Of a stretch of 64,000 nucleotides of DNA, positions 1 through 64,000 are shown in pieces. The position numbers and the translations under genes are program-made. Where the stretch lies: assembly GCF_026210795.1 (NCBI RefSeq), contig NC_089429.1, positions 7,750,001-7,814,000 on the forward strand. Direction: 5' to 3'. The notes beneath the pieces were generated by a model that ran no database searches, was not told the origin of the DNA, and worked only from the letters and a program-made list of their open reading frames with translations. The first letter of the stretch is position 1. Each line of letters opens with the position of its first letter. This stretch comes from Rhizophagus irregularis. Taxonomy: Eukaryota.

Positions 1-547
1 TAAAGCCAAATCATTCCTTTATTATGATTTGTTATTGTATGACTTTTATTCATTGAACTTATATAGCTTTTGTCTTATAATTATCAAATTTTATATTTAG
101 TTTAACCATATTCGTTTCACGCATCGCTCTTATAGACTTACAAATTTGTATTAATCATTTCTCAATATATTTAGGAAATTTCTCGGACTTCGGCTATTTA
201 TTGTACGCATGAAAATATATGCACAGGTATTGTAAATTTATTTATCTTCAATGCAGCTGTCGTGTTGAATCGTTATTTGGCGCGATTCAATATAATTTAT
301 TTCCGTGAATATGTTTTCCAAAAGTATAAAAACGATAGATTTATTTTCATTTCGCAATAAGTTCTAAAAGAAAAAAAAAACGAAAAAATTTCTCCTAATT
401 TCCTAAATTATTAAAAAAAATGATCTTTCAATTTTAATAATTTTAATTATGAAACCGAAACCAATTCGATTTATTCCATAGTACGTTGAAAAAAATAGGA
501 AAAAAAGAGTTAATGTGTTCATTTACTTTCGTAACGTAATGTTAAGG

Positions 548-631
548 CAGTGTTGGCACTTGGCCGTTTGGCCAGTTTGGCCGGCCAAACTGGCCAAAAA
601 AATCTTTGGCCGCGGCCAAATGCCAACACTG
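548..631. mobile_element. 84-bp hAT-like MITE
   Basis: TIRs CAGTGTTGGCA...TGCCAACACTG with internal TTGGCC repeats; GTTAAGG on both flanks (7-bp match). Confidence 0.75.
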
Positions 632-1339
632 GTTAAGGAGATACAGACCTACTATAATTAATATGTCTCATTTCAGCAGAATGATGTTAGAAAAGTGGAA
701 TGCTTTACCAGAGACCGAAAAAAACAAATGGTGCGAAAAACTCCATGCAATTCAATCGATTTCGTACTTTAAATAATTTATTGCTAATGTATTATTTATT
801 ATTAAAATATTTTGAATATTTTACTTTTGCATTTTTTTTTTACTTATAAAAAATGTTATTTTTATTAGAAAACAATTTTTTTTTCTCTTCGTGTGTAAAC
901 TTCTATACAATATATCTAATATGATGGACATAGTTTATTAATCAGTGCGCATATAACACCCTAATTTTTTTTATTATGATCGATATAATAAAAATTGTGG
1001 CACAGCTTACTTGTTAAATATATAGTATATATTAAATTAATTTTAATTGGTTAAAATTGACGATTTTTAAATTCTTAATTCTGGCCGAATCCATAATTCT
1101 AGCTTAAATTTAGAAAAATACATGTCAAATGTAACATTATATTTATATAATATAACACTTTAATTTAAAAAAGATTCATTAATCAAACTGAGTTTTCAAG
1201 TTGGATCTTCATTTGATATAATTAATGTTTTTTTATATTACAAATAAAAGAAAATATGGTTTCAAAATCTATACCATTACGTAAAAACATCAATATCTTC
1301 ACGAATATTAAACAAAAATTAACAAAATTTAATATACAA

Positions 1340-1765
1340 TTAGTTTCGATCCCACTGAACAATTCTCACTTAATACACAAAGGCGATTGTCTTATAACCA
1401 AAGTACCTAAATTAAGCTCTGAATTTATTAAATGAATAGATAAAAAATGAACGTTAATATTTCCATAAGTACTGATTAAAAACTTATAAAAATTGAAATA
1501 CATATGGAATCAACCTCAGTAAACAATTATCACTTAATACACGAAGGTGATTATCTTATGACCAAAGTTTCTAAATTACGTTCTGAAGTAACTGATAGTG
1601 TGCAAAAAATTGAAATTAATTGTGTTATGAATAACATCAGTAGCTTCATAAATATTGGCTAACTTTTCGTATAAATTGAAATTCAAATAGTTTTGACCTC
1701 GCCGAACAATTTTCAAAGGATTTTCTTGTGAACAAAGTACCTAAATACGCTCTGAAATTACTAAA
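1340..1765. repeat. Degenerate tandem repeat, about 3 units of 160-190 bp
   Basis: The core AACAATT...AAAGTACCTAAATTA.GCTCTGAA recurs near 1360, 1520 and 1705. A related repeat lies in the opposite orientation at ~56800-57300. Confidence 0.55.
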
Positions 1766-2705
1766 CGAAAAAAATAACAAATTTAAAGTTAGCATTGTTA
1801 TAAAAATACAAATAACTTAGCAAACTATTAAATGAAATTTAATGGAAATTGAGTTGCTTACCTTTAAAAGGATCTCAAAAAAAGTGATTTTTAAAATAAA
1901 CTTCATGGTTATGTAAAAAAAAAAATTATTAGTAAAACGAAAAACTAATTTAAGAAATTGATAGAATCTATTAAATTACTTTATTTAGTATGGTGTTGTA
2001 TATTATAATTTAATTGTTTTAAATGATGTAATTCAATTATGGTTACACAAAATTTTATTATTATAAAATTAATCTACATGTTACATGCGCGGTGAAGTTT
2101 TGTGGGCGGGATTTTTTGTGTCACGGGGGCAACAAATAGAGATCAGGCAACTCAAAAACACTAAGTCGCTGAGATAAATATAAACAGCGCGTTTCCGCAC
2201 GGTCACGTGTTAAGTGACACTTAAATGTCACTTGTTCCTTATATGGTGAAAACTGGAGTGCATAAAGAATATATTTTGTGTTTCCAATTTAATGAATTCT
2301 CAGTTCAGACTAAAAATAAATTTACGCCTTTCGCCAAATTAATACATGATCACGTTTTTCGTGATACAAATAATAACTTTTTAACTATTTCGTTTTGCAA
2401 TTGCTTATCTTCCAATTTCACAATTCTGGCCTTAAAGCTCAACATTCTCGGCCCTAATTTTATTGTTCTCGTGGCTCAGGAAAAATTATTGCGCCCACGA
2501 AGCTGGCCGGAATGTAATATATTCCCAGCATCACCAGCTAGAAAAAATTTTTTATTTTTATAATACATGATTTAAGTTAAATTGATAAAAATAAACTATA
2601 ATAATCTGATATATAAATATGATATTAAATTAAATTTCAAAAAAAGTTAAACTAAGACTCGTAACCTCTGTCTTTCTTACTAACAATTCCATTTATTACC
2701 ATTTA

Positions 2706-3191
2706 TCACTCGGAGAAAGTTTTGTCTTTCAAAAATTTGAGGGCCGGAGAGCCAATAGGAACGGATACCGCACAGGCATGAATTTTTGTTCCATACGCAT
2801 CCGTAACTCCAACAATAATATCAGCGGGCATACCAACTTTTGGAATTGGAACGACCACATCTATATCTAAAGAAATTACCGGGCAGGATGCAATAATACA
2901 TAGATTTTGTACATATTTAGCATTGGGGTCATTTACATAGTCAAGAGTTTTGGGATTAACAAATAAAACTCCAAGTAAAGATCCAGTAACAGCATAATCT
3001 TCAAAATTTCCCTTAAGCTTAAAGGTTGAGGTTTTTCCAGGAATAGGAGGATCAGGGTTAATTGTTATATCTAATGTGGGTATTGTAGAATTGCATGGCA
3101 TGAAAAGAGTGGCTCTTTTGTTGAGCGGAATACCATTGACAACTGAAAGTGTGGTCAATAAAATGCATACAAAAAAATAATAACGCATCAT
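2706..3191 (-). CDS. Secreted MD-2-related lipid-recognition (ML/NPC2-like) domain protein
   Basis: Hydrophobic signal peptide, Kex2-like KR site, F.PC, 'ITINPDPPIPGK', paired Cys 'LCIIASCP' and C-terminal 'ACA'. Intact 161-aa ORF with an upstream TATAAAA (minus strand). Confidence 0.8.
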   Translation of the reverse strand: MMRYYFFVCILLTTLSVVNGIPLNKRATLFMPCNSTIPTLDITINPDPPIPGKTSTFKLKGNFEDYAVTGSLLGVLFVNPKTLDYVNDPNAKYVQNLCIIASCPVISLDIDVVVPIPKVGMPADIIVGVTDAYGTKIHACAVSVPIGSPALKFLKDKTFSE

Positions 3192-5519
3192 GATTACTTC
3201 TTAATATTAAACTTTGGAAGTTATTTGATGACTGATAGTTAAGAAAGTTAAAAGCTCACTCATTTTATAAGAGGATTTGATTTCACAAATATAAAATGTG
3301 TAACCCATTTAACATTATTCCTTTTTATTCGAATGAGATAATTTAATCAGGTGAGTTTGATTGTTAGATTTAATAAGGCGAGTTTATTGTTATGACCTGA
3401 TTTAATCAGGTGAGAATTGGCGTTTTTTCGCCGATTTCAGCGTTTTTTTTTTGTTTTTCGCTTTCCTGGTTGTATGACTGGAATGTGTGACGGATTACGC
3501 CAATGATGTGAAGCGGTTGTCAATCACTTGGTTGACTGTGCTATCAGTAAAAATCTCAACGTATCGCATGATATTCGAAGCTTCATTAAAAACTTCTCAA
3601 AAAAAAACGTCATCTGTATTTACTAAAAAAATCTGCAGACCTTAACGTACGATATTGATTAAATAAAGCCATTTATGGTTCTCTTTTGGTATAACAGTCG
3701 TTTCATTGTAAAATTGGCTGATTTTTCGAAGTGATTTGCTGTTTATGGCGTAATGATCAGATCACAGATAATTTTGGTCATGGAAAAAGGTTTTTTATTT
3801 TTGGACTGCACCAGATTTCAACATTTAGATTCGTTTCGGTGCGAAACAACGGGTTATGACTAAAAAAAATTCATTTCATAATATAATTTAAAAGATTGTA
3901 CCACCTATATGTTGCAGATAGCAGTCAGTGGAAATGTCACAAAATAAAAGAGGAAAATTTTTGTACTATGATGTTATAATAAAAATTTTTGGTATAACAT
4001 TGTCTTTAGGTGTATATTACACATGAAATTTAAATGTCAATGGGCTAAAAATCGTCGATCTTTAAATCATAATGCCGGCCAATTTTTTTGTAATTCCGCC
4101 CGAACTTTATAATGCCGGCCCAAATTTAGCTAAAATCGAAATTTTTAGGGTAACACCACATTTATGTAATGTAACACGGTTTTAAATAATTATTAGCATG
4201 TTCGTCACGGTCTTAAAAATATTTTTATATATTTTAAAAATTCAAAAATCAAGTTTATTCAGTTCAATCTGTCCCAAGAAAGTTGACTATTTTTTGTTTA
4301 TTTACCAGTATATAGTAAATAAATATAATTACTATAGTTTTACAAAAAAAAAAAAATTTTTTACAAATGTAAACAATTATGTATATGTTTGTATGAACTT
4401 TTTTAAAAGTTTAAAACAAGTTTATTTGGTTCAATTTTTCTTTCCAATATTTGTTTATTCATATAAGCATAGCGGATATCCCTATTTTATCACAATACTG
4501 ACTGATCATTTGTCGATCATTTATTCAATTATCACATAATATAAATACCGTTGCTAAAAAAATTTACATAATAATATAACTTTTCGCATTTTCATGTGAT
4601 GTGTTTGATCTGATTAAAACCGTTAAACACCCACTATTCACCCATTAAAACCCTTTATTTAGTCAACCATTAGCCAACTGTTATCAACCTGTTAACCAAT
4701 CTGGGTTGATCCAATAAGAAACTGGGTTAAACTTTCCTTAGCAGGTACCAACCCGGGTTTGTATTTCTCTTAACAGATCAACCTGTGTACCCATTAAAAA
4801 CTTGGGTCTGAACACTATTTTGCTTCTTCTCCTACCACTATTGGCTCTTCTTTGATGACAGTTTCTCAGGATTTTTGGTTTTCTTGGATATCCTCTTCTA
4901 TAATTCAGGGTGGATCTTAGATCTCACACTTGGATTTTCTGCGCCGCTTAACAGTTCAACCTCTTAGGATTTCTCTAGTAATGGACCAGATTTTAGCATT
5001 GACCTTCGGGTAAAGTTGGGATATGCATAAAGCTCTAAATGGTTTGGATTGGTCTGGATTACATTTATAATCTGAAATCAGACTGGACTGGACTGAATAT
5101 TTTAGTATAGTATTCTTCACTTGTATGAGTCGTAAAGCTACCACTGGTCAAAATTATTACTATCGGGTATCTATTGGGTACCTGATATGTGTACAATATA
5201 TGTGATATATGTGTATGATATTTAACAATGCTACACATATCAGATACCCGATATGTGTAGTAGAAATGTAGAAAAATGGTGACACATCATGTAAATATCA
5301 CATATACATCTTACACATATCAGGTAGTTAAATATCGGTCACATATCATAGACTTATTGGGTATCTGACATATTATAATATATATCATATCGACTCTTTC
5401 CCGTTGCTCACTTGGCCAAAAATTCCCATAAAGAAAATGGATGAAAAGTATGAGGACTTTTTGCTTTTGGTTAACAAAAAGTCTTTTCGAGGTGTTCTAA
5501 GTTCTTTCGTGACGTATGA

Positions 5520-6365
5520 CTGTAAAGTTGCCTGCCGAAATTAGGGAGTTTCGGCATGTCGAAATTGTCGAAACTATTTCGACATTTCGACATTGGCTCT
5601 CTGATTTGTCGAAATGCCGAAATAGTTTCGACATGTCGAAATTGTCGAAACCTAAAAACATTACGTTTCACGTAATAACTCAGCATCCAATGATCATAGA
5701 AAGATGCACCATAGCTCGTTGGAATCGTCTCATAACGACGAGTCGAATGGTGGTTAGATCGTCTTTCTAAGATCACTGGATGCCGAGATAATAGGCGAAA
5801 CGACAAACGGCGCAGTATCGCAAAATACAAAATGCTGATTTTTGACGTTTCGTTAAATATCTCGGCATCTAGTGATCGTAGAAAGACGTTTTAACCACCA
5901 TTCGACTCGTCGTTATGAGACGATTCCAACGAGCTATGGTGCATCTTTCTACGATCATTGGATGCCGAGATAATAGGCGAAACGTCAAACGGCGCAGTAT
6001 CGCAAAATACAAAATGCCGATTTTTGACGTTTCGTTAAATATCTCGGCATCCAGTGATCGTAGAAAGACGATCTAACCACCATTCGACTCGTCGTTATGA
6101 GACGATTCCAACGAGCTATGGTGCATCTTTCTACGATCATTGGATGCCGAGATAATAGGCGAAACGTCAAACGGCGCAGTATCGCAAAATACAAAATGCC
6201 GATTTTTGACGTTTCGTTAAATATCTCGGCATCCAGTGATCGTAGAAAGACGATCTAACCACCATTCGACTCGTCGTTATGAGACGATTCCAACGAGCTA
6301 TGGTGCATCTTTCTATGATCATTGGATGACGAGTTATTACGTGAAACGTAATATTTTTAGGTTTT
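5520..6365. mobile_element. Non-autonomous fold-back element containing 182-bp tandem units
   Basis: 8-bp TSD ACGTATGA at 5512-5519 and 6366-6373. 5648-5781 is inverted at ~6230-6364, with near-identical 182-bp tandem units between. Confidence 0.6.
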
Positions 6366-7180
6366 ACGTATGAGCTTTGCCCAGCGTCCACAAAAAGACT
6401 GTATGAAATTTAGAAATATTATTCTTAAGGTTCTGGTCACTACCAAATGACGTTGTAAGATGGCAGTTCCATACAAATATTTCCCTGGCTTTCTGAAAGG
6501 TTGAAAAGTAGTGCGTTTAGTTCTTATGCCTTTAAAGTTAACTGGCTAAGCAGTTCGCAAACTGGACCTTCATCTTTGAAAGATGTTCTTACTTCTTACC
6601 AATGAAGTTACTACCTGTTGATGAAGTGTGTGTGCTGAGTTTTGGTTCTTTTTGAGCTCCCTACCTTTATTTGTCTCTGTCATTATTTTTAGTCCTCCCC
6701 CTACCTAGTATATATTTTGGTTTATTCTTTCTGTTGTTACCTTTATTTTATTTTCGTTATTTTCTTTTTTCCTGCACCACATTCTTGCGCATTTTGGAAA
6801 TTTGAAAAATAAACCAAAATCAATTTACCCTCCAAATGATCAATATAGTCATGTGATTGATCTTCCTTTTCATATATACGTTGATCATTTTTAATTATAT
6901 TTGATCACGTGAAAATTAGAAAAACTCTTTCGGACGATCGTTGAAACCAAAATTTTTACGAAGAATAACTTCAATACAAACACTATTTCTTCATAACTAA
7001 ACGTTATTTTTTATTAAATTTTTGGCACCTACGCTCTCCCCGAAACATTTCTGTATGAGTTTTAATATTGGGAAAAAATTTTCAAAAAAATTTCTCAAAA
7101 ATATAGAAAAAAATTATCGTCCTATTACTAACGAAGAAGATATATATCTCACATATTCTTCCCCAAAAAGACGACCCACC

Positions 7181-9312
7181 ATGTCTAGCAATCATGCTGC
7201 AAGTTCTGACAGTAATATAGATAACAACGTACTAACTGCTCCTATGGAAGATATTGTTTCAACATCTTCTGTACAAAATCCCCCAGAAAACGAAACCGAA
7301 ATCGCATCACGTGACTCATCAAAGGACACAGAAAATGATGTTCACACGCAAACACCAATCACTGATAACTTTACTATTATGGATGAAGATCCCAAAGATA
7401 CCAATACAAATAAAGGAAAATCTCCTGAAGTACAAACAGCCACACAAACAAATCCCCCAAAAAGTATAGAAATCACCGTGCTCAAGGATATTTTCAAGAG
7501 TACAACACAAGTTTGTAACAAAGCACACAAAGGATTTATCCCTAGAGACAGTTTTAAGCCCAATCTCATAAACAACGAAATAATCAATCTATTAAAAACG
7601 TCATTCCTTAATGACAGCAATGCTTACAAATTTGAAGTTAACACAACATCCACTTATAGATATTTCACCATTTTCTTCAAAACACGTGACTCACTCAATC
7701 AATACATTGAGAATAGTCCAGAAAACCTTAAACCCATTAAAATTTACGAACTTACCAACACTGCAATTAATGTATTAATTGAAAGGAAACTTTCAACCAT
7801 GGACCAAGCTGTCATTAAAATTATGGACATACCATACAATTATGATACATCCATGCTTATCAAACACCTCGCACTCAAAACTAACAGCAATGTTATTGAT
7901 CATAAAGAGATCAAAAAACCCCCAAGAAAAATACCTAACCGAAATAATCACGGACACCCTTTCTTAATCAAACCAGCATACAAACAACTTATTGTACAGT
8001 TTGACAAAAAATCAGCATATGACTACTTTATGGAAGAAAATTACTGGTGCCTAGAAATAGAAAATTTCGTAGTAAGAATTCTTCCAGGTAACCAAAATGA
8101 CGCAGAATTCAAAAAACGCACCAGTAAATATTATAAAATCACTGGACTACCGCTAAATACAACCCATATGGATTTAAACCCTCTTATTAAACACATTTAT
8201 GGACGTACCTGTACCTTCACACAAACCACTAAATCGTCGACCATGAAAAACGCATACATTTACGTCTCTCCAGACAACTATCCAGAGGATGCGACAGGTG
8301 GTGCATCCCTAGATTTTGAAGGACATAAAATCTATACCCTGCCAGGACATTTAGCTGGCAAAACATGCAACATCTGTAGATCACCGCTACACGCTACTAA
8401 CGTATGCGATGATAAAAATTTCAGAACAGATAACAATAATCGAAAATTCTTTAATAAAAGATTTATCGACCGAAAAGAAGAAAAAATTACAATTAACGAA
8501 ACACACAAAAATAGATACAACCACGTTATCACTCTCAACTCTAACAAAAAAAATCAACAAACAAAACCTCCACTTAACGACTACACACGACCACAACCTA
8601 CGGATCGTAACACAAATTCACGACCTGGTAGTTTACTATACCCCGTCACAATAGACTCCAACGCAATTCTAATCACCCTGATAACGACGACAATCATAAT
8701 AACAATAACAAACATACTATCCATCACCAAAACATTCATTACAATCCCCACGATGACTCCTCAAACAATAGAATCGCTCAACTTGAGAAACAAGTCCAAA
8801 CCCTCTTACAAAACATCAAATCACTAGAAGATGCCAACTTAAATGTGGATCATAAATTATCACATCTACAATAAAATTATAACGTACTCGACTCTTCACT
8901 AATAGAAGTTAAAGCAAGACTCGAAAAATACGACACAATCATTAAACAACTCTCCACTAATATCACCTTACTGAGCCAAAAAGAAATAGCGACAGCTTCT
9001 TCATCACTTCCATCGCGTCCCCATAAACAATCAAAGCGAAACACGCCATACGAGAAAACCTCTTATGAGGCTACAAAATCAAAATACAACCTGAGAGGCA
9101 GCAAACAATCAAGAATATCAGCGGATGAGAGTGAAACCTGCCCCACCACGGAAGAAGACACAGATGTTCCAGAAGAATCCGTTATGTCAGATGGAGCTGT
9201 CTTTAAAGACATCATCACACAACACGTAATTACACCACCCAATGATAATAACTTCACAGTCAGATCTTATAACCCATTGAATCTCATTTCAAGTTTTAAC
9301 GGTACCCGTTAA
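7181..9312 (+). pseudogene. LINE ORF1 (Gag-like nucleic-acid-binding protein), frameshifted near 8635
   Basis: RRM-like segments (IKIMDIPY, KITGLP), a CxxC...H...C knuckle (CNICRSPLHATNVC) and a coiled coil after the frameshift; lies upstream of ORF2. Confidence 0.75.
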
Positions 9313-9923
9313 TAACTTACAACCCTCGGTATTCTAATATTTTCGGATTCATCCACGGCTTATCCTTTTTGATTATAACGTCTTAAATATTTTACACATT
9401 TTCAATTAAAAATTTTTTTTACTTAATGGAATACACCAATTTATATACTTCAGTTGGCGTCGAAAACCAACTTCCTTCTTCTTTAAATAATTCTAAAAAT
9501 ACCCAAAAAATTCAGATAAACCAAAAAATCAAAAAAAATAATAATAACGGCCCATGCACTGGTCAAAGTAAGAAATTTCGGTCATGTGACATTTCGGCCA
9601 AGTTTAGGACGGTTCGGTAAGAGAATTCGGCCTAATTTCGGCCAGAATTAGAAATCGACCAAAATTCTGCTGAAATTCGACTTATATGATTGATGGTCGA
9701 TCATTTACCTTATACCGAATTTTTTATTTTAAAAGATTCGATAAAACGAAATTATGCCGAAATTTTTTATGCTAAAATTTCGATAAAAAACGATATTCTA
9801 CCGAATTTTTATGTTAAAGTTTTCGATATAATGCCGAGTTATTTATGTTTATTTAAAAACGGTAAAACTTAATAAATAAAAAATAAATAAAAATTTATTT
9901 GATGCAGGGTTTAACATGATTTA

Positions 9924-12900
9924 TTAGCGAATGTTAAACTTTCGATTAACTGGATTTACAGCCAAATACTCCTTAGCATTTCTACGAGCTGACAACTTGT
10001 ACTTCACAGGTACAAATCGGCCAAGGACGTTGTGAACCGGAATAATACAATCCCAACTTTCGGGATAAAAATTGGTATTTCACAACTCAACATTGCATGA
10101 TCTTTCCTCATCATCAATGCTGAAATAAAATCTAGTGTCAGCCGAATTTGTGTGTTGGTACCACCGAATGTAAGCTAAATGGTGTTTTGTTGGTCCATCT
10201 GGCAAATCGACCGTATGAGTGAAAAAATATTGGATCTGTCCCGGATAAGTATCAACAACGCCATCATTTGTAATAAACTTCGCCAAAACAAATGAACTAT
10301 TCGTATGTCGTGCTGATACTCCAGATCCAAAAACTTCTGACCCAATTTGACATCTTCCGAATTTGTCAATTGATACCCGAATTACTATTGAGTCCGCCTC
10401 ACCTTCTCCAAACGGCTTCCGAAAATTTAGCGTCTCATATGTTGCGCTATAATATTCTGCCATCAAATCTAGCATTGAACTCGAAAGGCGGACGTTTTCG
10501 AAAACTGGTTTCAGCATACTTCCAGGAAACAGCTCACTACCAGTAATTCTTGATTCCTGAATGTTTCTAGAATTGAGCCAAAAACGATGCATCTCATCCG
10601 ATGAGAATTGGTCGATTTCTGACAAGGAACTAACAGCAGGCTGATCATTAAGTAGTTCAAGACCCTTTGTCGGTATTCCGGAACTTTTTATATCACTAAT
10701 TCGATTGTCAGTTGTCAATCGACGCATGATTTCTGGTTCAATTTGCTGGTTACTGTTTGGCAAAGAACCTGATATAAAATTCAAATTATTAAAAAAGTAA
10801 CTTTGTAATTAATCCAAAAAACAAATTTTCGACTTACCTAAAGTGCCATTCATGCGTTCGAAAGAAAAACACCAGAACGCATAGAGAGGGCCATAGTCAT
10901 AAGAACATTCGCACAAGTGAAGCGAAAGGTGGAGATTCGGAGACACTTTATTTCGGCCGTAATGTTCTTCGATTAATTTAATGATTTCAATTAATTTTTG
11001 GTGAGCCTCTCTCATTAGTTCGACTTCTACAATTCGGCTCACTAAAATGGCACAGACTCTTACAAAATATGTAAGGATTTTCCGATCTTTGGCTGAAAGA
11101 TGCTCCCAAAGTGCAACCGTAGCGTAAATGGTGAAAAAAATCCGCCATTGATCGGCTGTAAAATTGGAGAATCCTTCTCCGCAGTTGATCTTACCCGGGA
11201 TTCTGCCCAGGTCGGATGGAACACGAAACTCATTCATCTTCGCTTGAATTTTATTAAGATCTGCCGGTGTCAATAATCCCTCATCGACCCATATTCGTTT
11301 AACGATCCATTTTGCGATGCCTAAAAATAAGCAATGTATCAGATCGACAATGATGAAACGAATAGGGTCGAAGTACGGCAGACGCAGCAACTCGGACTAT
11401 CTTACGCCAGTTTGTTTCACAAATCGTTTCCTGGCAGCGTCCGACTTACAAGTTCTCCATCCAATTGCGTCTTGACGATGCTTGGCCGAATCCCGAATGA
11501 CAAACCACTCATTCATGTCATCCATGCCAGCGAAGTTGTGCTGGTGATTCTCGTAATTGGCCTTTTTTTCGCATCTATGGCATGAAACTAATGCCGATAC
11601 ATGGCCGCATACTTTTCTGGCGGCAGGGATGTCACACGAAGTTAGTATCAATGCCGCTCGAATTTCTCTTCCATTTTGAAATTCGAATGTGCGATTTAGG
11701 GACGCTCCAACCCAGAGTGTCTCTAATTCGTCGACAATTGGCGCAAGATAGTGATTTATCTTGTGTAAACTAACTTCGTGCGGTCCCGGTAAAAGGCCAA
11801 TTATCAACAAATTTTTGCGTTTAAATCGGACATCGCGCGGCAGATTACATATGGCAATATATATAACGCTGGTACTATACATTGTACCTTCAAACGGCTG
11901 GAACTAATCTAAATTGAGCATTAGCCCAAGATTCGAATCAGCCATGTCAGGACGAAAAAAATTAGCTGAATTTTCGTCCTTCAGTGTTTTCCAGACTTGT
12001 CCATCGTATATGTCAGCTAAAATTTGGCCGTAAGATGTCCGATTTACTTAATGGCGCAGTAAATTTTCGAAACCAGGATGACAATACATGGATTCCAACT
12101 GTTGCCGAATACCAGCAAATGGATAAATAAGGATCGGTTGATTTGAAATCTGACCGTTTAATAACCTTGTTGGTCGAGATAAAGCCGTCTGACATAATCG
12201 TGTTCTACGAGTTTTTGAATTTGGATATTCTATATGCTGACAATTTGTAACGGATGAGTCTCGCACTTCCTGCTTTTTGTATAATTTGTGGCATTTCAGA
12301 CATGCCGCAAAGTTATGAAATCGATCCTTAAGATCCAGGACCTTTTTTATGAGATACAAAGTGTCGGGAAACTCATCAAAATCGGCTCCTCCGACCTCTT
12401 TTAGCACCAGCTTCATGAACTTTAATAACAATTCTGTAGCTGTTTCCGGAAGGTTAAACCTTGTCCGAAAACTCATAATCCAGATTAAAATCCATAAAAA
12501 TCGGTCGTCGGTTGTCGTTCTTGTAGCAGTTGGATCCTGAAACGGCTCAAATCCAGGACATGAATAGTCTTCGAATGATTCGAAATCCTCTCCGCTAGTT
12601 GATTCATCTGAAGAGAATCTGGTATTTCGATCATCTTCAGTAGTGAATTCTGTCTCTTCGTTTACCGAATCATCATGATCTTAAAGTTGAGCCGAAATCT
12701 GATGATTATTATACACACGCCTTTTAGATCTTCTAGGTAAGAAGATAAATTCGGATCCATCTGCTGTTTCATGTTCTTGTGTATTTTGCTGAATTCGATC
12801 GATTTGATGGTCTACTGTTTCATGGCTGATTACTGATTCAAGTTCAAGTTCGTTTTCTTGAATCATATTCATATCAAAATTTGTGGTCGATTTATTAAAC

Positions 12901-13088
12901 GAACTATCGGCCGAATTTTGATCTTTCAGATCATGCAGCACCTTTGTACGCGGATCCACGAAGTTACCATTACATTTACTGCAGTAACAGCGTAATCTTG
13001 TTCTTCTTTTACGAGTGGATCTGCCAGAAGAATGATTTACTTGTGTTTCGTCATTAATTATGCTGGCAATCGCTCTTTTTCTAGTCAT
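9924..13088 (-). pseudogene. CACTA transposase (Tnp2/Transposase_21-like) with premature stops
   Basis: Motifs DIYDG..WK, CNLPR..RFK, CDIPAARK, DLIHCLFLG, HLSLHL, FWCFSFERMNG; GT-AG intron at ~10770-10837; several in-frame stops. Confidence 0.85.
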
Positions 13089-13552
13089 TGTTAAAATTAT
13101 TCTTTATTATTTATAATCAAAGAATACACGCAGTAAGTTTAAAATGATTCTTTAAACAAAGGCACAATAAAACCATGTGACTATTTAACTAATTTTCGCA
13201 AAAGTGAAATTTAGTGACTAGCGAAATTGATATCGATATTTTTTATCAATAAATCACTTAATGAATTAACTTTCGGCTAGTGATAAATTTTATAGTTTAA
13301 TTAAACTTTATAATTTTCGAGTTTAATTAAACTTTTTGCCGAGTGATATTTTCGAGTTTAATTGAACTTTTCGAGTTGATAAATTAGAAATTCATTTCTT
13401 ACAAAAATTTTATCGATTTTTTTTTTTTAAATATTTGAAAAATTTTTATCGATTTTTTTTTAATATTTGAAAAATTTTATCGATTTTTTTTAATTATATA
13501 TTAATGAGTTTTTACACGACCACACAAAGATAATAATTTCTAAATATAAAAT

Positions 13553-15473
13553 ATGTCTCAAAAAGAAAAAAAAGGAAAACAATCGGCTCGTAATCCAGAA
13601 GACGAAGTTCAAAATAAAAGCAGCCGTATTATTAAGCGCCATCCCTCTCGATTATTAGGTATCAGTCAAGATGTCGCTACCTTAAGCACTACCTTAAGCA
13701 ATCATCCTGCCCGTTCAAAAATTCCAGTCATTCCGGATGTTGAGAGGATTCGATCAAACACTCGAACAACCCCAGGAACCCAAGAAGGTGCTGGTCGAGA
13801 TGTTGTCACCCCAAGCAATCGTTCAAAAATTCCAGTCACTTCAGATGTTGAGAGGATTCGACCAAACACTCGATCAAACACTCCAGGAAGTGTTGGTCGA
13901 AATACTTCCTCCTCTTCTTCGCTCTCAAGCCGATCAAGAATCGACAATATTAAGGAATTGCAAGCAAAAAAACCAACATTCGCTTGCCAAGCAACCTACT
14001 TAACATCTTCGAGAAGACTGACGTAGCACCTCCAGCGGAAGACCTACCTACAGGTCTACTTTTTGGTCGAATTATGAATGCTGTCAATTACTTACTAAAT
14101 ATATTTTGTTATTTTTAGGAAACGATGAAGAATTAAAACAGCAAATTTACGACCTACGAATACAAAATCATCAATTGGAGCGTCAAAATCGTAAATTCGC
14201 AAATCAAATCAAAACCTTAAAGGCGAATATAACGAGCCTGAAAGATGAAAACGAAATGCTAATGTCCATTAACGAGGCATTCGGTCAAGAAAATGAGCAG
14301 TTGAACGACGAAATCAAGCAGTTTCGGTCTTTCCGCATCCCTCGGTCATTACAATCGACGCAGTCATCATCTCAACCACGTTCGAGTGACGAAGATCTAG
14401 CCGATGGCGAGGATGAAAGTTCCTTTCATCCAGTTAAACGCAAACGCCATAAAGCCAAAGGAAAGAGGATAGCTCGTAATGACGACGGAGAAGAATGCGA
14501 TAATGAAGAAGCTCAGGTTTGTAATATTCATCAATTAACTTTAGTTAGTTGTATGTGTTGATCTTACCGAATTGTTTCTTCATTTATAACATTTATAACT
14601 AGACCGAAATGAAGTCGATTCTAAAGACTTTGCCGCCCGAACTTAATTTGAAGGTAGAAGAAACCTTCGCGAGTGAAGTCAATACAGAAATCAGACGAAA
14701 ATTGGTACCCGAACTTCTCAAGGCCATGAAGCCGAGATACAATCCTTCTTATGATCAATTGAAGAGTTGGCTACAAGCTTTACACAAACATAGAAGAAGC
14801 CGATATATGTATAGGCAAAAGGGAAAAATCGATAAAGATGACCGACGCTTACATTGCAACGGTCGCCATGGCGAAGTAAATGATAGCCGATTAATATTTC
14901 AACGTCTTGCATTTGTTTTAACTAATTGAAGTTTTCATTAAATATAGAAAAAAGCTCGTCGCATTAAAGGCGTGAAATCACTTTTCGAAAAAGGAGACGA
15001 ACGACTAGCAAAGTACAACAAATCGGAAATATATCGAATATTACAAGACAACGATTTTCATTCACCCGAATTGAGTGTAACCGATGATGAAAACCCAAGT
15101 CTCAAACATAACATCAATGTTTACGATTTGTCGTGGAGATCGGACGAGGTATATTATTTTATCGGTATTTGTAAGTTTGCATCCTCAATACTAACTAACA
15201 ATATCGATTTTTTTTTGTTAGTTGAGACACTTTTTACGAAATATACTCGATCCATATTCGCTATCTTTACAATCGGCGCAACTTACGAGACCTCGAAACT
15301 ATAACGATGCGATTTATGTTTACAGGCAACCGCCGCCTGCTAATGTTCCCGATTGGGCGTACGTCGAACAAAACACGGCGTACGAGACGGATTTCGACAA
15401 CCAAAACACTCCGTCAGACGGAGGTGCCCAGAATGCTCCATCTAATATATCTGATGTATCGAATCAAAAATGA
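13553..15473 (+). CDS. Second, intron-containing gene of the CACTA element (coiled-coil protein)
   Basis: Successive ORF pieces are joined by GT-AG introns (~14055-14118, 14517-14601, 14875-14947, 15149-15221); lies inside the CACTA termini. Confidence 0.6.
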
Positions 15474-18400
15474 CTCTCACATGAAGAAAGACGAATATTG
15501 ATCGATGTAAATGAAGAGCACCAAAGAGGTGAATCATCCACACACAGAGAAATCCGTGGTGCACTTTTACAGTCGATTCATGAGGAGCAAATGATTCAAA
15601 GAAAGGCTGCGGCTGAAAGCGGAGACGATTATGCCCCTTTAACAGACGAAGATTATGGCAGTGAAATGATAGAATAGTTCGTCTGTAATTCATGTAATTC
15701 ATAAGATTTTCAGTAGTAGTTCGGTAGTTGTACGGCGGAACATTTATTAATATTTATATATATTATATATTATATTTTACAATGTATTATCGAGTGAATT
15801 TAATAAATAAACAGTAAATAAACAGTAAATAAAGCTAAGTAATTCGTTTACCGAAATTTTATTAATTGTGATAATTCGTCATAGTCAAAACTTGTTTGTT
15901 TGAATAGTCGAATAATGTTCGATTGTATGACGAATTGTTTGGTCTGATTGATAGGTGAGTGGCAGCCGTTTTACACCAATCGTCATATAAGGAAATCGAT
16001 CAGCATTCGGCAATAATTCGGCAATAATTCGGCCTAAAACCGGACAGTCGAATTTTAGCTGAAGTGGACTTTTTCAACTAGTGATGTTTCACTAATTATA
16101 CTTTCAACATCAACGACATCCCTAACGAAGAACATCTCACTAATTTACATGTTGTTAATACTGATAATCAATATTTCATAGACTACCTGAAAATTGGTAC
16201 AATTAATATACAAGGAGGTTACAAATCAAAATTACCGGACTTAATCAACTATTTTGTCACTCATAATTTCAACATCCTAGGTATAACAGAAACACAATAT
16301 TGTTTTAAACACGAAACTAACAAATTAATTGATAGATTCCCCACCCAACTAACAAAAATTTAGCCATTTATATAATATTAGACGCTAATGGTGATAATAA
16401 AGGATCAGGAGTAGGGATCATGCTCACTAGCACTTTATACCAACATGTACATGAGATTAAATTCCACAAAGGACGCATCCTAAATATTAAATTAGGATTC
16501 AAACGAGACCACACATTGAACATCACGTGTCTATACTTACCGGCAGGCAGAGACAAACAAACCAACCCTGTCAAACACGATTGTAATCAATTTATTGATC
16601 AATTACTTAGATCACGTAACTGCTCAGATGATAATTACAAACATCACGACATAATCATGGGCGACTTTAATTGTTACCCTAAAGAAAAAACAAACCTAAA
16701 TTATCATATAATCCAAACAGCTAAACTAAAAGGTTTTAAAGACATGGCGAAATATCACGCCATCAACCATGTCCCAGAAGTAACAAGAATATCACATAGA
16801 ATAGATTATATACTTGGAAATAACAACATTTTGAATGGGTCAATCCACACATTCACACAACCAATACCACCTTCACACTTTAATAGCGATCATAAAGCGG
16901 TTATTACATTATTACAAAACGATTTATTTAAACCAACTAAATTATCCAACAATCACCACCGTAATGACATTAAAAACAAACCTAATTACTCCATGATGAA
17001 CGAAGAATTATGGGATGAATATGAAGCTCAATCAAAATTATATTTTAAATATCGTTTTCGATACATTGATATCGATAACATTACATCACAAGAAGACTTA
17101 GACCATGCTTGGAATATATTTGAACATAGTGTACAACATATAAAAAATTTAATAATTCCAACCAAAAAAGTCCATTCCAAAACTTTTAATCACTTATATC
17201 CGTTACACATACGACAACTTAATAATCATGTGATATCTATATATAAAATTAAACAATATCTCAACCTTAAACACATGTATATCAGAAATAAATTGGAAAA
17301 ACCGGAAGACAGTTCACTGCTTTTATCTTTAATTCCAGATGAGATCTGGAACGCTTATTTTAAAAATTGGAGAACCATTCGCGATCAAATCAATCAGATC
17401 GCTAAATCACATGATCATAACATAATTTTAAGACATTATATCACAAAAGAAATCTTTTATGCACAAAAAACTGAAATTTATAAATTATATAATCATTTAA
17501 AACAAAAAAGGGACGACCTATTATCACAATGGAAAATAGAAAGAATTGACCATTTCATCAATCAAAGAAATTTTGATTTATCTACTAACCAAACAAGAAT
17601 GATTAATTCCATATTACAGCGCAAACCTAGAAGAATCACCTTGGATCGGCTTATTTTTAAAGATGACAACAATCAAACTATATTTACTAACAATCCAAAA
17701 CTTATAGAAAAAGAAGCCATCAAACACTACCAAAACATAGGAAAACACGAAAATCCGTTAATTTATAACTCTTTTCATGATTTACCAATGCCGTAAAGCG
17801 ATATATACGATCCTATTAACAATTCCATCGACCATAATTGCTGGAATTTACTCCAACAAAAAATAGAGGTTATTGATGTTATAAATATCCTTAAAAATTC
17901 TCCTACAAACAAAGCCCCTAGTCCATCGCAAATTACCTATGAAGACTTGAAGCATCTCCATTCAGACGTGCTCGCACTTTTAACTCTTATTTTTAATACA
18001 TGTATTCACTTAGACACAATACCATCAAAATGGCGTGACGCTTTACTATTCCCTATACCGAAACCACATGACTGGGATAGCAATCTCTCTAACACTCGTC
18101 CAATCACGCTCTTGGAAACTCCTAGAAAACTGATGGTTTCAGTTTTTTCACGAAGATTAAATGAAACTTTAGCCAAATACAATATTTTACAGTTCAATAA
18201 TAGAGCTGGCGTCCTAGGTCAATCATGCTTAGAACCACTTTTTCAAATCCAACATTTAATCGAACATGCGAGAATATACAAAAACCCATTATGGATAGCA
18301 ATACAAGACCTATCAAAAGCTTATGATAGAGTAGATATAGCGCTTTTACGACTAGCGCTACAACGCATCAAAATTCCTGCGAAAATCATTACTTTTATCA

Positions 18401-21400
18401 TCAACTTATTTTCTAATAGATACAATTCTATCATTCTACCAAATGGTAATTTAGCACCATATAAGGTCTTACAAGGTATAGATCAAGGTGAAGTTATATC
18501 ACCACTACTATGGAATATCTATTACGACCCCCTTTTCAGTCACATCAACAAACAATCAAACCTAGCGTATAAATGTGACACTACAAAAATTAAAAATATA
18601 TACCAAAAACATTTAGATATTACTCATAGTTATGAGTTATCATTAGTAGGATACCTTGACGACACCACTTGGTTCAGTCCATCTTTAGAAAAACTTGAAT
18701 TGAAACTAGACATTGCACATTCATTTTATGACATGGCGAAGATCAAAGTGAATATCGACAAATATAAGATTTTAACGAATCAAAAATTAGCTAATAATAT
18801 CAAAAGCACTCAACTCACGATCAATGGACGACAAACGGATGTAGACATAGTCCCTAAATATAAGGGCACGAGAATTTTAGGTTTATACATCAATCCTTTA
18901 GATAAACACCACCAAACTTTAATCAAGGCACGTTCTATCATCATGGCTCACGTGATTACAATGAGAAATAAGAAAATCACACATTCACACGCCATATATA
19001 TCATTAACAGAGTTATATTCCCGAAGTTGGAATATCTCTTCCAACATACTATTTTAAATTACACACAGGCTCAAAAATTAGTGGCTCCACTTAAAAAATT
19101 GTTTAAAAAATTTTTTTCGTTACCGTTGAACACGGCGGACAATGTTATTTATAATAATATGTTTCCTCATATCGATAATTTATTGGATTTGTTAGTAAAA
19201 TCACAATCTAATTCGTTGTTGGCTTTATTCAATACTGACACCTTAAGACCGATAGCAATACAAAAATTGGATATATTAGCACAAGAACTATGGTACCCAG
19301 GTATACCTCAAAATATCAACAAATATATAGGAAAGATTTCGACACCTAGCTATTTATCACGAAGTCTAGCGTTGTTAGAACAATATCAAATTCACCTAGA
19401 CCTTACTGTCAGTTATGGTATCATCGGTGGACATACACCTATAGTAGATTACTTACCGGACTTATCGTCAAATGACTATAAATCGCTACGTAATAAACGA
19501 ATTATGTATCTGGATCAATTAGTCTCGCCCGATGGCAACTACCTTTTAACCTGGAATGAAGTTAAAAGACTAAACAACAACAACTTCAAAGGCCCTAAAC
19601 CAAAGTGGTTTAATCTTTTAGAAAATGATTTCACCCTAAGTAATTATCGTACATTAACATACCCGCTCACTGACAATTACTCCATTCCTACGTGTTTACA
19701 GAATGTTCCGGAACGTTCATTAGGTAGTCATAAAAAACATAATGAATGGACATACCATTGGAACGCTAGTATACAAAATTGTGTTATTGGAAAAACATAT
19801 TTACAAGATACTGATACACATAGCTCTATTAGCACCATGGAACATTATATCCCTATTAATAACTCTTTACTAGTGAATAATACCTCTTCTCAATCATTAT
19901 TATCATCACCTTTAATATTAATTCCTTGTACGGGTTGTCAATTAAACGATTATAGTTTAGTTTTGCAAGACGCCCGTATTAAATGTTCAATTTCTATTCG
20001 TACAAATCGTTTATCAGTTTTTATTATATTTCATTGTTCAAATCAAGAACATAAACAATATGCGAATCTTCATTTAAAAAAATACTTTGTTAGTACTAAA
20101 CCATTACATTTTATTAGACATAGTGCACATAGTATATATTTAGCATTAATACTATCACTCCTACTCCTACGTCCTTGTCCGCTAATTTACATTCATCCGT
20201 AAATGATGACACTGTTAATCAATTAATTCTACCTATTCAATCTGCACTTTTATGTACAGATTTTATCAAATTATCTTTAATAGATATAGTTAAAAAATTT
20301 TTACCTTTTACTAATTTTGAATTTTATTCAGATAGTTCCGTTTCCGATATAGGTACAATCAATAGTAGATCTGGTTTTGGTTGGTTACAAACCAATCCAC
20401 TAATACCTCAATTATCTTTCAATGGTTCATCTATATTTTTTCCTTCCTCATTTAAAAGTGAAAGTTTAGCTATTTTAACAATTTTATTAGTTTTACCTTT
20501 TTATGCTACCTGTCATATATATACAGATTCCCAAAATTGTATAGATATTTTTAATCAAAGATTAGCCTCACCCACTATTAGTCCACGTCGTAGGCTCAAA
20601 CAAAACAACTTTCTAATCTGGGATTTGATCAGTTGGTTAATCTCCCATCATCGCTTAACGGTACATCTCGTTAAAGTTAAAGGACATAGTAACGTCAAAG
20701 GCAATGATCAAGCTGATGCTTTGGCTAAAGCAGGCCGCCTATCGGATGACCCGATATTGATAAACCACGAATTCTTTCAGCAAAGCTCGTTGGCTCTATT
20801 CAATTACAACCATTTATATATAATCGATCATAATGTTCGGAAATGGGCTAATACGCCTATTCAGTCACGCATTTTCAACATGGCTGTGAATAATAGTTCA
20901 TTGTCTTCTATTAATCACCAAATTACACATGGAGATATAGATTGGGATTATACCAAACAGTGGATTAACTATAATTCTACGGACACACCTACATCATCAA
21001 AACTCCGAAATATTCAATCATCTAAAATCAAAAAGTCTACTTTCAATTACCCCACTGGAAACATACTACAGCGCAATTATCCAGATCTTTACCCCCTTGG
21101 ACGAATCAATTGCACCGAATGCTCCTTCGATGAAGATACTAATTCACATATAGGCTTATGCCCTGTTCATCGATGCGCTATTGATACACTTTTATCAAAA
21201 TTCAAACAACAATTAATTAACCTCATTAAGGCCGAACATACCAGCAGTTTCTCGTTCGATATAGAATGTAGAATCAATAATTCACTCATGTTCAAATTAC
21301 TTCCAGATGTTTTAGACTCCGCACGGCAAGCCGATTCTACTACCCCGGTCCGGATTCCGCGTGAACAACCGTGGATTCTCTTATTACATCACTTGATCCC

Positions 21401-21410
21401 TCGAGATCTC

Positions 21411-21609
21411 CACAGGTCGAAATGCTAAAATCGGCAAAAAAAATGGCGCGAAAAGCAGTGGCTATTCTTGGCTATTCTTGGCTATTCTTGGCTGTTTTTG
21501 GCTATTTACGAATTAACCTATACTATTTGTAAATAGTTTATACAAATTTGCGAATAGTTTATGCGATTTGCGCCATTTTTTTTGCCTATTTTTGGTCATT
21601 TGACGTGTG
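21411..21609. mobile_element. 199-bp CMC-type MITE inserted in LINE ORF2
   Basis: CACAGGTC...GACGTGTG imperfect TIRs; 3-bp TSD CTC; internal GGCTATTCTT tandem. The ORF2 frame is continuous once it is removed. Confidence 0.8.
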
Positions 21610-24029
21610 CTCGCAGTATTTTTTGATAATTATTTTAGCAAACAAAGTGAACGTTCACGATTTTTAATCGGATTTGTGCAAGAATTTATTTCTGAATTAA
21701 CTGCCATAACTTGGTCATCACGCTCCCGCTCATTTAAACAGTGGGAAAAAAGCCTCAATATCACACTTAAAAAGAAGAAAAACTACCGAAAGAATAAAAC
21801 ACCTTCCCGCCTGCAACCACCTTTATCAGCGGATGAAACGCCTCTTATAGTTCCGTCTAGACGCCGCCGCCAATATACTCGTTACTATCATAACAAAGTT
21901 CTTCCTTATTTTAAACAACTAGTCAACATCGACGTGTCCGCTTGTATAAGATGGACGACTTGTAATTTTTTACATAGTGGTACTTGGGAGTCGTATAGAG
22001 ATAGTCTCTTATTTAATTTAGATCAATTCTCATCTATTCAATCCTTCTTAGACTCACATAATCCACCTAGAACTTAGTCCTTAGTCAGTTCTTTGGTTTT
22101 TTGGGATCGGTGTCGTATTTGGGACCCACCCTTGTTTCGTTTTATATACCAGAGTGGCGCCGTCCTCGGGCGGTTTGATTATAGCTTAGTATTAGATAGC
22201 GTTTGACTTTTGTTTCATCTTTTGTTCTTGTCTATCTTTCTGTAATCTAGTTCACGTGGATTTTAAAAATAAAAATAAATTATATTTGATCACGTTTTCA
22301 ATATTTTGGGCAAACTTTTGGACTTAGATTTGGATTATATATGAATTCTCTTTTTGGTCTTATTATTTCTGCTACCGATATTGGAATGGTTTTGTTCTTA
22401 CTAACCTTTTGTAGTCGATGTCAGAGACGGGTTCTTCAAGTTGCGCTCTATCCTAAACCTTGCTTAGACCACCATCTCTGTAACAAGTGTGAACGTCTTT
22501 GATCGCTGAGAATAACCACAATATGAGAAATGAGGGCCAAAAGCTTGTAGCAGCTATTGTTTTTGTTTTTGTTTTTAATTTTATTTCCTTATTTGTAGTA
22601 GTGTTTTATGTTTTGTTTCCTTTATAATCCGGTCTTGGTTTCTTTTTTTTTTGTTTTTATGTGTTTGGTTTTTATTTTCCTCGAATTTTATCTTTATTCA
22701 ATTAGGTTTATTCTATGAGTATTTCTTTCCTTTTTAAATAGTTATCCTTTATAGTTTAACTTTTGTTTCACTCTCCTTATGAAATTTTATGTAAGGATTA
22801 ATGGCACGTTTAGATTTACCAGTTGTCCAATCCTGTTTAGCGTTCTTTATGAAGATTAGGTGGGAAGTAAATCTTACGTACAGTAGTGTTTACTTGGTTT
22901 GAAATATAGCTTTGGGAACGATGCTTTAGATTGTTTAGTTTATAGTCTTTAGTTTTACTTTAGTTTATTCTCTGAATTTTCTGTAGTAATACTGTTATGT
23001 TGCTCTTACTTTTGTATCGTACTGTTTTAATGTTTGTTAGTTAATATTGAAATTCACTATTTTAAATAAAGTTTGTGGTTATCATACCTAGTTTGCCTAT
23101 GATATATATCATATAGATATCATACAGATATCATACAGATATCAGACGAATAGATATAGGATAATGATTTCGTATTAATACTAGTAGATTTATAATTTAA
23201 TTCAGGCAAAAAAATTATAAAATGCAATCATAATTTATATTTTTTTTTAATTTTAATTCAAAACTTTATTACAATTTAAATTTATTTACACTTTTTAATT
23301 AAAAAAAACAATTATACTAATTATACTTAAATACTTAAATAAATATATATAATATATAACTTCTACTAAAAGTAGCATAAAAATAAAATCACTTGTTTGC
23401 TTATACCTATTTGATTATTTAAAAGAAGCATTAATGATAAATATATTAGTAAGAGAAAAGAGAATGTTATTAAAAAATATTAGTATAGATATATAAATAT
23501 AGAAAATATTAGTAGAAACATTAGCAGAAAGAAAAAGTTAATAGAATAAAAAATGTTAGTAGAAACTAGAAAGAGAATGTATATCAGTAGTAATATAATA
23601 TTAATAGAAAATATTAAATAGTATAAATGTTAATATAGTAGAAAAAAATAATAGAAAATATATTAGTAGGAGTATTAGTAAAAGGAAAGAAAGAAATGAA
23701 AAAAAATGGTAGAAAAACATTCATATAGGCTGATTTGTCTTTTGTTTTTTGTTTTTTTATTAGCGATAAATGTTAAAGATCAATACAAATGGGAAGTCTA
23801 ATGACTTATATATAGGAAGGCAGGCAATATGGTAAACTAAAACGAATACTATCCAACTAGTTTCTATATAAGTTCTATTTAATACCTACACTATAGTATT
23901 ATAATCCTCAATTTGGGAAAATGACCTATTTCCTTCGCCCTAAAAACCTGATTAAGATAAAATTAGTTTTTTATTTATCGCACCAAGTAAAATAAAATAA
24001 TAAATTTGTGAAATCTAAATTAATCTAAA

Positions 24030-25940
24030 CTAAATTAATTTACGCAAAACATCTATAATTTCCGCTAAGATCTTTGATCTCGATGCTTTACGGGACTTGT
24101 CTTTTTTATCCTTCTTGGATTTTTTATCAGATTTTGTCTCTTGTGGTTTCTTCTTAGAATTCTTCTTAGAATTCTGCTGTTTTTTCTGGGTCTGTTGACT
24201 TCCTGAAATTCTTTGGTTCTTGTTGGTATTATTACCTTGTGACCTTGTTGGTTGCTTTGGAGGTACGTGTCGATTCCAAGACAAGTTTACTTGTTCCCAA
24301 GTATATTGATTATCTAATGCTATTCACATATCAACCCACTTTTCAAAATAACCAATAAACTTACGATCCCCCTTAGCTGTTTGTATAATTTTAAAACTTT
24401 TCAAACCTTTTATGGCAGAAAGGAATGAATGTGGACAGCTATCCTTCCATAAAGCTGCTAATGTCATAGAATCTAGAATGTTTCTAATCGTAGCTTGGAA
24501 CTTCTCGCGTTGTTTTCTTTCTTTGAGAGTCCACTTAGCTGGAAACCACCATACAGGTATCTCCCCTAAATCTGTAATCCACACAGGGTTTTCATTAACT
24601 TTGAATTGAGCTAGACAGAAGGTACTCAATTTTATTGACAAACGAACTGTCTGGTATTTTCTTTGTTGTTTCATTTGCATACTAATAGTTTTTCCCATAG
24701 AGTTAATTGTTTTAGAATTTCCTCTGGTGTCCAGGATACCGGAATATCATATACTAAAATATCTCTGACTCGCAATGTATCCTTATTGGTTGGTATATGA
24801 CCTGTAATAGCTTGTTGAACTAAATGTTTATTTGACTTTTTCTTTTTATTCAAAGATTTTGTTGAATCCGTTATGATATTCTGTGATTAAGGAATTGCTT
24901 GCAGAAAGGCGTATTTTCAATCTGTTTCATAACTGGTGTATCTGTGACGATTTCCATTTTTGATGATTGATCAACATTTGGGCTGTTATCAAGATTAATT
25001 CCAGATTTGATCATCTTCATTGGATCTACAATTGGTTGGTCAATTGAGATCATCTGGGACCCCGGATATCTCCAAAACAGGTCATAAGTCACACTTTCGG
25101 CAGATTGGCCCATTTTTCAGGGCTCAAAAAATCGTTTTTTGTAAATATCTCGGCATCCAGTGGTCCAATTTTGATGAACTTTTTTTTAAATTGTAGAGCT
25201 AAATGAGGGCTACAAAATAAAAAAAAGTTCATTAAAATTGAATTACTGGATGCTAAGATATTTACAAAAAACGATTTTTTGAGTTTCAGCAAAAAGGGTG
25301 TTTTTGGCCAAAAGTCCATTATGACCTTTATATTAGATATCCGGGGTCCTGATCATCTCATCAGCGGCTTTCTCCATCAGTTCATTAATTGTTTGATCTA
25401 ATAGATCATCAGAATCACTCCCATATTGGTAAGTGAAATCTGAATCAGAATCATGGCGTTGGGCTTTTTTCTTTTTTTTCTTATCTTTTTTAGACCTGTG
25501 CTTTATTCCCGTCTTAGATTTTTCCTTTTCAGGAGATCGCTCCAAATAACGCTTTTTTGCTTTTTGGATCTCTTCTTCTATTTTTTGCTGTTTCAAATCC
25601 ATAGAAGTCACATGTTCTGCTATTGATGTTGCCAACATATTTCTTCTATCAGCCGTTAAACGCTTTGCTGCGGCATAACCCTCTACGGCAGAATATATAG
25701 CAGTGTGTAAAAAAAAAAGCAAAACTTTCTGGAGTCATTTGATAACGAGAGGCCCTTGGTCCCCAACTATTTATGTCTTCGTCTGTTAAACCAAAATTAT
25801 TCTGTAGTATATTACGTTGAACTTCTATATCTCTTCTGATAAAAAACTGAGCGGCAAGACCTTCACTAAAATTTAAGTAATTTATATATGTGGTTCGTAA
25901 AAAAATTTGTTGTTCTGTGCCTTCAATAAGTGGAAACTTA
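24030..25940 (-). pseudogene. Degenerate LINE ORF1-like gene remnant
   Basis: Fragments RDILVYDIPVSWTPEEILKQL, WFPAKWTLKERKQREKF and a basic tail; frameshifted and interrupted by a MITE. Confidence 0.55.
25056..25350. mobile_element. ~295-bp fold-back MITE (MULE- or hAT-like)
   Basis: TIR GGACCCCGGATATCT with long imperfect internal inverted arms; TSD GATCATCT at 25048-25055 and 25351-25358. Confidence 0.75.
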
Positions 25941-25950
25941 TTTTCAGCTA

Positions 25951-27602
25951 CAGTGCGGTACCTCTATAATAGATACCTCTTATATCTTGTGATCTAATGG
26001 TCAGAATTTTATAAAATTTTAAAATTAGATAGCTTTTAAAAAGATAAATACATTAAGCAAATAAAAAATTTTCTCAATTTTTTTTGCTGACATAATACAA
26101 AATCACATGACTTAAAATAAATTTGATTGGTTAATGCAATACTTAATGTTAAATAGAATTATGCATAATTTTTTATATATAATTTATAATTATTTAAAGT
26201 AATTTGATTAAGTATATTATCAGTAGAGCTCCGAACAGGTCAGCCAAATTCAGGTAACCTGACCTGACCTGACCTGAAATTCAGGTCAGGTATGAAGATT
26301 GACCTGACCTGATTGACCTGTTAACCTGAAACTATTGATTCTACTATATAATAAAAGTGAGTTGCAGTATTGCGATTCACTTTTTTATATTGATTTTATA
26401 TAATAAAAGTGAGTTGCGATTCACTTTTTTATATAGATTCTATATAAAAAAAGTGAGTTGCAGTATTGCAATTCACTTTTTTATATTGATTTTGTATAAA
26501 AAAAATGAGTTGCGGTATTGCGATTCACTTTTTTATATAGATTCTATATAAAAAAAGTGAGTTGCGGTATTGCGATTCACTTTTTTATATAGATTCTATA
26601 TGAAAAAAGTGAGTTGCGGTATTGCGATTCACTTTTCTATATTGATTTTATATAAAAAAAGTGAATCGCAATACCGCAACTCACTTTTTTCATATAGAAT
26701 CTATATAAAAAAGTGAATCGCAACTCACTTTTATTATATAAAATCAATATAAAAATGTTGAATCGCAATATTTTGAGAAAAAACGTTGCGAAAACGTTTT
26801 TTCATAATATTATATTAAAAAAATGTTTCATAATGTATTTTTTTGATATTTCAATAATAACGTTGCAAAAACATTTTTTTCATAATGTTATATTAAAAAA
26901 AACGTTTTGCAATATTTTTTTTCAATATTTTAATAAAAAACGTTGCAAAAACGTTTTTTTTCATAATATTATATTAAAAAAAAAAGTTTTGTACCATTTT
27001 TTTTCAATACTTTAATGAAAATTTTTCAGGTTTCAGGTCAGGTCAGGTCAAACAGACAACCTGATATAACCTGACCTGACCTGACCTGAAAAAAAATTTC
27101 AGGTCAGGTTTATCAATTAACCTGACCTGACCTGACCCATTCGGAGCTCTAATTATCAGGATCTTTTCTATGGGATTTATATTTTTTTAGCAAGTTTTCC
27201 TGTAATTTCTTTTTGAGAAATAGGCATAATATAATTTGTAATAAATAAAAACTACCGAAATTTTTTTCAAAATTTTTTTAACAAAGTATGGGTAAGTTTA
27301 TAAGCTAAAATGATTTGTTTGAATAAGCACTATCAAATGATTATTTTTTTTTTATATTACACAAAAATCACTTATTCTCAAATTTTTCCCATCATAATAA
27401 ATTACCTGAACTTCAAACTTATGTAATACTAGCAAAATTTATTATTTTTTAATCCAACCTGATAAGTTTAAAAGCTCTTGATATGCTTTATTAAAATTAT
27501 CGGTTAGAATTTTAAAATATTATTTTTTTGCTAATGTGACATTTTTTTGAAAATGTCACATTATAACTATAAAATTGGGTTGGTTATAGAGGTACTGCAC
27601 TG
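25951..27602. mobile_element. Tc1/mariner-pogo-type non-autonomous element
   Basis: TA|CAGTGCGGTACCTCTATAA ... TTATAGAGGTACTGCACTG|TA. Confidence 0.75.
26224..27151. mobile_element. hAT non-autonomous element
   Basis: TIR TAGAGCTCCGAA; 8-bp TSD ATTATCAG; subterminal ACCTG/CAGGT arrays; internal ~50-bp GTGAGTTGC...TTCAC repeats. Confidence 0.9.
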
Positions 27603-28649
27603 TATTTGTATATTTCGTTTATCTTCCATTTTTTTTAAAAACTAAGCAAAATAAAATTTTACTGCAGAATTGTTATGTATTTAAAATTTTTGGGAAAGAA
27701 AGCATCCATCCATCCATATCATATGGGCTGATTTGTCTACTTTGCATTAAAAAGAGTTATTGAATTAATTTTCACAATTTTCGTTACTCAAAATTGTTTT
27801 GTAATACCAAGAAATTATCTGATTGATGATCACTTGACTAAATAATAAGTTGAACAAAAATTTACATTTGCAAAACTTAAATTATTAAATGTAAAAAAGG
27901 TGTGAAAAAATCCATTTCACTAATAAAAAACCCATTTCTCATATATATGGAATTTTTAACATATATTATTAAAAAGTAAGTATATTTCAATAAAATATAA
28001 AGTAAAATAAAAATTTATATAGTCTTAGTAGCTATAAATGTTTATAAAAGTATAATAAAAATATCATATAAAAGATGGTATCATAATAGATATTTTCAAA
28101 CAATAAAAATAATTATTTTATGTCAAAATTTGTATTACCATCTTTAGACGCAAATATATCAAGATTCACTGATCCGTTTTCTATAATTTTAGGCTCGTTG
28201 GAAAGCCCTTGTTCTGGACTTTATAGGCGAAAAAAGAGCTTGCCGATTAAATCATTAGATCCAGAAATATTTACGTTTAAAGTTGAGGTATAAACTTTTT
28301 AACATGCTTAAATGCAAATATCTTGGGATCCACTGATCCATTTTTTATAAATTTAGGCTCTTCGGAAAACCCTTGATCTGGTCTATATGAGCGAAAAAAG
28401 AGCTTGCCGATTGGATCATTAGATCTGGAGATATTTACGTTTAAAGTTGAGATACAAATTTTTAATATACTGTATATAGTAAGTGCTAAGAATTATATTA
28501 AGAGAGAGATTGTCATTAAACCGGAGAAAATGATCGACATTCTATAATTAATTTTACGGGCTTTGTAATTAATAAAAAAAAATTTTTTGGAATTTCTTGT
28601 TCTTTACTATAAATTTTTTTCCAATAAGTGAAAAAAAACAGTATACAAT

Positions 28650-30700
28650 TAGAGGTGTGCTCCGGTGAAATCCGTTCAATCCGTCATCCGATCTGATAAA
28701 AAAACGGATCATCCGGATTAAGAATGAATGGATTGCGGATAATCTGGATGGATCCGTTGGATAACATCGGATTGATCGGATGTTACACGGATGACCGGAT
28801 TGACCGGATTGATCAGATAATCTGGTCAAATTCATAACTTTTTTTTTTTTTTTAACATAAATGTTTTTTTTTAAAAAAAAACACCTTTTTTTCTTTAGGA
28901 CGGACTTGGACTTGGACTTCGGAATGACTTGGACGGCTTGAATTTTGAAAAGTAAGTGTAAATTTCTTTTTCTTTTGTCTTGGGAATGTCACTAAACGTT
29001 CCTTTACTTCATTTCTTTAAGGGACGCCTGCCTGGAACTCAATTTCGGCTTGGGCTATAAAGGTAAGTTGGGGGAGAGTAATTTTGATTTTTTGTTTGTC
29101 TTTGGGAACGTCATTAACGTTCCTTTTGCTTTTTTTCTTTAGGGGACGCCCTCCCAGATTTGGATTTCATAAAGGTAAGTTGGGGAGGGTATTTTCAGGT
29201 TTTTTTTTGTCTTTGGGAACGTCATTAACGTTCCTTTTGCTTTTTTTCTTTAGGTGACGCCCTTCCTAGACCTGGATTTCAGTTTGGGCTATTAAAGTAA
29301 GTTGGGGAAATTAATTTTTGTTTTTTTTTTGTCTTTAGAAACATCATTAACATTCCTTTTGCTTTTTTTCTTTAGGTGACGCCCTTCCTAATCTGGATTT
29401 CAGCTTGGGCTATTAAAGTAAGTTGGGGATGTTATTTTTGAGTTTTTTTTTGTCTTTGGGAACGCAATTAATGTTCCTTTTGCTTCTTTTCTTTAGGTGA
29501 CGCCCTTCCTGGATCTGGATTTCAGCTTGGGCTATTAAAGTAAGTTGAGGGAGGGTGTTTTGCTTATTTTTTTTTTAGGAACGTCATTAACGTTCCTTTT
29601 GCTTCTTTTCTTTAGGTGACACCCTTCCTGGACCTGAATTTCGGCTTGGGCTATTAAAGTAAGTTGGGGAGGGTGTTTTATCTTTTTTTTTTGTCTTTAG
29701 GAACGTTATTAACGTTCCTTTTGCTTTTTTCCTTTAGGTGACGTCCTTCCTAACCTGGATTTCGGCTTGGACTATTAAAGTAAGTTGGGGAGATTATTTT
29801 TGAGTTTTTTTTTGTCTTTGGGAACGTAATTAACATTCTTTTTGCTTCTTTTCTTTAGATGACGCCCTTCCTGGACCTGGATTTCAGCTTGGGCTATTAA
29901 AGTAAGTTTGGGAAGTTAATTTTTATTTTTTTTTGTCTTTAGGAACGTCATTAACGTTCCTTTTGCTTCTTTTCTTTAGGAGACGCCCTCCCGGATTTGG
30001 ATTTTATAAAGGTAAGTTGGGGAGGTTATTTTTGAGTTTTTTTTGTCTTTGGGAACGTAATTAACGTTCCTTTTGCTTCTTTTCTTTAGGTGACGCCCTT
30101 CCTGGACCTGAATTTCGGCTTGGACTATTAAAGTAAGTTGGGGAAGGGTTTTTTATCTTTTTTTTTTGTCTTTAGGAACGTAACTAACGTTCCTTTTGCT
30201 TCTTTCTTTAGGAGGACGCCTCTTGGACCTGGATTTCGGCATGGGTTATAAAGGTAAGTTGGGGGAAAGGTATTTTTGTTTTTTTGTTTTTAGGAATGTA
30301 ATTAACGTTCCTTTTGCTTCTTTTTTTAGGGAGACACCTTCTTGGACCTCTAAATCTTAAACTTTTTATAAATATTGTGTCAACTAATTTGTTAAAAATC
30401 ATTTGTAATAACGTAAAAATAAATACTATGTTTATTATTATAAAATTTCTAATTGTTAATTAATATTAATAAAAAGTATTAAGTAGAAAAAACTGAATTC
30501 AGATTCACCAGATTCACCGGATTGATCGGATTATTCAGATATCCGGTCAACCATCCGGTCAAATTGGTGAGCAAGTATTGACCGGATATCCGATGATCTA
30601 TCCGGTCAATCCGATGAATCATCCAGATCAATCCGAATCCAGTCAAATTTTGGATGGATGACCGGATATCTGGATTGACCAGATTCGAAGCATACCTCTA
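28650..30700. mobile_element. hAT non-autonomous element carrying a tandem exon-intron-like array
   Basis: TIR TAGAGGTRTGCT; 8-bp TSD TATACAAT; ATCCG/CGGAT subterminal repeats. Confidence 0.85.
28950..30350 (+). repeat. About 12 copies of a ~110-122-bp tandem repeat
   Basis: Unit GTAAGTTGGG...CATTAACGTTCCTTTTGC...TTTAG GTGACGCCCTTCC...GGCTATTAAA. Confidence 0.9.
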
Positions 30701-33422
30701 TATACAATAACTTTCATGTCCAAAAAAAATATTTCATAAACTTGCACTATAGGTATACATATGTAGTTTTAGTAGAAACTGTACAAGTTTAACAAAGAAT
30801 GTGAATATTAAAAAGATTCAAATAAAACTAAATAAAGATTTAAAAACTAAATAAAAAACCAAATATAGCTTAGTTACAGTGAAAAATGTTCAAAATTTTT
30901 TCATCCAATATTTGAGTTAATAGGAAATTTACCATCGAAATTTTGCGTTCCTACATAGAAAAGTCAAAGACGCGAAACTCTAGCGATTTCAAACTTTGCA
31001 AGTGGCTTAGCTAGGATTGTCACTATTAATTACCATCTTTAAAATTTGTATATCATATCACATGATGATATGACAATCCAGTAAAAAAGGAGTATTAGCC
31101 ATTTTTAGCGATAATTTGTGTAAATCGGCATTATTAAAATTCTCCAGTTGAGTGGCAATTTGTCCTTTAATTTAAAAGAAATATTTACCAACTTAAAGTA
31201 TAATAACATTAAATAAAAGTTTTTTAATACTCACCCCCAATTTACTGTATTATATAGTATTTTGTATAATAAAAATGTAACAAAATCAATATTTTAATTA
31301 AAGGTAGACAAATCAGCCCATATGAATAAAGAAAAGAAATATTAGTAATATATACCTTTTTATGCATTTCTAGATATAATAAATAAAAAAAAAATATAAA
31401 AATATGTATTTCTGGATATATTAAATAGATAAAAAATTGTGTTTTTAAATAAAAAAAAATTGAGAACAAAGAAAAGGTTTTAATAAGATAAACAAAAATG
31501 CGAAATGTAAATATTTAAATTATGTGATCACATGACATGTTATTTTATAGCCTGAATACATTTATAATTAAATTTGGTAAAACTATGTCATAAAATAAAA
31601 ATTTTTCAATCCAAATGACCCTTTGATTAAAAAATTATCGAAAAAAAATCTTTCCAAATGAACCCTTAGAAAATTTCTCATCAAAAAAATATTGAAATGA
31701 TCCCTCTAGTTAAAAAATTTTTTAAGTTAAGATTACATGAAACTGCGCATTAATTTACGTTAGCACAGATTAACGCTAAATCACATGATTCTGCGAAGGC
31801 AACACAAAACAGTGCAATGAAAATTAGCATCGATCATTGCACAGATTTATTTACATCGCACAAAACATTGCATAACACAGTGTATAGTTTAACATTTATC
31901 GTAAAATATTTTTATTTAATTATTTTCTAGTTACACTCTATCTAGAAGAACAATTATTAATATATAAATTTTCGCCTATAAAATATTAATCTAAAATAAA
32001 GAAAATAATTAAATTTGTGATTAATAAATTAAATACTTTTATAATTAAAATACATAATTAATTAAGACATCTTACCAGCTAAAACAGTTTCATTGGTTTC
32101 TTCCAAATTATTCTCCAGATCTGATTCAGTAGTATTTTGTTCTTTACTATTATTATCGTTAATTTCTGCTTATCATATCATTATCCATTATATTATCATC
32201 TTCCAATGGACTTTTACATTTAAGCTAGTAGTATTTAAATAAATTAATAATAAAAAAAAAATAACAATTAAACAGATAATTTAAATAATTAGTTAATTAC
32301 CCATCTCTGTATGACTACATCAGAATCCCATTTGCCCATACATTCTTGAACTTTTGATGATGAGACTTTAGGTTGATCATATGTTGGATCCAAAAGCATT
32401 AATATAACTGTAATACTGAATTTTACATTATCCATAATTTGAAGCTCTTCTTTACTAAATGATCATTACAAAATAAACTCAATAAAGTATAGTGAATCTG
32501 GATCATTATCCATTTTATTCCATAAATTAAACCTTGCATTTTTAACTGTTTCTGATTCTTTCCAACGCCTAACTTATTCAGGATCAGTAAACTTATTAGG
32601 TTTACATGTAAATAGATTGAATATGGCATAAACAGTATCCTTAATTTTGCGAACATATGAACTCCTGTGATTACGAAAATATTTCAATACCTAAATAAAA
32701 ATGTTTTAAAAAATATTTTATAATAAAGCAAAAAAATAGGTACTATATACATAATAGAATAACTAGCATCCCATAATTTTGACCATTCATTTAAACTACT
32801 AAGTTCTCGCATCTTTTCAGGATAATCAGTTTGAATTTGTAATTTAAAGACACGTTGTAATCATGGATATTGGACTTAATGGAATAGATAAATAATATAT
32901 CGAATAGAGGATTACATGGTAGAAAGTCACATGATCGGATAAATAATACACTGGAAAGGATAAACGTTTAGGAGAAGAGATGATCTACATGATGTAATGT
33001 TTATTAAACGATTAACGAAAAACCAATAGATTAATCAGGGGGTCGATCAATGCGGCTTAGCAACCAGTTTATCAAGTCCATCAATAGGAATAATTAGGAG
33101 GAGTAATTATAAGCCACAAAAGATAGATTATAAGAATAACATATAAAATGGGAGCGAATTAAAATCGAATTTAATGAAAATACATAAAATATTGAAAAAC
33201 AAAAAGATAATATAAAAGATAATATAAAGGATAATATGAAAAGATGATACGAAAAGATAGCACAGCCACAAAAGATGGATTATTTCTTTACGATATAATA
33301 TTTGAAAGATTATGTTATTTTAAAGAAAAGATAGCACAGCCACAAAAGACAGGTTATAAATTATTTCTTTAAGATGTAATATTTGAAAGATAGAAAAGAT
33401 AACATATAAAATAGTATATAAA

Positions 33423-33903
33423 GTCGTCGGGCTGATAGTGTAGTCACTACGTTCCTCCACCTCGGCCAGGGCCTCGCAGTACCTACATCCCCCCTCCGTG
33501 GGGCGGGGAATCCCTATATATCTGAAACAATATGAAACAAGATCTGAAACATAACAATATAAGCAAAAAAGGATAAAATAAGGGAAAAGAGAGGAAAATA
33601 AGAGAGAATCAGAGAGGGTGTTTCGATGTTTCAGATGTTTCGGCAATTTTGGTAAAAGTCAGGCGAGGACAACCCTCCCAGAAAAAGTTTTGATTTTACC
33701 CCCCAGATCTGAAACTTCTGAAACATCTGAAACTGATTCAGGATTCCGTTCGTTTTCTTATTGGAGGCAGTGAGATAGCAAATCGAGTAAACAGATAGGT
33801 TAATAACCCCTAGAAGGACTGTAGAACCACAGGAGGGTAACCGGGTAGGAGCACGGATCCTTGGAAAAAATATATTCGGCAATTGAAGATTAGGTAACTA
33901 TAA
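33423..33903 (+). repeat. Left terminal inverted repeat
   Basis: Reverse complement of 52673-53154 with only a few differences; starts GTCGTCGGGCTG. Confidence 0.95.
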
Positions 33904-33931
33904 ATTAGTACTCGATTTGATAGAACAAAAA

Positions 33932-36475
33932 ATGACCACTCAAGCTCAAGTTATCCCCAAGTTCGGTGAACAAACGAAAGCCTTCAGTATCGATGAGCTT
34001 AAACGGTTTATTGTCGCTGCAAAGAGTATGAATGATCTCGATCAAGCCAAGAGGTATCTTTGCAGTTATTTCATTCTCTGTGCAGATCCTCATGGGGTTT
34101 TCTGGTGGGACCCGGATAGTAAAAGTTTGAAACACGTTATTGACAAAAATATTGGTAAACTTATCCGTCCAATCACGAAGACATTCTACACACAACCTGA
34201 ACAAGGACCCTCTCAAAAGACCGAGTTCAACATCTACAAGTGGTTTATGGTCGAGAATACCGATGTATGTAATGCAACCTGTGATCCCCATAAACAGCGA
34301 ATCTTCAGATCCTTAACCGGCCAACTCTATCTAAATATCTTCCCGGGATTCCTCCACGTCTTACGTCCGATATCTACCTTTGAGTCTACAATTCACCTCG
34401 CGGTTAAATTTATCTTCTCTCGCATTCAGGATATCTGGTGTTCGGGTGATTGGAATCTCACTGAGTATATCATCAAGTGGTTAGCCGGTGTATCTGCTGG
34501 AAGGAAGATGTACTCGATCCTTTACCTGAAATCTGGACAGGGTTGGGGCAAAGGTATTATAACAGATTTCATTCAGCGCAGCGTCCTAGGCACTCAACTC
34601 GTTTATAAGACCAGCGATCCTCAAACGATTCTTGGAAGTTTCAATGGGCAATTACAGGGTAAGGTTCTTCTTCTCCTCGAGGAAATGCCCACGGAAAAAA
34701 GCCAGTGGAATAATCTGTATCGCTCTTTAAAGGATAAGGTAACGAGTGACATAATAGAAATCCATGAAAAATACAAGACGCCAACACATTACAAAAACTT
34801 TATGTCAACTATCGTCCTAACCAACGAAAATGCTCTCAGAGTGGAGAACGATGATAGGCGCACAGTGTTCTTGGATGTGTCACCATCCCGTAAGGGAGAC
34901 CTCAACTACTTCAAAAAACTCGGTGACGCTATGAAATACCCAGGCGCCAGTGAGGCGTTCTATGCTTATTTGAGACCCATCGGGCGTGATGCTTACCCGG
35001 ACTTCAATGGAAATCCGCCACCTATGACAACATCCAAACAGGAACATATCATCTCGACTCTTCCACCGCTATTCCAATTTATAAAGGACACTTACCTCGT
35101 AGTGAAAAATTATATGACCGACCTACCTGTTCAAGAATTTTATAGGGTATATACTTCATATTGCGAAACTCATTGCATTTCACCCCTATCAAAGATAAAC
35201 GCTTCTAGAATTCTATCAAATGAGTTGGGTATAAATAGCAAAGTAGTACGCAAGGGTGGAAAAACACCACGGGTTTACAGCATATCCAGGGAGGACCTCT
35301 ACAAGAAGTTCTTCGGCAAAAACTGGATCCACGAAACAGAAGAGATAGACATAGAAGGAATCGATATAGAGACTTCTAAAAAACCTGCATCAGACCCCAA
35401 AGCCTTGGAGAAGTTCTTGGCAAATATATATAATCCAGCCAACAATCCACAAGACGTACAAGAGAAACCCGCTGAGGAAAAACCTGCTGAGAAAAAACCC
35501 GAACCCGCTGAGGAAAAACCCGCTGAGGAAAAACCCGCACCTGTAATTCGCAAGACTCCTCCACCGCTTCCACCCAAGCCTGACCACTTAAAAGAACGTC
35601 CACAAGAGTTAAGGGAAGAACAACCGGATCCCGATGAAGATACTAGTGAGTCAAACACCGATGAACCTATAGATAACTTCTCAGACTGTTATCTATCTGA
35701 CGAGGAATCTGCTGAGGTTCTAGTTCCTGAAAAACCGTCTACCCCCGAGCCAGATAACTATGACATCTTAGACGACTTATTATCAGACTCGGATTCTACA
35801 ACCATGGACCCAACTCCTGAACAACAATCCGAGTCTCCCGCAGAATCTTCTGCATCTGTCACTAAGCCTGACCCAGAACCGGCTCCTGAAGAGCAATTTA
35901 TCCCAGAACCCGACACAGAACCAGAAGTTGACCGGGATCCTGAACCAAAGGAAGGCACTCGAGCGCATTGGGCTTGGCATGAAAGACACCGATGGGATCG
36001 CAAACCGTGGGTTAAAAATTCAAAAGACCAGGCCTTCGATGATCTCTACAATACAAGTAAGGAATTATGGGCCAAGTACCAAGACGCGTCAGACGAATAT
36101 GACTGGGAAATACTCGCGTTTAAAATAGAGGAATGTCCCACAATGCGTATTGAGGACGAGTACCAGTACTACCTTATGGAGGTAGTAGACCGCTTCAAGG
36201 ACTGGATCGAATATAATGGATACTTACCTAAAATACCTAGCCGTAAAGAACTCGCAGATTTAATAAGAATATACAAGGATAATCGTGATGCTGAGATTAT
36301 TCCCACCCCCTCTGGTTATGAAACTATGAGGGCAGATAAGGGTAAAGCGCGAGAGATCCCCGAGGAACGTCCAAAAACTGATATGGAACGTGAATGGGAA
36401 GCCGCCAATGGACTCATCGATGACTGGGATGAAGAGGGTCTTGATCGTGTATGCAGCAAGATTGACTCCTTTTAA
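33932..36475 (+). CDS. SF3/D5-like (DUF5906-type) helicase with winged-helix domain and long Pro/Glu-rich C-terminus
   Basis: Walker A SGQGWGKG, Walker B LLLLEE, motif C VLTN and DDRR finger, followed by a wHTH-like segment and EEKPA repeats. Confidence 0.85.
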   Translation: MTTQAQVIPKFGEQTKAFSIDELKRFIVAAKSMNDLDQAKRYLCSYFILCADPHGVFWWDPDSKSLKHVIDKNIGKLIRPITKTFYTQPEQGPSQKTEFNIYKWFMVENTDVCNATCDPHKQRIFRSLTGQLYLNIFPGFLHVLRPISTFESTIHLAVKFIFSRIQDIWCSGDWNLTEYIIKWLAGVSAGRKMYSILYLKSGQGWGKGIITDFIQRSVLGTQLVYKTSDPQTILGSFNGQLQGKVLLLLEEMPTEKSQWNNLYRSLKDKVTSDIIEIHEKYKTPTHYKNFMSTIVLTNENALRVENDDRRTVFLDVSPSRKGDLNYFKKLGDAMKYPGASEAFYAYLRPIGRDAYPDFNGNPPPMTTSKQEHIISTLPPLFQFIKDTYLVVKNYMTDLPVQEFYRVYTSYCETHCISPLSKINASRILSNELGINSKVVRKGGKTPRVYSISREDLYKKFFGKNWIHETEEIDIEGIDIETSKKPASDPKALEKFLANIYNPANNPQDVQEKPAEEKPAEKKPEPAEEKPAEEKPAPVIRKTPPPLPPKPDHLKERPQELREEQPDPDEDTSESNTDEPIDNFSDCYLSDEESAEVLVPEKPSTPEPDNYDILDDLLSDSDSTTMDPTPEQQSESPAESSASVTKPDPEPAPEEQFIPEPDTEPEVDRDPEPKEGTRAHWAWHERHRWDRKPWVKNSKDQAFDDLYNTSKELWAKYQDASDEYDWEILAFKIEECPTMRIEDEYQYYLMEVVDRFKDWIEYNGYLPKIPSRKELADLIRIYKDNRDAEIIPTPSGYETMRADKGKAREIPEERPKTDMEREWEAANGLIDDWDEEGLDRVCSKIDSF

Positions 36476-36558
36476 TAAGATAAGCACTTCTTAGTTATCT
36501 TATATTTTTTGTATAAAAAACCTATATTACAACTGAACACAATTCATAAATACATCAA

Positions 36559-38412
36559 ATGGTTTATTCAGAGATTGTCCGTGCTTTACCTACAAGACCG
36601 GATATCAAAGAATTACAGTATTCAGGCGCAAGATTTTCCAGAGGAGCAATAGCAAAACTTGGACAGCGACTCCAATCCCGGTATCCAACACATAAGTTCC
36701 AGATCCTACTTCCCTATGAAAACTGGAAACCCGGTGGATGGACATCAGGAAACTAACCAGCCAGCCTCTTTTCACTATTAGACCACTACGACGAAGCACA
36801 ACTACCGGATGACGCAGACCCTGATTATTTTGAACGATTCATAATTTATGTGAGAGATGCCCCACCGGTTGCAGGGGGTTGCAACGGGGAGCTAAATGAT
36901 TGCCTGTATGAATGCCTGAAATATATCTACGGCACATTCTCTAAAATGCCAAAGTCAATCGAAAAGCCCGAGTATATCAAAAAGGCATTAGGTCTCAATC
37001 GTGATGCTTCCATCCCAGTTTCATGCATGGACAAGGTTGAACAACTCGCAGGAAGTCTCGCAATTAATATTGTGGGGGACATTACCCGAATCTCTAAGAG
37101 TAAGTCCGATAGACGTGCGACTCTCATCCTGTCAGAAGGCCATTACTCCCTCGCGTTAAATCCCGGAAGACTCCACTCCAGTAAATTAGATAAAAAGCGT
37201 AATTTACCCATTGTATACCATGAAGATGGGACCAATAATGTAGTCACAATATACAACGGCAAAACGGTTAAGTCTTGCACAATTGCGCAGTTTCAAAAAA
37301 CTAAGAATTCCAAAAGTTCTTTCATCCCCGTCGAGAAAAACCGTAAGACTGGAGTATATGAAACTCTTGAAGAAGCATATCAGAGAATCCACGAGGAGCG
37401 GAATTCCTTTCTACAGGAGACAAAGAAGTTCGGTTTAGGAATCGACTTATCATACCATAACTGGTCTTACAAAAGAACGGCTCTCTGGTTATTCGAACGA
37501 TTAAGTGTAGGGATTCCAGCCAATGATCCTCTTGACCCGATAGAAGCAGAGTGGTTAAGTGATGCAATGATGGGAGGATTAATCTGGGCAGATAACGAGT
37601 GGAAGGGCTATGGAAGACAGTACGATGCAACAAGTTTATACCCGAGTATTCAACAATCGAATGCAAACTTTCCAATCAGACGGGGTAAATTCCAGACACT
37701 TAATAACTTTGTTGACCACAGGGGTTATACCTTGTATGGATTATTCCGTGCCAAGGTAAGTGGGAATAATATTCTCTTCCGACAGAATAAAAGGGGAATC
37801 TATACATTCATCGACTTACAACGAGCAAAAAAACTTGGTCTCAATATACAGTTAATACAGGATGGGAAGCCAAATGCATTGATATATGATAGAGAAGCGA
37901 GAATCCCTGGAACTGTAATATTCGGTGAGTATGTACACTTCCTCTTCAAAATTAAAAACCAGGGTGGCGTAGCTGGCCGCATGGCAAAGCGAGTCCTCAA
38001 CACATTATGGGGAGCATTATGCCAGAGGAAGCGTAATTACAAGACACTCACCGCAGATCAAACAGACCCGTTTACATTTCCAGAGGGCCATACACTCGAC
38101 TCTATCATACCAGTAGGATCTGACCAGTGGCGATTCCAGTTCACAAACCCGGGTAATCCCTTCAAAGGTGAGTATCCCAGGATCGCCCCATTCTTATTAG
38201 CACGTGGTCGCAAAATCACATCTGAGGCAATTCAACCATACAAGAATAAAGTACGACGTATCCATACGGATGGATTTATTTTAGAAGAGCAGCCAGATAG
38301 CCCCGCGCTTTTCACTTGTTCAGAGAATGCAGATACGACTCTAAAGACTTTCAAGTTTGAAACCGCGGGATACTGCCATGTGAAAAATGCGAACAAGGTT
38401 ATCTGGACATGA
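36559..38412 (+). pseudogene. Compact family B DNA polymerase (protein-primed type) with one in-frame TAA at 36754
   Basis: Motif A YDATSLYPS, motif B KRVLNTLWG, motif C IHTDG. The 36559 and 36850 ORFs are in the same frame. Confidence 0.85.
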
Positions 38413-38475
38413 TTGCTAAGAACTGGTAGGTTTATTTTTTACTGACATATCGTGATGGCATAATTGAATAAACCT

Positions 38476-38967
38476 ATGGGATATGTAATCTTACGAGATA
38501 CCCAAATGCAAAACACCGACGGATTAGGTAGACAAGACGACGAAAGTTTCCACGCGTGGGCTAAGCGCATTCAGAATGCTGTGCAATATTATGAGACTTG
38601 TAGTAGAATAGGTTTTCATAGGCGGCTACCTTATCCAAGGTCTCGTCAAGCTGTATATGCTTATATTGTGCACATTAGGAGAATAGTATCACGACTACCA
38701 AATAGGTGGTACTGTACCTACTGTAAATCTTTTATTGATCGCGGATGGGGAGCCGATGCTTCCATGGATCAAGCGGTACGACTACATTTATATAGTTGCC
38801 CAAAGCATTTTAATTTCGACTATTATACTCATCATGCTGAAATGATCCAGAAAGCCTTTAGGAGATATATAGAAAGAAGGAACAATAAAGCGGCTAGGAT
38901 TATCCAGAAAGTCGCTATCCCCTGGTTATATAGACCAGGCTCTCCATTGATACAAAAGGCCGAGTGA
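38476..38967 (+). CDS. Hypothetical protein with Zn-finger-like CxxC...H..C and IQ-like motifs
   Basis: YCTYCKSF...HLYSC; AEMIQKAFRRY; AARIIQK. Confidence 0.6.
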   Translation: MGYVILRDTQMQNTDGLGRQDDESFHAWAKRIQNAVQYYETCSRIGFHRRLPYPRSRQAVYAYIVHIRRIVSRLPNRWYCTYCKSFIDRGWGADASMDQAVRLHLYSCPKHFNFDYYTHHAEMIQKAFRRYIERRNNKAARIIQKVAIPWLYRPGSPLIQKAE

Positions 38968-39082
38968 CACTTCTACTGCCTCGCAGTATCCCAAGTGTAA
39001 ACCCCGAGGTTTATATTTATTTTTTCTCATTCGAATGAACAGGTAACTGAAGATTTATATTTTTTACAAAGTACAAAGAATC

Positions 39083-39555
39083 ATGTCAACATATACCGAA
39101 TTCACAAGCATTGTTAACAGCACTGACAGCACTAATGAGGAGGTTATTTACGAGGCATCGCGCATACAGCCTAGTGTTATCTCTGACGAAACTGTCCCCA
39201 AGATTATCCGCGCATTAAAAGATACTATAGTAGTCGCATTAGTATCTGGGTTTAGCAAAACCAGTTACCTCGTCCAGGACCACGTGAAGTATATCAAGCG
39301 AATCCAAATGGCAAATTCTCCTGTATCATATGTGAAGTTCGTGGCCAGAAAACTCTTCCCAGATAATGCGGCATATACTGCTAAAATAGCAAAAATCCGC
39401 GAATCATACAAGAATAAACAAGCTCTCCTAGATAAGCTTCGGAGGCCCTCTTCGAATTGTATTATAATGCGACTAAGGACTCATCAACCGGTCCTCCAAA
39501 GCGAGCTATTACTAAAAACGAGGCTGAGAAAACCTTAACAGAACTTCTTGCATAA
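39083..39555 (+). CDS. Hypothetical helical protein, probable frameshift near 39440
   Basis: ATG follows the shared upstream motif; an alternative frame gives ...LFELYYNATKD...TLTELLA* ending at 39555. Confidence 0.55.
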
Positions 39556-39664
39556 GCGGCTCCTGTGGTCCTACGATTCTGTACGAATTTAGTCTATATT
39601 TTTTATCCATGTGTAATAGGCATACAGTAATTGAAGATAGCTATAGTATAAGTAACATAACATC

Positions 39665-40070
39665 ATGTTGGACCGATTACCAGTAGAAATAGTCGAACGC
39701 ATTGTCGCAAAGATCCCGGATACTGACCTTATTGCAGCGAGTAAGGTAGATAGAGTGTGGTGGCAGGAAGTTCGTCGAGAGGCATATAAGAGGTGGAAAA
39801 ATTATGCCACTTACGATCGGGGATGTGTACTGTGAAATCCGAGCTCTCGGAAAGCATTATATAAAGAGGGAAATTGACTGGATAACGTTTGAAGATGTAA
39901 ACGACCTCTATAAAAGATGGATAAACCGCCTCACCGAGGATCAGCTTTATATTATGGAGAAAATGCTTAGGAATGGGATGGTCGTGGACCCCCAAGAGAG
40001 GGAAACCATAGAGCATGCATTAAGTGAACAAAGATGGGGAGGCGATCCTTGGAGACTGGGAGTGGTATGA
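39665..40070 (+). pseudogene. F-box protein with a 1-nt frameshift near 39811
   Basis: N-terminus MLDRLPVEIVERIVAKIPDTDLIAASKVDRVW fits the F-box consensus and continues in the 39804-40070 frame. Not present in the ORF track. Confidence 0.75.
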
Positions 40071-40497
40071 ATGGACTCAACAGGAGTAAGCATTTTGTAC
40101 TTGACTTTCGTAGGAATTACCCTGCAGAGTCATATTTTTTAGATCCGGCCGGCATTACCGCGTAATCCCGAATTACCGAAAAAGGAAATTTATGTTACAC
40201 AAGATTCCAAACGCATTTTTACCAAAATCGATTTTTTGTGGAACGGGTATCGCCCAAAAAGGAAATGATCTACGTACCACATGAAGTCACGTGACACTCT
40301 ACACATTTGTTCAGGGTATCACGTGACATGAACTCCGTTCACATTTTCTGTAATATAATCCATAGTTTTTCCATGAATGCTTTTTAGGCCAATAATCCAA
40401 TAACTTATTCATCAGGTATCCTCGTGTTTTGCGACAAGGACTGATGACCATGTAACCTCATCATCAGGCATCCTCGCATTTTTTGACAAGGACTGAT

Positions 40498-43400
40498 AAC
40501 GTACTTGGTCCACTCATTTCATTAGACTTCAAAAGATTCTTCATCTTTATAAGATGATTATTCCTTCTCCCCCTATTTTACCTACTTCTTTATCCTCATG
40601 TAGGCAAGACGATTTTAAACTTTTATTGGCATCTTTAAAGACTATTTCTGATGCCCTCCATGGTTTCCTTCTTCTCAAAGAAAAAGATTTTCAAGATTCT
40701 TCCATTCGTGCCAAATTGGAAGATAGGGACAATAATTTTGAAACCGATATTTCCTCCTTTATTAATTCTGCTCTTTCAAGGACTCGACGCCGCATCACCT
40801 TGGATCGTGTCTTTATCGACCATCCTACACAACCAAAACTTTTGACGGACCCGCATGATATTGATGACGCTGTTATCGACCATTTCCAGAATTCCGTGCC
40901 TATAAAGTCATCTCCCCCTGACAATATTTCCGCTCTTCCAGATAGATGGTCTTCTGCTTATTGCCCTATGGACGATGTGGATTCTTCCATTTACAACTCT
41001 TTGTTGGATCCTCCTACCCTTGATGAATGGCTGTCTACGGTCTCTTTGATGCCGAATGACAAAGCTTCTGGCCCTTCTATGCTTAGCCTATGAGATGCTT
41101 AAGCATCTGGGTTCCAACACTTCAGCTTTGGTTCTAATCCTGGTACAATCATGCTTTCGTACTGCTGATATTCCTGATTTATGGCGTCAAGCTATGGTTT
41201 TCCCTATCCCTAAACCTCACGAATGGAAATGTCAACTCAAGAATACGAGACCTATTACTTTACTTGAAGTAATTAGGAAATCTTTGGTTAAACTCTTTTA
41301 TAATCGTCTCGCTTCCATTTTGGCTTCAAATGAAGTTCTCAAAGGAGGTAACTTCGCCAGTCTCCCAGGTGGTTCTTGTCGCGACCCTATTGTCGTTCTT
41401 GAATCTATTATCCATGATGCTCATGTCAACAAATCACCGCTTTGGATCCTTTCGCAAGATATTTCAAAGGCTTTCGACTCAGTTGATCTCAAGATGTTGC
41501 GTTTCGCTCTAGAACGCATTAAACTTCCTGCTTTTGCTATCAAGTTTATTTTATCCCTCTTCATGAAACGCTCTAATCGCGTTTTTACTGCTCATGGAAC
41601 TACTCCTTCTTACCGTGTTCGCATTGGTATAGATCAAGGCGAAGTTATCTCTCCTTTACTCTGGGTCATATATATAGACCCTTTATTGATTGTTCTCAAA
41701 AATGAAATGATGGATCCATATACGCTTCATGCTCCCTCTTTAATTAATCCTTTGGCTCAGGCTAATCCAGGTGGATTACGAATCAACAATTTGGTCTTCA
41801 TGGATGACTCTACTTTAATTTCGTCATCCAAATCTGGAATGGAATCAATGCTCTCTATTACGGAAGAATTTTATCAAATCAACAATACTTCCGCTAATCA
41901 TAACAAATATGTTTTAATTACTAATTCGTTGCCTTCCACTTCAGTTTTATCACCTTCTCCAGTCGTGTTTGACTTGCAATTATCCGGATTGAACATAGTT
42001 CCTTCCATTTCTATTGTGCCTATCTCCATGAATAGCTCTTTCCGCTTCCTGGGCGTGTGGTTCAATGTCGCTGGTTCTCGTGATTTTGTCAAGAAGCAAG
42101 TTGCTAGAGAATGTAACTCCTTCGCCGCTACCGTACGCCCTGCCAAATTATCTGCTAAACAAATAGTTTATTTACACAACACCGTCCTTATCCCAAAATT
42201 GGAATATCGCATGCAAGTCACTCACCTCTCCGAATCTGAATGTGCCTCGGCAACCAGCAGTATCCGTTCCTTGGTTAAACACAAGGCCAATTTTTCACGA
42301 GTACTCCCTGATTCTATTTTGTTTTTGTCTCAAGGCTTGGGATTGATTAATTTATTTTTTCATCAATCACAAACACATTTAACTAATTTATTTTTGTTAG
42401 CTAATTCTTCTTCTTTTTTTATGAAAAATTTATTTTTATATAGATTACGTTTAATTCAATTTTCTTTTTTAATTCCTATTTCCCCATTGTTAGTTAAAGA
42501 TTGGACTATATGGTCTAAACTTTTTGCTTTTAAACAGGATTATATCGCTTGCACTATTGCTCTCCTGACCACCACTCCCTTCATGTTGTTGCGTTCACAA
42601 CTTTCAACTTTGCCTGACCTCACTATGTCTAATGGTCATACACCTTTATATGATGTTATGACTCCAAAAATTTTTATTTCTTACTTCCGACGTCTTAGAA
42701 GTTTGCAACTATATTACCTATCACAATTTATTACGCCTCAAGGAACCCATATGATTACTTGGAACGTCTATCTATCCAATTTATCGAGCAGGAAAGGTCA
42801 TCGTGTCCTCCCACACAAATGGTTCAATGACATTCACCAATGCGTCACTGTTCCAGGTTCCAACTCTCTCCTTTTGGATCGGTTCTCTTCTGATGCTATT
42901 CCTTCCAATATCGACTTGGTTCCCGCCTTTGGTTCCTCTCGAAAATCCATGAAATGGATCGTAACTTTGGATGATGATGGCTCTCCTCTTTTTGGAAAAC
43001 AGCTCAGTAAACAGCAATATTCCTGCAAGATTGTCCATTGGACTTCTGATTGTGTGACTCGACCTAATGATGTTATCACGCTCACTCCTTGTCCTGGTTG
43101 TTCTAAACATGTACCAGTTACCCATACTAAAAGCAATCCAACAGATGTTACTCCTTTATGTATCATCCCAAAACTCTCTCCTCTTCGATCTTTTCTTCTC
43201 CCAACAACGCAGGAGCGTATTAGACATGACACCACCACTATCGCTTCCCCTTTTACTTGGGCGGACCTTGACGAGACTGTAAGATCCTATTATGGTCGTT
43301 TGGACATTCAACCTAATTTTTCACAAGAAGATGTGGTTACTCTCCCCTCTCCTTCTCCTCTTCCCTCTTTGGGTTCGGCTGCCCCTCTTGCTTTTGCTGC

Positions 43401-45149
43401 CTCACCGTTAGCGACTCCTCCTGATAACCATCATTGTTTTTATACCGATGGTTCTTTAATTAACCTTGGCACTCCTGATGTTTCTATGGGTTGGTCTTGG
43501 GTTCAAGTTCTCGATGGCGCTGGTTTTTTCCAATCTATCGCTGCTCACGCTCATGGAATTATTCACAATTGGCCTTCTTCTACAAGAGCTGAAATTGCCG
43601 CTATACATGCTGCTCTTACAGTCACTCCCCCCTTTTCAACGGTCACTATTCATACTGACTCTCAATCTGCCATAGAGGGTCTTCGTCTATGTGCTACCTT
43701 TTCTTATTCCAACAGTAGGCTTTATTACAAGACCACTAATTTTGAACTCTGGGCTATTATTGAACGTCTCATTTCATCAAAATTTTTGTCCGTCACGGCT
43801 GTCAAAGTGAAAGGTCACTCTGGTAATTTCTACAACGACTACGCGGACTCTTTGGCCAACTCTGCGCATACCTCTTCTTCAGCAATTCTTCTTTCTGATC
43901 TGGATCAAGTATCTCCTCACGATTTCTTATTAAAATATGATGATATTTTATGCGAATCTAACCCACGACGCCTATTTAAGCAATATTCGCAAATGCTGTG
44001 GATGCATAGATTAACGCGTTTATCGCGGTTTAACTTTACCATTGCTTTATCTTCTACCTCAGATTTCGTGATTGATTGGGATCTTACCTGGTTCTCTTTA
44101 AACTCTGAACCTCAGCATGACGCTTCTTTTACTCGTGCTCATGCTTCCTCTCATCGCACCTTCAAATTCAAACTCTTTTTGGAAGATTTACCTACTTTGG
44201 AACATCTTAAAAGAATTCGCCCGGACTTATATATCGACATCTTATTGTGTCGTTCATGTCTCGACTCCAAGGAAGATTTCATGCACTTGTTTATGTGCAA
44301 ATGTAGACGAATCGCTATGGAACAGATTCTCCTTTTCTACCAACATCATTTTATCATCAAACTTCAAGAAGCTGGTGATCTCGTTAAGAAAGATCCCTCT
44401 TTAATTATTAACAAATTTAAATCTCTTCCTTGTTGGTCCTTCTCTTCTTCGAATTGGACTTCATATAGTCTCGTCCGTGGCTGCCTTCCGTTATCCTTTG
44501 TCGAATTTTTTGAAGAACTTTCTATTCCACGTAACTCTGCGATGAAGGTTATCTCTGCTATCCACAATCACTTTATCCAAAAGATCAGAAAACGAATTTG
44601 GCTACCGCGCTCCTATGATAAATCTAAATGGGAAGACGTGATGAATATTACTCATAAACTCAAACTTTCTCGGCCTTCAAATTTGCCAAAGTCCACGTAC
44701 TTACCTTTCTCAACTTTACCTCCTCCGACCCTTTCCGACGCCGCACGTGACTCCGACGTTGATTATTTAAAAAACTCGATGAAATATGGTTTGCCTTGGT
44801 TTAATCACTATTCGGGTTTTATGGGTCGTCTAACGGTGCAACTTACTAACAGCTTTAGCAGGGTGGTGTGTCGATTTTAACAATGGGCGCATTGTTCGTT
44901 GGTTTGTTTGCATAGTTGCTTCTTCTTAGGTTGGAATATATCTAGGCGGGGGATCAGAATAGTTTTAGTGTTATGCGATTTTTTCCTTTTCGAATTAATT
45001 TTATAGCTTTATTACTGTTTTGGAGACTATATAGTTTTGTTTTTAGTTAATTTTATTTTTCCTTTTTTGTACTTTGAAAATTTTATTTTATTTTTGTAAG
45101 TTCGTTAAATAAATTTAATAAAGATAAAGGCTACTATGCCATATTTGCC
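40498..45149 (+). mobile_element. 5'-truncated LINE inserted in the Maverick
   Basis: 15-bp TSD TTGACAAGGACTGAT at 40483-40497 and 45150-45164; T-rich 3' UTR. Confidence 0.9.
40554..44880 (+). pseudogene. LINE RT-RNaseH-Zn finger ORF2, lacking APE, frameshift near 41085
   Basis: QDISKAFD, GIDQGEVISP, FMDD; YTDGS...RAE...TDSQ...KVKGHS..ND.AD; CRSC...HLFMC. Confidence 0.92.
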
Positions 45150-45233
45150 TTGACAAGGACTGATGACGATGTCACTTGGTTATTGTAAATTGAAGATAAC
45201 AATTAGGTATGTAGACACGTACAGAAAAAAGAC

Positions 45234-45818
45234 ATGTCATACCCTTATATAACTAATCCTATAACTGGACGTCCAATCCGTGTTGGTGGAGATACCTTTA
45301 ATCGAATAGTTATGGAATCCCATGATTATATCGATGGAAGGCTTGTCCGTAGACAAACCGTACCGCCTCCACCCCAGGAACAACCTGTATATTTAAATAC
45401 AGATACAGGACGCTATATTCAACACGGTACTAGAACGTATCATAGACTGGTTGAGAGTGACTACGAGGTAGTTGAGGACTACTACCTTGTTCATTCTGAA
45501 GAGGAGGAGCTTATAGAGGAAATCATCAATGAAACGCGCTATAATGAGGAAAATCTTGATGGCCAGCGGTTAACTTTTAATGATATACAACAAATCAGAG
45601 CCGCTATTCAGGCTGACCAAGATGAATATGATGATTTTATCTTACAGCAAGATACGACTAACGGGACACCTTCCTCCGGTCCTTCCGGTCGTCCACGAAC
45701 TTTGGAGGACCATGCCCCGAGACTTGCAGAGCTTAATATTGAGTTGTGTAGGGAATGTCTCATGCCTGTGAGCCCAAGTGACTTAACGGACAAGTTGTGC
45801 AAGGACTGCGCTTCCTAA
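45234..45818 (+). CDS. Protein with two 2-cysteine-adaptor-like NPxTGR repeats and a C-terminal Zn ribbon
   Basis: NPITGRPIRVGGDTF and NTDTGRYIQHGTRTY; CREC...CKDC. Confidence 0.65.
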   Translation: MSYPYITNPITGRPIRVGGDTFNRIVMESHDYIDGRLVRRQTVPPPPQEQPVYLNTDTGRYIQHGTRTYHRLVESDYEVVEDYYLVHSEEEELIEEIINETRYNEENLDGQRLTFNDIQQIRAAIQADQDEYDDFILQQDTTNGTPSSGPSGRPRTLEDHAPRLAELNIELCRECLMPVSPSDLTDKLCKDCAS

Positions 45819-45978
45819 TGGTCAGTCCTCCGGTCCTCTGGTCTTCCGGTCTTTCCAACGGTTGATCCCTTAATGCCAGTTATTTTTTTTTATACAAATG
45901 ACAGGTATTTAAAGATAACAATATATAAAAAAGATTGTGAAGGATACTAAGTGAGCGAATAATCAAAGAAAGATAGCC

Positions 45979-46515
45979 ATGTCAACATCAATCGTAATAA
46001 ACCAGTGTCAGAACTGTGGAGTATTCTCTGCAAAAGCGGCATATAGAGGATTATCCAGCGTGTTGTATAGACAGATTATAAAGAAGATTGGTGACGAGAG
46101 TGAACCTTTACAAGCCTTGGGATTTGCCAGGGATAAGTTGGTCCAGATTATCCGTCGGGCAAGTAATGCGGATTTTACGCAATTATTCACACAAAGACTA
46201 GATATGAAAATTATGGACGGAGATTCATACGAGGATACTAGGAAGTGGCTTCTTGAACAGCTTATAGCCATTGGATGTGACAGTGGGGAAATTGCCTTAT
46301 ATCAGTTCTTACGGAATATATACCCGGATGGTATTGACGAACCCTTTACTACATTCTATGAGAACTATGTAAATCATGTAAGAAATCTGATGACTAAGAA
46401 CTTTGCTTCTCGAGCCTTAGGAGCTATTGGATTAAAAGCTAGGATGCTACGGATTGACTTCGAAGGACGTAAAAAAAGCGCCATGATTCTTAGGGCTTCT
46501 GCGAAGTTAACGTGA
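45979..46515 (+). CDS. Hypothetical protein with a C-terminal wHTH resembling that of the element's helicase
   Basis: DEPFTTFYENY...KNFASRAL..IG aligns by eye with helicase DLPVQEFYRVY...KINASRIL..LG. Confidence 0.6.
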   Translation: MSTSIVINQCQNCGVFSAKAAYRGLSSVLYRQIIKKIGDESEPLQALGFARDKLVQIIRRASNADFTQLFTQRLDMKIMDGDSYEDTRKWLLEQLIAIGCDSGEIALYQFLRNIYPDGIDEPFTTFYENYVNHVRNLMTKNFASRALGAIGLKARMLRIDFEGRKKSAMILRASAKLT

Positions 46516-46541
46516 GATGGGTTGCTAAAGCAACCAGATTC

Positions 46542-47732
46542 TTACAAAATACTATTGATCCCTACTCGTAATGCTCGACGGTCCATATGACCCTTAGAAA
46601 AGATCTGTAAAAGGACCCCGATGCCTTCTATTATTTTTTTATTATCCAAAGGGTGACTAGACTTTAGGACTTCATATCGGAAGAATAACTCCTTTACGGT
46701 CTCAGATTTTGGAATTTCAGTCTTCGCGGTCCTATCCCGTACTTTTGCTAAGAATTTTTGGAAGTCTGATCCCAGGGTTTTACCAGATAGTCCGTAGGCT
46801 TCCCGAAAGACGTACTTAATCCAGGTATCTGCGTTCTTAGCTATAATACCAGATACGAGGAGGTGTTTTCTCTCTTTAGGTGATGGATATTCCCGAGCAA
46901 ACTCAATTAGCTGGGAGGACTTTTTTGCTTCAGCTACAGCTTTCTGGCCATAAGGACTAAACTTTGATCGAACTGGGTTCAAACTCGGATCGAACGGGGA
47001 TTGAACTGAGTTCGAACTAGGATTGAACTGAGATTGATCAGTGATCGAACTGAGACTAGTATCCCATCTAACCCGAATAGATAACGGATCGCTCTTGGAT
47101 CTTCTAAGATCAAATACTATAAATTCGCGTTGTAGAGTAAGGTCATCGATTACTGGAGCTAGTGACTCCGATTCTTCTGTATACTGGCGGATGATCCTCT
47201 TAGTATCGGTCAAACTTCCGTGACCTCCATGTAGGGAAATATAATTCACATTTTCACGAATAGCCTTGGGAATGGTAAAGAATCTTTGGGCCACATAGAT
47301 ACACGAGATATTTTTGTGACGCCCGTGTGTAAAAAATCCAGTGATGAGATCCTGGGTTTTTTTAGGCGCATCCATCAAATCCTCGAAGATTACCACAGTA
47401 GCCTGGGTGGAGTTGAAGTCCTTAACATTTGGAATCTCACTATGGGATACTGCGGTAAACGGAATTTCTTCTTCTTTGAAAAAATCACGTACGACTGCCC
47501 ACTTCGGTTCATCGAGGTATCTGCTAACTAGAATTACCGCATCACATAATATGTACCTTTCGCCATCCTCCTTTGCCTTCTTGTCTCCCATTAACAAATT
47601 AATAATCATAGTTGTCTTACCCGAGTCAGAACTTCCTGCTACGGCAAGACGGAAAGGCCATGATGGGGCAAACTCATTACCCTGTCTCGAGTCGGTCGTG
47701 TACTCGTCCAAATTGTATACATAAAGATCCAT
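46542..47732 (-). CDS. A32/FtsK-HerA-type DNA packaging ATPase
   Basis: Walker A GSSDSGKT, Walker B VVIFED, and the GRHKNISCIYVAQ Arg-finger/Gln motif typical of poxvirus A32 and Polinton ATPases. Confidence 0.9.
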   Translation of the reverse strand: MDLYVYNLDEYTTDSRQGNEFAPSWPFRLAVAGSSDSGKTTMIINLLMGDKKAKEDGERYILCDAVILVSRYLDEPKWAVVRDFFKEEEIPFTAVSHSEIPNVKDFNSTQATVVIFEDLMDAPKKTQDLITGFFTHGRHKNISCIYVAQRFFTIPKAIRENVNYISLHGGHGSLTDTKRIIRQYTEESESLAPVIDDLTLQREFIVFDLRRSKSDPLSIRVRWDTSLSSITDQSQFNPSSNSVQSPFDPSLNPVRSKFSPYGQKAVAEAKKSSQLIEFAREYPSPKERKHLLVSGIIAKNADTWIKYVFREAYGLSGKTLGSDFQKFLAKVRDRTAKTEIPKSETVKELFFRYEVLKSSHPLDNKKIIEGIGVLLQIFSKGHMDRRALRVGINSIL

Positions 47733-47763
47733 TTGAATTTTATTCTATCTTAGTTTAAATACG

Positions 47764-48469
47764 ATGTCGACACCAATTGCAATTTATACTCCTTCAGAGC
47801 CTACTGGACCGCCTCCCTAGGGATTTGCGTGATATGAATAATATACCATTAGTTGCGGTAATTAAGGATCTAACAGATTTTTTAACTGTCAGTGATCGCA
47901 TGGTTGTTAATCGAGATGTACAAAATGCAAACCATCGTCTTAAACATGCTCTTAATTTATTAATTCATCGCTGTAGAGAAACATATGAAGAACGCGATAT
48001 ATTAAAAGCAGAACGTGATCGATCTCGAAAAGAACGTGATGAATTACAAGATGAACTCGAGGTTCAAACGGGTTTGTTAGGTCTTACACAAGATGAGCTA
48101 AATAACGTACAAGATACTATTACTAGTTTAGAAGCTAATTTGGCTGAATTGGAACATGAGTTTGGTGGTATGCGGACGACTAATCGTCGTCTTCAGCAGC
48201 AATATAATCTTATGAGAGGAGAACATAATAGAGCTATAGGTGAACGTAATAGAGCTATAGGCGAGCGTGATGTGGCACGAAATCGGCTTGTATATGCCAA
48301 TAATCGGGTTCTTTTTGGAATTCGGACATTGGGACGTCTTAGGAATCGACTTTTCCAACAAATAGCCGCTCTGCGTATCCAAGTACAATGGTTTCGGATT
48401 AGACAATTGAACCCTCCTCCACCTCCTCTCAACCATCCACAAAATACGATATGGCTGCCGTTGGTATAG
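47764..48469 (+). CDS. Coiled-coil protein with Pro-rich tail, probably the N-terminal part of Gag
   Basis: Long heptad pattern and PPPPP; overlaps the Gag start; ATG at 47764 with a probable 1-nt frameshift near 47790. Confidence 0.55.
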
Positions 48470-49947
48470 CTGCCCCCATATTTCATGGTCGGGAAGATGA
48501 AGATCTTAATCTTTTTATTGATAACTTTTTAGGGTATATTAATACCGTTGGTATTGATCCATTAGACGATGCCGGTGCGCCTCCGGGTCGGGTGCGAGCG
48601 ATGGGGGTTCTTCGTAGCTGTATGAGAGATGAAGCGGCGAGGTGGTTTGATGCAGAACTTACTGGAAAAAATTGGGAACTCTCGAATATTCGGTTAGTGG
48701 CTACTGCAAATGGTGGAGCCGGTACTACTCGCCGAGCGTTCAGAGCTTTAGCTGTTCCTGAGGTTGCTAATGGATTACATGTTGGTACTTACTTACCCGG
48801 GTCTGATGCTGATGTATATTCAAGGGTTGCAGGTAATGCGGCGGTAACCGTTGGAGATGCATTTTTCCCATCACGCGCTGATATCGTTAGAACGAATTTT
48901 AAAGTTGAAGAGCAGTAGAGGCGTGCGGGCGGACGTCCTACTCATCAACCCGTTAATGGGTTGGGAAATCATGGAGGTCCATTTAATGCTGCTGCCCAGA
49001 ATCAACCAATAGTCTTACAGGGGATTCTCCTGGATCAAGCATTTATGCATATGCGTACAAATTTTCCAACCGTCGTGGAAGAAAGACTTCAGATACGATT
49101 TAGTAATCTTTACCAGGAACAAGGTGAACCTGTTCGATCTTACTATAAGCGAGTTGAGAGGGCTGGGGATATTGTAGGATATAATCGAATTATGGTTACT
49201 GACCAGTTCTATAGAGGACTTTTGCCGGAAAACGTTATTGAAGCTTCCAGAATCGGGGCGGCACCTCTTAATACATTAATCGATAGATTAAGTGATCTTG
49301 AGCGACGAAAGGGCGAAATGTTCTATGGATTACAAAGGCGTCAGGGTATTGAAAAGGCTAAAAAAGAGGAATTGGCTGGCTATACTCATCCCGCGACTCC
49401 ACACGAAGGTGCTGTAATACAAAGGTCGACAGACGTTATTACTCAAGAACGATTACAAGAATTGCTCAAGGCACAAGCCGAGGAACTTACCAAGAATTTC
49501 CAGGCACAATTTAAACAATTACAAGCATCTAAGCCAGTTCGTAAACCACCGGTCTATAGACAACAGATTAAACCTGTTCGGCCAAAGCCACGGCCACGCG
49601 TTGTTCAGGATCATCAGGATCCTGATTGGGATGATGGTTATGTAGATCATAATTTTGGTGATGACCCTGGTGACCCTGATGCTCCTGAGTGGACTAGTGA
49701 GGATGATCAACATGTTATTGATCTTATTATGGGATATGAGACGTCTAAAAGATTTCCAAAGAGACTTCAGAAGGCTAAAGATAGACGCGATGATCTGGAA
49801 TTAGCCCGAGCAATGAGAAACCTCGATCTTAATGATGATGCTATGGATATTGATACTAATACCGCGAGTTTTGATGACTTGAAAATTGTTCCCGATGAGG
49901 AAGGTGGTTTTCGGATTTGTGCGGTTCGAAGTACAAAAAAAAAGTAA
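48451..49947 (+). pseudogene. Ty3/Gypsy-like Gag capsid protein with one in-frame TAG at 48916
   Basis: CA-NTD pattern PIFHGREDEDLNLFIDNF...MRDEAARWF; MHR-like LYQEQGEPVRSYYKRV...QFYRGL; AMDID motif. Both ORF halves are in the same frame. Confidence 0.8.
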
Positions 49948-50666
49948 ACTCAGATAAGGGTGTAAGTATCTCGAAACTTCTTAAATCTGTTCCAAAAAAA
50001 TCAGTTAAAATGACTCCTATTAAGATTCCTGTGAAGGTTACTAGTAGTAAGCCCACACTTATAAAAGCCGTCACCAAAAATGATTCATTAAGTTTATTAA
50101 GGTCTGCAGATTTTAGAAAATTACTCCGCGAGATTCTTCGGGAAGAATTAAAGTCTGCTCGTAAAAGTACGGAGATTCCGGAAGACCTAGTTGAGGAAAA
50201 ACAAGAAGAGGATATCAGGGAAGATGACCCGATGGATATTGACGTAGCTCGTTTGGAGAATACTAAAGATCTTTTAGCGCTGGATGGGAAGGTCAATGGG
50301 ATAGCAATTCAGTGTTTAGCAGACACTTGTGCTAACGCGTCTTTTATTCAGAGGGAAGCCGCTGAAGAATTAGGGTTGGATATCGACAAGAGTATTACAC
50401 ATAACATATCCGGCGCTCCGGGTTCTGGTAGGACATTCGGCATGGTAAAAGGTGTGTCAATCAAACTAACCCCTGATTGTGTAATCACTGAGAATCTCGC
50501 GGTTTTAAGCGATTACAAGCATAGGGAGATTGGATTGAGCCGGACGTGTCTGAAACGTTACAATTATGATGTCCATGAATCACGCGAACATATCGCCCTT
50601 ACTTGTAATGAGAAGAATGTTTTTATCCCGATAGTTTCTGATGTGAATCGAGGAGACAAAAAATAG
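49917..50666 (+). CDS. Retropepsin-like aspartic protease in the -1 frame relative to Gag
   Basis: GKVNGIAIQCLADTCANASFI...AEELGL; flap ISGAPGSG..FG; IGLSRTCL equivalent to ILG.D.L; A9 slippery run at the overlap. Confidence 0.8.
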   Translation: MCGSKYKKKVNSDKGVSISKLLKSVPKKSVKMTPIKIPVKVTSSKPTLIKAVTKNDSLSLLRSADFRKLLREILREELKSARKSTEIPEDLVEEKQEEDIREDDPMDIDVARLENTKDLLALDGKVNGIAIQCLADTCANASFIQREAAEELGLDIDKSITHNISGAPGSGRTFGMVKGVSIKLTPDCVITENLAVLSDYKHREIGLSRTCLKRYNYDVHESREHIALTCNEKNVFIPIVSDVNRGDKK

Positions 50667-50680
50667 GGAATATTTATTTT

Positions 50681-51772
50681 TTATTCCCAAAATTTGCGAA
50701 TTAAATCGGGAACATCCTCCTCCAACCGGTCAGCGGGTTCCCAAGTGGCTTCGGTATCTGGGTATCGTTCCCACTTGATTAGATACTGGTCTTGACCCTT
50801 CCTGATGCGATGCCGGAGTATCCGCTCAGGTACAAATCTTTCAGGTTGCCCTCTTATCACGGAATCAGGTGGGGGATATTCATTTTCTGGAACAATCTGC
50901 AACTCTTTTTGGGTGTACGCACATCTGGATACACCTAGTCGCCCGTGTGGTCCATCAAGAAGATATGTAGGAGGTTGTTCGGGTGAGAGTATCATTTTTT
51001 TGATGACACGGATATTGGGATTCCATCTTATGTCTCCTGTACGAAATTTTCCATGAAGTTTATTACCGAGTACTGAGATAGGTTCATCTAACTTTACTCG
51101 GACTCGCATTCCTTCAGAGAGAAGTTCCGTCTTTTTTGACACCTTGGGTGACCCAGTCGGAATGTCTGGAGGATTTCTTTGCCAGATTTCATCTATTTTA
51201 CTAACCACATCATGGAAATCTTCTGACCATTCCACGGATGTCACCCCAGTCTTCAACTCCTGTGCCACCATTCGTTTTAGGAGAGGTTCCTGGATTGCTT
51301 GGATGGCTCGTTCAGCATATGATTGCTGTTTGTGTCTTCCTGGTTCGCCGAACCTCATCATCACCCCTAGGCTGTTCAGGAAAAAATCACGTACCTGATC
51401 ATTGGTGAATTCTGATCCGGAGTCTGTCTCTATTCGATGTGTTGGTGGCTTAATGCGATTTCTTCTGTAGATTTTAACAAATCCATTGAGAACCTTATTT
51501 GCGGTTTTATCCTTTAGGGGCTCTGCATCGACTCGTTTACCCGCGACTTCTACCACTACGAGGAAATAGTGGAATTTTTTGGGGTCGACTGGCATCTCTG
51601 CGAGATCTGCCTGATGCGTCGCATTTGGTTTCCATACAACTACTCGTGGACGCTCTGATGACTTCTCCTTTAGGGGCTTTTTGTATAGGTTGTAGTGCTC
51701 CTCACCTTTTAGAATTCGTGCTGGTACTCCGGAGAAATTGTAGTATTTGTAATAATTCTCTAAATGCGACAT
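50681..51772 (-). CDS. Retroviral-like DDE integrase with C-terminal chromodomain
   Basis: HQADLAEM, IETDSGSEF and AERAIQ form the catalytic triad; chromodomain PERILRHR...YLIKWERYPDTEATWEP; no HHCC motif; ORF intact. Confidence 0.92.
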   Translation of the reverse strand: MSHLENYYKYYNFSGVPARILKGEEHYNLYKKPLKEKSSERPRVVVWKPNATHQADLAEMPVDPKKFHYFLVVVEVAGKRVDAEPLKDKTANKVLNGFVKIYRRNRIKPPTHRIETDSGSEFTNDQVRDFFLNSLGVMMRFGEPGRHKQQSYAERAIQAIQEPLLKRMVAQELKTGVTSVEWSEDFHDVVSKIDEIWQRNPPDIPTGSPKVSKKTELLSEGMRVRVKLDEPISVLGNKLHGKFRTGDIRWNPNIRVIKKMILSPEQPPTYLLDGPHGRLGVSRCAYTQKELQIVPENEYPPPDSVIRGQPERFVPERILRHRIRKGQDQYLIKWERYPDTEATWEPADRLEEDVPDLIRKFWE

Positions 51773-51816
51773 ATTACGACAAATTAAAGGAAAGATTTTG
51801 GACTTCAAATCTTAAG

Positions 51817-52137
51817 ATGACACGATTTTACTGCCTAAAGTGTAAAAAGGAAACCGAAACTGCTAGTGAAATACAAGATATGACCACAAATGGGCGTTAC
51901 CGGCTGCATGGTGATTGCACAGTTTGTGGTATGCATAAGAATACTTTTACTGGGATAGACTGGGTTATCAAAAAGAAAACCAAGGAGAAGAAAAAAGAAA
52001 CTGCGGCTAAAAGACATCAGACGGCGTACAATCGGCAATGCAAAAAACTCGGGCAGAAAATCTTAGATTCTGATGACACGTGTAAGCAGTGTATTGATAA
52101 ATGCCTTAAGGAGGCAAAAAAGAGGAAGACGGATTAG
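51817..52137 (+). CDS. Small basic Zn-ribbon protein (DUF5679-like)
   Basis: MTRFYCLKCKK...NGRYRLHGDCTVCG. Confidence 0.7.
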   Translation: MTRFYCLKCKKETETASEIQDMTTNGRYRLHGDCTVCGMHKNTFTGIDWVIKKKTKEKKKETAAKRHQTAYNRQCKKLGQKILDSDDTCKQCIDKCLKEAKKRKTD

Positions 52138-52146
52138 TACCGCCTT

Positions 52147-52662
52147 CTAAAAGTATTCCTCATCATCTGAGTCATCGAGAGATACCTCTCCATCATCTGA
52201 TTCATCATCCGAGTCGTCAGGAGTGTGACCTTCCTTAAGCAATTGGATGTTGTACGTTATTTGAGTCCATTTCTCCCAGTCGGACCCTTGCGTTATAAAG
52301 CCGCATCTGAGGAGTGCTCTTTCTATTACTACCATCCCTGCAAACCTGGTGTATTTTTTCTGATCGGCTTCATTGAAATTGTCAATGGCTTCCTTGTAGT
52401 AGTCTACTGCCTGTTTGTATACCTCTTCGGCTTCTTTATGCCGCTTCCACAACTCAGCTTTACAACAGTTATACCAGAGTCTGTTAATCTTGAGATGTTT
52501 TCCGAATTCTTTAACCGGAAGGTTTCTGACCATCTCTGCTACTATATCCGGGTCATTGAGGGGTGATGCCCGAATTTGGATCCATTTACGGATTCCATAG
52601 ATGTCTACAAGATCAAGCCCGAGGTCTTCGGCAAGAGAAGTGGCGGCGTGTAAGTTTATCAT
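52147..52662 (-). CDS. Hypothetical helical protein with acidic tail
   Basis: 171-aa ORF starting just inside the right TIR, downstream of the shared upstream motif. Confidence 0.65.
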   Translation of the reverse strand: MINLHAATSLAEDLGLDLVDIYGIRKWIQIRASPLNDPDIVAEMVRNLPVKEFGKHLKINRLWYNCCKAELWKRHKEAEEVYKQAVDYYKEAIDNFNEADQKKYTRFAGMVVIERALLRCGFITQGSDWEKWTQITYNIQLLKEGHTPDDSDDESDDGEVSLDDSDDEEYF

Positions 52663-52672
52663 TGTATGTTAC

Positions 52673-53154
52673 TTATAGTTACCTAATCTTCAATTGCCGA
52701 ATATATTTTTTCCAAGGATCCGTGCTCCTACCCGGTTACTCTCCTGTGGTTCTACAGTCCTTCTAGGGGTTATTAACCTATCTGTTTACTCGATTTGCTA
52801 TCTCACTGCCTCCAATAAGAAAACGAACGGAATCCTGAATCAGTTTCAGATGTTTCAGAAGTTTCAGATCTGGGGGGGTAAAATCAAAACTTTTTCTGGG
52901 AGGGTTGTCCTCGCCTGACTTTTACCAAAATTGCCGAAACATCTGAAACATCGAAACACCCTCTCTGATTCTCTCTTATTTTCCTCTCTTTTCCCTTATT
53001 TTATCCTTTTTTGCTTATATTGTTATGTTTCAGATCTTGTTTCATATTGTTTCAGATATATAGGGATTCCCCGCCCCACGGAGGGGGGATGTAGGTACTG
53101 CGAGGCCCTGGCCGAGGTGGAGGAACGTAGTGACTACACTACCAGCCCGACGAC
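52673..53154 (-). repeat. Right terminal inverted repeat
   Basis: Ends CAGCCCGACGAC, followed by ATAAA. Confidence 0.95.
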
Positions 53155-55771
53155 ATAAAATAGTATATTAAAAATAACATATTAAAAAGATAGCATATTA
53201 AAAATAGTATATTAAAAAGATAGCATATTAAAAAAGTATATTAGAAAGATAGCATATAAAAGATAGTACATAAAAGATAGTACATAAAAGATAACACATA
53301 ACATAAAATATTAGATAAGAAGTAAGAAAAAGAAAGAATAAGAAAGTTTGTTTAAATAGGAGTGGAATGGGAAGTGAGTTCGACAGTCGTCAGTTAGGAT
53401 TTTGAATTTTAAGTAATTAGATTAGTTGTGAATTTTATGAAGATTAAAATATAAATAAAATACTTTTTACACATTAATTAATTATTTTCAACTCTTTTAT
53501 ACTGTTTTCTTATGATGAAAAAGTACGTTAAATAATGAATTCCTTTACCATTTGATATATGAGAAACGCACGAACTTAATAGTTCGGTTAGTCAGAATAT
53601 ACACAATTATATGGATGAAGGGTTCATAAATGTTTGTAAAAATGTTAATTATTAAAAGTTATTTCAAATATACTTATGATTCGCCTAAGTTTTAATTAAT
53701 GTTAAATAAGTATTAAAATGATGAAATGAATATGAATATAAAGAATTAAGGAGTCCCAAATATGACTCGTATTATTTTGAGAAACCTGAGTGTGGTTTAT
53801 TGGGAAGCCCAAGTATGGCTTGTATATTAAGAAAGTCCGAGACCAGTGACTTTAAAGCCCAAATGTGGCTAATGTATATTGAGAAGTCCGTGTGTGACTT
53901 AGAAAATGATGAAAATTAAGTTAAAGATTTAAAACTAAACCAAGCAAGAATATGAATATTTCGCTGAGAGTACATATAACAGAAGCAGGGAACTTTATTT
54001 ACCGCCGGGTGGCAGACGGGGTGACAACGTTCAATTTCTGCATCTGATGGATTTTTGTTAGTTTGGAATAACTTATGACATGCTTCTGTCATTAGAGCCT
54101 ATAAAATAAAGAAATAAATATAATCTCAACTGATAAATATAATAAATTAATACAATAAATTAAAATACTTACGTCCCACACTCCCACCAAATGTGTTTCA
54201 TGTCTTTTCTTTTCAATTGTTGCTTTACCTTTCCCTCTTGTTGTGTTTGCTCAGTATTTAATGGTCCTACTGTAAAATTTGTAAATATCTCTTGAATAAG
54301 TTTACGATTTTCAAAAATTTCACATTTCAATTTCGTGTTACTCTTTTCTATTACTTCGATTGTGGTACGTTGTCTCAACTGTTCTTCAAGTATTTTTTCG
54401 AGAATAGATTGAGTATTTGCATTGGATTTAATATCTAAATCAAAGAAAATTGGTTAGATTTTTTGGCGGCCCTTAGAAACTTTCCTGAAAAATAGTATTC
54501 CAATATCTTATAATTAGAAATTAAAGATTTCATAATGTAACATGATCGTTACTTACATTTAGTTAGTAAATCATTAAATTCATCAAATTTCTTCTGTTTA
54601 ATACTAGATTCAATAGCTTCAGTTACAGAAAAAGATTTATTAGATAAATAATTATAAATATTATAAAGAATCATAAATGATTAAATTCGCTCACTTGTCT
54701 TTTCAGTATATTGAGATGATATTGCTTTTGTACTTGATCCAGATGTTGATGGCATTGAGTCATTTTGAATTGGTACATTTAGTGAAGTTGGTAACTGTTT
54801 CAAATTTATTACAGATCTCTGTTGACGCCTATAAGATAATATTTGATATGGAATATCTTGTTAATCTTCACATTGAATTAAATCAATACAATCAACTTTA
54901 TTCAGATATTCATCATCATCTTGGTATTATTTCTATCAACAATATTAATTTAACGTAATGTAAAAATTATTCAAAGAATATATACCTTTTTTCATTATTT
55001 GCAATTAAAGGTAAAGTTTCATTGACCACTAAATTATCAATCTCGTTATATATTTGAATATTAGGAATTGGCAAATTTTGAGGAATATCACATTTATCAA
55101 CGTTTATATATTCAATTTTTTCAGTTAATGTAGATTTTTCTCATGATGTAGTTTGCTTTTTGGTTTTAGATAAAGGTTGTTTTTCGCTTCTTTCTCTTGA
55201 TCCAACCTATAAATTTAACATATAAATAAATCTATATACATATCTAATATCAACAGTATAAAATAATTGAAATATTACATCTTTTTCAAGCATTTCTCGA
55301 AGAGATATAACAGATTTATTATTTGCATTGGTAATATTTTTCTTCCTTCCGCGCTTTGAAGTCATTATTCGTTATAACTAAAAAAAATTAAAAAAAAGAG
55401 GAAAAGTAATGGAATCGTTGTAAATAAAAAATAAATGATAATTATAACTACAAAATTAAGAGAAGTAAAAAGTAATTGATAACAATGATTTGATTTACTT
55501 TAAATAAAAAAAAATTGATAACAATGATACGTGCATCAGAATATAAATTTATACATTAATAAGAGGATCCCAGAAAATACTTATATATGTAAGGTACCAA
55601 GGTGCTTAGTTAACATAGAAAAATTTTATGATGTAAGAATTTTATAATGCTTAATTTTGAGAAAATTTTATACTATGTAAGATAATTAAATTGCATATTT
55701 TTGGTATTATTTTAAAATACTAAGAGTTTTTAGTTGCTTATTTTTCATATTTATAGAACTTTTTAAAATAT

Positions 55772-56530
55772 TATCCCTTAAACTGTAAGCAATTGCGGGC
55801 AAATTTGCCTGCAATTTTACCAAATTTCAGCTCTCATCTAATTTTATGAAAAATAAAGCAATTTTAATAAAATTTTTTTCCAAGATAGTTTAAATTATAT
55901 ATTGTGCAGCAATTATTATCATTTATTAATTATATATTAGAAAATCGAAAATTACCCATTGGTCAAAAGTTGTATTTTAAGATAATCACAAAATTTTAAA
56001 AAACTTTGCATTTAACTTCGACGATTTCATTGATAATTAATTGTAGCTATATAAAAGCTTAATAGAATATGTAGAATTTGGTATGAGAAACGACTTTTGT
56101 TAATATGATTTTTGATATTTAAAAGTAGGATTTTGACTTTATATAGAATCTTAATGAAAATTTTATTATGCATTTTAATTATATATTCATAACAATTGAT
56201 TTTTTTTATCTCTATTTTGTTTATTATAATGCAAAATTTTTATAATAAAAATAAAAAGTTATAATAAATATTCAAATAGAGAAAAAATATGGTAAGAAAA
56301 GTTTAAATTTTATTATATAAAAATTCTGATACTATTTTTGCGGGTTAATTTCTAATCCAATTTTAATGATCAACTGTATATCTAACTCATACAATTTATG
56401 GCCAGAATGTAGATCAATTTGGTGCAAAATTATGTGACGATCTGGCCAAAATTAAAGAATTTTTTATAGCGTCATTTATTCTAATTTAGAAATTGCAGGC
56501 AAATTTGCCCGCAAAATAGTTTAAGGGATA
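55772..56530. mobile_element. Non-autonomous TIR element
   Basis: TATCCCTTAAACT...TTGCGGGCAAATTTGCCTGCAATT and its inverse at 56490-56530. Confidence 0.7.
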
Positions 56531-56799
56531 TATTGAATTTATAATTAATTTTTATTTTATTTTCACTAACGGTAAGTGTTAATTTTGTACTATTTCACAA
56601 TTTTATATAAATACATAAACAAAAATTTTTTTTTGATGAAATTTCAGTTTTTTTTTCAATATTTTATTAATTATCTTTCAACATGTATAATATAGTAATT
56701 TTATATTAAAAATAATACACTGAGTTTAATAAAAATTAAAAAAATACTATTTATTTTGTTAAATAAAATTACTGTAAATATATTTTACTTTAAAATATA

Positions 56800-57300
56800 A
56801 TTTCACTACTCACCACTTTGGTTATATCAAATTATCTTTTATACTTAAATTGTATTTTAATTCTCATAAGACTAAGTATGATATTTATATAGAAAAGCAT
56901 ATTTTTATAATGGTAATAACTTTTAAATTTTTTACTTTTTTGTCTACAACTTCAGAGCGTAATTACACCACTTCGGTCAAATGAAATCGACTTTCTAAAT
57001 TAATTGAAAGTTGTTCAGCAAGGTCGAAACTACTTATATATTAATTTTCATGAGTGTGGGTATAATACTTATGGAGAAAAGTGCATTTTTCATAATGGTA
57101 CTAACTTCTGAATTTTTCATTTCTCTATTTACAACTTCAGAGCGTAATTACACCACTTTGGCCAAATGAAATCGACTTTCTAAATTAATTGAAAATTGTT
57201 CAGCAAGGTCAAAACTACTTACATATTAATTTTTATGGGTGTAAGTATAATACTTATAGAGAAATTTACATTTTTTGTAATAGTATTAATTTCGAATTTT
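56800..57300. repeat. ~184-bp tandem repeat, about 2.5 units
   Basis: TACAACTTCAGAGCGTAATTACACCACTT.GG.CAAATGAAATCGACTTTC at ~56945 and ~57130. Confidence 0.75.
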
Positions 57301-57403
57301 TCTTTTACTGTTTAAATTGAATATTGTTAATCTACTTGTATATTATGCTTAGTTTAGCTTCACAATGTATTGATCATATTTAAAATTGGATTTAATAAAA
57401 GAA

Positions 57404-57717
57404 TGTAACAGCCTGTTACATATCTTATTTGTAACAACCTTTTTTTATTTTTTTTTTAATAATAAATTTAGTATATGTTTTACAAATAAAATTTTTATAT
57501 GCAAAATTTAATTTGGAAAACTTTTACTTAATGTACTTAAGACAGTTTCATAGACAAAATTTTAAGTTATAAGCAGTTTCTTGAAATTTTTTAAAAAATT
57601 CTTTTGTCTTAGTTACACGACTGATCTTTTGTTTTTGTTTACATTACGCCTGATTTTAAATTTTAATTGGATAAAATTGGGGGTTGTTACAAATAAGACG
57701 CGTAACAGGCTGTTACA
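57404..57717. mobile_element. MITE with TGT...ACA TIRs
   Basis: TGTAACAGCCTGTTAC...TCTTATTTGTAACAACC is inverted at the right end; no clear TSD. Confidence 0.6.
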
Positions 57718-58421
57718 ATTAGATTTATCCTTAATAAAATATATTAAATTAATAAATATATTTTATAATTATATGTGTTATAATAAAAATTTAATTAGGT
57801 TAGAAGATTGATTTGCTTATTTTTATATAATTTTTAAGGTTAAATATCAACAATGCTTAGCGATCATAGTAAAAACCTATGCTTAGAGCTACTAATAAAA
57901 AATATTTTTGGGACCTTACCTATATAAGTATTTTTCGGGGTTCTGATATATTATATAGGGGAATACAGCATGAATACTGTACATAATAAGATATAAGATT
58001 TATAAAGTATCTAGGATACCTGCCATATATAATATCCGGATATATTTAATAAATTTAAAAAGTAAGAAAAATTACTTTTTCAGAAAAAAAGATTCATATA
58101 AATCACATTTATCTATTCCCCCTATTTTTATGTAATACATAAATTCTTTAAAATAATAAACACATATTTTTTTCTGTCTTTTATTTGTGATGTAAATTTA
58201 TTTTAAAGTAAAAATAGTTGTTATTAGAAACAGAAAAAATTCAAAAACACGTAATCGCTTACCATAAAAGAAAAGAAGTTTAATAAGCATATCAATATTC
58301 AGGAGAATATAACTTATAAGACTTATAAGGATATTATTAACAATAGTAGTATTAATAATACTATATATATTGTACATAATATTTTTTTTTATACTTCTCT
58401 TAAAATAAATATGAACATAAA

Positions 58422-59800
58422 ATGCTTTCTTGTCCATATGAACATTGTGAGAAAACTTTTTCAAAACGTGCTGCTCTTCATGAACATACAAAATCACATA
58501 AAGGCCAAGCATACTGGAAAATATTAAATAATATTTCAGACATTTCTAATTCTACTCATGTTAAAAATGTAGAAACTGTAAGTTTCTTACTATTCCTTTT
58601 TTATATATCATATGTATTGTACGACCAATTAATGTAATTTTTTTAAAAAAGAAAATTAATATCGAAGATGATGATACCGTAATAAACATAAATGAATGTG
58701 ATCGTGAAGATGATGGAAGTGAAACAGCGATGAAAATAAGGAAAGTAATAATTTAGAAGAAAGTGATAAAGAAAGTGATAATTGTGATATAGAAAGTGAA
58801 GAAAATAATGAAAACAATTTTGAAGAAAGCAATGGACGTGAAAGTGACATAAATGAAACTATCGAGGCTGAAGAAGAAAATATTGAGAATATTCCTAATT
58901 TTATTTTATATAATCCTGAATCAAATCAAACAACAGTAATTGATATAAGACCTGTTAGTGTAAATTGTAATACATTGCAGTTCCCTGATACAGCTTATGC
59001 TGAATTTATGGAACTTGTATCAACACATCATTTATCTAATTCAGCTGGGAATTCTGTATTGAAATGGTTTTGCAAACATTATCTTCAAAATAATGAATTT
59101 AGAGCTCCAAACAGATCAGCCAAATTCAGGTAACCTGACCTGACCTGACCTGAAATTCAGGTCAGGTATGAGATTTTTAAAAAAAATTCAGGTCAGGTAT
59201 GAAGATTGACCTGACCTGATTGACCTGTTGACCTGAAACTATTGATTCTACTATATAATAAAAGTGAGTTGCAGTATTGCGATTCACTTTTTTATATAGA
59301 TTCTATATAAAAATGTTGAATTGCAATATTTTAAGAAAAAACGTTGTGAAAACGTTTTTTTATAATATTATATTAAAAAAATGTTTCGTAACATTTTTTT
59401 TTTTGATATTTCAATAATAACGTTGCGAAAATATTTTTTTCATAATGTTATATTAAAAAAAACGTTTTGCAATATTTTTTTTCAATATTTTAATAAAAAA
59501 CGTTGTGAAAACGTTTTTTTTCATAATATTATATTAAAAAAAAAAAGTTTTGTACCGTTTTTTTTCAATACTTTAATAAAAATAGTCCTGAAATTTTTCA
59601 GATTTCAGGTCAGGTCAGGTCAAACAGACAACCTGATATAACCTGATTTGACCTGACCTGAAAAAAAATTTCAGGTCAGGTTTATCAATTAACCTGACCT
59701 GATCTGACCCATTCAGAGCTCTAGAAATAAATGATGTTATTTTGCCAACAAATGTAAAATAAGGTCGTGATTTTATTAATTCTATGAACATTGAACATTT
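58422..59800 (+). pseudogene. C2H2 Zn-finger-led gene remnant (possibly Plavaka-like transposase) interrupted by a hAT element
   Basis: CPYEHCEKTFSKRAALHEHTKSH; GT donor near 58578; acidic exon; FPDTAYAEFMELV...HLSNSAGNSVLKWF. Confidence 0.5.
59100..59723. mobile_element. Second, shorter copy of the hAT element at 26224-27151
   Basis: TAGAGCTC termini and the same ACCTG arrays and body; fewer internal 50-bp repeats; no clean TSD. Confidence 0.85.
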
Positions 59801-60167
59801 TATAGTGGATTCAATCTATGAAAATATGATGTAACATCAATAGATAATCCAAAATTTTTTTTCTTTTGTAAAAATTTTTGTCGAATAATATTTATTTTGA
59901 TTATTATAGAAAGATCATCTGTAACTTAAAATATCGAGAGCCACTTCCTTTACATAAATAATTATCAGCCCAATTTTGTTTACCAAAAATTCTAATGTAA
60001 AATCATAAGATATAAACTTATATTGAACATTTTTCTATAGATTCACATGCAATAAATAGACTTAAGAAGGTTGCTGCCATTAGCCCATCACTTATAGTAG
60101 CCATCAAGCTGAAAAGATCTTACTTTTATAAATTAAGGATATTAATAAAAGGCAATTTCTATTTGTA

Positions 60168-60391
60168 TACGAGGTGTTTAAACACAGGTCATATTAGTAG
60201 ATTAAAAACAGCATTCAAAACCTCCTTTAATGCCTTAAGTAAACTTGCAGAGCAGGTGAAAATACATATATTTATCTGTAATATAATAAGTAAAAGAGTA
60301 TAATGTCAGTAGCATTCAATTTCAAATTAAAAAACAAAAAATTAGTCTATTAAAAATTATATTTATATGACCTGTGTACAAACACCCCGTG
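60168..60391. mobile_element. Mariner-like MITE
   Basis: TA|TACGAGGTGTTT..ACACAGGTCATAT ... ATATGACCTGTGT..AAACACCCCGTG|TA. Confidence 0.65.
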
Positions 60392-61259
60392 TAAACTTAG
60401 AAATTTTCTTAATAAAAATAAGAAGAAAGGTCAAATTCGAAGTTTGAATCTACCTACTTAGTTTAGCAGATGAGACACTATTCGAAACTCTAGAATTTTG
60501 ATCATTTTAACTCCGCTCAGAATACATGGTTATTGTATCATAGTTAATAGTTTATTGTTAGGAACTTCTTGACTTAAAAGGCTGAAAAACCTTTATGTTG
60601 GGTTATTTTTTAAAAACTTTTGCATGAATTTTTTTATATTGATTTCTTTCGTATTGATTGTATTGATTTTCACGTTGATTTTTTTGTGAACTTTTACGTC
60701 TCTAAAAAAAACCCTATACAAAAGAATACTTTATTGCAAAGCTTGAATCAATTTAGGATTTTTATCATTCTTTATGCATAGAATTTATAAAAAGTGAGTC
60801 TATTGCTCTATGGTCTTTAGATTTCCAATAAGCATATAACATTCTTCCTTCTATGAAGATTCTTTGACATGTTTAGTGAATGTTATCCCATGTTCACTGA
60901 AATACACCCCATTATTGATTTCATCTTTTTAAGGAAAGTTTACATCTTATACAGTTATATTCCAATCATTTGTATTTTTGGTGAATGGTGATTATTCCAA
61001 TACTTATATACTAACACTGAAAAAGCTAAACTTTTAGATTCTATTTTTAATTAATAGAAACGCTAATAAAAAACTCCTTTCCCGATATTACCCTCCAAAA
61101 ATATGTTAATGGTGGTCTGATCTGCATCAATGCAAAATTGAGATCGATAATTTTGATGTAGTTCAGGTGCCAATAGTCCCAAATTATTTGACTACCATTC
61201 AGGCTTGAATTGACCAATATTTAACATTAAAACTTTAAGCTGAATTATAGTTAATAACA

Positions 61260-62010
61260 ATCTTTTTTTTCTGAAAGCTGGAAAAGTAAATTATATGAAA
61301 TCAATTGTAAATTATCTTGCATTATTAGCAAAATATCCCAAACTTCATAAACTTTTAGAATTTGCATCATCAATTAATCCAACTCATGAAGAGTATTTTT
61401 ATGCATTTGATGAAGCATTGGAAACTTCTAGTGTCAAATACATAAAGTTTATAATATTGACAGAAAGGAAAAGGATGGATTTACTTTTTGGAGAATTTAT
61501 AGGTGATCGAGTAGTTGATGGAAGATATGAATTATTTTGGGGTCTTGTTAATTCTTTATTAACTGCATTTGATTTACCAAATCCAACAAGTCTTCCTTTA
61601 TTTCAAAATTGCAAGGAATTGACAGAGAATGGTTATGCTAAACTTTTTTCATGTTATAGCAAAGGAGAAGAAAGACTTGTGCAAATTTATAGGCAAGAAG
61701 TATTGAAAATTGATCCCATTAATACAAAAGGAAGAAGGGCTAGTTGCAACCAAAACAAAAAATATAAAAATTGCTGAACGTACATCTAAAAAATATCCTC
61801 CTCAATCTGAGGCAGGACTACCACAAGATTTAAGAAATCACGGCATGTAATAACTGATGAAGAAAAGTGTATTTTGACACCTTATCTTAAATCCAAATCC
61901 CAGCGATGAAGAACTTGATGCACTTCTAAAGCTATCAGCAGATTATTGGACAAAAAGGAAAGTTAAAGCCGCATGGAGATATGTACAAAAAAAAAGGACA
62001 AACCCCCAGT
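61260..62010 (+). pseudogene. Degenerate repeat-associated coding remnant
   Basis: 160-aa ORF with protein-like composition (YFYAFDEALET) and frameshifted continuations; family not recognised. Confidence 0.4.
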
Positions 62011-64000
62011 TAATTGAGTTTTTTATTAATAAATTAAATATTTTAATTTAAATTGATAAAAATTTTACAACACATTCAATAAATGAATATCATTCTTCAT
62101 TCAAAGAATCAAATCACATCACATTACAACAAAAGTACCAATAATTGTTTGAAAATTTTCGTTCCAATGTTCCTAATCTGAAAATTCATATTGAAATCCC
62201 ACAGCGTAAAAGCAAAGACGAAAAAATAAAAGGAAAGTAAAAGAAACATTGAGAAAAAGAAGACAAAAACTATAAAAAAGAAAAAATACAGAGGATTGAA
62301 CACTTCAATTATGAACTACTTCAAACAAAGCGTAGTTTGAAATAAATGTAAAAAAGTGAAAACAAAACTAAAAATTAAATAAAAACAAAAAGAAGGTTAC
62401 AGATAAACATCAAACACGGATAGATGAATTGAACACATCCTAATAGTAAAGTCGCTTAAACTGAACGTAACCTAAAGTAAAGTAAGAACGGAAGTGAGAA
62501 CGAAGACAAAATCTAAAAAAAAAAAAGATGAAGGTTGAACATAACTTAAACTATAACCTAAAATAAAATAAGGACGAAAGTAAGAAAAAAGACAAAAATT
62601 TAATCAAAAACAAAGGTTGAACATACTTCGATCATAAATTGCTAAACCGTAACCTATAATAGAATCGAAGGTGAGAACAAAAGCAAAAATCCTAAATAAA
62701 AAAAAATAAAGGTTTAAACTTACCCTGATCATATGAGCAATTTCAACCCAAACCATAACCTAAAATAAAGAAAAAAACAAAAGTGAGAACGAAGACGAAA
62801 ATTAAAAAAGGGGCATGTTACATGCGCGGTGATTGATAAGAGAAGGTATATTAACGTTATCAATTCGTGCGCTGTAAAAATGCAGCTAATATCGAAGAAC
62901 GTAATTGTTGTTGTATTTTTGGTAAAAGTTACTTATACCTACACATTCACCAATTATTATTATTACACACCAAACACTCTTGATCTCAACTTCATCAAAA
63001 AGAATTTAACGTTCCTTCCAAGCCAAGATATAAATACTACACACTCTTCTATTATACGCTCTACTCATCAACTCGTATACCTTCCTTAACTTCATAAAAT
63101 AATAAAGGAAACAATGCATCAAATAAAAATTTTCGTTACACACCAAACACACATGATCCGCAACTTCGTTAGTTTCATTTCTTTCCACATCACATGATCA
63201 AGAAATAGATCACATCCTATTAGGACCATAGCATGAATTTTCATCATCTATATCTCCGTAAGATATTGCAATAGCAGCTTTGAAAAAGACACTAGAGATT
63301 AAGAGATGCAAATCTTTTTATATAACGTTTTGATAGACTTCAGATTTTCTAACGGATCCGTTGATTAAATTCGTAAATTCTCCCTTGTTGAAATTGTCAT
63401 AATTTTTGATCTGACTTGTTCAATCGAGGTTCATTTCATGAATATAAAGCTTTGACGCTTGGGTTTTGAGCATTGATAACATTGCAGATGGAAACAATGG
63501 GTATTATCGTTTCTTGATCAAATTAATTAGTTTATCGATATCCTTATCACCTTAACATCTTCTCTTGGATCATGTCATCTCCTTCTCTCTTTACAATCAT
63601 CCTCGAAGTAATCATCGTACTCATTTCCTAACTAGTTCATCCTTCTTTCGTTCCTCCTATTATTACCTCTGTTTAGACAATCTCAAAACCAGCAGGCATA
63701 CCATTGAATTCGTCCATAAAATATACTGTATGTTTACCTCATTTGTACTTGAAGCTTAATTGGTTGTAAAAACTAGTAACTAGCGTATTTTTTGTTGTTA
63801 GGGCTCAAATTTTTTTGTTCGAGTACCACTAGCATTAAGTTATACCCTTGTATTTGTAACAATTCTGGTAGAACCAGCAATTAATAATGCCTGATCTTTT
63901 CTCTTAAATTTGAATCATTATCTCATTCGCTAAGCCATCTTTCCACATCTTTCACTTTACCACGAAATAACCAAGGTTTTGGCGATATTTTTTTCTGTCC

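What the first reader, a model, noticed from the sequence alone, without database searches (positions are those of the whole stretch)
47764..50666. Retrotransposon Gag-protease cassette inside a PolB/ATPase Maverick with no visible jelly-roll capsid: a possible DNA element packaged in a retro-type capsid
Seen: inside the TIRs, between the packaging ATPase (divergent) and the integrase (convergent), lies a coiled-coil/Pro-rich segment, then Gag (CA-NTD and MHR-like motifs), then a retropepsin. There is no RT, RNase H, LTR, PBS or flanking TSD. The intergenic gaps are only ~31 bp and 14 bp, as tight as native genes. Known: canonical Polintons pair the A32-like ATPase with double- and single-jelly-roll capsid proteins and an adenain-type cysteine protease. 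None of the remaining ORFs here looks beta-rich or large enough to be a major capsid protein. Inference: the virion module was replaced by a Ty3/Gypsy-like Gag and aspartic protease, giving a chimera of protein-primed DNA replication and an Ortervirales-type capsid.
Basis: partly seen in the sequence, partly recalled or inferred. Interest (0 to 1): 0.93.

Follow-up and report, generated by a model that had tools for sequence, protein, structure and literature searches.

The report
Fungal DNA element with retroviral capsid
A widespread self-copying DNA element of mycorrhizal fungi, described in print as having no capsid, carries a conserved gene predicted to fold like a retrovirus capsid protein, beside a retroviral-type protease gene and a DNA-packaging-type ATPase gene, so it likely packs its DNA in a retrovirus-type shell, a combination not established for any virus I could find.

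Summary
Confirmed. The cassette (coiled-coil ORF, Gag, retropepsin) lies between an A32 ATPase and an integrase in a TIR-bounded element of Rhizophagus irregularis. It is native, not a nested retrotransposon remnant.

- Synteny: 20 of 20 metagenome relatives with over 1.5 kb upstream of the ATPase carry Gag there, at as little as 32% identity.
- Selection: dN/dS 0.13-0.43 in 12 of 16 usable Gag pairs.
- Frameshift: all 14 complete Gag ends have nine As with the protease in the -1 frame.
- Fold: a homolog models at pLDDT 91, and all 34 PDB chains with Z>=5 are retro-type capsids.
- No jelly-roll-sized ORF is left in the element.

Corrections: the polymerase looks mavirus-type rather than canonical Polinton. 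A specifically Ty3/Gypsy origin is not shown. Deep Gag and ATPase trees disagree. This copy is broken.

Prior art: a 2021 figure legend labels Gag/retropepsin in an unnamed PolB element. A 2026 survey calls this fungal lineage capsid-less plasmids.

Particle formation and ATPase-driven DNA packaging are inferred and untested.

The parts
33423..33903 (.). left terminal inverted repeat, preceded by ATAAA (probable 5-bp target-site duplication; weak in this AT-rich tandem repeat)
33932..36475 (+). superfamily 3 helicase (DUF5906) with acidic low-complexity tail
   Evidence: E 2.2e-17
36559..38412 (+). short family B polymerase (617 codons, stop at codon 66): vOTU-like C/H motifs, motifs A, B and HTDG, no ExoI/ExoII pattern; mavirus-type by features
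38464..40070 (+). small accessory ORFs (167 aa, 163 aa, and a broken ORF that looks F-box-like by eye)
40433..45167 (+). nested non-LTR retrotransposon (RT + RNase H) with a 16-nt repeat at both ends; not part of the cassette
45234..45818 (+). conserved ORF with 2-Cys-adaptor-like N-terminus and C-terminal CxxC...CxxC
45979..46515 (+). conserved 178-aa ORF with N-terminal CxxC, function unknown
46542..47732 (-). A32-family packaging-type ATPase with Walker A/B and a conserved C-terminal extension of about 150 aa that has no recognised family
47764..48469 (+). coiled-coil ORF ending in a Pro-rich tail that overlaps the Gag start; frameshifted near 47815 in this copy
48451..49947 (+). Gag: CA N-lobe with an insertion of about 110 aa, CA C-lobe, helical/low-complexity tail, no zinc knuckle; stop at codon 156 in this copy
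49935..49943 (+). A9 run at the Gag end; predicted -1 frameshift or slippage site
   Evidence: 14 of 14 complete Gag ends
49899..50666 (+). retropepsin-type aspartic protease, -1 frame relative to Gag, catalytic LADTCA, ends without RT
50681..51772 (-). rve integrase with C-terminal chromodomain, convergent on the protease
51817..52137 (+). DUF5679 protein
   Evidence: E 3.1e-18
52147..52662 (-). small accessory ORF, no family above cut-off
52673..53154 (.). right terminal inverted repeat, followed by ATAAA

Best explanation
This is a TIR-bounded, integrase-bearing DNA element of arbuscular mycorrhizal fungi that keeps a coiled-coil/Gag/protease cassette next to its A32-type ATPase, and it likely uses the predicted retro-type capsid protein, in place of a jelly-roll capsid, to enclose its own DNA. 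Shown: gene content, conserved order, purifying selection, the A9 site, and the lack of RT and of a zinc knuckle. Predicted: the CA fold. Inferred steps: (1) Gag is the main product, and a minority is extended into Gag-protease by a -1 shift at A9. (2) Gag forms a shell and the protease matures it, taking the role of the adenain protease of Polintons. (3) The linear genome, copied by the PolB and helicase, is pumped in by the ATPase; this would explain why this Gag clade has no nucleocapsid knuckle. (4) Particles carry DNA and integrase between nuclei of the coenocytic hyphae or between fungi. My odds: native selected cassette 0.95; forms a shell 0.8; encloses element DNA 0.6; filled by the ATPase 0.4.
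For: Synteny: 20 of 20 loci with >1500 nt upstream of the ATPase, and 25 of 29 with >1000 nt, carry Gag in the slot. The other four show the coiled-coil ORF up to the contig end. 25 Gag N-termini form 12 clusters at 70% identity. All 8 loci that reach the integrase have it convergent, 24-49 nt from the protease stop. L012 and L045 link the cassette to PolB on one contig. Selection: Gag dN/dS 0.13-0.43 in 12 of 16 usable pairs. Frameshift: A9 at 14 of 14 Gag ends, against 0 runs of eight or more As in 19,180 nt of Gag body. Fold: pLDDT 90.6; all 34 chains with Z>=5 are retro-type CA, with both lobes aligned to Copia, dArc1, RSV and HIV CA. No unexplained ORF over 203 aa in the window element, and none over 241 aa among element-type ORFs of the 62 loci apart from a second polymerase type. 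No zinc knuckle in 13 of 13 Gag C-terminal regions, while a sister clade keeps it. Nine Polintons without a capsid protein also lacked the protease and ATPase (PMC4028283), so a retained ATPase argues for a capsid.
Against: No particle, protein or transcript evidence. Gag and ATPase trees agree only at the tips: the window and L001 share an 84% identical ATPase but a 44% identical Gag. A pump that must dock on its capsid would be expected to co-evolve more tightly. My locus search was anchored on the ATPase, so it shows ATPase implies Gag, not the reverse. In PMC13215967's table, pPolB co-occurs with retropepsin_like 57 times, but Pox_A32 co-occurs with DUF5906 only 5 times and with Asp_protease_2 once. 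Many complete elements may therefore keep Gag-protease without the ATPase, or the ATPase was not detected. Four of 16 Gag pairs (near-identical copies) are not distinguishable from neutral; two have dN/dS 0.86 and 0.95. Foldseek E-values stay above 0.001. No retro-type shell is known to have a portal or to withstand pumped DNA (recalled). L039 has no integrase next to the protease.
Confidence: 0.6

Rival explanations
1. Gag forms a shell that co-assembles around the DNA-integrase complex as an intracellular transposition particle. The ATPase has another job (replication, segregation or remodelling), and no DNA pumping takes place.
For: Loose Gag/ATPase phylogenetic coupling. A sister Gag clade with a zinc knuckle exists. 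Few Pox_A32 co-occurrences in the published table. This reading overlaps with the best explanation except for the pump step.
Against: The ATPase is head-to-head with the cassette in every informative locus, with very short spacers, and is under purifying selection. ATPase-linked Gags lack the knuckle (0 of 13).
Confidence: 0.25
2. The element is a capsid-less transposon or plasmid that keeps Gag-protease for a non-packaging role, such as poisoning the capsids of competing retrotransposons or manipulating the host.
For: PMC13215967 reads the lineage as plasmids without structural proteins. Endogenised CA domains act as restriction factors (Drt2, listed). Stand-alone CA-CTD-like ORFs occur in L005 and L013.
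Against: Both CA lobes, the insertion, the protease and the exact A9 site are all kept across deeply diverged lineages. That is more than a dominant-negative CA fragment would need, and a fixed Gag:protease ratio points to particle maturation.
Confidence: 0.12
3. A jelly-roll capsid is supplied by an undetected gene or by a helper element, and Gag is an accessory or inner scaffold.
For: Jelly-roll capsids diverge fast and were overlooked in other elements (PMC7805220). I could not fold the small ORFs. No single relative contig spans TIR to TIR.
Against: The window element is complete, and its largest unexplained ORF is 203 aa. Overlapping relatives L012, L013, L025, L038, L040 and L045 leave no room for a 400-aa gene. 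MCP co-occurs with retropepsin_like once in the published table.
Confidence: 0.06
4. The cassette is a decaying remnant of an LTR retrotransposon that inserted into this copy.
For: This copy has breaks, and the element also carries a nested LINE. Retrotransposons insert often into mavirus-like elements (PMC8547959).
Against: Conserved slot in 20 of 20 loci, dN/dS well below 1, and intact frames in relatives. No RT motif among the new representative hits. No listed joint skips the cassette.
Confidence: 0.02

Closest known systems
pMVRE group 1, fungal lineage of mavirus-related elements (PMC13215967; section on genome architectures read in full, supplement rows seen)
   Same: pPolB, DUF5906 helicase, rve, chromodomain, DUF5679 and TIRs; Rhizophagus, Glomus and Gigaspora hosts. 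Its tables list retropepsin domains with pPolB. Very likely the same family, by gene content; not tested with a tree.
   Different: The paper says the lineage has no structural proteins and is likely plasmids. The words protease, ATPase and retrotransposon do not occur in its main text. Here a CA-fold protein is identified.
Polinton/Maverick of Glomus intraradices, and canonical Polintons
   Same: TIRs, PolB, rve integrase, A32 ATPase, about 15 kb. PMC7805220 states that no major capsid protein has been found in the G. intraradices Polinton.
   Different: No double or single jelly-roll candidate and no adenain hit; short PolB without exonuclease motifs; separate S3H helicase; Gag and retropepsin present.
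Unnamed element in Fig. 5 of Starrett et al. 2021 (PMC8502044; section 3.4 read in full, figure and Table S1 not visible)
   Different: No discussion in the text, no conservation, selection, frameshift or structure data. The window's clade has no NC knuckle.
Mavirus and EMALEs
   Same: Exonuclease-reduced pPolB with vOTU and a separate S3H (PMC11071308); rve integrase and packaging ATPase (recalled).
   Different: Mavirus has jelly-roll capsids and a cysteine protease (recalled). Gag in EMALEs occurs only inside nested Ngaro retrotransposons.
Ortervirales Gag-Pro (Ty3/Gypsy, Copia, retroviruses, caulimoviruses; Arc, PEG10, PNMA)
   Same: Two-lobed CA fold, retropepsin, and a predicted -1 frameshift between Gag and protease.
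   Different: No RT, RNase H or LTRs; integrase on the opposite strand; an insertion of about 110 aa in the N-lobe; no zinc knuckle. Caulimoviruses hold dsDNA in a Gag-type shell but make it by reverse transcription (recalled).

Membership tests
Polinton/Maverick (canonical) | long TIRs and short target-site duplication | tested here: met
   TIRs of about 480 bp; ATAAA on both sides, weak in an AT-rich repeat
Polinton/Maverick (canonical) | rve integrase | tested here: met
   PF00665 E 5.8e-9 plus chromodomain
Polinton/Maverick (canonical) | A32-type packaging ATPase | tested here: met
   PF04665 E 8.6e-11; Walker motifs
Polinton/Maverick (canonical) | full-length pPolB with exonuclease domain | tested here: not met
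   617-663 codons, no ExoI/ExoII pattern in 4 of 4 examined; motif test only, not folded
Polinton/Maverick (canonical) | double jelly-roll major and single jelly-roll minor capsid proteins | tested here: inconclusive
   no Pfam hit and no unexplained ORF over 203 aa in the complete element; small ORFs were not folded
Polinton/Maverick (canonical) | adenain-type cysteine protease | tested here: inconclusive
   no Pfam hit in the 17 window ORFs or 29 relative ORFs scanned
pMVRE group 1 (mavirus-related) | DUF5906/S3H helicase with pPolB, rve, chromodomain, DUF5679 | tested here: met
pMVRE group 1 (mavirus-related) | pPolB groups with mavirus in a tree | not tested
Ortervirales-type Gag | CA C-terminal lobe | tested here: met
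   PEG10 CTD Z 10.8, rmsd 2.3, 82 of 85 aligned
Ortervirales-type Gag | CA N-terminal lobe | tested here: met
   model residues 5-280 align to Copia (Z 9.1, rmsd 9.7, 158 aligned), dArc1 and RSV; Arc N-lobe Z 6.1, rmsd 3.7, 71 aligned; weaker than the C-lobe match
Ortervirales-type Gag | assembles into a capsid | not testable with these tools
   needs expression and electron microscopy
LTR retrotransposon (Metaviridae) | RT and RNase H downstream of the protease, same-strand integrase | tested here: not met
   protease ends 14-49 nt from a convergent integrase in the window and 8 of 8 loci
LTR retrotransposon (Metaviridae) | long terminal repeats | tested here: not met
   longest shared flank repeat 9 nt; none among the 20 largest repeat families shown
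LTR retrotransposon (Metaviridae) | CCHC nucleocapsid knuckle | tested here: not met
   0 of 13 Gag C-terminal regions; present in 8 sister-clade hits

The most novel reading that the evidence does not exclude
These are true viruses of mycorrhizal fungi with a new virion plan: a protein-primed linear dsDNA genome pumped by an A32 ATPase into a protease-matured, retrovirus-type CA shell whose 110-residue insertion forms a surface or stabilising domain. It would be a capsid swap between Varidnaviria and Ortervirales. A sister lineage may show the earlier stage, in which Gag keeps its zinc knuckle and no pump is needed.
Probability: 0.35. Interest if true: 0.95.

Novelty: new variant of a known kind. 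Interest (0 to 1): 0.82.

Why it matters
The missing capsid of the Glomus/Rhizophagus Polinton is a stated gap (PMC7805220), and a 2026 survey concluded that the lineage is capsid-less (PMC13215967). This work gives a specific, testable candidate. If it encloses the genome, the retro-type capsid, otherwise tied to reverse transcription or to domesticated RNA carriers, would be serving a DNA replicon, possibly with a packaging motor. Mavericks are among the most recently expanded repeats of R. irregularis (PMC8647823), so particles could be a route for DNA movement in a fungus that has few genetic tools (recalled).

Tried and rejected
No whole genome is held for this window, so copies could not be counted.

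IMG/VR scans with the ATPase, its alignment and the integrase found no relative. The prokaryote scan gave one unrelated weak hit.

A search for long Gag-Pol fusions found none, but it covered only 1564-4465 aa and is weak evidence.

No conserved RNA structure follows the A9 site: z below -2 in 2 of 14. An intron reading of the site was rejected because L015-type and L054 ends lack a GT there.

ATPase with CA could not be co-folded: the tool returned no verdict.

No RNA holder was listed. Contig depths are not copy numbers and were not used as evidence.

Saturated dN/dS pairs were set aside; one search kept pairs with at least 62% identity, 70 codons and pS above 0.02. Five of 19 rows under 100 aa were left out of the trees.

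PDB sequence searches with the 45979 ORF, the 45234 ORF and the ATPase gave nothing convincing. The ATPase extension had no Atlas match. BFVD gave only weak Gag-type hits.

Earlier scan notes held nothing relevant.

A candidate promoter word was seen but remains unquantified.

Full report
**Setting.** Homologs of the Gag-like ORF at up to 100% identity are named as Rhizophagus irregularis proteins. The cassette sits in a 19,732-bp element with terminal inverted repeats, 15.0 kb without a nested non-LTR retrotransposon. Pfam identifies an S3H helicase, PolB, A32 ATPase, retropepsin, rve-chromo integrase and DUF5679 among 17 ORFs scanned. This copy has three breaks in core genes; other copies in public runs lack the two in the cassette.

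**Is it Gag?** Sequence signal is weak. Two of six complete relatives hit Retrotrans_gag (E 3.9e-5 and 8.5e-4), and the ESM Atlas ranks Retrotrans_gag clusters first at 0.93. A first model of homolog P0074 (pLDDT 62) gave 36 chains with Z>=5, all retro-type CA. A second model, of L011 residues 1-280 with 56 aligned sequences, reached pLDDT 90.6 and pTM 0.79. All 34 of 48,161 chains with Z>=5 are retro-type CA, led by PEG10 CTD (Z 10.8, rmsd 2.3, 82 aligned), and the first unrelated chain scores 4.4. Foldseek points the same way but with no E below 0.001. The window's own protein was not folded; it is 38-50% identical to the modelled homologs. About 110 residues are inserted in the N-lobe and are nearly as conserved as the lobes.

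**Is it native?** An ATPase alignment retrieved 62 metagenome loci, with ATPases down to about 50% identity over the full length. Fifty include the ATPase start. Gag lies divergently upstream in 20 of 20 with over 1500 nt of flank and in 25 of 29 with over 1000 nt. The four misses show the coiled-coil ORF and then end. Gag identity to the window falls to 32%, and 25 N-termini form 15 clusters at 90% and 12 at 70%. All eight loci that reach an integrase have it convergent on the protease; L039 has another ORF there. L012 and L045 join the cassette to PolB, and L045 also to the helicase. L019 and L020 pair the ATPase with a different, larger polymerase. In R. irregularis assemblies, Gag and ATPase accession numbers are within four of each other in 4 of 5 comparable pairs, which I chose for sharing a contig length. 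No listed joint skips the cassette in eight runs, although one search showed only the best-supported joints.

**Selection and expression signals.** Twelve of 16 usable Gag pairs give dN/dS 0.13-0.43 (p<0.01). Four near-identical pairs are not significant, two of them near 0.9. Three close protease pairs give 0.28-0.39. The pairs are not independent. All 14 complete Gag ends, from about seven lineages, carry exactly nine As with the protease in the -1 frame; no run of eight or more As occurs in 19,180 nt of Gag body. The catalytic Asp is present in the 12 protease frames that are not cut by a contig end. The coiled-coil stop lies just after the Gag start in 19 of 22 junctions. A frameshift is inferred, not shown.

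**Against tight coupling.** Gag and ATPase trees of 14 rows share only near-sister pairs (Mantel rho 0.24, p 0.05). Gag types are therefore exchanged between elements within the same slot.

**Sister clade.** A profile search of 1.84 billion representatives gave 313 hits, of which 150 were listed. They include a second Gag clade named from Entrophospora, Diversispora, R. clarus and R. irregularis. It has the same insertion, an in-frame coiled-coil leader, often a CCHC knuckle and a protease, and none of 29 scanned hits has an RT domain. Knuckle-bearing and knuckle-less rows separate with one change on a FastTree tree (support 92). The genomic context of this clade could not be obtained.

**Jelly roll.** The largest unexplained ORF in the complete window element is 203 aa. 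Among unexplained ORFs in the 62 loci, element-type ones reach 241 aa. The larger ones are the second polymerase and apparently bacterial genes in L010 and L061. F-box domains account for many. The small ORFs were not folded, so absence is likely rather than proven.

**Family.** The PolB has vOTU-like motifs, no exonuclease pattern and HTDG at motif C in 4 of 4 examined. This matches the description of the mavirus polymerase with a separate S3H helicase (PMC11071308, passages).

**Mechanism.** The best reading is a replaced virion module: CA for the jelly-roll capsid, retropepsin for adenain, ATPase retained. Fifteen kb needs a 38-47 nm cavity at packing fractions of 0.3-0.55, near the size of T=9 retrotransposon capsids (size recalled). 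Assembly, cargo and pump docking are all untested.

**Literature.** PMC7805220 (passages) says no major capsid protein is known for the G. intraradices Polinton. bioRxiv 10.64898/2026.06.19.733378 (passages) notes the Glomus/Rhizophagus ATPases and has no occurrence of 'gag'. PMC13215967 (one section, passages, supplement rows) lists Rhizophagus 110 times in its table of complete elements and calls the fungal lineage plasmids; its tables show retropepsin domains. PMC8502044 (section 3.4) and its preprint (passages) label Gag/retropepsin in a figure I could not see; its supplement was held only in cut form. PMC4028283, PMC8647823, PMC8547959, PMC11296320, PMC5751038 and 10.1101/2025.06.16.659975 were seen as passages. 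Eight searches showed no text that develops the capsid-swap idea; subscription journals and Repbase were not covered.

**Verdict.** A real, native, selected chimera. The element family is known and the gene labels were probably seen once, so I file it as a new variant of a known kind. It would become a new kind of virion if particles are shown. Interest 0.82.

Noticed in passing
window 33881, 39629, 45188 (+) and 52695 (-); upstream regions in L008-L045: An AATTGAA-like word lies about 25-50 nt upstream of many non-structural genes, and intergenic spacers are very short. It recalls giant-virus or killer-plasmid promoters (recalled), which would hint at helper-dependent or cytoplasmic transcription. 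Not quantified.
   Followed up: partly
L005:2508-2882 and L013:128-472: Small ORFs carrying a lone CA C-lobe-like segment, fused to an F-box in L005. P0322, P0324 and P0328 also join CA-like pieces to an LRR or a protease.
   Followed up: no
L019:3155-3685 and L020:2154-5732: A second, larger polymerase (1193+ aa, endonuclease VII insert) lies beside the same ATPase, so the ATPase-Gag module travels with at least two replication modules.
   Followed up: partly
window 40433-45167: An intact-looking non-LTR retrotransposon with RT and RNase H (1276-aa frame) is nested in the element, with a 16-nt repeat at both ends.
   Followed up: partly
L005, L012, L017, L022, L038 (beside the ATPase or PolB): Variable F-box genes are the main accessory cargo.
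   Followed up: no
window Gag tail and protease leader; relatives: An MD(I/T)(D/S) motif occurs near the Gag end in 12 of 13 and again before the protease domain; a candidate cleavage or assembly motif.
   Followed up: no
window 26224-27151 and 59100-59723: A dispersed repeat with internal palindromic arrays occurs twice, 32.6-32.9 kb apart, on either side of the element.
   Followed up: no
window 28995-30340: Tandem array of about 121-nt units.
   Followed up: no
window 5648-6364: 182-nt tandem units with long internal inverted repeats.
   Followed up: no
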